Shown: in pieces, positions 1 through 64,000 of the stretch
Layout of the letters: every line of letters starts with the position of its first letter
Position numbering within the stretch: position 1 is the stretch's first letter
Assembly: GCA_946547305.1 (NCBI GenBank)
Contig: CAMNOX010000005.1
Span: 8,654 to 72,653, forward strand
DNA: 64,000 nucleotides
DNA from: an uncultured Cytophagales bacterium
Lineage (GTDB): Bacteria > Bacteroidota > Bacteroidia > Cytophagales > Amoebophilaceae
Direction: 5' to 3'
Notes under the pieces: model-generated
The model's input: the letters and a program-made list of their open reading frames with translations, nothing else
Databases searched by the model: none
Told to the model about the DNA's origin: nothing
Translations under genes and position numbers: made by a program

Positions 1-65
1 TCATAATCTTTAACAGCACTAGCAATACCATTGGATATAAAATCATACAATTCTTTTGATTTCAT
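1..65 (-). CDS. 5' end of an unidentified gene that runs off the left edge (MKSKELYDFISNGIASAVKDY...)
   Basis: ATG at 65-63 on the minus strand, open to position 1. Only about 21 codons are visible, so no family call is possible. Confidence 0.25.
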   Translation of the reverse strand, partial: MKSKELYDFISNGIASAVKDY

Positions 66-117
66 AAATATAAGTTTAAAATCAATAAAAATATAAAAAT
101 AGATTTTAACAAAAAAT

Positions 118-609
118 ATGGGATTCATAATAACGTTTGCAATTGGGCTCTGTATCAATCTATTCTTTAGTAGAGTAAGATTAGTGGATAAATCTATTAA
201 TAAAAACATTAAAACATTTAGAGTTAATATTGGTGATACTATTTTAAATCAAAAATTGGGGGTGTCTGTAACAGAAATATTTAAAAATAGCATTACAGAA
301 ACATTAAAAAACGATTATAAACTAAAAATATTCAACGTAGAGGATAAAGAAAATAACCCAGACCTTTCTTTGCATTATTTTATCGAAGAATACAGTTTAA
401 ATGATATTAATGAAAAAAAAGACTATAAATTAGTAAAATTCAAATTCTCATTGAATTTTGTTGTTTTAAAGACAAGAAAAACTATAGAACATAGGTTGAT
501 AGAATTTGAAATGAAGAAATCAGAAAGTAATGAACTTAAGAATGTAATCGAGAACATAGTTAAACGCCATATTGATGATTTTGTTGATAATTACTTAATA
601 GGAGACTAA
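118..609 (+). CDS. hypothetical small protein with N-terminal hydrophobic anchor (possibly LptE-like, unverified)
   Basis: 163-aa ORF with one N-terminal hydrophobic segment (GFIITFAIGLCINLFF) followed by an alternating beta-like sequence. No diagnostic motif found. Confidence 0.4.
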   Translation: MGFIITFAIGLCINLFFSRVRLVDKSINKNIKTFRVNIGDTILNQKLGVSVTEIFKNSITETLKNDYKLKIFNVEDKENNPDLSLHYFIEEYSLNDINEKKDYKLVKFKFSLNFVVLKTRKTIEHRLIEFEMKKSESNELKNVIENIVKRHIDDFVDNYLIGD

Positions 610-740
610 TTTTTTATAGTTGGTTTTTACATAATAAGACATAATTTGGTATTTAACAAAATTTTTATTTAACATATATAAAAACATAGTGTGTTTTTGA
701 TTATGAAGTGTAATTTTGATATAAAAAAAAGTTAGATAAT

Positions 741-821
741 ATGCCTTGTGGAAGAAAGAGAAAGTTAAGGAAGGTTGCTACACATAAAAGGAAGAAGCAT
801 AGAAAGTTGTGTAGAAAATAG
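741..821 (+). CDS. 26-aa Arg/Lys-rich peptide, bS22-like small ribosomal-protein candidate
   Basis: ATG at 741, TAG at 819-821, too short for the ORF track. It translates to MPCGRKRKLRKVATHKRKKHRKLCRK. This matches my recollection of the conserved Bacteroidota micro-ORF MPSGKKRKRHKVATHKRKKR... Confidence 0.5.
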   Translation: MPCGRKRKLRKVATHKRKKHRKLCRK

Positions 822-861
822 TGGAAAGTTTTTGTGTTAATTATTTATTTTTTATTTAATT

Positions 862-2466
862 GTGTCTGATTTTTTGAATGTATATGTTAGCGATGATAAA
901 GATAAGGTAAAAATTGTATCATCGAATAACCGTGGGATTGTTGACTATGTAATAGAGAAGAAGGATGATGATTTTTCTATTGGAGATATAATACTTGGAG
1001 TTGTAAAGAAAAAAACTTTAGTAATTAATTCCTTTTTTATTAAATTGAATTCGCCAATAGATGGATTCATGCATTTTTCTGATTTAACAGATAGATCGTT
1101 GACCTTGAATTCATTTTGTAACGATCTGATAAATGGTAAAAAAGTAAAAGTTACTACTTATAATGTTGATGAAAGAGAAAATAGGGCCAGTTTTGATTAT
1201 AACTACACCGCAGATTATATAAACGATGGAGATTATATATTAACTCAGGTTATAAAAAAACCAATATTTAACAAGGGTCCTAGATTATCGAGTAGAATAA
1301 CGTTAGCTGGTGATTTTGTTATACTAGTAATATTTAATAATGAAATCAAGCTATCGAAGAAAATAAAAGATTCAGTTAAACACAATAAAATGATCTCAAT
1401 AATAAATGAAATAAAGACAGAGTTAAAACTGAATAATTTTGGGATTATATTGAGAACATCAGCTGAATTATTTATTGATTTCGACAAGCCAGACGAAGCA
1501 AAGAAAATATTACTAGACGATATATTATCATTATTAAAAATATGGAGTAAATGTATCGAAAAGATTAAAGTAGCAAAAGTTGGTACTAAGATTTTTTCAC
1601 CAAATAATGCTGTATTAAAGATTATTCAAGATAAATTAAAGGATAATATAAAGAATATATATGTTGATAATGTTAATATATATAATGATTTGAAGAATTA
1701 TCTTAAAACCCTCATAAAAGACTCTTGTAATATTAAACTTTATGTAAATGAATCATTACCGCTATTTTCTTATAAGGGTATAAACAAACAGTTGAAAACT
1801 CTATTTAATAAGAAAGTAATGTTTTCAGATGGATGTTATTTATTAATTGAAACAACAGAGGCAATGAATGTCATAGACGTTAACAGTGGTTCATTATTAG
1901 ATAACTTTACAGACCAAGAGGATTTATCTTTATCAGTTAATTTATTAGCTGCTGAAGAGATAGCAAGACAACTTATATTGAGAGATATGGGGGGATTGAT
2001 TTCTATTGATTTTATCGACATGAAATTACAAAAAAATAGGATGTTGTTGTACGAAAAAATGAAGGAGTTACTACATGAAGATAAGTCTAATACCACTGTT
2101 CTACCTTTGTCTAGATTTAATATAATGCAGATTACAAGACAGAGAATTCGTCCAATTATACAAATAGATGATAAGGAAAAGTGTCCAACGTGTGATGGGA
2201 AAGGAACTCTAGTTTCTGTTATAAATGTTGTACAAGCAGTTGAGGGGGAGATACGGTTATTCCTAAAAACTACAAAATTTTATAGAATTGATATATATTT
2301 AAACCCAATATTAGTACCTTATTTTTCTATCGGTCTTTTTTCAAAAAGGTTTGTATGGAGTTTTAAATATTTTAAGTCAATAAAATTACATGAGGATGAT
2401 AGTTTACCGCTAAACATAGTAAAAATATTTAATAAAAAGAAGCTTATAAAGGAAATAAACGTATAA
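862..2466 (+). CDS. rng: ribonuclease E/G family (RNase G-like)
   Basis: 534 aa with a GTG start. N-terminal S1-like region, catalytic-core motifs AMNVIDVNSGS and GLISIDFIDM, and CPTCDGKG near the C-terminal part. Confidence 0.9.
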   Translation: MSDFLNVYVSDDKDKVKIVSSNNRGIVDYVIEKKDDDFSIGDIILGVVKKKTLVINSFFIKLNSPIDGFMHFSDLTDRSLTLNSFCNDLINGKKVKVTTYNVDERENRASFDYNYTADYINDGDYILTQVIKKPIFNKGPRLSSRITLAGDFVILVIFNNEIKLSKKIKDSVKHNKMISIINEIKTELKLNNFGIILRTSAELFIDFDKPDEAKKILLDDILSLLKIWSKCIEKIKVAKVGTKIFSPNNAVLKIIQDKLKDNIKNIYVDNVNIYNDLKNYLKTLIKDSCNIKLYVNESLPLFSYKGINKQLKTLFNKKVMFSDGCYLLIETTEAMNVIDVNSGSLLDNFTDQEDLSLSVNLLAAEEIARQLILRDMGGLISIDFIDMKLQKNRMLLYEKMKELLHEDKSNTTVLPLSRFNIMQITRQRIRPIIQIDDKEKCPTCDGKGTLVSVINVVQAVEGEIRLFLKTTKFYRIDIYLNPILVPYFSIGLFSKRFVWSFKYFKSIKLHEDDSLPLNIVKIFNKKKLIKEINV

Positions 2467-2560
2467 ATGTATTCATAGGAAAAAAGGAATATATTAATAC
2501 ATTTTAGGTAAATTCCTACTAATGTTTTTTTTAACTATTTTTTTTGTAGATTTTTAAAAA

Positions 2561-4381
2561 GTGGTAATGTTATATTTACTATTTCATTTTATTTTTCTAA
2601 TATTTACAAATTTAATTTTATCATGTACTAGATGTTGTAATAGAAATAGCAAAAATTCATACGAAGATATAAGTAGGCTAGTAAATGATATATATATAAA
2701 TAATAAACAAAAGATACCAAGTGAAAAAGTTATAGGCGTTTTCCGCAAACTATCGAATAATAATACTTCAAAAAATAATCCTGGATCACAAAAAATAAGG
2801 TTAATAAAATGGGAGAATATTAGGAGGGTTAATGGTATTGATGTCGACGTAACTGAATTAAAAAAACAAATAAAATTCGTTGAAAATATTTCATACATAT
2901 ATCTTCTTGAGTTCTTTTTTAGATTGATGGATAGTAAAAAAAACGTAAATTTTATGCTTTCAGTTAACGGAGTAGGAGGGCCTGTATTAGAATCAACTGG
3001 CTATATAAATCTTGAACTAGGTGACATTTTGTGCAAAAATAAGGAATCATCTAGGACTGTAAATATGGACGGTATTTCAGGAGAGAATGTTGTTAGTGGA
3101 TCAAAAGGAATTTTTACAAATACACCTATATATGACAATAACGATGATAGAATATACTCAGTTAACAAAAATACTCTTAAACTTTTTGACGGAAAGTTTG
3201 TCGATTTAAAAAATAAAGAAAATATAAATAAATTATTATATTTTTACTCTATATGTGAATATTTAGCACAGCTTGGAAACCCTCTATTTGGTATATGTGA
3301 TGGATATGAACACGAAGTATCTTCAATATATAATTCTCTGTTGATGTTAGATTCTATTTTTGGCCAACTACCATTCTTTAGGGAAATAGATAGTAACTTA
3401 ATAAAAAATTTTGATATTAGGAAAGGTGGACAAGTTGAGAAACTATCTGGAGGTGAGATATATAAAGAAATTAAAAGATTAGGCGCAGTAAGGGAAAAGG
3501 ATATGATTATGTTAGCAGAAGTTATAGTCTTAAATAATCTACTGTACTATGTCTTTAAATCATCAGAGATAACAGATAAAAAAGCTATAGTTAATTTGGC
3601 GTTCTCAAGTTATGGAGGAAGAGTGTTTGAAATGCTAATGTCACTATTTGAAAATGAATATTCAAACATAGCCGAATCTATTACTGATGATAAATACGTT
3701 AATGTAGAAAAAAACTCAATCAATGTAATATTTATTCATGCACTAATAGGATCAAATAGTATAAAATTTGGGAGTAAAAATAGTTTCTTTAATATCAATA
3801 ACGAGAAAATTTTTAAAGATATTGGAAACAGAATAATTAGTAAAGATAGGTTAAAATATTTTAATTGTGACAATATTTTCGGAAATAGCTTCGAATCTAT
3901 ATTTAAATACTATAACGATCATATTAATAGCAATAAGATAAATCAAATAATATCTAAATTTGTGGAGAATAAGTCTACTAATTCCTTTAAAGACTTAATA
4001 AGATGGGAGTTCGGTGAAGCTTTAACGTCTTTCTACGAAGGGAAATACAATGATGGAGTCTTAAGTTATGATGGACTATTTGTATACAACGATAATGTAA
4101 AACGCAATAGGGTTACTGACATAATAGCACATAATATTAGCAATCCATCAAAAAACAAATTATATAAGATTACAGATCATGATATAAAAGAAACTAATTA
4201 TTTATACAGTACTAACAGTGATAATGGTTTTTATATAATCGACGATCAGTACATAAGGTATATACACATAGGAGGAGGGGCACACATTCCTACATCTACA
4301 AATGAATTCCTTAATAGTTTCAGTATTTACGAAAATAGAGGCAGATTTATAAATAATCTACTAAAAGAAATATATAGATAA
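2561..4381 (+). CDS. hypothetical secreted/lipoprotein-like protein with a Cys cluster after the signal peptide
   Basis: 606-aa ORF. Hydrophobic N-terminus followed by LILSCTRCCNRNSK. No recognisable domain. Confidence 0.6.
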   Translation: MVMLYLLFHFIFLIFTNLILSCTRCCNRNSKNSYEDISRLVNDIYINNKQKIPSEKVIGVFRKLSNNNTSKNNPGSQKIRLIKWENIRRVNGIDVDVTELKKQIKFVENISYIYLLEFFFRLMDSKKNVNFMLSVNGVGGPVLESTGYINLELGDILCKNKESSRTVNMDGISGENVVSGSKGIFTNTPIYDNNDDRIYSVNKNTLKLFDGKFVDLKNKENINKLLYFYSICEYLAQLGNPLFGICDGYEHEVSSIYNSLLMLDSIFGQLPFFREIDSNLIKNFDIRKGGQVEKLSGGEIYKEIKRLGAVREKDMIMLAEVIVLNNLLYYVFKSSEITDKKAIVNLAFSSYGGRVFEMLMSLFENEYSNIAESITDDKYVNVEKNSINVIFIHALIGSNSIKFGSKNSFFNINNEKIFKDIGNRIISKDRLKYFNCDNIFGNSFESIFKYYNDHINSNKINQIISKFVENKSTNSFKDLIRWEFGEALTSFYEGKYNDGVLSYDGLFVYNDNVKRNRVTDIIAHNISNPSKNKLYKITDHDIKETNYLYSTNSDNGFYIIDDQYIRYIHIGGGAHIPTSTNEFLNSFSIYENRGRFINNLLKEIYR

Positions 4382-4388
4382 CTGAAAA

Positions 4389-5081
4389 TTAGAGTGATTT
4401 TAAAAATTTTACCTCATCAACGGTCAACTCTCTACATCTACCTAACCCAAGATTTCCTTTACTTAATCCAGCATAATAATACCTATCTAACGCCTTAACT
4501 CTGTAACTTAACTTTTCAAATACCCTTCTTATTATTCTATTTTTACCTGAATGCATAACTACATTTATATTCAATCTATTGTCAGATATATTTACCTTAT
4601 CGAATTTAAAATATCCATCTTCAAGATATACTCCTTCATTTAATAAATTTTCATCATTAGCAGATATAGCTCTGTCTAATGTAACATTATATTTCTTCAC
4701 TAATTGAAACGACGGATGAGTAAGCTTGTTAGTCAAAGCCCCATCATTAGTCAATAATAACAAGCCAGTTGTATTTCTATCTAATCGTCCAACTGGATAT
4801 ACTCTAATCTGATTAGGGACTAATTTAAGTATTGTACGTCTATTTTTGTCGTCAGAGCAAGTTGTAATAAAATTTATAGGTTTATTCAAAATATAATATT
4901 CAAAATCATTACATATAACTAATTGTCTACCTCTATATTTAACTATATCACCTTCCTTGATATCAACTCCCATCTCCTTAACTATAGCGCCATTTACTTC
5001 TATCATCCCAGATGATATTAGTAGGTCTGCTTTCCTTCTTGAACAAACACCTGCGCAACTAATATACTTATTTAACCTCAT
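4389..5081 (-). CDS. rluB: RsuA/RluB-family 23S/16S rRNA pseudouridine synthase with S4 domain
   Basis: N-terminal S4 motif (MRLNKYISCAGVCSRRKADLLI) and catalytic motif GRLDRNTTGLLLLTNDG. Confidence 0.88.
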   Translation of the reverse strand: MRLNKYISCAGVCSRRKADLLISSGMIEVNGAIVKEMGVDIKEGDIVKYRGRQLVICNDFEYYILNKPINFITTCSDDKNRRTILKLVPNQIRVYPVGRLDRNTTGLLLLTNDGALTNKLTHPSFQLVKKYNVTLDRAISANDENLLNEGVYLEDGYFKFDKVNISDNRLNINVVMHSGKNRIIRRVFEKLSYRVKALDRYYYAGLSKGNLGLGRCRELTVDEVKFLKSL

Positions 5082-5161
5082 CTAACTAAATATTCTATAA
5101 AATTTCATAAAAAATACTAAGATAATAAAATTTATTTCAAAATAACATTATAAGTAAAATA

Positions 5162-6088
5162 ATGCTGTTCTATTTATTAGCTAATTGTTTTAGCGCGCTA
5201 TCAAGTGTTATTAATAAATACTTTATCCGAAATGGATACTACGATGCAGGCACGCAGATGCTAGATGTAACATTTCATGCAAATATATACAATGTCATTT
5301 TCTATTTTACATTATATTATTACTTCTACAGAAAAAATGAAATTACATTTACGTTAAAGGATACATTTTTTAAAAAAGAACAAGTATTACAGATCATATT
5401 GTTTGCGATACCAATATACGCCTCTGCATACAAAATATTAATGTTTCAAAAAATGCCAATATCATACGTGGAGGTATCATCAATGATAAAGCCTTTCTGT
5501 GTATTTTTCCTAGCGATATTTCTATTGAAGGAAAAATTCTATCCATCGTTTTTAATATATATTGTCATCGCTATATTTGGTTTTTTGGTATCTAATTATG
5601 ATAAGATTTACAATTCGGGGTTCAATGGTACTAACAATGATTTAATCAAAATAATATATTTTATAATAATAGCATCAATAGGCGATATAACTAGAAGATA
5701 CTACTGTAGGAAGTGGGATAATGCAATGCACTCTATATGTGTAGAAGTCGTAATTTTTGCTCTCTACGGACTATTATGGCTCTTTTTTTCTAATAGATTC
5801 TCAATAAATGTTCTGCTGAACAAATGTACCCTTTTATATGCAATAGTAACATTTTCTCACCATATTTGTGTAATTTTGGGGGTACAAAGAGCTAAAAATG
5901 TAAGTACATTAGAAATTGTAAATTTTTCTAAGGTCGTATTTTCATTAGTATTCTCTTATATAATACTTGGAGAAAATAGAGAGAGTTATTATTTGAAAAA
6001 AAGAGTCGCTGGAGCTTTGATAATACTAATTTCTATATTACTTTTTAATATTCACAGAAGAAAATTAGCCAAATCAGATGATCGATAA
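5162..6088 (+). CDS. polytopic membrane protein, DMT/EamA-like, paralog A
   Basis: 308 aa with about 10 hydrophobic segments. Clearly paralogous to 7489-8424: both share LLANCFSALS.V.NKYF, MLDVTFHAN, YVEVSSMIKPF and GDITRRYYCRKWDN. Confidence 0.6.
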   Translation: MLFYLLANCFSALSSVINKYFIRNGYYDAGTQMLDVTFHANIYNVIFYFTLYYYFYRKNEITFTLKDTFFKKEQVLQIILFAIPIYASAYKILMFQKMPISYVEVSSMIKPFCVFFLAIFLLKEKFYPSFLIYIVIAIFGFLVSNYDKIYNSGFNGTNNDLIKIIYFIIIASIGDITRRYYCRKWDNAMHSICVEVVIFALYGLLWLFFSNRFSINVLLNKCTLLYAIVTFSHHICVILGVQRAKNVSTLEIVNFSKVVFSLVFSYIILGENRESYYLKKRVAGALIILISILLFNIHRRKLAKSDDR

Positions 6089-6164
6089 AATAGAATTTTA
6101 AAATTTATTAACCAAATAACAACATTTTTCAAATTGATTATATAACTATAAAACAACGAGTAAT

Positions 6165-6737
6165 ATGAAATGCATTAAGTATTATAAATCACACGCAATT
6201 AAAGCATCTGTGGCTTTGTCTATTTACAGTATAAATTGTGGGTGTTCAATAGGAAATGAAAATAAAAATGAAAATAAAAATGAAAATAAAAAGACAGTAA
6301 AAACCAATACACCTTCGACCAACCAAGATCTACCTCCAAATCCAAGTCTCGCACCAATTAATGCTGATAGGGATAGCAGAAATATAATAGTTCCTAATGA
6401 TAATCCAAAAACAGGCCAATTTGTTAGTAAGGTCGACACAGGCAAGAATTTGAATAGCAATGGTACCAATTCCAAAATTGGTAAGGATGATTTTAAATTG
6501 CTTGTATCTGCGCTCAATAATTCAAGATATTTAGATAAAAACCTTTTAACTGATGATATATCTAAAAAAGACCTAAATATTAAGCCACTAATACTCAAAG
6601 AAGATGAATTTAACCTCGTAGTAGAACCAGAATTCGTAAAGGAAGTCATGTACGAAGAGATAGAAGTAATAGACTATTATATAACAGATGGATTCAGAAA
6701 GATACCAGTTTACAAGAAAGAACTAATTCCTGTATAA
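6165..6737 (+). CDS. hypothetical lipoprotein-like protein
   Basis: Signal-like N-terminus ending YSINCGCS, followed by (NENK)n low complexity. Confidence 0.6.
   Translation: MKCIKYYKSHAIKASVALSIYSINCGCSIGNENKNENKNENKKTVKTNTPSTNQDLPPNPSLAPINADRDSRNIIVPNDNPKTGQFVSKVDTGKNLNSNGTNSKIGKDDFKLLVSALNNSRYLDKNLLTDDISKKDLNIKPLILKEDEFNLVVEPEFVKEVMYEEIEVIDYYITDGFRKIPVYKKELIPV
6253..6288 (+). repeat. 12-nt tandem repeat (aatgaaaataaa) x3, coding for NENK repeats
   Basis: Read directly in the sequence, in frame within CDS 6165-6737. Confidence 0.8.
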
Positions 6738-7429
6738 TGATGATGAAAAATAATCATATATTTCAAAATATATTGAAAATCACAAAAGTAGTGATAAAAT
6801 ATATTTTTATATCCACTTCGATGATATTTTATATTAGTTGTGGATGTTGTAATAAAAAAGGTAAGAAAGGTAGTAATAACAGTTCTAAAAAAAATAACAC
6901 TCTACCTGTGAAAACCCAACAACAAAAAAAGACATCAAAACTTATCAAAACCACAATAAAAAAAACTAAAACCTTAAAAGCCCCAACAAGTAAAAGCCCA
7001 CTAAGAATACAGCCTACTGAAGAAATGATAAATAATTTTAAAACAAAAACTGCAGACAAAACAGAACTAAAAGGAGATATAAAACTAGAAATGATACTGA
7101 TACATGGATTTGAAGCTAGAAATGTTGTAACCGAAAAAGATAAATGGTTTGACTCATTATTCCAAAATGATATAAATGATATTACTGAAAATTTGATGTC
7201 GATTGGCTATGGAGAATTAAAAGATAACATAAAAATATTTACTAGTAAAGATAATAAAATTATCTATGTTTTTTTTACAGATGGTCTAGAATCGTTTATT
7301 AATAATGGTAGGATAGAATTTCTAAAAACATATATTGCTAAAAGGATATATTACTTTGGTTTTAAAAATAATGGAACATACGATAACATTAATGATGCCC
7401 CTGTTATAACTTTGGGTAGTATTAGTTAG
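6737..7429 (+). CDS. hypothetical lipoprotein-like protein with CGCC-KKGKKG motif
   Basis: 230 aa. Hydrophobic leader followed by FYISCGCCNKKGKKGSNN. The start overlaps the stop of the previous gene (taATGatg). Confidence 0.6.
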   Translation: MMMKNNHIFQNILKITKVVIKYIFISTSMIFYISCGCCNKKGKKGSNNSSKKNNTLPVKTQQQKKTSKLIKTTIKKTKTLKAPTSKSPLRIQPTEEMINNFKTKTADKTELKGDIKLEMILIHGFEARNVVTEKDKWFDSLFQNDINDITENLMSIGYGELKDNIKIFTSKDNKIIYVFFTDGLESFINNGRIEFLKTYIAKRIYYFGFKNNGTYDNINDAPVITLGSIS

Positions 7430-7488
7430 TTTTATAATGTTTTATCAAAATTTTTATTACCCAATAAAAAGAGGCGAATCATTATTTT

Positions 7489-8424
7489 ATGATTTATTAC
7501 TTACTAGCCAACTGTTTTAGTGCACTTTCAAATGTTCTAAATAAGTATTTTATAACAAACGATTATTTCCCGACTGGGACGAAAATGTTAGATGTAACAT
7601 TCCATGCGAATATAATAAATTTTATCTTATTTACAATATTCTTCATAATCTACAAAAGAAAAACGAATATGGAATTTTCAATAGTTAAATCAGTCTTCAA
7701 TAAACGAGAATTACTACAAATTATACTGTTTTCTATTCCAATATATGCAGCTGCTTTCAAAATAAGTATGTTACAAAATATGCCAATACCGTACGTCGAA
7801 GTTTCATCAATGATAAAACCATTTCTAGTATGGATTTTGGCACTAATGTTATTACATGAAAAATTCTATTCATATTATTTGATCTATGTTTTCTTTGCTA
7901 TAATTGGTTTTGCAATAGCTAATTATGAAAATCTAACAAGCAACTACGTTTCCCACGATGGAGATATAAAATTAATATGTAAATACTTATTAATTGGTTC
8001 AATAGGGGATATAACAAGAAGATATTACTGCAGAAAATGGGATAATACGGTTCAGGCTATATTTATAGAAATGTTGATATTTGGACTATATGGATTCTTA
8101 TATCTATTTAAATACGATAGATTCTCATTGCAATTATTCTTTAGCCCATATACCACATGCTATGCAATGCTTGCACTTCTTCATCACACATGTATAATTC
8201 ATGGTGTTAAAAGAGCTGTAACAGTTGCTTCACTAGAGATATTGAATTTTTCAAAGAACATATTTTCATTTTTATTCTCAGCAATTTTATTGCCAAGTGA
8301 TGAAGCACTTTCAAAAATGCAAGTTGTAGGAGCGTTAATAATAGGAATATCTTTATATTTATTTAACATTAAAAGGAAGTCCGTCGATAAAAAAAATGCA
8401 AATGATGTTGGAAATAATGTTTAA
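7489..8424 (+). CDS. polytopic membrane protein, DMT/EamA-like, paralog B
   Basis: 311 aa, collinear with 5162-6088. By eye more than half the residues are identical. Confidence 0.6.
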   Translation: MIYYLLANCFSALSNVLNKYFITNDYFPTGTKMLDVTFHANIINFILFTIFFIIYKRKTNMEFSIVKSVFNKRELLQIILFSIPIYAAAFKISMLQNMPIPYVEVSSMIKPFLVWILALMLLHEKFYSYYLIYVFFAIIGFAIANYENLTSNYVSHDGDIKLICKYLLIGSIGDITRRYYCRKWDNTVQAIFIEMLIFGLYGFLYLFKYDRFSLQLFFSPYTTCYAMLALLHHTCIIHGVKRAVTVASLEILNFSKNIFSFLFSAILLPSDEALSKMQVVGALIIGISLYLFNIKRKSVDKKNANDVGNNV

Positions 8425-8450
8425 GTTAATAACAGATATATAGGTTAGAT

Positions 8451-8522
8451 GGATTCTTAGCTTAATGGTAGAGCAACTGACTCTTAATCAGTAGGTTGTG
8501 AGTTCGAGTCTCACAGATTCCA
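8451..8522 (+). tRNA. tRNA-Lys (anticodon CTT)
   Basis: Hand-folded cloverleaf: GGATTCT-TA-GCTT-AATGGTA-GAGC-A-ACTGA-CTCTTAA-TCAGT-AGGTT-GTGAG-TTCGAGT-CTCAC-AGATTCC-A. One T:T mismatch in the acceptor stem. No encoded CCA. Confidence 0.85.
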
Positions 8523-8536
8523 CAATAATATGTTAA

Positions 8537-10240
8537 ATGGGCAATTTAATACACGTACTACCTGAATCGATAAGCGATAAAATAGCTGCAGGAGAAGTTG
8601 TACAAGGCCCTTCCTCAATAGTTAAGGAATTACTCGAGAATTCTGTTGATGCAAGAAGTACTGAAATTACACTAGTAGTTCAAGATTCCGGAAAAACATT
8701 AATACAGGTTATAGATAATGGAGTTGGAATGTCTAATAGTGATATTGTAATGTGTCTAAAAAAACATTCAACATCTAAGATAAAAGATATATCAGATCTA
8801 TATTCAATAACTACAATGGGGTTTAGAGGAGAAGCAATTGCTTCTATCATAGCTGTTAGCAAAGTCGAAATAATATCTAGTACATCAGGCTCAGAAATCG
8901 GGACAAAAATAGTCGTAGAAAATTCAAATATTATATCTAAAGAAAACGTCGTTAGTAAAAAAGGAACAATATTTACAGTAAAGAATATATTTTATAATAT
9001 GCCAGCTAGGAGGGCATTTTTAAAATCTGATAATTTAGAATTAATATACATAATGAGAGAATTCATAAGGATATCATTAGCAAATCCAACAATTACATTT
9101 AAATTCATAAGTAATGATGAGATAAAGTATGATTTAATAAGCTCAAATCTATTAAAGAGAATCTGCGATATATTCAGAAATAAAAATAAAAATAATCTCA
9201 TATGGTTTTCAGAGGACGTAGCGGTAATAAAAATTTATGGATACCTAGTAAAACCAACAGAAGCTAGGAAAACTGACGAAATGTTTATTTACGTTAATAA
9301 AAGGTATATTGTTAGTAATGACATAAAAACACAAATATTAAGTGCTTATAAAAATCTAATAACGACTGATAAAGCCTTTTGTATAATAAATATAGAAATC
9401 GATCCAAAAGACATAGACATAAACATTAGTCCCTCAAAAACGGAAATAAAATTCAAAAATGAGCAATTAGTTTACTCCCTTATATACAATGTAATCAAAA
9501 GAAAATTATATTATTGTCAAAATAAGGAATTAAATTTCGATCAAAATGATTATATTGATGTAAATTATACTAAGCCTCCTTTTAGTAATGAAAAAACTGA
9601 TTATGAGTGTGTAGATAAAAATATACTATTTGATGAAACAAATGGAGACTCAAATGATTATAAAAATAACCAGTTTAACAATGACAATGAAATCTCAGAT
9701 AATATTTTAGTTATAAATAATGAATACATAGTTTCAACTGTAAAATCAGGCCTAATATTAATAAACGCTAATCGTGCCTTAAAAAGAATAACATATGATA
9801 AAATCTTTAATTCATTAGATAAAAACAATATAAGTTCGCAACAATTATTATTTCCAAATAAATTATTTATTGATAGTGAATGGATATCAATATTAAGGGC
9901 TAATGAGACATTTTTAAAAAAACTAGGATTTATAATTGTATATGAGGCAATGTCGATTCTAGTTACAGGTATACCAAGTTTTGTAAATATAAAAAATATA
10001 AATGAAGTAATTGAATTAATTATCGACACTTTCAAATCTAAAAACAATTCCGACATCTATGAAAATATAGTAAAAAGAATTATTGACATAAAAGGAAATA
10101 TAAATTTAAAAAATCCAAATGAGGCAAAATCACTATTAAATAAATTATTTAGGTCAACAGAGAACATATATGACCCATTTGGTAAACGTATAATTGCGAT
10201 ACTTGACTCATGCAATTTGGATGATATTATTGACAATTAA
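8537..10240 (+). CDS. mutL: DNA mismatch repair protein MutL (C-terminal endonuclease motifs degenerate)
   Basis: GHKL ATPase motifs ELLENSVDA, DNGVGM and GFRGEAI are present. In the C-terminal domain NANRALKRITYD replaces DQHAxxExxxxE and DPFGKR replaces CPHGRP. Confidence 0.93.
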   Translation: MGNLIHVLPESISDKIAAGEVVQGPSSIVKELLENSVDARSTEITLVVQDSGKTLIQVIDNGVGMSNSDIVMCLKKHSTSKIKDISDLYSITTMGFRGEAIASIIAVSKVEIISSTSGSEIGTKIVVENSNIISKENVVSKKGTIFTVKNIFYNMPARRAFLKSDNLELIYIMREFIRISLANPTITFKFISNDEIKYDLISSNLLKRICDIFRNKNKNNLIWFSEDVAVIKIYGYLVKPTEARKTDEMFIYVNKRYIVSNDIKTQILSAYKNLITTDKAFCIINIEIDPKDIDINISPSKTEIKFKNEQLVYSLIYNVIKRKLYYCQNKELNFDQNDYIDVNYTKPPFSNEKTDYECVDKNILFDETNGDSNDYKNNQFNNDNEISDNILVINNEYIVSTVKSGLILINANRALKRITYDKIFNSLDKNNISSQQLLFPNKLFIDSEWISILRANETFLKKLGFIIVYEAMSILVTGIPSFVNIKNINEVIELIIDTFKSKNNSDIYENIVKRIIDIKGNINLKNPNEAKSLLNKLFRSTENIYDPFGKRIIAILDSCNLDDIIDN

Positions 10241-10263
10241 GTATTTTTGAATAATATAAAACT

Positions 10264-11121
10264 ATGGATAGTAAAAAAATAGGATTCTATGGAGGGAAAA
10301 TGCTACCATTACATATTGGGCATATTTTCTCAATATTACATGCGGCGTCAAGAGTAGATGAGTTACATGTTTTTTTATTCGTAAATACTTTAAATGAAGA
10401 AGAGTTAATATCAAAAAGTAAGTTTCCAAAAGACTTATTAAAACCAGATATCAGAGAATTAATACTAAAATACGAATTTGAGGAATATAGTAATATAAAA
10501 ACGCACACAATAGATTGTAAAAAATACTTTAAGCCAGGCAAAGATGGGTGGGATTATAATTCACCGATAGTTATAGATTCTGCTGGGTGTCTACCAAATG
10601 TGATTTTTATAAATGAAATAAATCAAAAAGAATACCTTGAAAAGATATATCCATTTGCAGAATTCGAACTAATAGATGAAAATAGAGCCCTTTTCGATAT
10701 AAGTTCAACAAAAATAAGAGAAGAAGGGGCATTTAAAAATTGGGAGTTCCTTACAAAAAGCTATAGGTCATTATGCGCCAAATCGATAGTTATACTAGGT
10801 AATCAAACCTATAGAAATAGGTTAATTCTTGATTTATCGAAATTATTCAATACTTCATTTATAGGGGATATAAATTGTAGTGAAGCTGAAATTAAAAAAA
10901 AAATACTAGATGCGAGATTCAACTCAAACAGGGTATTTTTTATAAATTCAATAGATAATGAAGAAAAATATATACCATTCTACAAACTCCACAATTACAG
11001 ATTTTCAATCAATTTTACAGAAGAAGAGATAGAAAAATATCAGTCAATAAATCTCTATGGAGAATATGATAAAATCTTTAAGCAAGGAGTTTTAAGAATA
11101 AAATCAATAATATCAAGTTGA
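10264..11121 (+). CDS. NadR-like nucleotidyltransferase (HIGH-type) with a degenerate C-terminal kinase-like half
   Basis: N-terminal GFYGGKMLPLHIGH, which fits the GxFxPxHxGH cytidylyltransferase-fold motif. In the C-terminal half the expected P-loop position reads ILGNQTYRNR. Confidence 0.55.
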   Translation: MDSKKIGFYGGKMLPLHIGHIFSILHAASRVDELHVFLFVNTLNEEELISKSKFPKDLLKPDIRELILKYEFEEYSNIKTHTIDCKKYFKPGKDGWDYNSPIVIDSAGCLPNVIFINEINQKEYLEKIYPFAEFELIDENRALFDISSTKIREEGAFKNWEFLTKSYRSLCAKSIVILGNQTYRNRLILDLSKLFNTSFIGDINCSEAEIKKKILDARFNSNRVFFINSIDNEEKYIPFYKLHNYRFSINFTEEEIEKYQSINLYGEYDKIFKQGVLRIKSIISS

Positions 11122-11141
11122 AATGAAATTAAGCTAAATAA

Positions 11142-12005
11142 CTACATATAAAAGTATGATTCTCTCAAATTAACCTTCTCATCTTCAAAAAGATCAATAT
11201 TAAATAGGAAATTAATACAAAACTCAATATTATAGGATTTTTTTGCATATCCATACCCATACAGATCATGATGTTCAGATATGCTTCTTTTCACCTTATC
11301 ATTGTAACTCTTTAGATTAAAATTCAAAAACGTTATCCTAAAATTTGCATTTATATAGAAAAACCTAATAAGTCTTATTCTATTACCTAATTCTAAATTA
11401 AACCAGAGCCAAAGTTTCTTATCTTTAAACGTATTATCGGGACTATTTTCAGTGTTATCAGTATCGGTCTCGCTATAAGACGTCATATTAAAATTTACCC
11501 CTCCACCTATATAGAATGCATTTCTAAATGAATTCTTCTTCAAAAAATTATAATACACACATGGATTAATAAAAAACGCTGTTGTTTTTTTAATATAGTT
11601 TATACCAAAAAACTTAGTTTCAATATTCCATCGTAGTATCCCAAAATTTGTCGCAAATAAAATTCTATTAAAGCCAGTATCAACCTTCAGTCTAAAATCT
11701 AAAAGATTATTGGTTTTTGCGTCATCAATATTATTAAAATTTGTAAAAAAATTATACAGCAACGTAAAAGGATCAAAACCAAAACCAATAAAATAAGGTT
11801 TAGTACTGAATTTAGTCTTCTTTTTAACCTGACTAACAGCGCTTTTTTTATTTACCTCAGTCCCTATCTTTGCATCTGTGTTTTTATTATTAGATTTTAC
11901 TACATCATCTACATTAGCGTTCTGAGATCTATTACTAACACTACTCTTTAAGTCAGATGAATAAATAAAATTACAACTCAATGCTAAAAGTACACTCCTC
12001 ACCAT
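11142..12005 (-). CDS. hypothetical outer-membrane beta-barrel-like protein
   Basis: 287 aa. Signal-like N-terminus and an aromatic-rich alternating sequence. No motif-level identification. Confidence 0.45.
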   Translation of the reverse strand: MVRSVLLALSCNFIYSSDLKSSVSNRSQNANVDDVVKSNNKNTDAKIGTEVNKKSAVSQVKKKTKFSTKPYFIGFGFDPFTLLYNFFTNFNNIDDAKTNNLLDFRLKVDTGFNRILFATNFGILRWNIETKFFGINYIKKTTAFFINPCVYYNFLKKNSFRNAFYIGGGVNFNMTSYSETDTDNTENSPDNTFKDKKLWLWFNLELGNRIRLIRFFYINANFRITFLNFNLKSYNDKVKRSISEHHDLYGYGYAKKSYNIEFCINFLFNIDLFEDEKVNLRESYFYM

Positions 12006-12708
12006 TTTTTATTTTTTTTTCTTCCAAAAGAACACCGTTCCAATAAATTTTTGCGCTAACAATAAAAAAACTAGTATGAGCAATAGTCGCCCTGTTGACT
12101 TCTACTGTTAGAATCTTGTTAACGCCTTTAAAATATATATCATGTACATACGAAGCATTAAAAGCAAATGCAAAATTATTGAGGTTTACAACAATCTTTT
12201 TATAATCCTTATATAAATCAAAATCATCATCACTAAATATAATATCACCATCACCCTTTCGATTTAATTTATAAAAAACTCTCTTATTTGCACCTGACTT
12301 AAAAAAAAAGAAATTTAAACCTTCATGTATAAAATCTACATTCCCAGTTTTATATCCGTCACCAACTATATTATTCAATTTAAACAAATAACCCTGTTCC
12401 ACATATTTTTGATTTTTCTCCAACTCAAACTCTGGGTCCTCACTAAAAAATTGATTTTCCTCATTGTAATAAAAAAATAAGTGGTCTTTTTTAGAAGAAT
12501 CAGTATCACCATACCTTAAATAAAAATCGGCATATACATCGCCAAGATCCTTAGGATTTTTTATATCTAGAACAATTTTTGCTGTATCATTTTCACTAAA
12601 GTAGTAAACTGATACAGGTTTTTTACCACAACGTCTACAACAAAAAAGAATGCTAGGACTAATTATGCCGTACACCAACATATATGTAAAAACATTAAAA
12701 ACATTCAT
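11971..12708 (-). CDS. hypothetical secreted protein with CC-RR-C-GKK motif after the leader
   Basis: 245 aa. Leader ...GIISPSILFCCRRCGKKP. The 3' end overlaps the next ORF by 35 nt. Confidence 0.55.
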   Translation of the reverse strand: MNVFNVFTYMLVYGIISPSILFCCRRCGKKPVSVYYFSENDTAKIVLDIKNPKDLGDVYADFYLRYGDTDSSKKDHLFFYYNEENQFFSEDPEFELEKNQKYVEQGYLFKLNNIVGDGYKTGNVDFIHEGLNFFFFKSGANKRVFYKLNRKGDGDIIFSDDDFDLYKDYKKIVVNLNNFAFAFNASYVHDIYFKGVNKILTVEVNRATIAHTSFFIVSAKIYWNGVLLEEKKIKNGEECTFSIEL

Positions 12709-12793
12709 CTGATAGCCTTACAGTTTAAAAGCTAAATTATTTACAAAATAAATTTTTAAAAATAACCACTTTTATTTAGTTATATAATAATAT

Positions 12794-12867
12794 GGCGAGA
12801 TAGCTTAGTTGGTTAGAGCGATAGATTCATATCCTATAGGTCAGGAGTTCGACTCTCCTTCTCGCTA
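12794..12867 (+). tRNA. tRNA with CAT anticodon (elongator Met or lysidine-modified Ile2; not initiator-like)
   Basis: Fold: GGCGAGA-TA-GCTT-AGTTGGTTA-GAGC-G-ATAGA-TTCATAT-CCTAT-AGGTC-AGGAG-TTCGACT-CTCCT-TCTCGCT-A. The anticodon stem has no triple G-C and positions 1:72 are paired. It ends 3 nt before trmD. Confidence 0.85.
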
Positions 12868-12870
12868 CTT

Positions 12871-13566
12871 ATGAGAATAGACGTACTGTCATGTTTACCT
12901 AATTTAATGACAAGTTTTATGTCCTATTCAATAATAAAAAGAGCAATCGATTCTAATCTATTACAACTAAATTTTCATAATCTACATGATTTCGCTTCTG
13001 GAAAACATAAAAAGATAGATGACTACGCATATTCTGGCACTCCAGGATTAGTTCTTAAACTCGAGCCTATAGATAGATGTATTGAATTTTTAAAAAAAAG
13101 TAATGATGAAAAATATGATGAAATTATTTATATGGCTCCAGATGGAGAAATATTAAATCAAAAAATCGCCCAAGAAATGTCTAATAAACGAAATCTAATT
13201 ATCCTTTGTGGTCATTATAAAGGTGTTGACGAACGCGTAAGAGAGCATTACATAACAAGAGAAATAAGCATCGGAGAATATGTACTTTCTGGTGGAGAGA
13301 TACCTGCTTGTGTTTTAATAGATTCTATTGTTAGATTAATTCCAGGAGCCATAAACAATATTAACTCTGCACTTGAAGATTCGTTTCAAGATGACAAATA
13401 CGTAATAGCTCCACCAGTCTACACACGGCCAAAAATTTATAATAATTTAAAAGTACCAGAAATATTACTATCAGGTAATACAAAACTAATAAACGAATGG
13501 CTAAATAATGAAAGTAAAAAAAGAACAGAAAAGTATAACAAACTTAACAATAAAAATCTTACTTAA
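12871..13566 (+). CDS. trmD: tRNA (guanine37-N1)-methyltransferase
   Basis: MRIDVLSCLP..., IDDYAYSGTPGLVLKLEPI and SIGEYVLSGGE are characteristic TrmD motifs. Confidence 0.92.
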   Translation: MRIDVLSCLPNLMTSFMSYSIIKRAIDSNLLQLNFHNLHDFASGKHKKIDDYAYSGTPGLVLKLEPIDRCIEFLKKSNDEKYDEIIYMAPDGEILNQKIAQEMSNKRNLIILCGHYKGVDERVREHYITREISIGEYVLSGGEIPACVLIDSIVRLIPGAINNINSALEDSFQDDKYVIAPPVYTRPKIYNNLKVPEILLSGNTKLINEWLNNESKKRTEKYNKLNNKNLT

Positions 13567-14041
13567 CCTTACAATTCTTTAAACTAGATTTCAATATATT
13601 GATGAATATATCACTTTCTAATTTAGATCTAAAAGCAGATACAGGAACATATATAATGTGGGCAGTAGCAAGAAATAAAACTGTATAGCTACTTCTAAAT
13701 TTTACTTTTTTTACTTGATCCCAATTAATTATTGCCATATTGTTATCCGTAACACATATTTTTATACATTCATCAGAAAAAATATAAAATACCTTAGCAA
13801 ATATTATTTCACTCTGTGGTAAATACTGAATCCCTATCAAATTTATAGCCCAAAATAAAAAATATAGTACCTCTAATATAGATATTGTGATTATTAACCA
13901 TTTCATTTTTGCGTAAATAGAATAACCTAATATTGTATTAAATATAAAAATTACCCACCATTGTGTAAAAATTATATTCTTATAACACTCTCTAAAATAT
14001 ATACCAGTAGGTATCGAATACTTCTTAGTACGTATCTCCAT
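13559..14041 (-). CDS. small two-TM membrane protein, YcxB-like (tentative)
   Basis: 160 aa. Two hydrophobic helices followed by a soluble tail with ...WDQVKKVKF...LFLATAHIIYVPVSAF. Converges on trmD with an 8-nt overlap. Confidence 0.45.
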   Translation of the reverse strand: MEIRTKKYSIPTGIYFRECYKNIIFTQWWVIFIFNTILGYSIYAKMKWLIITISILEVLYFLFWAINLIGIQYLPQSEIIFAKVFYIFSDECIKICVTDNNMAIINWDQVKKVKFRSSYTVLFLATAHIIYVPVSAFRSKLESDIFINILKSSLKNCKVK

Positions 14042-14156
14042 ATCCCTATATTTACTAATAAATATTTTTTTTAATGCATCTAATTATAGTAGTTTTTTTT
14101 TAGCTTATAATTTATAGACAAATTTTTGTTTTTTTAAATATTAATTACAAATGTAA

Positions 14157-14744
14157 ATGTTTTACGGGACGAAAGATGCAGGCATAATAATTAAAGCAAT
14201 AAAAGATGGGAAAATTGTTGTTGTTCCAACAGATACATTGTTTGGATTGTGTTGCGATGTAAATAATATAACATCTGTTAGAAGAATATATGAAATAAAA
14301 AATAGGCCTTTTACATTACCATTATCTATAGCCGTTAAAAATAAAGATTATATATATAAAATCACAAAAAATGTATCTAAAAAGGCAGAAGAGATAATAG
14401 ATACATATTTTCCAGGTCAAGTAACCATCGTTCTAGAAAAAAATAACCTAATACCTGATATCGTAACAGCAAATAGTAAATATGTGGGGATTAGAATCCC
14501 AAATGACGAAAAGTTGTTATATATATTAAACGAACTTGACTCTCCAATAGTATTAACTAGCGCTAATTTACACGGTTATGAAAATTGCCAAAACTTTGAT
14601 GATGTAAAAAAACAAATTGGCGACGAGATTGATTATGTCTATAATGTTTCAACTAAAGTCAACAATAAATGCTCAACGATAGTAAGGGTTATCAATAATA
14701 ATGCTGAAATATTGCGAAATGGAGTAATAAATATTATCATTTAA
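14157..14744 (+). CDS. tsaC: L-threonylcarbamoyladenylate synthase (YrdC/TsaC type)
   Basis: VVVPTDTLFGLCCD, IKNRPFTLPLSI and LTSANLHG, at single-domain YrdC length (195 aa). Confidence 0.85.
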   Translation: MFYGTKDAGIIIKAIKDGKIVVVPTDTLFGLCCDVNNITSVRRIYEIKNRPFTLPLSIAVKNKDYIYKITKNVSKKAEEIIDTYFPGQVTIVLEKNNLIPDIVTANSKYVGIRIPNDEKLLYILNELDSPIVLTSANLHGYENCQNFDDVKKQIGDEIDYVYNVSTKVNNKCSTIVRVINNNAEILRNGVINIII

Positions 14745-14749
14745 GTAAT

Positions 14750-15421
14750 ATGGTTAACATAATTAGTTTCTTAAGGGCAAACAAAAATATAATCATTGTA
14801 TTTTCTCTAGTTACGTTTTATTCGACGTTTATATGTTATCAATGTCCAATATTTATAGTTAAGTTGCTTGGACTTGGAAGGCATGACGTATGTATTAATT
14901 TTATAGATAATCGCATCCCATTTATTGATTGGTTTGTAATATATTATGTTTATTATTACCTACATGTGTTCGTATTTGGATTTATAATGGTGCTTTCTAA
15001 TAAAAAAATATTTCTTGAATATATAGTAAATATTGTACTATCATGTACAACCGGTTTTATAATTTTTATAATCTTTCCTACATATTTTACCTTCCAACAT
15101 AATAGTCAAACTTTCCCTCTATTTTTTAAATTGGGTAAAGTAGTAGATATTGAATGTAATGCCTTACCTTCTTTTCATGTACTCAAAACATATTTAGTAT
15201 TTAGATATTTCATAAAGCTCAATATAGATGTAATGTCAAAAATATTATTTACCATTGTCTCAATTTTAATATGTCTTAGTACAGTTTTTATTAAAGTACA
15301 TGGATTCATCGATATCCCAGCAGCAATGTTGATTGCTGAAATTAATATTTATTTAGTTAAAAGATACAGATTGTGCGATGTCTTTATGAATCAATTGACT
15401 AAAATAAAATTAGAATTTTGA
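14750..15421 (+). CDS. polytopic membrane protein, PAP2-like (tentative)
   Basis: 223 aa with about 6 TM segments. LPSFHV and VHGFIDIP resemble PAP2 C2/C3 motifs (SGH / H...D). Confidence 0.4.
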   Translation: MVNIISFLRANKNIIIVFSLVTFYSTFICYQCPIFIVKLLGLGRHDVCINFIDNRIPFIDWFVIYYVYYYLHVFVFGFIMVLSNKKIFLEYIVNIVLSCTTGFIIFIIFPTYFTFQHNSQTFPLFFKLGKVVDIECNALPSFHVLKTYLVFRYFIKLNIDVMSKILFTIVSILICLSTVFIKVHGFIDIPAAMLIAEINIYLVKRYRLCDVFMNQLTKIKLEF

Positions 15422-15452
15422 AAGTTTTGATTTTAATATTATACGATTTAGT

Positions 15453-16529
15453 ATGAGCGACGTAAATAAAGATTTCTTCTTTAAATACATGAACGCAAAT
15501 GCTCCATCTGGTTACGAATATTCAGGTCAGAAAATATGGATGGACTATGTAAAGCAATATTCTGATGAGATCATAACAAGACCTTACGGAAATGTAATTG
15601 CAGTAGTCAATGGCAGCAGTGATTTTAAAGTTGTAATTGAGGCACATTCAGATGAAATATCGTGGGGTGTTAATTATATAACCAAAGAGGGGTACATATA
15701 TGTTGATAGAAATGGTGGATCAGACTATGATATAGCACCAGGAATGCGAGGTTATGTACATTTAGATAATGGAGAGAAAATATTGGGAGTATTCGGTTTA
15801 GCACCTATACATATTAAAAGAAAGTCAGAGGATCACAAATTGCCAAATATTGAAAATGTTGTATTCGACTGTGGGTGTGAAAGTGATAAAGAAGTATTAG
15901 AAAAGGGTATTCATCCAGGATCTATAATAACTTTTGTTGGTGATTTGCAGGGAATAAATAATGATAAATACTATATTTGTAGGGCCTTTGATAATAGGGC
16001 TGGGGGTATTGCAATAGCAGAAGTCGCAAGAAAATTAAAAGAGAACAATATTAAATTACCTTTTACTTTATATGTTTGTAATTGTGTTCAGGAGGAGGTT
16101 GGATTGTTAGGTGCTAGAATGGCAGCTGATTTTATTAAACCTGATTTAGCAATATGTACAGATGTATGTCATGATACACAGTCTCCATACTATAATAAAA
16201 TAAAAGATGGTGACCTTAAATGTGGTAATGGACCAGTTGTTACATATTCTACAAGTATACATATCGGTTTAAGGAAATTAATTGAAAGAGTTGCAAAAAA
16301 TACTAATATAAACATACAGTTAGCTTTCTCTTCAGGAACTACTTATACAGATACAGATGCTTTTGCGTATAGAAACGGTGGTACTCCATCGGCTTTAATA
16401 TCTCTAGCTACTAAATATTTACATTCACCAGTTGAGATGATATCGTACAAGGATTTACATTTTGTTATTGAATTAATATACAACGTATTACTGAATATTG
16501 ATGCAAACTTCAATAAAAGTAACTTTTAA
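15453..16529 (+). CDS. M42 family metallopeptidase (glutamyl aminopeptidase/FrvX-like)
   Basis: APSGYE, EAHSDEI, AFDNRAGG and QEEVGLLGA motifs. Confidence 0.85.
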   Translation: MSDVNKDFFFKYMNANAPSGYEYSGQKIWMDYVKQYSDEIITRPYGNVIAVVNGSSDFKVVIEAHSDEISWGVNYITKEGYIYVDRNGGSDYDIAPGMRGYVHLDNGEKILGVFGLAPIHIKRKSEDHKLPNIENVVFDCGCESDKEVLEKGIHPGSIITFVGDLQGINNDKYYICRAFDNRAGGIAIAEVARKLKENNIKLPFTLYVCNCVQEEVGLLGARMAADFIKPDLAICTDVCHDTQSPYYNKIKDGDLKCGNGPVVTYSTSIHIGLRKLIERVAKNTNINIQLAFSSGTTYTDTDAFAYRNGGTPSALISLATKYLHSPVEMISYKDLHFVIELIYNVLLNIDANFNKSNF

Positions 16530-16544
16530 TATTATTTACAAAAT

Positions 16545-17798
16545 ATGAAAAAAAGGTTATTTGTTTTAAAGCTAGTTTTAGTGAATGTAATTTTGATTCC
16601 TCATTTACCTTTCGCTATATCAATATTTAAAAATATTTTTTTTAAAGTACCAAAGAATAAAGATAAAGCAATAATAATTGTTCCTGGTATAGGATGTTCA
16701 ACATTACATTATCTAGGGAAAACAAATAATACATATAAACACGGTGAATGTGTCTTTTTTAGGGGGGATATGTATACTTGGAGTCTACTAGATTTGAAGG
16801 ATTCTGCTTTGAAAGCACTACGGAATTATAGATTACTTTGTTGTAATAAAGATGGTACTCCTCTATACAAAAATGTTGGGTTACTAACCGATTATACTGA
16901 TGTGGATGGATATGATGTTAATTTATCTAAATATGGTTTTTCATTAATGTTTAAAAAAATAATTGACTTTCTCACACAGAAATATGGTGAAAATACGAAT
17001 TATAAATACAAAGTTTACCTATATAATTACGATTGGAGGCTTAGTAATGAAGTTAATGGGCGCGCATTATATAATGAGCTAAAGAAATATGGTGGAGGTG
17101 TAATATTAATAGGATTTTCAATGGGTAATTTAGTATCATGTAAAGCTGCTGCTCTGTTATACAATGATAATGATTTGAATCGAATAAAGGCTTTTATATC
17201 TACTTTCCCACCATATAATGGTTCACTAAATGCTATAAAATTTCTAAAAACCGGTATGATGGACTATCCACTATTTAACATATTGAATAAAGTATTTAGG
17301 ATAAATACAGTATTAAAGATGCTTAGTTTAAATTATTCATCAATGTACGAACTAATCCCAAATAAACAATTTTTTAAAAGACGAAAAGGATTTTTGTATG
17401 ATACTGATAATTGTAGGTTAAATTACAGGCAGACGATATTATACTTGAAAAATGATAAAAATATTAATAAAATGCTATTAAATAACGCTGTAAAGTTTCA
17501 TAATAATCTATATATCGGTGGAAAACATATCTTAGATTACATAAAAAACAAAGTATTCTTTATAGGTGTCGGTTATAAAACAGAAGATGCCTTACTCATT
17601 GATAGGAAATATATAAACGTAGTCAAAAATATGTCATATTCAGATGGTGATGGTACTGTTAATAGTAAATTTGGAGCATACCCTCCATGCGATGTTGATG
17701 AAGAAGATATTATCTATGTAAAGTGCAGACATAATGAATTATTTAGCAACACAAAGTTTCTAATAGAATTATCTAACGCTGTAGATATGTATGTATAA
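16545..17798 (+). CDS. LCAT-like alpha/beta-hydrolase (phospholipase/acyltransferase family) with signal peptide
   Basis: IIVPGIGCSTL, YNYDWRLS (the LCAT-family YDWR motif), the nucleophile elbow GFSMGN, and a late DGDGTV. Confidence 0.7.
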   Translation: MKKRLFVLKLVLVNVILIPHLPFAISIFKNIFFKVPKNKDKAIIIVPGIGCSTLHYLGKTNNTYKHGECVFFRGDMYTWSLLDLKDSALKALRNYRLLCCNKDGTPLYKNVGLLTDYTDVDGYDVNLSKYGFSLMFKKIIDFLTQKYGENTNYKYKVYLYNYDWRLSNEVNGRALYNELKKYGGGVILIGFSMGNLVSCKAAALLYNDNDLNRIKAFISTFPPYNGSLNAIKFLKTGMMDYPLFNILNKVFRINTVLKMLSLNYSSMYELIPNKQFFKRRKGFLYDTDNCRLNYRQTILYLKNDKNINKMLLNNAVKFHNNLYIGGKHILDYIKNKVFFIGVGYKTEDALLIDRKYINVVKNMSYSDGDGTVNSKFGAYPPCDVDEEDIIYVKCRHNELFSNTKFLIELSNAVDMYV

Positions 17799-17832
17799 AT
17801 ATTATCTATCAAATAAAATAACCTGACAGTCT

Positions 17833-18510
17833 ATGATATTATATGATTTAATAAATTTAGCCTTCCCAAGTTGTTGTTATTATTGTGACAATACTCTTGA
17901 AACTGAATTATATGTTTGCAATAGATGTTTGGGTAATATAAAAAAAACAAATTATCATCAAATACCAAAAAGAAATGAGTTATATACACTTCTAAATGAT
18001 CCTGAAATTAATGGGGCTTTTTCAATGTATTACTATGAGGAATCAGGTATACTTCAGAGATTAATATATAAATTGAAGTATAATCACAAAAAAAATATAG
18101 GTATTTGGATGGGAGAAATTTATGGAAAGATATTACAAAGAGAATACATATGTAATTTCGATTATATAATTCCTGTACCGTTACACAAAAGCAAAGAATC
18201 GTTAAGGGGATATAATCAAAGCAAAATGATAGCTATAGGTTTAAATAAATATATTTCTGGATGTATTAATGATAATTCACTAATAAAAATAAGGGATACA
18301 GCATCTCAGACGCTTAAAAACAAAAATAAAAGAAGAACGGATATAATAGGATCATTTAGATTAATGAATGCAGAGCTATTGAATAATAAAAATATATTGC
18401 TAGTCGATGATATAATAACTAGCGGATCAACAATATTAGAATGTATAAAAACGATAAAAGAAGGAGTAAATTGCAATATTACAGTCTGTTCGATAGGCAG
18501 AACTAGATAA
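17833..18510 (+). CDS. comF: ComF-family phosphoribosyltransferase
   Basis: N-terminal Cys4 (CCYYC...CNRC) and PRTase motif ILLVDDIITSGST. Confidence 0.85.
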   Translation: MILYDLINLAFPSCCYYCDNTLETELYVCNRCLGNIKKTNYHQIPKRNELYTLLNDPEINGAFSMYYYEESGILQRLIYKLKYNHKKNIGIWMGEIYGKILQREYICNFDYIIPVPLHKSKESLRGYNQSKMIAIGLNKYISGCINDNSLIKIRDTASQTLKNKNKRRTDIIGSFRLMNAELLNNKNILLVDDIITSGSTILECIKTIKEGVNCNITVCSIGRTR

Positions 18511-18523
18511 TTAATTTAAATCA

Positions 18524-37387: not shown

Positions 37388-38389
37388 ATGGGCTACAAAT
37401 TAATACTCTTAATCTTTCTTAACGCAGTAGGATATAAGATATTTTCAAGTGATAAAAATGATAAAAATAACAATAACATTACAAAAAAAAGTGACTCACC
37501 AAGGAAGAATTTTATTGTATTAAGGGTTGGTGGTGGATTAGGTAGTATAATGAATGATATCACATATAACAAACACAATGAACATAAAAAATGCCTAGCT
37601 AATACACCATTATTAAATCATATTATGAATCTGGCGCAAGGATGTTCAAACTTTCGTTATGCAAATATCTTTAAAAATATAAGAGAACATGGGTTTAGTT
37701 ATTTACTACAAAATTTTAATATAGGATGTGATATTGTTTACAACAAATATTTAATAGGGAATACATTCTTCAGCTTTGGGGTAAGTCTAAGATATACAAG
37801 TAAAATCATTACAGATGGATACTTAAGAAATCTGAGAATATACCTTAATGAATATATAAGAAAAATTTCAGATTCAGAAAACCAAGATAATGAGATAGAA
37901 AACTATAATGAAAAAGTAAGAATGATGAAGGAACACAAATTTGAAGAGGACAATTTAGAAGAGTCATTTAAGAATTTAAATACATATATTGCTAAAAATT
38001 ATTATGTTAACAAATTAAACTTCATTAATATTGGAGGAAGTTTGGGATTTACGTTTCTTTTAGACAAAAAATCATATGACAAAAGCTTTTTTATTAGTTT
38101 ATCTGTGTTTCTAAGGTACAGAAAATTATTATCATTTGTTCTAGAAAAAAATGATAAAGAAGAATATATATCAATTGACAATAGCTTTTTAAGAATTAAC
38201 CCATTCGATGTTTCTCTTGGTTTTGAATTTGGAAAGGCAAATGTAATTTCTGTCTTATTTGAACTTGGGATAACATCTATGCTTCGTAATATTGACCAAC
38301 TAAATAGTGATAATCTTTATAGTTCTAAACAAAAAAACAATATAAATATACGTGATATAACAATTTCAATTAGGTATAATAAGTTCTAA
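37388..38389 (+). CDS. hypothetical outer-membrane-like protein
   Basis: 333 aa. Signal peptide and a beta-rich sequence. No motif recognised. Confidence 0.45.
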   Translation: MGYKLILLIFLNAVGYKIFSSDKNDKNNNNITKKSDSPRKNFIVLRVGGGLGSIMNDITYNKHNEHKKCLANTPLLNHIMNLAQGCSNFRYANIFKNIREHGFSYLLQNFNIGCDIVYNKYLIGNTFFSFGVSLRYTSKIITDGYLRNLRIYLNEYIRKISDSENQDNEIENYNEKVRMMKEHKFEEDNLEESFKNLNTYIAKNYYVNKLNFINIGGSLGFTFLLDKKSYDKSFFISLSVFLRYRKLLSFVLEKNDKEEYISIDNSFLRINPFDVSLGFEFGKANVISVLFELGITSMLRNIDQLNSDNLYSSKQKNNINIRDITISIRYNKF

Positions 38390-38463
38390 GTAATATTAAT
38401 CTATCGGTAAAGTGGCTATCAAATAGTTTTCTTGTAAAATTTTAATATTATTTTAATATAAAT

Positions 38464-40212
38464 ATGGATCACATTTTCTCTGTAAAAATAAATGGTAAGA
38501 ATATTGAGCAAAATTTCCCAATAAATAATATTACAATTTCAAAAGGTATAAATAAAGTACCATATTGTAGTGTGAGGATATATGAGGCAGTGAATACAAA
38601 AAATGAATTATTTATAGATAACTCATTAATCAGCATTGGTTCAAAGGTAGATATAGAGGCAATTAATAAAAACAACGAATTAGAAAATATATTCTCTGGA
38701 ATTTTGTTAGATATTTTGCTAGATATAAATAATGAATTTAATGAAAATTTTGTTGAATTAAAATGCTATTCAAAGGCTCATCAGATGGATATTGCAAAAA
38801 ACTCGACATGTTTTTTAGACAAAACAGATTCTGATATTCTAAAAAGCATTATTTCAAAATACGGTTTACAATCAGATATAGGTGATATGTCACTGAAACA
38901 TGAATTTATATATCAAAATGACCTAACAGATTGGGATTTTATTGTCACTAGAGCTGAACTATACGGCTATGTTGTAAATGTTGATAACGATAAAATAATT
39001 GTAAATTCACCCAAAAAGAAGTCTTCAAATGTAAGAATAAACTTTTCAGATATAATATCAGCAAATATAAAATTAGATTCAAATTCACAGATAAATTCAA
39101 TAAATGCTAAAATATGGGATATAAAAACACAGGAAGTGAAAGAAATAAAAAATAGTACGCAAAAAGAAAACTCATTTGGGAACATAAAAAGTGACGATAT
39201 TGTATCAAAAACAGGGAAACATGATTCAAATTTATCAATTGATAGTTTAAGTGAGGATGAAACAAAAAAAATTCTTAATGGATTTATTGATATAAACAGA
39301 TTTTCAAAAATATGTGGTTACGTAGTTATTAATAGCAATACTGAATTAAAGCCAAATACAACACTAAATTTAAATAAATGTGGAAAAGTATTTACTGGTG
39401 ATGCTTATATTAATTTTGTACAGTATATGTATAATGTTGATGACTGCTCGTGGAGGGTAAAATTATATATTGGTATAAATAAACATTGTTTTATAGGTAA
39501 AAGCAATGCAGAGGATATCAATAAAAGCATTACATCAAATATAAACAATTTAAAATATGGTAAAGTCATAAAAATTTCAGAAGACCCAGAATCAAATTAT
39601 AGGATATTTGTAACAATTCCGACTATAAATAATAAAAATGAAGGTGTTTGGTGTAGATTATCGTCTTTATATGCCTCTAATAAAGGCGGGATATTGTTTA
39701 TGCCAGAAAAAGATGATGAAGTTATTGTTGGATTCATAGATGGTAATGCAAGTAGCCCGATAGTCGTTGGTAGTGTTTATAGCTCCAAAAATAAGCCATC
39801 TGTTGAAATAGAAAGTGAAAATGGAATCAAATCAATAAAGACCAATAACGAATTAGAAATAAATTTTAATGACAAAGATAAAATAATTAATATTAAAACT
39901 GGTGAAAAAAGAAGTATTGTAATATCTGAAAAAGATTCAAATATTGAGATAGTAAATGAAAACGATAAAATAACTATAGGCAATGGTATAATAAACCTAG
40001 AAGCAGATAAAGAAATATCAATAAAGAGTAAAGATATCGACATAAATGCATCCGGGAATGTTAAAATTAAAGCTGGGAGTAATGTCTCGGTAGAAGGTAA
40101 CAATATTAAAATGAACGGGTCTATGGCGGCTAATATCAAAGGCGGGACTAGCTCAAAGTTTGAATCATCTGGCATTACAGAGATCAAAGGCTCGATTGTG
40201 AAAATTAACTAA
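38464..40212 (+). CDS. VgrG/Afp8-like spike protein (gpD-gp5 fusion) of a contractile injection system
   Basis: LTDWDFIVTRAELYGYVV (gpD-like). GVWCRLSSLYASNKGGILFMPEKDDEVIVGFIDGNASSPIVVGSVYS (gp5 OB-fold signature). The C-terminus has a beta-helix repeat sequence (...IKSKDIDINASGNVKIKAGSNVSVEGNNIKMNG...). Confidence 0.8.
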   Translation: MDHIFSVKINGKNIEQNFPINNITISKGINKVPYCSVRIYEAVNTKNELFIDNSLISIGSKVDIEAINKNNELENIFSGILLDILLDINNEFNENFVELKCYSKAHQMDIAKNSTCFLDKTDSDILKSIISKYGLQSDIGDMSLKHEFIYQNDLTDWDFIVTRAELYGYVVNVDNDKIIVNSPKKKSSNVRINFSDIISANIKLDSNSQINSINAKIWDIKTQEVKEIKNSTQKENSFGNIKSDDIVSKTGKHDSNLSIDSLSEDETKKILNGFIDINRFSKICGYVVINSNTELKPNTTLNLNKCGKVFTGDAYINFVQYMYNVDDCSWRVKLYIGINKHCFIGKSNAEDINKSITSNINNLKYGKVIKISEDPESNYRIFVTIPTINNKNEGVWCRLSSLYASNKGGILFMPEKDDEVIVGFIDGNASSPIVVGSVYSSKNKPSVEIESENGIKSIKTNNELEINFNDKDKIINIKTGEKRSIVISEKDSNIEIVNENDKITIGNGIINLEADKEISIKSKDIDINASGNVKIKAGSNVSVEGNNIKMNGSMAANIKGGTSSKFESSGITEIKGSIVKIN

Positions 40213-40303
40213 CAGACAAAATATAAAATATTAAAAATATATACTGTAATATAAATAAAGTCATTTTGATTTTTTAAATTTTCTGATTATCAAATTAGTA
40301 TAA

Positions 40304-41203
40304 ATGAATTTAACAGACTTAAAAATTGGAGAAATAGGATTCATAAAAAGCATACATCATGAAAAATCTTTAATAAATAAACTAGTTGAAATGGGATTCG
40401 TTGAAGGTGAAGAAATACAAATCATGCATGTATCTCCATTTAAAGATTCAGTTATTGTAAAAATAATGGATTATAAGTTGTCATTAAGTTTCGATGAAGC
40501 TAAAAATATAGAAATTACTAAAATCAAATGTAATGAAGAACAAAATAGTGATAGTAGTCAGAGTTGTGACAATTGGTTTAGAAGATTAAAGGAATACCTA
40601 AAATTTTGCGATATAACTAGTTCGCAATGCGAAAACTGTAGGAATTATATCCTTTGTAAGAACACAAATAAAAGTAACCAAGATTTAAAATTTGTACTTG
40701 TTGGAAACCCAAATTGTGGTAAAACTACCTTGTATAACTTACTAACGAAAAGAAATGAAAGTACAGGGAACTATTCAGGAGTTACTTTAGATATTAAGTC
40801 AGACATATTTTATTTTGACAATTACAAAATACATATTTATGATTTGCCAGGTATTTATTCGCTAAATGGGTATTATAATGAAGAGAAGGTAACAATAAAT
40901 TTTTTAAAAACCGAAAATATTGATCTAGTAATAAACGTTATAGATTCAACAAAATTAAAAAGGAGTTTATTTTTGACGTATGAATTAAAAAAAAAATACA
41001 GATTTCTTCTTTGTGCATTTAATTTATATGATGAGTTCAAATTAAATGGATATAATATAGATTTTGATAAATTCGAAGATAATTTTGAGATATTTACTGA
41101 GCCTACAATATCTAAAAATGGAATAGGAGTTAACAATCTAATAAAAAAAGGCATAAATATAATTAAATATATTAAAGCAAATAATTTAGTAAACTATAAA
41201 TAA
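40304..41203 (+). CDS. feoB: FeoA-FeoB(G-domain only) protein; the feoAB fusion lacks its permease domain
   Basis: FeoA (LKIGEIGFIKSI...MGFVEGEEIQI). G1 GNPNCGKTT, G2 GVTLD, G3 DLPG, G4 NLYD. The ORF stops at 299 aa, directly abutting tRNA-Leu. Normal FeoB has an additional membrane domain of about 450 aa. Confidence 0.75.
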   Translation: MNLTDLKIGEIGFIKSIHHEKSLINKLVEMGFVEGEEIQIMHVSPFKDSVIVKIMDYKLSLSFDEAKNIEITKIKCNEEQNSDSSQSCDNWFRRLKEYLKFCDITSSQCENCRNYILCKNTNKSNQDLKFVLVGNPNCGKTTLYNLLTKRNESTGNYSGVTLDIKSDIFYFDNYKIHIYDLPGIYSLNGYYNEEKVTINFLKTENIDLVINVIDSTKLKRSLFLTYELKKKYRFLLCAFNLYDEFKLNGYNIDFDKFEDNFEIFTEPTISKNGIGVNNLIKKGINIIKYIKANNLVNYK

Positions 41204-41286
41204 GCGGAGATGGCGAAATTGGTAGACGCATTAGATTTAGGTTCTAATATCTTAAAGATGTAAGGGTTCAACTCCCTTTCCCCGCA
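41204..41286 (+). tRNA. tRNA-Leu (anticodon TAG)
   Basis: Fold: GCGGAGA-TG-GCGA-AATTGGTAGA-CGC-A-TTAGA-TTTAGGT-TCTAA-long variable arm-AAGGG-TTCAACT-CCCTT-TCCCCGC-A. One A:C mismatch in the acceptor stem. Confidence 0.85.
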
Positions 41287-42335
41287 CACGTTATATTTTT
41301 TATATCGCTATCATTATCCATTGCTAATTTTTTTCTTTTAAACGTTCTTATCCAACCTGGCAATAACAAAAGCCCTAAGAAAATATACAAATAAAACGTA
41401 AGTATTCTCCAAATAATAATAACAATAATAGAATAATCATTTAAAATGTGATGATAAAACTCATTAAATATATATTCGATAATACCAGAACCTCCAGGAG
41501 TTGGTGATATAAGCATAGTCACCCACAATACAAGATGCCTACAAAATACCTCTATGTGTTCAGCCAGAGACAAATGTTCAAAGCACTGTACTACCGAATT
41601 TAATACCAAATACCTAGAAATCCACGTTAGTAGAGTAATAAATAATATTAAAATCCAAAAATTTAATCCATATTCTTTTAAGATTTTAGACGAATTTATC
41701 ATATCATTAGCACTTTTCTCGGCACTAGGCTTGTATCTTTTTAAAAACCATATATTTGTAACTTTCAATACTATATATTTAAAAATTTCAGGTTTAACAA
41801 AAACAGAACATGTCATTATAGTCGAATACACAAGTATTAAAATATAGCTGGTTATATATAAACCCGAAATTGTAGTAGAGCTAAAATTAGAAAATAAAAA
41901 TCCTACTGGAGAAATTAACAGAAAGAAATAATTATCAAATGTAGCAGTTATCATTACATAGGCTATTGCTCTACCTATTGAAATACCTTCATGCAAAAAG
42001 AAAAGTACGGCAATAAAGCCACCTCCAACTGCTGATGGTGTGATTGATGATGAAAATTCCCATAAAGCAATGATTATAAAACAATTAATAAAAGATATTT
42101 CTTTTCTGACAAGTAATCTAATCCTAAGAATATATAAAAGATCTCTGACAACCACAAGAAAAACAGAGAAAAGAAGATATTTAATATCTATATTCTTAAT
42201 AAGTGCTAAATTATGTAATGTAAAGTTTTTGTCTCTATAAATCAGAATACCAACTATTGAAAATCCTATTAAAACAGTAATGAAAGCCTTTCTAAAATTC
42301 AATGTTTTTTTAACATCTTCAACACTGTTAACCAT
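41268..42335 (-). CDS. UPF0104 / lysylphosphatidylglycerol-synthase-TM-region-like flippase-type membrane protein
   Basis: 355 aa and polytopic. Paired motifs ITPSAVGGGFIAV and SPTPGGSGIIEY. The 3' end overlaps the tRNA-Leu 3' end by about 19 nt on the opposite strand. Confidence 0.7.
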   Translation of the reverse strand: MVNSVEDVKKTLNFRKAFITVLIGFSIVGILIYRDKNFTLHNLALIKNIDIKYLLFSVFLVVVRDLLYILRIRLLVRKEISFINCFIIIALWEFSSSITPSAVGGGFIAVLFFLHEGISIGRAIAYVMITATFDNYFFLLISPVGFLFSNFSSTTISGLYITSYILILVYSTIMTCSVFVKPEIFKYIVLKVTNIWFLKRYKPSAEKSANDMINSSKILKEYGLNFWILILFITLLTWISRYLVLNSVVQCFEHLSLAEHIEVFCRHLVLWVTMLISPTPGGSGIIEYIFNEFYHHILNDYSIIVIIIWRILTFYLYIFLGLLLLPGWIRTFKRKKLAMDNDSDIKNITCAGKGS

Positions 42336-42344
42336 AATTAGTTT

Positions 42345-42488
42345 CTATTCTATACTATCTAATCTACTTAAAATATTGACTAACAAGCAAAACTCTTTAT
42401 TGAATTTCAATCTCTCGCTATCATTAAGTTTTATTCTTGCAAAAAATTCAATTTTATCATATAACTCATTATCCAATACTTCGCTCAT
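42345..42488 (-). CDS. 47-aa GatC-like N-terminal stub (possible truncated gatC)
   Basis: Not in the ORF track. MSEVLDNELYDKIEFFARIKLNDSERLKFNKEFCLLVNILSRLDSIE aligns by eye with the first half of GatC (..L..lA.LArl.l.e.E...f...l..il..v..L.e.d). It stops about 45 codons early. Confidence 0.4.
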   Translation of the reverse strand: MSEVLDNELYDKIEFFARIKLNDSERLKFNKEFCLLVNILSRLDSIE

Positions 42489-42630
42489 TATCTATTAGTT
42501 AGAACATAAATTACAAAAAAAAATAAAAAGCTGATATTATTTAAGGATTTTTTCAAAATGCAAAGTATATCAATCAAAACAATATGTGTAAATGGTAATT
42601 ATTTTATATTAAAAATATACTAACAACTAA

Positions 42631-45600
42631 ATGAATACAATGTATGATAATGACAAAGACATGAGTAATACCAAAATAGATCAAATCAATAATATATGTA
42701 ATTTCATCAATTATTGTTATTTATATAGCGATATAATAAAATTCGATAAGGAAGATGAAAAAATAAACTTGTTTTGTAAATTCTTAGAAAACGACGATAT
42801 TGTAATATATTCATTGATAATAAAAACAAATCATATAAAATTAGCTAATTTTTTTGTAGATAAGATTTTGAGTTTAAAAAATACACCAAACATTATTTTA
42901 GACTCTAACATCATCATACCAGTAATTGACATAATACACGAAATATTAATTTTACTGAAATATTGGTATGATAACCTATCGGAAGGTAATAAACTAAAAA
43001 ATAAAATATTAGTAGGTTCCGAAGAATTTCTCCAGGATATAACAACTCTATTAATTATATTACAAAGCATTGAAAATAAAAATTCGTCATACGAAAAAAA
43101 ACTAGATGACATCACACAATTACTTAATGAGCGACCTTTCAATTACTATAGCTATGAGAAAATTGAAAATAATGTACTTGCAAAAAACAAGATAAATATA
43201 TACACATATATTTTTAACTTAATAAGGCAAACATCTGAAAACCTTATCATTAAAATTATTGAATTACAAAATGTCGCAAAAAATGATTTTTTTAATGTAT
43301 TATATAACAAAAACCATAATCCTCATATCTCACTACTTTTAACATTTTCTAAACTACTTGAAAGCGTTAACAAAAGGGTAGTTAAGTTTTATTCTAGGTT
43401 CAAGGATTATTATTATAAAGGAGTTTTAATGTTCAAAAATTTACCAGAAAAAAAAGATCATACACTGATAATGCTAACCATAAATGACTCAAAAGAAAAA
43501 AAATTTATACAAAAAAATACAACAGTAATTGGGAAAGATGAAATAAACAACGAGGATGTAAAATTCAAAACTATTAATAATATACAAATTAGCTCAACAA
43601 AAATAAAAACGATTAGAACTGTTTCAAAACTTCTAAATACATCAAACAAATATACTTCTTCGCCAGTAGCAATTTATAAAATAGGTGAATATTTAATGGA
43701 TGATGTATATAAAAATAATATGATTCTTTATTTGTTCTCAAAAAAACGAGAAAATGACGTTAATTTTCTATCAACTAAACGTAATATGTTAGGTTATTCA
43801 TTTATTTCCAAAATATTTAATCTCAAAGATGGTGAAAGGAAAATTACATTTCTCTTTAATCTAGACGAGGCTGATCTAATCAAATTTATAAAAACATTTT
43901 CCGAGGAGGAGATAATACAACAGAATACAGATAATATAATATCAGACTATGTTAATATTTTAAATAATTCATTTAAATTAGACTATTCATCTGCTGATAA
44001 GGTAATAAGTATTCCCAAAGAGAATATAAGTACGCAATGGGATTTTGCTAACAAAACTATTATTCTAGATATCAAGCTGACCTCCGATATGCCAGAGGTA
44101 TCTGCTCCAAATGGTAAACCATGTGATAAATATGCAAATAATATGCCATTTATTAGAATATTGGCTGACAATAAAAAATTATTTTGGGCATTTTATACAT
44201 TTGTAAATATAAAATTTAAAAATATCACAGTATCAGTAAATGTTACAAAATGTAATAATTTAACATTACAAAATGATCTTGGAATTATTGATATAGATAC
44301 TATTTTTCAACCATTTGGCCCATTTCCAAGATTAAATTCAATGATATATTTAACAAATGAGGAAATATTTAGTAAAAAGATATCATCACTAAAAATTAAA
44401 ATAAAATGGGATAACCTGCCAAAAAATGGATTTAGCCAATACTATAGGGAATATAACAAAGATATAGATAACAGTAGTTTTCGAGTGTCTATATCTTTAC
44501 TTAATGGAAGTGAATGGTGTCCAATTAATGGTGAAGACAGGCAAGTTCTAAACTTATTTTGTGAAAAAAGCGATGGGACATTAAATGACGAAACAGTTTT
44601 AGACATAGATATAAATAAACTCAGGATAAATGAATGTACTAAATTTATTCACAACCAATATCTTACCTCTACATCAATAGGTGGATTTATAAAAATAGAA
44701 CTGATATCGCCAAATATTGCCTTTGGCCACAATTTATACACAAAACTGATAGCAAAGACATTAACGGAGAAAAAAGATAAGATTGTAAAAGATATTGTTG
44801 ATATTGAAGTGAATTCCCCATACACTCCGTCTATAAAAAAAATATCATTGGACTATTCGGCAGAAACTGAATTTAATAAACAAACTGATAATGAAATTAT
44901 AATTAATACAATACATCCTTTTGGATATTTCAAAGATTTCCCCATAAAAACACTTAAACCAAAAAAGAGCAATGGAGATGTTGACCTTAACCTATGGAAC
45001 ACTTCTACAATTTATATTGAACTAATTGATGTAAATTTCACTGTTATTGATTTATATTTTATGATAGACGAGGCTAGCGTTCATTCAGACAAGATTAATT
45101 TCAAAGTAGGTTATATAGACAAGAATGAATGTGTTTTCCTTGATGATAATGCGATAATTGAAGATAAAACAAATGGGTTTACACAGTCAGGGACTATTAA
45201 GATAAGAAAACCAAATATAGGTAAATTTGAAAATACATATATAGAAAATAATTATAAAAATTCATTATGGCTGGCCATATTGCTTCTTGAAAAAAGAATC
45301 AATCTACCAACAATACTTGGAATTTATTACAATTGTGTTGAAGTAATCAGAGAATCTAAATACAATAATCCACTTACACAGTTATCATTAAAGTCTTTCG
45401 AAGACAAAGATTTAAGGGATATACAAATTTTACAACCATTTAAATCATACGGAGGAGATATTGAAGAAAATGACGAAAAAATGTATAAAAGAGTAAAAAA
45501 TAGACTACAAATTAAAAATAGATGTATTTCCGCTGATGATTACGTAACATTCATACTTGAGAATTTTAATATGATAAAATATGTCGAAGTAGTAAAAAAT

Positions 45601-46302
45601 TATGACGAATGTGGAAATATAAGTAAGGATATTGAACATAAGGATCAACCTGGGAATGTAGATATAGTGGTAATATTGAACACAAGTGAATACCAAGAAA
45701 ACGGGAGAATATTTCCAGAAGCCAGCCCAATGTTACTAAGCAAGATAACAGCAAAATTGAAAAAATATTGTTCTCCATTTTCAAAAATAAACATCATCAA
45801 TCCACAATATGAAGAGTTAAAGGTTATGATTAGAGTAGTCTTTGAAGACGATTTAGATCAAAATATGTACATAAAAATACTAAATAATGAAATATCAAAA
45901 TTCATATCACCTTGGCTCTACGATAACAACATAAACATATGCATCTCAAAAAAAATATCAGTAATAGATTTCATTATATACCTCAAAGCAAAAAGTTATA
46001 TAAAACACATACTTAATTTTAATATTGTAAAATTCTATAAAGACGAAATAATATGTACATATGGCTTTAATGACTCTATATATCCAAATTCATATCATAC
46101 AATTTTCTATTCATCAAGCAGACATGAAATAGTTGTTGATAACTTAAGATGTGATAACAAAAATGATTTAAGTATTGGGAATGCACATATAGAGGAGGAT
46201 TTGATAATAAGTGCAATAAAGGAGAACCGAGAACAAAATGAAGGTAATTCTAAGGTACCTATAGATGAAACCATAAATGAATATTTCCTAAAATTTAAAT
46301 AA
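42631..46302 (+). CDS. giant baseplate-J (gp6/Afp11)-like contractile-injection-system baseplate protein
   Basis: 1223 aa. Near the C-terminus, ...KNRCISADDYVTFILENFNMIKYVEVVKN...QPGNVDIVVIL...INIINPQYEELKVMIRVVF matches the Baseplate_J signature (R.vT..Dye.l....p.v......pG.v.v.v....v..P.y..v.v). Confidence 0.65.
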   Translation: MNTMYDNDKDMSNTKIDQINNICNFINYCYLYSDIIKFDKEDEKINLFCKFLENDDIVIYSLIIKTNHIKLANFFVDKILSLKNTPNIILDSNIIIPVIDIIHEILILLKYWYDNLSEGNKLKNKILVGSEEFLQDITTLLIILQSIENKNSSYEKKLDDITQLLNERPFNYYSYEKIENNVLAKNKINIYTYIFNLIRQTSENLIIKIIELQNVAKNDFFNVLYNKNHNPHISLLLTFSKLLESVNKRVVKFYSRFKDYYYKGVLMFKNLPEKKDHTLIMLTINDSKEKKFIQKNTTVIGKDEINNEDVKFKTINNIQISSTKIKTIRTVSKLLNTSNKYTSSPVAIYKIGEYLMDDVYKNNMILYLFSKKRENDVNFLSTKRNMLGYSFISKIFNLKDGERKITFLFNLDEADLIKFIKTFSEEEIIQQNTDNIISDYVNILNNSFKLDYSSADKVISIPKENISTQWDFANKTIILDIKLTSDMPEVSAPNGKPCDKYANNMPFIRILADNKKLFWAFYTFVNIKFKNITVSVNVTKCNNLTLQNDLGIIDIDTIFQPFGPFPRLNSMIYLTNEEIFSKKISSLKIKIKWDNLPKNGFSQYYREYNKDIDNSSFRVSISLLNGSEWCPINGEDRQVLNLFCEKSDGTLNDETVLDIDINKLRINECTKFIHNQYLTSTSIGGFIKIELISPNIAFGHNLYTKLIAKTLTEKKDKIVKDIVDIEVNSPYTPSIKKISLDYSAETEFNKQTDNEIIINTIHPFGYFKDFPIKTLKPKKSNGDVDLNLWNTSTIYIELIDVNFTVIDLYFMIDEASVHSDKINFKVGYIDKNECVFLDDNAIIEDKTNGFTQSGTIKIRKPNIGKFENTYIENNYKNSLWLAILLLEKRINLPTILGIYYNCVEVIRESKYNNPLTQLSLKSFEDKDLRDIQILQPFKSYGGDIEENDEKMYKRVKNRLQIKNRCISADDYVTFILENFNMIKYVEVVKNYDECGNISKDIEHKDQPGNVDIVVILNTSEYQENGRIFPEASPMLLSKITAKLKKYCSPFSKINIINPQYEELKVMIRVVFEDDLDQNMYIKILNNEISKFISPWLYDNNINICISKKISVIDFIIYLKAKSYIKHILNFNIVKFYKDEIICTYGFNDSIYPNSYHTIFYSSSRHEIVVDNLRCDNKNDLSIGNAHIEEDLIISAIKENREQNEGNSKVPIDETINEYFLKFK

Positions 46303-46335
46303 TCAAAAAAAATGTGTAACTTTATCCATGTCGAT

Positions 46336-46408
46336 GGGGGATTAGCTCAGGTGGTAGAGCAATTGCTTTGCAAGCAGGAGGTCGTCAGTTCAAGTCTGAT
46401 ATTCTCCA
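46336..46408 (+). tRNA. tRNA-Ala (anticodon TGC)
   Basis: Fold: GGGGGAT-TA-GCTC-AGGTGGTA-GAGC-A-ATTGC-TTTGCAA-GCAGG-AGGTC-GTCAG-TTCAAGT-CTGAT-ATTCTCC-A. The G3:U70 identity pair is present. Confidence 0.9.
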
Positions 46409-46475
46409 CATTATGAAAAACAACTTTGATGTTATTAATATTTATATTTTATTTATAACATTTTCAATGTAGTTT

Positions 46476-46548
46476 GGTGATATAGCTCAGTTGGTAGAGC
46501 AATGGTCTGAAAAACCATGTGTCATTGGTTCGATTCCAATTATTACCG
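46476..46548 (+). tRNA. tRNA-Phe (anticodon GAA)
   Basis: Fold: GGTGATA-TA-GCTC-AGTTGGTA-GAGC-A-ATGGT-CTGAAAA-ACCAT-GTGTC-ATTGG-TTCGATT-CCAAT-TATTACC-G. Confidence 0.9.
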
Positions 46549-46551
46549 CTT

Positions 46552-47151
46552 ATGTTTTTAATTAGTGCATTCAATAAATTAATTGAGTTTATATTGACAT
46601 GTTTTATAAGGGGTGTTCTATTATTTGCTCCATTTCTACTAACTTTTTACATAATATCTTGGGTCTTTAATATTTCAAAAGAGGTAATTGGATTAGGATT
46701 AAGTAATTATGTAATTATAATTGTTATATTCTTGATAATATTTTGCGGTTATTTTACAAAGAATATAATAATAAGATTCTTTTACAATCTAGTAGAAATT
46801 ATAGTGTTGCGTATTCCGGGTGTTAATTTTGTCTATACATCATTCAAGGACCTAACATCTGCTTTCGTAGAAAAAAAAATAAAATTCGATAAACCAGTAT
46901 TAATATCAGTTAATGTTAGTGTAGGAGAAAAAGATATAAAAAGAATTGGGTTTATAACAAATGAAAACGTAGGTGAAATATGTGATAATGGGGAAGTAGC
47001 AGTGTTTGTTCCGACAAGCTTTAGTCTATTAGCATCTGGGGAAACATATCTAGTACCAAGGAAAAATCTAAAAGTACTAGATGGTAAAAAATCAAAATCA
47101 CTTCTCAAATTCATCGTTTCTGGCGGTTTTATCGATATCGATGTCGATTAA
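46552..47151 (+). CDS. DUF502-like small membrane protein
   Basis: The track ORF starts at a GTG inside tRNA-Phe. The in-frame ATG at 46552 (MFLISAFNKL...) is the plausible start. Two TM helices are followed by a soluble domain, as in DUF502. Confidence 0.6.
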   Translation: MFLISAFNKLIEFILTCFIRGVLLFAPFLLTFYIISWVFNISKEVIGLGLSNYVIIIVIFLIIFCGYFTKNIIIRFFYNLVEIIVLRIPGVNFVYTSFKDLTSAFVEKKIKFDKPVLISVNVSVGEKDIKRIGFITNENVGEICDNGEVAVFVPTSFSLLASGETYLVPRKNLKVLDGKKSKSLLKFIVSGGFIDIDVD

Positions 47152-47208
47152 AAAAAACAAATATAATTTTTTTCAATTAAAAAATTATATATTCAAATTA
47201 AGTGACTT

Positions 47209-48000
47209 ATGAAAAATGTGTTAAAGGCTAAAATAATTTCTATATTGCTAATGTTAATTTTAGTTAATTTTATTTATTCTGGTTGCAATAATTGTAAAAA
47301 AGAAAGGGAATAATGGTGATAAAAGTAGCAGTAAAACTAATTCAACAGGTAAACCAGATAAAAAACCAATGTTTGGGCTATAAAAACAGCTATAGAAAAT
47401 TATATAAATACCAAAACAGGTAATCGAACAAGCTTGGAAACAACTTGGAAAGTGGGAAATTACACTGATGGTTCATATATTATTACGTTTGAATTATTCA
47501 AAGTGACTATAGCAAAAGGTGAAATCGAAAAGATTACAAGTCCTGTGAATACAACGCAAATTGATAATATTGAAGGGGTTATGCAGATGACTCGTAAGGA
47601 CAAGGTAACTAATTTTATATTTAATAATGGTGGAAAATGTAAATTAGGAGATCTAATGAAATCTCTTAATGCATTAAATGCAAATCTTAGAAATAATAAT
47701 ACTGATGAATATTTGAGGATGGAAGATCTCAATAAAAAATTTATATATAGTTGTTATTTAAATTTAAATAATGGGTTGATGTACAAAATATCTAGCAATT
47801 GTATGATTGGTAGGGCATCAAAGACCATGAGTAGAGACCTCTTTTCTGGTGTTAAGTATCCTTATTACTTTAAAGGTGAATATTATGCTGAAGATGTTAA
47901 ATGGGATATAAAAGATGGAAACCCCAGGGTGAAATACAATGAGGCCCTATTTGAATCGGACGATATAAAAAACTTTAATTTTGAGCTAAAAACTGAGTAG
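47209..48000 (+). pseudogene. leader-family lipoprotein paralog with at least two frameshifts
   Basis: The first frame reads MKNVLKAKIISILLMLILVNFIYSGCNNCKKERE and stops at 47311. GNNGDKSSSKTNSTGKPDKKP continues in a second frame. A third frame (...TTWKVGNYTDGSYIITF..., including ORF 47434-48000) is homologous to the C-terminal domain of 49927-50847. Confidence 0.65.
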
Positions 48001-48432
48001 GTTTATTAGAGTACTATTCAATTAACTAAGATTATTTTTAAATTAGACTATTCTTAGTCTATTTATTTACTTAAATTCAAAATACTAGTGACTTAAAAAT
48101 TATTAATGGTGCCTGTTATATCAATTTGAATAATCGATTATTATATTTTAAGAACGAGAAAGTCTATTTCGGCAGACTGTATAATAAAAAAGGTGATTGG
48201 AAACATTATAATCAAGTCATGGGTTCTTTCTATCTTAACGACATATGTTATAAATTGGATAAGACAAATCATAAATATGACGGAATTAACGATGAATTAA
48301 ATCATAACAATGATTTAATAACACATCCCTAAAACCAGGTCAAATAGATAAATTTAAATTTACTTTTAAAATATCTAAATAAAATATTTTAACTATTTTT
48401 AATAGTTTAGTAATTATTTTACTAACTAAAAT

Positions 48433-49734
48433 ATGTTATTAGTTATGAAGAATATATTTAAATCTGCAGTAATTGTAATATTAATAGTTTTTACCACTAT
48501 TGATTTTATTTACTCTGGGTGTTGTTGTAAAAAGAAAGGTAATAATGGTGGTGATGGTGGTAATAAAAGTAGTAAGATAAAGAGTAAAAACGATGATAAT
48601 CCAAAAGATGAAGAAAAACCAATTTCACTTAAACCAGTTAGAAAAATAATAAAAGACAAGGGAGGGAAAAATATTACAGTTAATTTCGTAAATAACCTCA
48701 TGGATGACTATTTAAATTCGATAGATCTTAAATATTTTGAAAGTAGTGAAGTTGTCGAAAAAATTAATGAGTACAAAACGGCTTTAGCTAAAGAAGCGGA
48801 TATAAATAGTAACATTGAAAAACTAAAGAAAAGGGTTGACCTTAAGAAATTTACAGATTTTTTTGAGAAGTTGGTCACAGAAGTAAACAAATATGTGGAA
48901 TATAAGAAAGTATATGCTGACAGCAATTGGGCACTATTCAAGCAATTATTTTTTATATCGAATAATGGTTTACCAAATATTAATATAAATATTAATGATA
49001 ATAATTTCATATTGGGAAATGATATAGTTAGTAAGTTTAATATGTACGTCAAATTTGATGGTAGTTCAAGTAGTTATGGCAGTAGATATTGCAATGGTTG
49101 TGAATCATCTAAAAAGTATAATAAAAAAGAGTTTTTTAGTTCTCACCCTGAGGATATGGATGTGATCAACAATATATTGTCAAATGACAGCAGTTTATCT
49201 ACTGCTTTGAGTTCCTATAATAATATTGAAGACAATGCTGCGAAAGCTAAAAACGAAGGCTTGATAGGTTATTATTATAAGACCACAGGAGACAATAAAG
49301 CGGCAAGAGTATCATTTAATAAAATCATTCAAATTTATGATTCAAGAATGGCTGCAGCTAAATTACTATATCATCCTATAGAAATGGTGTATATAGATTT
49401 AACATATATTTATAGAACACAATTCTTAAGTGCCATTAATAATTTCTTTAAAGACAGTAGTAACGAATATGATGATTATAGTAAAATCCCAGAGAATATA
49501 AGAAATGAAATAGAAGCTCATAAAGTTGTTGATAAAGCAAAAGAATTGGTAGAATTTTACAATGAGAAGTGCAAGATATTAGCTGAATTGGATGAAATTT
49601 GTAATAATGAGAGAAAAAAGGGAGGCCGGATAGACACACTTGAAGCAGATTTGATAGATGCTATTTCTGAAAAAAATATTGCGAAAATTCATATTGTGAA
49701 TGCAATTAATAATTTTAACATAAGTAATAAGTAG
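48433..49734 (+). CDS. leader-family lipoprotein-like protein with a distinct coiled-coil-rich body
   Basis: 433 aa. ...TTIDFIYSGCCCKKKGNNGGDGGNKSS. The leader/Cys/Gly cassette is nearly identical at nt level to that of 49927-50847. Confidence 0.65.
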   Translation: MLLVMKNIFKSAVIVILIVFTTIDFIYSGCCCKKKGNNGGDGGNKSSKIKSKNDDNPKDEEKPISLKPVRKIIKDKGGKNITVNFVNNLMDDYLNSIDLKYFESSEVVEKINEYKTALAKEADINSNIEKLKKRVDLKKFTDFFEKLVTEVNKYVEYKKVYADSNWALFKQLFFISNNGLPNINININDNNFILGNDIVSKFNMYVKFDGSSSSYGSRYCNGCESSKKYNKKEFFSSHPEDMDVINNILSNDSSLSTALSSYNNIEDNAAKAKNEGLIGYYYKTTGDNKAARVSFNKIIQIYDSRMAAAKLLYHPIEMVYIDLTYIYRTQFLSAINNFFKDSSNEYDDYSKIPENIRNEIEAHKVVDKAKELVEFYNEKCKILAELDEICNNERKKGGRIDTLEADLIDAISEKNIAKIHIVNAINNFNISNK

Positions 49735-49926
49735 TTTTGCAAAAATCGTATATTTTAATGTTTTATTAATTTATTTGTTCAAGTTTTTTTAAATCATTCC
49801 CAGCTAGTATCAGTAATCGTTTTTTTGATATTGTAAACGACGTATAATATAAAATGCAGTATTTTACTCATAAAACTCTATATAATCGTTACTGTTTTTA
49901 AATAAACTTTTTTATACTTAAGATAT

Positions 49927-50847
49927 ATGCGATTTATGAAGAGTGTGTTAAAAGCTAAGACGGCATCTATACTATTGATATTGGTTTCTATTGATTTTAT
50001 TTACTCTGGTTGTTGTTGTAAAAAGAAAGGTAATAATGGTGGTGATGGTCATAGAAGTAGCAGAGGAACTAATTTAACAGGTAGTCAGGGGGATAAAGGA
50101 GATCCAATAAAAACAAAGGTAAAAAGTGAAACTCCAGGAGGTTCACATACAACAAAAACAGTTCCTATTAAACCAGATCCAAGTAAGGTTGTTACTCATA
50201 AAGCGACTGAGGCGGACATTAAGGAGATAACAGATGCTTTAGCAGAATATATGAATAAAAGGGATGGTGTTAATCGAAAAGACATAATAAAAGTATGGAC
50301 GTCTGGAACGGACAGGAATGGTGATTATTATGTTAAATATGAATGTTTTTCTGGGACTATTATAGATAATGACGAATTGATAATTAGTAAGATTAAAAGT
50401 GGTAAAATTTGTGAGCTCCAGGTTAAGTTATTTTTAACGCTTAGTGGGTGTGGATGTGGTTATTATACGTTTAATAAAGATATATGTACCTTGTCAGATC
50501 TAGTGAAATCGCTTAATAAATTAGATAAAGGATTTAGGTATAATAAAGATGAACATTTGTGTGTGATAGACAGTAGTAAAACATTTACAAGTGCACGTTA
50601 TATTAATTTAACTAATGGTATTATGTATGACATTTATCAAAAAGTGTATATTTCTAGGGGTGGTAAGAATGGTAATTTTTTTAGAATGTGTTCTAACCCT
50701 TTATATAATAAAGAAGATGGAAAATTTTATATAAAATTAGGAGACAAGTTTGAATTAGGCGAAGAAATAGAATGTGCAGGTGATTTTAATAAAAAGATAT
50801 ACAATGAAAATGATATAGATAATTTCAAATTACTTCTTAATGTTTAA
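49927..50847 (+). CDS. leader-family lipoprotein-like protein (intact reference copy of the 47.2/50.9 kb pseudogenes)
   Basis: 306 aa. The likely true start is ATG 49936 (MKSVLKAK...). Contains IDFIYSGCCCKKKGNNGGDG. The C-terminal domain has CTLSDLVKSLNKLDKGFR, YINLTNGIMYDI and DIDNFKLLL. Confidence 0.7.
   Translation: MRFMKSVLKAKTASILLILVSIDFIYSGCCCKKKGNNGGDGHRSSRGTNLTGSQGDKGDPIKTKVKSETPGGSHTTKTVPIKPDPSKVVTHKATEADIKEITDALAEYMNKRDGVNRKDIIKVWTSGTDRNGDYYVKYECFSGTIIDNDELIISKIKSGKICELQVKLFLTLSGCGCGYYTFNKDICTLSDLVKSLNKLDKGFRYNKDEHLCVIDSSKTFTSARYINLTNGIMYDIYQKVYISRGGKNGNFFRMCSNPLYNKEDGKFYIKLGDKFELGEEIECAGDFNKKIYNENDIDNFKLLLNV
49936..50013 (+). repeat. 78-nt leader cassette, identical to 52060-52137
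   Basis: atgaagagtgtgttaaaagctaagacggcatctatactattgatattggtttctattgattttatttactctggttgt is read identically at both places. Confidence 0.9.
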
Positions 50848-50929
50848 TCGTTTTGGTGAAAAGTGTTTTTTGTAAATTTATTAATTGTTTTCTTAATTAA
50901 TTTTTTTTATATTTGATTAAAGCTGATTT

Positions 50930-51975
50930 ATGAAAAATGTATTAAAAACTAAAATGGTATCTATACTATTGATATATGTTTCTATTGATTTTATTTACTC
51001 TGGGTGTGGTTCTTGTAGGCCTAGAGGTTATAATGGTGATAATAAAGGAGGTGGAGGTAAAAGTAGCAGTAAAACTAATCTAACAGGCAGTCAATGAGAT
51101 AAGGAAGGTAACCCAGAAAAAATACCGGTAGGTCCACAGGAGATAAAGGAGATAAAGTTGGATAGTGAAGTAGTTAAAGAATTAGTGGAAAAGAAGGTTA
51201 CTATTTCTTCGAGTGATAAAGTTAATAACGATAAATCAAGTTCGCATGTAGATGATAATGATGACGTGACACATATTGAAGGAAGTGGAGGTGCTAGTGA
51301 TAAAGATAGTGCTGGTGAACCAAAGGAGAAAGCTAAGTTAAGTATAGGAAACATACGAAATGTCTTGTCTGGGTATATGAATAATAGATCTGGTTCTAAG
51401 AGAGATGGTATAACAGAGCAATGGAAAATATGTAATTGAGATGATAATGTAACACGTATGACTTTTGGAAGAATTACTGTATCTATTTCGGATGAGCAAA
51501 TTATTACAATTACAGATATTAGTGATATGTCTCAATTTGATAATTTGGTTGTTACGATATCTGTGGAACGTGCGAAAGATGTTAAATTTTGTTTTTATGA
51601 TGATGGAAGATGTGAATTAAGAGATTTAATAAAATCACTTACTGTGTTAGATTCACGTTATAGAGGATTTGATAAAACAGAATATTTATGTTTAGATAAA
51701 TTAAAAGATTTTGAACATGATTATGATGCTTTTTATCTTAATTTGAGTAATGGAGTTTTGTACGTGACTGAAAAAGAAAATTCTGTTTTTCTTTTATAGG
51801 TAGGCCTACTAATGGCACATATAAGTATGCTTTACCTTTGTATGATTGTAATAAATTTTTTTATTTTGATGGGAAACAGTCAATATCTTATCATTCAGGT
51901 TTGGATCTAATGGGTGTAACAGCACTTGGTGAAAATTATATAAAAAAGTTAACGTTCACTCTTAAAACTGCGTAG
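50930..51975 (+). pseudogene. leader-family paralog with two in-frame TGA codons and one frameshift
   Basis: MKNVLKTKMVSILLIYVSIDFIYSGCGSCRPRG... There are in-frame TGA codons at 51095-51097 and 51437-51439, a TAG at 51797-51799, and a -1 shift near 51795 into IGRPTNGTYKYALPLYDCNKFFYFDGKQ...LTFTLKTA (stop at 51973-51975). Confidence 0.65.
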
Positions 51976-52050
51976 TTATGTGTTGATATTGATGAGTAGA
52001 AATTTTTTAGTTTATTTTTTTTATGGTTAATTAAATTTATTATTATATTA

Positions 52051-52881
52051 GTGAGTGTTATGAAGAGTGTGTTAAAAGCTAAGACGGCATCTATACTATT
52101 GATATTGGTTTCTATTGATTTTATTTACTCTGGTTGTGCTGGTTGTAGGGTACGTGGGAAGAGTAGTGACAAGGTAGGAGATAGTTCTAAAGAAAAAAAC
52201 AACAAGAAGAGCCATGATGAATTGAGTAAATTAACTATTAGGAGGCCAATTGTAACCCCAAGAAAGAATGAAGAAGTTAAGAAAATAGTTATTAATAGTG
52301 ATCTCAGAGGTAGAGAAAATATCCCATATAAAAGTAGAATTTCTGTGAAAATGAGTGATAAGTCTGGCTTACCTAACCAATTTGGACTGAGTAGAATTAA
52401 CCAAAAGCACGAGGATGTGTCTAACTGTTTTAGTAATAAAATTAGTCTATATAATAATAATGTAGATAGTGATAATGTAGATAGTGATAATGTAGATAGT
52501 GATAATGAAATTGAATTGGTCAATGATAATATTGAGGGAATGAGAGGTAATATTCTAGAAAATAAAAATATTTCTAAAAATAATAATTCTATTTCCGTTG
52601 AAAGTAATGTTATTGAGAAATCTATGGATGATGTTATCTTAGATAATGCCACAAGATTATCTGAGTTTACTGCTGATGATCTTAAAGCTAAGACTAGTGT
52701 GGCATGCAAAGGACACAATAATAATAGTATTACTAATTCTACTAAATACAAAGAAGGGAATTCTGATAAAAAGGAGGGGGAAAATGGGGAGAGTAACGAT
52801 AGTATCATTGGAAAAATTATGTCTTTATTTTCCAAAGGTGTTCCTATAGAAGATTATAATTTTAATTATGGTTTTTTGTAA
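52051..52881 (+). CDS. leader-family lipoprotein-like protein with a different, low-complexity body
   Basis: 276 aa. The likely start is ATG 52060. IDFIYSGCAGCRVRGKSS, followed by an Asn/Ser/Asp-rich sequence. Confidence 0.6.
   Translation: MSVMKSVLKAKTASILLILVSIDFIYSGCAGCRVRGKSSDKVGDSSKEKNNKKSHDELSKLTIRRPIVTPRKNEEVKKIVINSDLRGRENIPYKSRISVKMSDKSGLPNQFGLSRINQKHEDVSNCFSNKISLYNNNVDSDNVDSDNVDSDNEIELVNDNIEGMRGNILENKNISKNNNSISVESNVIEKSMDDVILDNATRLSEFTADDLKAKTSVACKGHNNNSITNSTKYKEGNSDKKEGENGESNDSIIGKIMSLFSKGVPIEDYNFNYGFL
52060..52137 (+). repeat. 78-nt leader cassette, identical to 49936-50013
   Basis: See 49936-50013. Confidence 0.9.
52462..52506 (+). repeat. 15-nt tandem repeat (gtagatagtgataat) x3, coding for VDSDN x3
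   Basis: Read directly from the sequence, with copy starts at 52462, 52477 and 52492. Confidence 0.9.
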
Positions 52882-53183
52882 TTACCATTTCTCTTTAATT
52901 GATTTCCAATAATTAATCATAAGTCATAAATTCTCTAAGATAGTTTTTAAGTTTTTTTCTTGATTGACGTAGTTTTATTTGAAAAAAGTTAGTACTCTAT
53001 TGTTAAATTCATTTTGTATTTTTTTTGGGGGGCATGGTTATTTTTTATAGTTTTTTATATTTTAGTAGTCATTTAGTTATTAAACAGTTTTTTGTCATCT
53101 CATTTGATGTTTTACACTAGTTGTAAATATATTACTTGGTTAGGATTTGTTTTGCATGATTTTAAATTTAAATAGTTAATATC

Positions 53184-56100
53184 ATGGGTGAGAAGAAAAA
53201 GTTTTACGTACTTAATATGTTTCCGTATCCTTCAGGTGAGGGATTGCATGTTGGACATTTGCTGGGATATGTGGCTAGTGATATATTTGCTAGATATAAA
53301 AAGATGAAGGGTTATAGTGTTATTAATCCTATTGGTTTTGATTCTTTTGGGCTTCCTGCAGAGCAATTTGCTATATTGACTGGTCAACATCCATCAGTTA
53401 CAACTGATAAAAATACTGCACATTATATTGAGCAGATGAAGAATGTTGATCTTGATTTTGATTGGGAACGTACAATTAGAACATCTGATCCGAGTTATTA
53501 CAAATGGACTCAATGGATATTTATTCAAATGTTTAATAGTTTTTATTGTAAGAAGGATAATAAGGCTCATAATATAAAAGATCTTTACACGTATTTTTCG
53601 CAGAATGGTACGGCTAATATAAGAGATTATGCATTTTTTAAGGATTCTATATATGCGTTTACAGCTGAGCAGTGGAATGATTTTAGTGACGATAAGAAAT
53701 ATAAAATAAGTTTAGATTATAGAATTGCGTATTTAGATGACATTGAGGTTAACTGGTGTGAAGAACTAAAAACCGTTTTGGCTAATGATGAAGTTAAGAA
53801 TGGTGTTTCTGAACGAGGAGGATATCCTGTAACTAAAAGGAAAATGCGGCAGTGGGTTCTACGTATAACTGCTTTTGCTGATAGATTATTACAGGATTTA
53901 GATTATTATTATGAGAGATTAGATAATGTAAGAAATAGGAGTATTGAGTTTACTGAGGAAGATATTTTAGGTAATGATTTGTCTTTTGAAAAGTTATTTG
54001 ATTTTGGGATAAAGGAAGGATTACCTGTATTCAAGTCGAATATAATATTGGTTGTTATTAAACATTGGAGTGAGAATAAATATTTGATATTAAGGTACAC
54101 TATAGATAATTCTACAGGTTTTTTGACAGGGAAAATTGAGGAAGGTGAAACTTCTTTGGATGCTTTAAAGAGGGAGATTAGAGAGGAAACTGGTTTTATA
54201 AATATAAGACGTATTGAATTTGTGTGTAAAACAAGGTGTACCTTATATGTTCATAGGAAAAATGTAAATGCTTCGTCAAATACTATAAACTATTATGTTG
54301 AATTAGAAAATGATCAGCAAGTACCGATTAGCGATGAAGAAAAAAGTAAACAGACATATTTCTTTGTAGATGAGGCTGATGTTGCTCAATATCTAGAAGA
54401 TGAAGATTTTGTTTATATTTTCGACAAGGTTAGAAGCAATATAAGAAGATGTGAATTAAATTGGCCTGAATCGACTAAGGAGATGCAGAGGAATTGGATA
54501 GGAAAGTCAGAAGGTGCTCAAATTAGATTTAAAGTTGATGGAGTTGATTATAGTATTACAATATTTACTTCAAGGCCTGAAACAATATTTGGAGTAACAT
54601 TTATAGCAATTTCCAAGGATAATGATTTTGTGAAAATGTATTGTAATGATTTGGATATATGTAGTGTTAAAGAAGACGTGGATGTAAAGATAGGAGTGAA
54701 TACTGGTTATTTTGCTATAAATCCTATTAATAATAAAAGGATACCTATTTGGATTGCTAATTATGTATTGTCTGATTATGGTACTGGAGCTATAATGGGA
54801 GTTCCACAATTAGATGATAGAGATAAAGATTTCGCTGATAAATATAATATCATAGTTAAGAATATATTTAATGATGGGTGTTTTATAAATTCAGACTTTT
54901 TAAATGGTTTAGATGTTGAGGATGGGCGAAAACGGATTTTAGATAAAATTGAGGAGTTAAAAATTGGGAATAAAAAAACTATTTATAAACTTAGAGACGC
55001 AATATTTAGTCGTCAAAGGTATTGGGGAGAGCCTATTCCTGTTTATTATAAAAGCGTTAATATAGATGGCGAGTTTGTAGATTTACCGTTTACAGTCTCT
55101 GAATGTGATTTACCATTAAAATTACCAGATATAGATAGATTTGAACCTACAGGTCATGCACCTTTGAAGCGGGCAAAGAATTGGGAATATAAAGGTAATA
55201 ATTTAGAGGTTAATACAATGCCTGGATGGGCTGGTAGTAGTTGGTATTTTTTAAGATACCTTGATCCTAAAAACGACAGTGAAATAGTTTCTAAAGATAA
55301 ATTAAAGGAATTTGGAAGTGTGGATTTATATTCTGGGGGGGCTGAACATGCTGTAGGACACCTTTTATATAGTAGGTTTTATACAAAATTTTTAAATGAT
55401 TTAGGATATATTGATTTCGAAGAACCTTTTAAAAAATTAATACATCAGGGAATGATTCTTGGTGAGTCAGCAATAATTTATAGAAATAGTAATAATGAGT
55501 TTGTAAGTAGTGATATTAAAGGAGATAATAATTTGACACCAATTCATATTAATGTAAAGTTTGTTGATATGGATAATAATGTTGATATAAATGAATTGCG
55601 TAATTGGAGAGATGATTTTAGAAATGCTAGGTTTTTTTGTAATAAAGGTAACAAGTTTGTTTGCGATAGGATTGTCGAAAAAATGTCTAAATCGAAATAC
55701 AATGTTATTAATCCTGACGATGTTATAGATAAGTATGATTCAGATGTATTGAGAATGTATTTGATGTTTTTAGGGCCTATCGATCAGCAAAAACCTTGGA
55801 GTACTAAAAATATTGAAGGTATTTCTAGGTTTTTAAGGAAGGTAAATAATTGTGTAAATAAAGTTGTTGATAAAAAATCAGAAGATAATGAACTCAAATT
55901 AATCAATAGATGTATTAAAAATGTCGAGGATGATATTGAAAATTACTTATTTAACACTGCTATTAGTTCGATGATGATATGCTTAAATGGACTGTGTGAT
56001 TTAGAGTATATTAGTCTTGATGTATTTAAAAGTTACTTATTGCTATTAAAATCATTTGCTACACAAACTGTAAAAAATATATGGCCTAAATTGTTTAAAG

Positions 56101-56345
56101 TAGAGGATTTGGATGAAATGAAGTTTCCAGAATATGATTCAAAATACTTAATTGAAGATACAGTTGAGTATCCAGTAATGATAAATGGTAGGATTAGGGC
56201 TAAAATTAATATTAGTAAGGAGTCTTCTGATGATAAAATCAAGGATATTGTTTTGTGTAATGAGATTGTAAAAAGGTGGTTAGATGCGCGAAATATAAAG
56301 AAATTTTTAATAATTAGAGATAAGATTGTGAGTATCGTTGTGTAG
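53184..56345 (+). CDS. leuS: leucine--tRNA ligase with an inserted Nudix-like domain and a short N-terminus
   Basis: 1053 aa. MFPYPSGEGLHVGH (HIGH), the CP1 editing motif TSRPETIFG, RQRYWGEPIP, GGAEHAVGHLLYSRF and KMSKSK. Confidence 0.95.
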   Translation: MGEKKKFYVLNMFPYPSGEGLHVGHLLGYVASDIFARYKKMKGYSVINPIGFDSFGLPAEQFAILTGQHPSVTTDKNTAHYIEQMKNVDLDFDWERTIRTSDPSYYKWTQWIFIQMFNSFYCKKDNKAHNIKDLYTYFSQNGTANIRDYAFFKDSIYAFTAEQWNDFSDDKKYKISLDYRIAYLDDIEVNWCEELKTVLANDEVKNGVSERGGYPVTKRKMRQWVLRITAFADRLLQDLDYYYERLDNVRNRSIEFTEEDILGNDLSFEKLFDFGIKEGLPVFKSNIILVVIKHWSENKYLILRYTIDNSTGFLTGKIEEGETSLDALKREIREETGFINIRRIEFVCKTRCTLYVHRKNVNASSNTINYYVELENDQQVPISDEEKSKQTYFFVDEADVAQYLEDEDFVYIFDKVRSNIRRCELNWPESTKEMQRNWIGKSEGAQIRFKVDGVDYSITIFTSRPETIFGVTFIAISKDNDFVKMYCNDLDICSVKEDVDVKIGVNTGYFAINPINNKRIPIWIANYVLSDYGTGAIMGVPQLDDRDKDFADKYNIIVKNIFNDGCFINSDFLNGLDVEDGRKRILDKIEELKIGNKKTIYKLRDAIFSRQRYWGEPIPVYYKSVNIDGEFVDLPFTVSECDLPLKLPDIDRFEPTGHAPLKRAKNWEYKGNNLEVNTMPGWAGSSWYFLRYLDPKNDSEIVSKDKLKEFGSVDLYSGGAEHAVGHLLYSRFYTKFLNDLGYIDFEEPFKKLIHQGMILGESAIIYRNSNNEFVSSDIKGDNNLTPIHINVKFVDMDNNVDINELRNWRDDFRNARFFCNKGNKFVCDRIVEKMSKSKYNVINPDDVIDKYDSDVLRMYLMFLGPIDQQKPWSTKNIEGISRFLRKVNNCVNKVVDKKSEDNELKLINRCIKNVEDDIENYLFNTAISSMMICLNGLCDLEYISLDVFKSYLLLLKSFATQTVKNIWPKLFKVEDLDEMKFPEYDSKYLIEDTVEYPVMINGRIRAKINISKESSDDKIKDIVLCNEIVKRWLDARNIKKFLIIRDKIVSIVV
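53904..54461 (+). other. ~186-codon in-frame insertion in leuS containing a complete Nudix box (nt 54129-54197)
   Basis: G316 KIEEG E TSLDALK RE I R EE T G F338 fits GX5EX7REUXEEXGU at every defined position. The flanks (...ADRLLQDLD | ...NWPESTKEMQRNWIGKSEG) are adjacent in ordinary LeuRS. Confidence 0.8.
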
Positions 56346-56395
56346 GAATTTGTTTTTTTATAAAAGAATTTTTATGTTTTTAATTAACAATAAAT

Positions 56396-57688
56396 ATGTT
56401 TGTTTTTTATTTGGTTATCTTGAATATTGTTTTTAGTGGCAATTATTTATATTGTAGAAACTGTTGTGAATCTTGTAAATGTTGTTGTTGTACTAAAATT
56501 GGGCCAAATGGTCCAGGTAGTCTAAAAGGTAAACCTACAAAACGCAAACCTAAAAATGATATTAAGGTATTACAATGCTCGACCTACGACCATGATACAT
56601 TGCAACGTGAGTTTTGCTTTCAAAATTACTCGTTTTTACAAAAAGATAATGCATGTTGGTTAACAAGTTATTTATTATCAGCCTTTAATATTCCTTTTTT
56701 CCAAAACGCTATAAAAAATTACATATATGATGGTAAGCAAGAGCATTATTATCTAAAAATAATTCAAGATTTATTTAATGACATGCAAACTAAGCAAGGA
56801 GTTTATGATGTTGATTTCGATAAATATTATAGAAGGTTTATTGAGGATGGAAAAATAAATCATAAAGAATTTTATAAGCCACAGGATCATGGAGGTTTTT
56901 CTAATGATCCTAATTTTATGCATTTGTATATACTAAAAGACGTTCCTTTTTGTTGTTACTTTGACTTTTATTTGGTTTCCCTTTGTCAAGTTGCTACAAA
57001 TTTGTTATCTAATGATGTTTTATTTAAAAAACAACTTAATGAGTTTCTTCAATATTCACCACCGTTATATATTCTTAATATTGTATTAAACAACATTATC
57101 TCTAACTACCTTTCAAAGAATGGCACTCCTGAATATATTATTAATGATTCTGATGATAAAAATTTAAAAGAAATATATATAACTTTTACTGATCCATTAT
57201 TTTTTGTTCCAAAGCGAAAAGGCGATAAGCCTAAATATGGTGTTCCGATAGAAGGGAGATATAGAAATCTTATTTTATTAGCGGAAAAGGATATAGTAGA
57301 AGAGTTCAAGGAGTTGGGAAAGTACTTTATGAAAGAAGGTCGTAAATTTTTTAAAAGTAGTAAAAATGGTTCTATTAGCGATTTTTTTGCTGAGATGAAG
57401 CAGAAAATGGATAGATATACATATGAGTTAAACGCTGTGATTTGTGGTGGCCTTCATGTTATATCAGTTGTAAAGGATAATAAAAATAATAAGACTTATG
57501 ATTTACATGCATCTTATGAATGTGATGGTCTGTTTTCTAGAGAAATTCCTAATGATTTTTTAGATCCAGAGAATTTTTGTTTTCTTGAAAATACAACTTG
57601 TAAAAAATGTAAGAATGGTAATTGTAATTTAAATCATTATTCTCACGCTTGTGTTTTTTTTGTATCTGTTTATAGGAAAAACAATTAA
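56396..57688 (+). CDS. USP (peptidase C19)-like cysteine protease / deubiquitinase candidate with a Cys-rich leader
   Basis: 430 aa. The leader ends NYLYCRNCCESCKCCCCTK. The Cys-box-like sequence is NACWLTSYLLSAF (Cys87, nt 56654-56656). The His-box-like sequence is YELNAVICGGLHVISVVKD (His354, nt 57455-57457). Confidence 0.55.
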   Translation: MFVFYLVILNIVFSGNYLYCRNCCESCKCCCCTKIGPNGPGSLKGKPTKRKPKNDIKVLQCSTYDHDTLQREFCFQNYSFLQKDNACWLTSYLLSAFNIPFFQNAIKNYIYDGKQEHYYLKIIQDLFNDMQTKQGVYDVDFDKYYRRFIEDGKINHKEFYKPQDHGGFSNDPNFMHLYILKDVPFCCYFDFYLVSLCQVATNLLSNDVLFKKQLNEFLQYSPPLYILNIVLNNIISNYLSKNGTPEYIINDSDDKNLKEIYITFTDPLFFVPKRKGDKPKYGVPIEGRYRNLILLAEKDIVEEFKELGKYFMKEGRKFFKSSKNGSISDFFAEMKQKMDRYTYELNAVICGGLHVISVVKDNKNNKTYDLHASYECDGLFSREIPNDFLDPENFCFLENTTCKKCKNGNCNLNHYSHACVFFVSVYRKNN

Positions 57689-57812
57689 AATAAGCTTAGA
57701 TTTTTAATACTAATATTTAAGATAGAAAGCATAATTATTTATTGTGGATGTTTTTAATTGTAAAAAAACAGTAAAATTTTGTTTTTTTAAAAAATATATT
57801 ATCTGAGATAGC

Positions 57813-58700
57813 ATGTTTTGTTGTTTTAATAAACCTAGAAGGTTAGGCAGAGGTATGGTTATTTCGTGGTTAATTTTATTTTGTATTCCGTATGTTGTTA
57901 GTGGAATGGAAAAGATTAATTTCAACGAGAAGGTTAATAAAAATAATTCTTTTTATATAGGTGGTACTTCAGAAGTTGTTTGTGTTAAGGATTTAGATAG
58001 TTTAATACATAAAGAGAATAATGCGTCGGTCTGTATGTTAGCTGAGGGTGTAACGTTTAAGGATATTTACAGACCCAACTTACATACAGAGCTTTTTGAA
58101 AAAGATGTCTTGATTGAATTCGTTAGTTCTGATTTAAAAAAAATTGAGGATTATTTTTATTTAGTGAACTGTATTCAGACAAATACAGATTGTCTTAATT
58201 TTATGTGTAATGAAGAAACTTTTGATAAAATATTTAAAAATTTTCTAAAAATAATTGGTGAAGTATTTGAAGGTGATGAGATAAAACAGAATGATAAATC
58301 GTCAGATTCAAATACTAATTATGGTTTTTTGTCAAAAGTGATTTGCGATATTATAAAAAAGACTTTGGTTGAAAATTATTTTGGAAATTATGTTAGTAGC
58401 AGTGTAGGCAATATTAGGAGTAAATATAACAAAATTTATGAACAAATTGAGAAAACTTATAAAGAGGATTTAGGTTCATGTAATAAATATTTTAATGATT
58501 TTGGGATAGATATAGTATCTAAATTGCGTGGTGTCAAATTGGTTGATTTTTATAGTTATATTATAGTTGAGTCGTTTAATCTTTTTATTAATGGTGTAAA
58601 TGGAAGAAAAATTAAAAAGGATGATCTTGAAGATATTTTAAAGAGTTTGTATTTGGATAAAATTAGGCTAAGATATATAGATATTTGTGCTATTTTATGA
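57813..58700 (+). CDS. hypothetical protein with an LRR-family-type leader (…VVSGMEKINFNEKVNKNN); possibly the detached 5' part of the next gene
   Basis: 295 aa. It begins MFCCFNKPRRLGRG, followed by a hydrophobic segment. The leader resembles those of 61732 and 63242 (…INGMES.N.K..YN). It overlaps the next ORF by 14 nt in another frame. Confidence 0.5.
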   Translation: MFCCFNKPRRLGRGMVISWLILFCIPYVVSGMEKINFNEKVNKNNSFYIGGTSEVVCVKDLDSLIHKENNASVCMLAEGVTFKDIYRPNLHTELFEKDVLIEFVSSDLKKIEDYFYLVNCIQTNTDCLNFMCNEETFDKIFKNFLKIIGEVFEGDEIKQNDKSSDSNTNYGFLSKVICDIIKKTLVENYFGNYVSSSVGNIRSKYNKIYEQIEKTYKEDLGSCNKYFNDFGIDIVSKLRGVKLVDFYSYIIVESFNLFINGVNGRKIKKDDLEDILKSLYLDKIRLRYIDICAIL

Positions 58701-61551
58701 AGATATTTTTAGGTTGGCCGGTATAGAAAAATATGAAAATTCTGAATCGTGTGGTGAAGGAAATAAAGGTCTGTTTTTCTATGATTTGCTTTTTAAATAT
58801 TTGAGAAAGGAAGTATATATGAAGATTAATTATCGTAAGAGTTCGTGTCAAAAGGAGCAGAATATATTTTCAGAAGATTTTGTTAAAAGAAATCATGGCA
58901 ATGCTTATATACGTATTGATGGTGCAGTAAAAGAATTATGTAGTCAAATTAAAGTGGATAAATATAATGAAGATATAGAATTGTCGCTTGTGTTGAAAGG
59001 ATGTGCTGATATAAATTTATCAGATATGTTTAGAGGATGTTCGCTTTTATATCGTGTTGAATGTTCTAATGGTTTTTTTGATAATGTTACCAGTATGCAG
59101 TCTATGTTTTATAAATGTGGATTATTAAAATCATTACCAGATATATCTAAATGGAATACTGGTAAGGTTACTAATATGAGTAAAATGTTTGATGGATGTA
59201 ATTTATTATCAACATTGCCAGACATATCTAAATGGTATACTAGTAATGTTACTAATATGTGTGGTATGTTTGATGGATGTGAATTATTAACATCATTACC
59301 AGATATATCTATGTGGGATACTAGTAATGTTAAAGATATGAGTTATATGTTTAAAGGATGTGAGAAATTATCATCATTACCAGATATATCTAAATGGAAT
59401 ACTAGTAATGTTACTGATATGAGTGGTATGTTTAGTGGATGTAAATTATTAAAAGTATTACCAGATATATCTAAATGTAATACTGTTAGTGTTACTAATA
59501 TGAGTTATATGTTTAAAGGATGTGAGAAATTATCATCATTACCAGATATATCTAAATGGAATACTAGTAATGTTACTGATATGAGTTATATGTTTTATGA
59601 ATGTAAAAAATTAACATCATTGCCAGATATATCTAAATGGAATACTAGTAATGTTACTAATATGAGTTATATGTTTAGAAATTGTAGTAAATTAACCTCA
59701 TTACCAGATATATCTAAATGGAATACTTGTAAGGTTTCTAATATGAATAATATGTTTTTTGAATGTGTATCATTATTATCCTTACCAGATATATCTAAAT
59801 GGAATACTGGTGATGTTAAATATATGGCTTCTGTGTTCAGTGTATGTAGAGGATTAACATCGTTACCAGATATATCTAAGTGGGATACTAGTAATGTTAC
59901 TGATATGAGTTATATGTTTAGAGAATGTTCGTCATTAAGATCATTATCAGATATATCTAAATGGAATACTAGTAAGGTTACTAATATGAGTAATATGTTT
60001 AATGGATGTGAGGAATTAACATCATTACCAGATATATCTAAATGGAATACTAGTAGTGTTACTGATATGAGTAATATGTTTAATGAGTGTATGTCATTAT
60101 CATCATTACCAGATATATCTAAATGGAATACTAGTAAGGTTAAAAATATGAGTAATATGTTTTATAATTGTATATCATTAACATCATTACCAGATATATC
60201 TAAATGGAATACTAGTAATGTTACTAAGATGAGTAATATGTTTGAAGGATGTGAGGCATTAGAATTATTACCTGATTTATCTAGATGGAATATTAGTAAT
60301 GTTTTGAGCGTTGGTAATAGTCTTACTTGTGATGGTGCTGGTATGCAAAGAATGTTTAATGGTTGTTTATCGCTATTGGCCCCATGCATTGATAGTAGGT
60401 TAAGGTGTATTAGGATGTGTAATTTTTATCTTAACAATTCGTGTCCTTATTATTTCAAAGCGAGAAAATATAATAATTTTAAGGATGTGTATGAAATAGG
60501 TAAATCGTATGGTAGTATGGATGGCTTTATAGCTTTCTTAGATATTTCGTATAAGGTCCATGAATTAGGTGTTGTAATTAAATTATTTTCCGAGCGTTTT
60601 TTCTATAAAAATTGTTTAAAATGTCTTGACTCTGCATTTTATGAAGATTGTAAAAAAGTTGGTTCTGGAAATGTTTTTGTTCTTACTAATAAATGTGAAG
60701 AGGAATATAATTTTATTCATCTTTATGAACGTTGGGATGAATCGTTTCGTGTTAAAATTTGTAAAAAGAAAGATAGTAATGGAGATTTTATTATTTCTGT
60801 AAAGTTATTAAGGGACGCAAATATGTGTGCTATTGATTTGTCAGAGTTGTTTATGGGGTGTTCATATTTATATAGTGTTGAATTTCTTGGGGACCCTATT
60901 GAGGTTACTGGTATGCATTCTGTGTTTAATGGATGTAGTAGTTTAGTATCAGTTAAAGGTATGTATAAATGTATGACTAAAGAAGTTAAAAATATGAGTG
61001 CTATGTTTAATATGTGTTCATCATTAACATCATTACCAGATATATCTAAATGGAATACTAATAATGTTATTTTTTTGAATCATATGTTCAATAGATGTAA
61101 AGCATTAACATCATTACCAGATATATCTGGATGGAATACTAGTAATGTTATTACTACGTGTTGTATGTTTTATAATTGTTCAAAATTAATATCATTACCA
61201 GATATATCTAAATGGAATACTAGTAATGTTGAATATATAGGTGGAATGTTCGTTGGTTGTTCATCATTATTATCATTGCCAGATATATCTAAATGGGATA
61301 CTAGAAAAGTTAGGAATATTGGTTATGTGTTTGCTATATGTAGGTCATTAACTACTTTACCAGATATATCTAAATGGAATACTAGTAAAGTCACTGATAT
61401 GAGTTATATGTTTTACGGGTGTTCTTCATTATCAAAATTACCAGATATATCTAAATGGAATACTAGTAATGTTATTGAGATGTGTGATATGTTTAGTGGA
61501 TGTATTCAATTGATAATATCAAAGGGAGTACGAGAGAAATTTAATAAATAA
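58687..61551 (+). CDS. DUF285/BspA-like leucine-rich-repeat protein with two repeat blocks
   Basis: 954 aa, with a GTG start in the track and an alternative ATG at 58819. It has about 15 plus about 6 copies of the LPDISKWNTSNVT.MS.MF..C..L.S unit. A head-like module (…LSDMFRGCSLLY / …LSELFMGCSYLY) recurs before each block. Confidence 0.8.
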   Translation: MLFYEDIFRLAGIEKYENSESCGEGNKGLFFYDLLFKYLRKEVYMKINYRKSSCQKEQNIFSEDFVKRNHGNAYIRIDGAVKELCSQIKVDKYNEDIELSLVLKGCADINLSDMFRGCSLLYRVECSNGFFDNVTSMQSMFYKCGLLKSLPDISKWNTGKVTNMSKMFDGCNLLSTLPDISKWYTSNVTNMCGMFDGCELLTSLPDISMWDTSNVKDMSYMFKGCEKLSSLPDISKWNTSNVTDMSGMFSGCKLLKVLPDISKCNTVSVTNMSYMFKGCEKLSSLPDISKWNTSNVTDMSYMFYECKKLTSLPDISKWNTSNVTNMSYMFRNCSKLTSLPDISKWNTCKVSNMNNMFFECVSLLSLPDISKWNTGDVKYMASVFSVCRGLTSLPDISKWDTSNVTDMSYMFRECSSLRSLSDISKWNTSKVTNMSNMFNGCEELTSLPDISKWNTSSVTDMSNMFNECMSLSSLPDISKWNTSKVKNMSNMFYNCISLTSLPDISKWNTSNVTKMSNMFEGCEALELLPDLSRWNISNVLSVGNSLTCDGAGMQRMFNGCLSLLAPCIDSRLRCIRMCNFYLNNSCPYYFKARKYNNFKDVYEIGKSYGSMDGFIAFLDISYKVHELGVVIKLFSERFFYKNCLKCLDSAFYEDCKKVGSGNVFVLTNKCEEEYNFIHLYERWDESFRVKICKKKDSNGDFIISVKLLRDANMCAIDLSELFMGCSYLYSVEFLGDPIEVTGMHSVFNGCSSLVSVKGMYKCMTKEVKNMSAMFNMCSSLTSLPDISKWNTNNVIFLNHMFNRCKALTSLPDISGWNTSNVITTCCMFYNCSKLISLPDISKWNTSNVEYIGGMFVGCSSLLSLPDISKWDTRKVRNIGYVFAICRSLTTLPDISKWNTSKVTDMSYMFYGCSSLSKLPDISKWNTSNVIEMCDMFSGCIQLIISKGVREKFNK
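59137..60300 (+). repeat. 81-nt (27-codon) tandem coding repeat array, block 1
   Basis: The ccagatatatctaaatgg anchors recur at 59137, 59218, 59299, and so on (period 81). Confidence 0.9.
61036..61500 (+). repeat. 81-nt tandem coding repeat array, block 2
   Basis: The same anchor recurs from 61036 to 61441. Confidence 0.9.
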
Positions 61552-61647
61552 TATTTTTGTAGTTTCAAGTTTTGTTATTTGGTATTTGTATTGGCTTTAT
61601 AGGTTTCTATATTGGTGTAGTTTTTGTTTTGGTACATTTAGTTCATT

Positions 61648-63039
61648 TTGAGTGTAGATGGTAGAATAAATTTTAGTATATTGTTTTTATTAAAAATTAT
61701 ATTAAATACAATTATGTTTTGTGTTAGTTATATGTTTAGCTATATGAGGAATATTATATTTGGATTAATAAAGTTTGGAATGATTTTGTCAATGAGTTTT
61801 TCATTAATTAATGGTATGGAGAGTAATAAGAATGTTAAAAGTAGCTATAATAACGTTGATAAGGTTGTAAAAGCGAAATATGAATTGAGTGAAGGTGTAA
61901 ATAATATAAATATACTTGGTAGTGTGTTTGTTAAGAATAATAAGGATAATTTTAATATGTATGTAAATGGTAAGGAGCGTGAGTTGTGTGAGTACGTTAG
62001 TGTCAATGATGTTAATGCTGATAGTAATAATCTTGCCGTCAGTTTGTCTTATAAATATGGAAGGAATACTAATATTGACAATTTGTCATGTATGTTTTGG
62101 ATGTGTAGTGGTGTGAAGTATGTTAAATTCTCTGGTAAGTTTAATACTATTAATGTTACTAATATGATGGGCATGTTTTATGGGTGTTCTTCATTATCAT
62201 CATTACCAGATATATCTAAATGGAATACTAGTAATGTTATTGAAATGACTGGTATGTTTGCAGGATGTTCATCGTTAATATCATTACCAGATATATCTAA
62301 ATGGAATACTAGTAATGTTATAAATATGAGTTATATGTTTGAAGGATGTTGGTCATTATCATTATTACCAGATATATCTAAATGGAATACTAGTAGAGTT
62401 ACTAATATGAGTAGTATGTTTGCAGGATGTTCATCGTTAATATCATTACCAGATATATCTAAATGGAATACTAGTAATGTTATAAATATGAGTTATATGT
62501 TTGAAGGATGTTGGTCATTATCATTATTACCAGATATATCTAAATGGAATACTAGTAATGTTACCCATATGAGTTATATGTTTAATAGATGTTCATCATT
62601 AGTATCATTACCAGATATATCTAAATGGAATATTAGTAATGTTAGAAATGTGAATAGTATGTTTTATGGATGTTCATCATTATCATTATTACCAGATATA
62701 TCTAAATGGAATACTAGTATGGTTACTGATATGTGTCATATGTTTTTTAATTGTTCATCATTAGTAACATTCCCAGATGTATCTAAATGGAACACTAGTA
62801 ATGTTATTAGTACGTCTGGTATGTTTGAAGAATGTTCATCGTTATCATCCTTACCAGATATATCTAAATGGGATGCTAGGTATATTGGTGACATGGATAA
62901 TATGTTTTATGGGTGTTCATCATTATTATCTTTACCAGATACATCTGTATGGTTTATTAGAGGTCTTGAATATATGTATGAGATGTTTGATGTGTGTAAT
63001 TTTTTGATATTGCAGGGTATGGAAAAATTTAATAAATGA
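61648..63039 (+). CDS. DUF285/BspA-like leucine-rich-repeat protein with signal peptide
   Basis: 463 aa in the track. The likely start is ATG 61714 or 61732 (MFSYMRNIIFGLIKFGMILSMSFSLING). A head domain (KYELSEGVNNINILGSVFVKNNKDNFNMYVNGKEREL) is followed by about 10 repeat units. Confidence 0.8.
   Translation: MSVDGRINFSILFLLKIILNTIMFCVSYMFSYMRNIIFGLIKFGMILSMSFSLINGMESNKNVKSSYNNVDKVVKAKYELSEGVNNINILGSVFVKNNKDNFNMYVNGKERELCEYVSVNDVNADSNNLAVSLSYKYGRNTNIDNLSCMFWMCSGVKYVKFSGKFNTINVTNMMGMFYGCSSLSSLPDISKWNTSNVIEMTGMFAGCSSLISLPDISKWNTSNVINMSYMFEGCWSLSLLPDISKWNTSRVTNMSSMFAGCSSLISLPDISKWNTSNVINMSYMFEGCWSLSLLPDISKWNTSNVTHMSYMFNRCSSLVSLPDISKWNISNVRNVNSMFYGCSSLSLLPDISKWNTSMVTDMCHMFFNCSSLVTFPDVSKWNTSNVISTSGMFEECSSLSSLPDISKWDARYIGDMDNMFYGCSSLLSLPDTSVWFIRGLEYMYEMFDVCNFLILQGMEKFNK
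62206..62960 (+). repeat. 81-nt tandem coding repeat array
   Basis: Anchors at 62206, 62287, and so on. The array includes the exact duplicate pair 62254-62395 = 62416-62557. Confidence 0.9.
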
Positions 63040-63241
63040 TATTTTTGAGTCGTTCGTTTTTGATTTTAAATTATAGTTTTAGGCTAGTATTTGTTTTTAA
63101 ATTTATTTTAATTTTTGTCAGTCGAGATAGTATTTGTTTTTTAATTTTGTTTAGATTCTTGGGTTGTAGAATTGAAATAATTAGTAGTATATTGTTTTTA
63201 TTAAAAAATATATTAAGTAAGTTATATTTTGTGTTAGTCCT

Positions 63242-64000
63242 ATGTTTAGCAATATAAGGAATATAATGTTTAGATTAATAAAGTTTAGTATAATTTTGTC
63301 AATGAATTTTTTATTAATTAACGGAATGGAAAGTGATAGTAATATTAAAAATAACTATAATGATGCTGACAAGGTTGTAGAAGCGACATATGAATTGAGT
63401 GAAGGTGTAAATAATATAGATATATTTGGTAGTAAGTTTGTTGAGAATAATAAGGATAATTTTAAGATATATGTAAATGGTAAAGGGCGTGAGTTGTCTA
63501 GTAAATTTAATGTTAATGCAGTTAATGCTGATAGTAATAGTCTTGTAGTCAGATTGGTTTATAAAGATGGAAGTATTGTTAGGGTTACTAATTTGTCAGA
63601 TATGTTTTACGGGTGTGATGTTTTGAGTGATGTTAAATTTTCTGGTACGTTTAATACTAGTAATGTTACTAATATGAGTGGTATGTTTCCCTATTGTTCG
63701 TCATTATTGTCATTATCAGATATATCTAAATGGAATATTAGGAATGTTGCTGATATGGATTGTATGTTTACTGGATGTAAGTCATTATCGTTCTTACCAG
63801 ATATATCTAAGTTGGATATTAGTAATGTTACTGATATTAGAGGTATGTTTTCTTATTGTTCATCGTTACTATCATTACCAGATATATCTAAATGGAATAC
63901 TAGTAAAGTTTCTGATATGAGTCATATGTTTCATAGGTGTTTATTATTAGTAAGATTACCAGATATATCTAAATGGAATACTAATAATGTTATTGATATG
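63242..64000 (+). CDS. DUF285/BspA-like leucine-rich-repeat protein, 5' part (runs off the right edge)
   Basis: Not in the ORF track. ATG at 63242, with the frame closed upstream by TAA at 63218-63220. It translates to MFSNIRNIMFRLIKFSIILSMNFLLINGMESDSNIKNNYNDADKVVEATYELSEGVNNIDIFGSKFVENNKDNFKIYVNGKGREL..., followed by repeat units to the window end. Confidence 0.75.
   Translation, partial: MFSNIRNIMFRLIKFSIILSMNFLLINGMESDSNIKNNYNDADKVVEATYELSEGVNNIDIFGSKFVENNKDNFKIYVNGKGRELSSKFNVNAVNADSNSLVVRLVYKDGSIVRVTNLSDMFYGCDVLSDVKFSGTFNTSNVTNMSGMFPYCSSLLSLSDISKWNIRNVADMDCMFTGCKSLSFLPDISKLDISNVTDIRGMFSYCSSLLSLPDISKWNTSKVSDMSHMFHRCLLLVRLPDISKWNTNNVIDM

Follow-up and report, generated by a model that had tools for sequence, protein, structure and literature searches.

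Background

Ap4A is a product of the aminoacyl-tRNA synthetases (aaRSs) and is broken down by Nudix enzymes, among them RppH/NudH and NUDT2. Leucyl-tRNA synthetase (LeuRS) is not known as one of the strongest Ap4A producers. A Nudix domain is covalently joined to its functional partner in NadM-Nudix, a bifunctional NMN adenylyltransferase/ADP-ribose pyrophosphatase. It combines a HIGH-motif Rossmann-fold nucleotidyltransferase with a Nudix domain acting on a related nucleotide. Phage versions of NadM-Nudix are mentioned in PMC7824862. No paper on a LeuRS-Nudix or any other aaRS-Nudix fusion was found in the published literature, CPR/Patescibacteria and Saccharibacteria included. Bacterial aaRSs are usually seen as architecturally conservative, and a Nudix domain embedded recurrently in or by the CP1 editing domain of LeuRS is unexpected.

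Such a domain is found in the leuS gene of an uncultured Cytophagales bacterium, in a 64,000-nucleotide stretch of contig CAMNOX010000005.1 (referred to as the window). All features described below are on the + strand, and positions are those of the window.

The leuS gene and the position of the insert

The leuS ORF (53184..56345) encodes a bacterial-type LeuRS of 1053 aa plus stop and has no internal stops. It scores 791.9 bits with TIGR00396 (leuS_bact), for which the cutoff is 548.4. The AlphaFold model of the full-length protein (pLDDT 83.6, pTM 0.73) has the LeuRS architecture: Foldseek matches it to E. coli LeuRS 4aq7 with TM-to-target 0.81, and for 4aq7, 5on2, and 2bte the E-values are ~1e-60 to 1e-64 and TM-to-target is up to 0.82. 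The HIGH motif of the synthetic site is HVGH (aa 22-25, 53247..53258), and its columns are invariant in a 43-sequence alignment (A2). Also conserved in A2 are the columns of the KMSKS motif (aa 833-837, 55680..55694) and those of two motifs in CP1, the T-rich motif FTSRPETIFG (aa 461-470, 54564-54593) and the GTG...D..RD editing motif GTGAIMGVPQLDDRD (aa 533-547, 54780-54824). CP1 itself is matched by Pfam tRNA-synt_1_2 at aa 436-585 (54489..54938) with 150 bits. Judging by these scores and motifs, the ORF is a bona fide LeuRS and apparently the organism's working leuS, as a preliminary description of this DNA had suggested.

The inserted segment is aa 241-426 (53904..54461), where sister LeuRSs have a loop of ~4 aa. 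It amounts to the 186 extra stop-free codons that were first estimated. The final ancestral LeuRS stretch before the insert is the anchor helix ITAFADRLLQDLD; it spans aa 228-240 (53865..53903) and not 231-240 as first given, a trivial correction. The downstream anchor NWPESTKEMQRNWIGKSEG does start at aa 426 (aa 426-444, 54459..54515) and forms a helix and a strand leading into CP1. The insertion point is just ahead of CP1, where the preliminary description had placed it.

When the protein is aligned with 10 insert-free LeuRSs, the borders of the insert are clean. The junction residues are ...LQDL/DYYY... and ...CELN/WPES... (borders marked by slashes), and in the insert-free proteins LL.DL is linked to (I/V)(N/D)WPESTKEMQRNWIG by ~4 residues. 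The multiple alignment that had been called for thus shows a 4-residue loop at this site in ordinary LeuRS orthologues, and an equivalent non-Nudix insert in them is ruled out. No meaningful direct or inverted repeats were found at the insert borders. An intein or mobile in-frame element is also ruled out, as the junctions lack splicing motifs, for which C/S would be expected at the N-terminus and HN with a following C/S/T at the C-terminus, and there are no flanking repeats.

The insert as a Nudix domain

Pfam NUDIX (PF00293) matches the whole LeuRS with 36.4 bits and the insert alone with 40.4 bits (E = 3.5e-10). The gathering threshold of this model is 21.1 bits, and by these scores the match is far past chance level. 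The Nudix box GKIEEGETSLDALKREIREETGF (aa 316-338, 54129..54197), with catalytic residues E322, R330, E331, E334, and E335, satisfies all fixed positions of GX5EX7REUXEEXGU, just as originally read. When the full 64 kb are scanned in six frames, a relaxed form of the motif matches nowhere else, and no further Nudix genes were found in the window.

Other residues are characteristic of the family. The clade motif VVIKHW (54051..54068) contains H294 and W295. Their equivalents do not vary within the Cytophagales group; in CPR copies they do, but are still the commonest residues. K359 and N362 belong to the family signature RKNVN (54255..54269), and their equivalents are near-invariant in every group, free-standing relatives included. 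L374 and E386 are additional near-invariant family residues.

The insert alone is modelled by AlphaFold with pLDDT 84.5. A presumably flexible linker (aa 246-257, 53919..53954, pLDDT <50) connects the LeuRS body with the structured core of the Nudix fold (~aa 270-420, 53991..54443, pLDDT ~90), in which a mixed sheet is combined with helices. In Foldseek, 2azw, 3i7u, MutT, NudC, NudI, RppH, and other solved Nudix enzymes are matched with probability 1.0. The alpha/beta/alpha sandwich of the Nudix fold is found with TM-to-target 0.75-0.83 to 2azw, 3i7u, 3a6s, and 3oga. The profile search and structure prediction proposed earlier for the insert therefore both point to an in-frame Nudix domain within LeuRS. 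It is apparently an independently folding and active Nudix pyrophosphohydrolase module with intact catalytic residues.

The identical 1053-aa protein is encoded on at least five contigs from independent assemblies (ENA, NCBI, and Logan). The GC content (0.29-0.31) and GC skew of the insert match those of the remainder of the gene, and a recent foreign DNA origin is accordingly unsupported. Between the window and L001, dN/dS is 0.13 for the insert (dS 1.03) and 0.12 for the LeuRS core (Nei-Gojobori, NG86). Purifying selection acts on the insert as strongly as on the LeuRS core.

Distribution of the LeuRS-embedded Nudix clade

The preliminary description knew of no similar fusion. This one is not peculiar to the genome of the window: no fewer than 220 proteins or protein-cluster representatives are LeuRSs with a domain of the same Nudix clade. 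Carriers are CPR/Patescibacteria, symbiont-like MAGs of Cytophagales, and small-genome MAGs of Bacilli. In a domain-profile search, LeuRS segments account for 94 of the best 149 representatives (50% identity), and 8 of 10 remaining matches of middle length are LeuRS editing-domain fragments. Among GTDB species-representative genomes, 75 of the best 80 matches are LeuRS ORFs. For one CPR LeuRS, the 120 closest relatives include 119 that also have a Pfam NUDIX domain. Some of these proteins already exist in NCBI and UniRef, where they are annotated only as LeuRS.

Around CP1, the clade has settled at three or more sites. The window's site (A) is used in 66 cases, the first CP1 hairpin in 14, and a site inside CP1 (C) in 154. 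The nearest relatives of the window's domain are almost all LeuRS-embedded, in CPR and other small-genome bacteria, and mostly at another site within CP1. From these matches, the module is best described as a distinct Nudix clade, almost exclusively housed in LeuRS and in or beside CP1.

The catalytic residues are conserved throughout this clade. The three glutamates of REx2EE are present in 154/154, 151/154, and 154/154 of the site-C copies of CPR, in 15/15 of the site-A copies outside Cytophagales, and in 48-50 of the 51 Cytophagales copies. At least one fully intact Nudix box is present in 199 of 222 LeuRSs. The equivalents of E322 or R330 are substituted in ~10% of copies.

Other domains are found inserted in CPR LeuRSs as well, such as Ham1 ITPase (PF01725), alpha/beta-hydrolases, and DUF559 nucleases. 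These are consistent with a permissive insertion hot spot.

Copy number and exchange in Cytophagales

In symbiont-like MAGs of Cytophagales, ~45 diverged clusters of orthologous LeuRSs have the Nudix domain at the window's site with the same junctions. The leuS locus is syntenic and orthologous, and it contains 0, 1, or 2 copies of the domain; one of the copies in P0014 is degenerate. Between close relatives with and without the domain, the LeuRS cores are 94% identical. On this comparison, several clean losses of the domain have taken place in close relatives, suggesting that it is not required for the function of LeuRS itself and that coupling to LeuRS, if any, is dispensable. Nudix dS is 0.10 where that of the flanking LeuRS cores is 0.60, and the Nudix cassette appears to be swapped by recombination. 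The natural alleles of this locus, with zero, one, and two copies, already provide the material for an experiment.

Relationship to characterised Nudix families

Assignment of the insert to a characterised Nudix subfamily failed. NCBIfam, PDB sequences, Foldseek against PDB and viral structures, PHROGs, and PADLOC give generic or box-level matches. The best NCBIfam models (RppH, YtkD, MutT, and NudB) score ~20-33 bits against cutoffs of 98-154. The RNA pyrophosphohydrolase model NF001936 (RppH) is the best one for 17 of 17 aligned members, 16 of which also match YtkD. On the window's domain, RppH reaches 33 bits and YtkD (TIGR02705) 29 bits, far below the cutoffs of 118 and 154. The MutT 8-oxo-dGTPase models TIGR00586 and NF008044 match the box region only (25.7 bits vs 97.9 and 23.2 vs 148). 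The PADLOC match, PDC-S07 (28 bits), is likewise confined to the Nudix box.

The structures that match the insert best include the Ap4A hydrolases 3i7u (TM-to-target 0.82) and 4mpo. Note that this likeness is no better than that to other Nudix families, and no single subfamily is favoured by Foldseek. The weak sequence matches to 1f3y, 3i7u, and 1kt9 (E ~1e-3 to 1e-2) are also no better than those to other Nudix families. The domain core is acidic in every group (median pI ~5.4), which argues for a small-molecule rather than an RNA substrate.

Some members of the clade are free-standing. They adjoin argS, thrS-miaA, queA-rnc-rnj, and femAB-trmB, and in 4 of 5 contexts examined they are beside aaRS, tRNA, or RNA-processing genes.

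Proposed function and alternatives

We propose that leuS with the spliced-in Nudix domain encodes a bifunctional LeuRS/Nudix enzyme with an accessory hydrolase, acting most likely on Ap4A/Ap3A-type compounds. The probability of this reading is put at about 0.55. The module, in an exposed loop at the CP1 base, would hydrolyse a small nucleoside-diphosphate-X compound tied to synthetase chemistry. Dinucleoside polyphosphates of the Ap4A/Ap3A type, which aaRSs form from aminoacyl-adenylate and either ATP or ADP, or similar compounds of the Np4N kind would be the likeliest substrates. With the hydrolase tethered to LeuRS, co-expression would be stoichiometric and clearance local, and such clearing of Ap4A-like nucleotides would be a plausible role. 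Charging and editing by LeuRS would be independent of the Nudix domain. In favour of this reading are the fold and the intact catalytic residues, the selection on the insert, the near-confinement of the clade to LeuRS, the gene neighbours of its free-standing members, and the acidic core. Against it are the profile scores far under every family cutoff, the Foldseek result that favours no subfamily, the modest standing of LeuRS among Ap4A producers, the clean losses in close relatives, and the other domains inserted in CPR LeuRSs. The fusion points to an unrecognised tie of nucleotide-pyrophosphate metabolism to leucylation or the handling of tRNA.

A fusion of convenience is unlikely. A generic house-cleaning Nudix enzyme of the MutT/NTP-sanitising type would then occupy a permissive loop of an essential, constitutive gene in small-genome bacteria, and its activity would be unrelated to leucylation. 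The range of carriers, the variation from zero to two copies with repeated clean loss, and the apparent cassette exchange all agree with this. So does the presence of another house-cleaning nucleotide pyrophosphatase (Ham1) and of alpha/beta-hydrolases in CPR LeuRSs. However, the clade is almost confined to LeuRS and other essential proteins are not its hosts, while the separate sites, in distant phyla, are all in or beside CP1. The neighbours of the free-standing relatives and the MutT scores far under their cutoffs also speak against it.

Processing of RNA or tRNA ends is rather improbable. Here an RppH-like Nudix domain on CP1, which handles the acceptor end of tRNA, would strip tRNALeu or another RNA of a group that contains pyrophosphate. 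Every insertion site is in or by CP1, which binds the CCA end, and RppH is the best NCBIfam model for all aligned members. The genes next to the free-standing relatives (rnc-rnj, queA, miaA, trmB, femAB, and aaRS genes) would also be suitable. However, RNA-binding RppH is a basic protein and the domain is acidic, and scores this far below the RppH cutoff indicate no RppH orthologue. Presence/absence polymorphism is often typical of conflict-related functions, and toxSAS enzymes pyrophosphorylate tRNA CCA ends (PMC11559606; bioRxiv 10.1101/2021.04.30.441581). Against this, a literature search found no link of Nudix enzymes to toxSAS repair, and the surroundings of leuS within the window showed no toxin genes.

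More speculative, and very doubtful at present, is a role in repair or immunity, in which the Nudix domain would protect translation and ride on CP1 as the handler of the tRNA CCA end. It would either remove a lesion of the pyrophosphate type or break down an effector of the nucleotide type, targeting tRNA or aaRS (e.g., a toxSAS/CapRel-like 3'-pyrophosphate, Np4A caps, or an adenylate-mimic inhibitor of LeuRS). If this were true, the copy-number polymorphism and cassette exchange would be signs of ongoing conflict, and an IleRS-His_Phos_1 fusion with free Nudix genes at its sides would be a second instance.

A non-catalytic domain, which senses a ligand or has a structural role and tunes CP1 movement or LeuRS activity allosterically, is highly improbable. 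Inserting a domain where a mobile one hinges is a classic way to obtain allostery, and the substitutions at E322 or R330 and the degenerate copy of P0014 would agree with this reading. However, the metal-binding glutamates are essentially invariant in hundreds of diverged copies, the insert is under purifying selection, and domain-free LeuRS functions in close relatives. An assembly chimera or decaying pseudogene is practically ruled out by the independent assemblies and the selection on the insert, together with its ordinary composition and the junctions shared by the diverged clusters.

Comparison with known systems

The bifunctional LeuRS/Nudix enzyme proposed here resembles NadM-Nudix in that a HIGH-motif Rossmann-fold enzyme is covalently joined to a Nudix domain. 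In NadM-Nudix, however, the fusion is terminal and involves no aaRS, while the insertion in the window is internal. The NadM-Nudix model NF003786 scores 15 bits on the window protein against a cutoff of 397.

Also comparable are the Nudix enzymes RppH/NudH, other Nudix Ap4A hydrolases, and the eukaryotic LysRS-Ap4A-NUDT2 axis, which degrade aaRS-made Ap4A/Np4A and decap Np4A- or ppp-RNA. Enzymes of this group provide the closest NCBIfam models and some of the best structural matches to the insert. They differ in being separate, unfused proteins, and the window domain is acidic and stays well short of the RppH cutoff.

IleRS with GNAT (NF040702) and IleRS with His_Phos_1 (L087-L090) are, as the window LeuRS, class Ia synthetases with an extra catalytic domain. 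The added enzyme families and the synthetase are different, and no described function was found for either fusion. The IleRS-His_Phos_1 fusion is flanked by free Nudix genes.

The most similar proteins are the LeuRS-Nudix proteins of CPR (e.g., Candidatus Nomurabacteria bacterium GW2011_GWA2_43_15). Their domain belongs to the same clade (24-38% identity). It has intact catalytic residues, shares the signature residues K..N, L, and E outside the box, and is embedded without a frame change in or at CP1 of a bacterial LeuRS. The LeuRS backbone is of CPR type in these proteins and of Bacteroidota type in the window. The domain is mostly inside CP1, ~75-85 aa past the GTGxxM motif, whereas the window's site precedes WPESTKEMQRNWIG. 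The CPR proteins exist as database entries only, many under the name 'class I tRNA ligase family protein', and the Nudix insert may explain why NCBI has downgraded many CPR LeuRSs to this name.

Structure and integrity of the LeuRS-Nudix gene

The leuS ORF of the window (53184..56345, + strand) encodes 1053 amino acids with no internal stops. Its product is a bacterial-type leucyl-tRNA synthetase (LeuRS) by every feature that can be tested: it scores 791.9 bits against TIGR00396 of NCBIfam (curated cutoff 548.4), and Pfam recognises the class I catalytic and anticodon-binding domains and, with 150 bits at aa 436-585, the LeuRS editing domain. HIGH (aa 22-25), KMSKS (aa 833-837), the T-rich editing motif FTSRPETIFG, and the editing-domain motif GTGAIMGVPQLDDRD are all present in conserved alignment columns, as expected from the preliminary description of a working leuS. 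The full-length model has a pLDDT of 83.6 and a pTM of 0.73, and its non-Nudix remainder overlays the LeuRSs of E. coli, Neisseria, and Thermus (E ~1e-60 to 1e-64, TM-to-target up to 0.82). The N-terminus is unusually short: the ORF starts at 53184, ~10 residues ahead of the strand into HIGH (MGEKKKFYVLNMFPYPSG), and the N-termini of relatives are 10-35 residues longer.

The segment at nt 53904-54461 (+ strand) matches Pfam NUDIX (PF00293; cutoff 21.1) with 36.4 bits when the whole protein is searched and 40.4 bits (E = 3.5e-10) when searched alone. It lies between the anchors ITAFADRLLQDLD (aa 228-240; given earlier as 231-240, a trivial slip among otherwise correct positions) and NWPESTKEMQRNWIGKSEG (from aa 426). 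Its Nudix box GKIEEGETSLDALKREIREETGF occupies aa 316-338 (nt 54129-54197), and a six-frame scan with a relaxed pattern finds no second Nudix-box site elsewhere in the 64-kb window. The protein was aligned with 29 relatives, 10 of them insert-free (sister LeuRSs P0034-P0055 of 898-956 aa, and more distant LeuRSs from the Cytophagales Pontibacter, Amoebophilus, Cardinium, and Thermonema). Insert-free LeuRSs have ~4 residues between ...RLL.DL and (I/V)(N/D)WPESTKEMQRNWIG; the window protein is longer by 186 residues at precisely this junction, in agreement with the ~186 stop-free codons counted previously. Ordinary orthologues therefore carry no equivalent non-Nudix insert, and the Nudix segment is a true insertion.

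Structure prediction, which like the Pfam search had been proposed in the preliminary description, gives a confident Nudix fold (AlphaFold2 with a 17-sequence alignment; mean pLDDT 84.5, pTM 0.81, core > 90). With this model Foldseek retrieves hundreds of Nudix enzymes from the PDB at probability 1.0, including 2azw, 3i7u (Aquifex Ap4A hydrolase, TM-to-target 0.82), MutT, NudC, NudI, CT771, and RppH. No single enzyme stands out among them, and the viral structure library likewise yields generic Nudix matches and nothing specific. In the full-length model, a disordered linker (aa 246-257) precedes a compact Nudix module (~aa 270-420). In all testable respects the insert belongs to the Nudix superfamily.

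An assembly artefact, a concern raised at the outset, is effectively excluded. Assemblies from NCBI, ENA, and Logan contain the identical 1053-aa protein, on several contigs as long as 165 kb, and two ENA contigs of different samples reproduce leuS with its neighbours. Neither GC content nor GC skew breaks across the insert, and no intein-like junctions or flanking repeats are present at its borders. Between the window and its orthologue in L001 (a Cytophagales MAG; insert 75% identical in amino acids), dN/dS (NG86) is 0.13 in the insert and 0.12 in the LeuRS core, so that purifying selection is the same on both.

Downstream of leuS are two large DUF285 ("Mycoplasma protein") repeat proteins (58687-61551, 898 bits; 61648-63039, 343 bits; both +), surface repeat proteins typical of host-associated bacteria. 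The six flanking ORFs scanned (47434-52881 and 56396-58700, +) have no Pfam match. Among them are a 430-aa ORF rich in cysteine (56396-57688, +; N-terminus ...CRNCCESCKCCCCT...) and a low-complexity 276-aa ORF with NVDSD repeats (52051-52881, +), opposite which runs a 236-aa antisense shadow ORF. A 1223-aa ORF (42631-46302, +) has a sub-threshold Baseplate_J-like match (19.6 bits vs 21.1) and could be a contractile-injection or phage-tail-like component. Between 50000 and 58000, GC skew is persistently and strongly positive (~0.3-0.6) at ~29% GC, and nearly all genes are on the + strand.

Variable cassette number in Cytophagales

Searching 5.8 billion proteins with the full window protein gives ~45 LeuRS clusters with PF00293 at the window's site (46-76% identity), nearly all with the full Nudix box; the one name that these clusters carry is "MAG: leucine--tRNA ligase [Cytophagales bacterium]". 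P0002-P0008, P0013, and P0056 have two tandem Nudix domains at this site. In most, copy 1 is of the GGIE.NE...LDFEW type and copy 2 of the GKIE.GE...KQTYFFV type, of which the window LeuRS retains only the second; the basal P0056 has two GGIE copies. In P0014 (1243 aa, 22-kb Logan contig), a degenerate Nudix-like domain without the box occupies the window's site, and ~25 residues past that site the FKV|ITIFT hairpin that opens CP1 contains an intact Nudix; apparently the domain has changed position inside leuS.

In a neighbour-joining tree of LeuRS cores with inserts removed, the Nudix-bearing proteins form one clade beside Cardinium and Amoebophilus, within which alleles with no, one, or two Nudix cassettes (0x, 1x, 2x) are interleaved. 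Core identity is 93.8% between P0018 (1x) and P0051 (0x), and 94.4% between P0010 (1x) and P0007 (2x). Four contigs from symbiont-like genomes that are closely related, L099 (2x), L100 (1x), L101 (0x), and L102 (1x), share the upstream gene order TPR, OmpH, unannotated ORF, S26 peptidase, PAP2, then leuS (from 4001 in each), so leuS sits at one orthologous and apparently single-copy locus whose cassette number varies. LeuRS can therefore function without the Nudix domain, which is nevertheless conserved in every LeuRS that has it. Between L102 and L099, dS is 0.10 for the type-1 cassette and 0.60 for the surrounding cores, which suggests that recombination moves the cassette. Ubiquitin C-terminal hydrolase (UCH) genes lie downstream in these contigs, hinting at a eukaryote-associated lifestyle.

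Distribution and insertion sites

A profile of the insert finds 183 relatives in GTDB species representatives. Among the best 80, 75 are inside LeuRS ORFs, but only one (L001) has the window's arrangement. The main carriers are CPR/Patescibacteria (Saccharibacteria, Paceibacterota, Moraniibacteria, Kaiserbacteria, Nomurabacteria, and others), with some MAGs labelled Bacilli, Gammaproteobacteria, or Muribaculaceae. When 1.84 billion representatives are searched exhaustively with an HMM, 284 proteins reach E <= 1e-10: 94 of the best 149 contain LeuRS segments, 8/10 mid-length remaining matches are LeuRS editing-domain fragments, and ~40 proteins are free-standing (~160 aa). Mapped onto an insert-free reference LeuRS, the copies occupy three main sites: site A, that of the window (66 copies); site B, the first hairpin of CP1 (14); and site C, inside CP1 ~75-85 aa after GTGxxM (154). 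Single proteins have up to three Nudix domains.

PF00293 is found in 119 of the 120 closest relatives of one CPR LeuRS, and some of these relatives have UniRef/NCBI entries ("Leucyl-tRNA synthetase" or "class I tRNA ligase family protein"). Thus the fusion occurs commonly in nature and can be seen in sequence databases; full-text searching found no mention of it in published literature. How widespread the insert might be had been asked in the preliminary description; the same Nudix clade resides in the LeuRSs of many CPR and other genomes. The window carries the site-A, single-copy form, from a Cytophagales symbiont lineage, of a LeuRS-Nudix architecture that is widespread and apparently uncharacterised.

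Some CPR LeuRS-Nudix proteins (P0334, P0357, P0360, P0362, P0371, P0377, P0388, P0391, P0403, and P0427) have further inserted domains: DUF559 (PF04480) with REase-like (PF18741), Ham1 ITPase (PF01725), alpha/beta-hydrolases (PF12695, PF00561, PF06821), and PF10706. In these lineages, LeuRS appears to be an insertion hot spot.

Activity and candidate substrates

Across 308 aligned Nudix copies, the glutamates of REx2EE show essentially no variation: of the 154 site-C copies, 154, 151, and 154 have E at the three positions, as do 48-50 of the 51 Cytophagales site-A copies, and 199/222 LeuRSs have at least one fully intact E/R/E/E/E set. Outside the box, K359, N362, L374, and E386 (numbered as in the window) are near-invariant whether a member is embedded or free-standing, and they define the Nudix clade. 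This conservation is what would be expected of an active enzyme rather than a scaffold, and a non-catalytic role is effectively excluded. The insert is probably an accessory Nudix hydrolase that is active within a functional LeuRS (probability about 0.85).

RppH (NF001936) and YtkD are the best NCBIfam models for 17/17 and 16/17 members, with MutT, NudB, NudI, and NudE closely behind. With at most ~33 bits against RNA pyrophosphohydrolase models whose cutoffs are 118-154, the domain is no orthologue of RppH; nor is it a member of MutT or NadM-Nudix. Free-standing relatives are found immediately 3' of argS near an IleRS (P0304, L087-L090), immediately 5' of thrS-miaA (L094-L096), between queA and rnc-rnj (L091-L093), and downstream of two femAB genes near trmB (L083-L086); a fifth one examined has no telling gene context. 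Taken with an almost exclusive occurrence in LeuRS around CP1, these neighbours suggest that the substrate is linked to aaRS, tRNA, or RNA metabolism. Compounds of the Ap4A/Ap3A/Np4N family are made by aminoacyl-tRNA synthetases out of aminoacyl-adenylate and broken down by RppH-type Nudix enzymes. This family is the most economical, though still tentative, choice of substrate.

In L087-L090, argS and P0304 lie upstream of a 1167-aa IleRS (gene ~6386-9889) with an inserted histidine-phosphatase domain (His_Phos_1, aa 506-669, 107 bits); the Nudix gene that starts 2 nt after it encodes 141 aa. Besides LeuRS, this IleRS is thus another class Ia synthetase in which a phosphohydrolase is embedded.

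Alternatively, the fusion would be one of convenience, LeuRS serving as a permissive platform. Repeated clean loss of the Nudix domain agrees with this, as does the variety of other domains hosted by CPR LeuRSs (Ham1, hydrolase, and nuclease-like); it leaves unexplained, however, the near-restriction of the Nudix clade to LeuRS, the several independent insertion sites, and the aaRS/tRNA neighbourhoods of free-standing members. Processing or repair of tRNA or RNA ends is disfavoured: the RppH-like best models, the CP1 location, and the 0x/1x/2x polymorphism agree with it, but the acidic surface of the domain speaks against it. The core is acidic in every group (median pI ~5.4), a property that fits small nucleotides as substrates better than it fits direct contact with RNA.

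Comparison with known systems

The LeuRS-Nudix finding is real, not unique to the window's genome, and the biochemical role of the domain is directly testable. The nearest system is that of the CPR LeuRS-Nudix proteins, undescribed in the literature found, which have the same Nudix clade in LeuRS but mostly a different insertion site and a different LeuRS backbone. NadM-Nudix is close in concept, although the window protein falls outside it. The RppH/ApaH-Ap4A system and the LysRS-Ap4A-NUDT2 axis are also close in concept; in both, unlike in the window LeuRS, synthetase and hydrolase are separate proteins.
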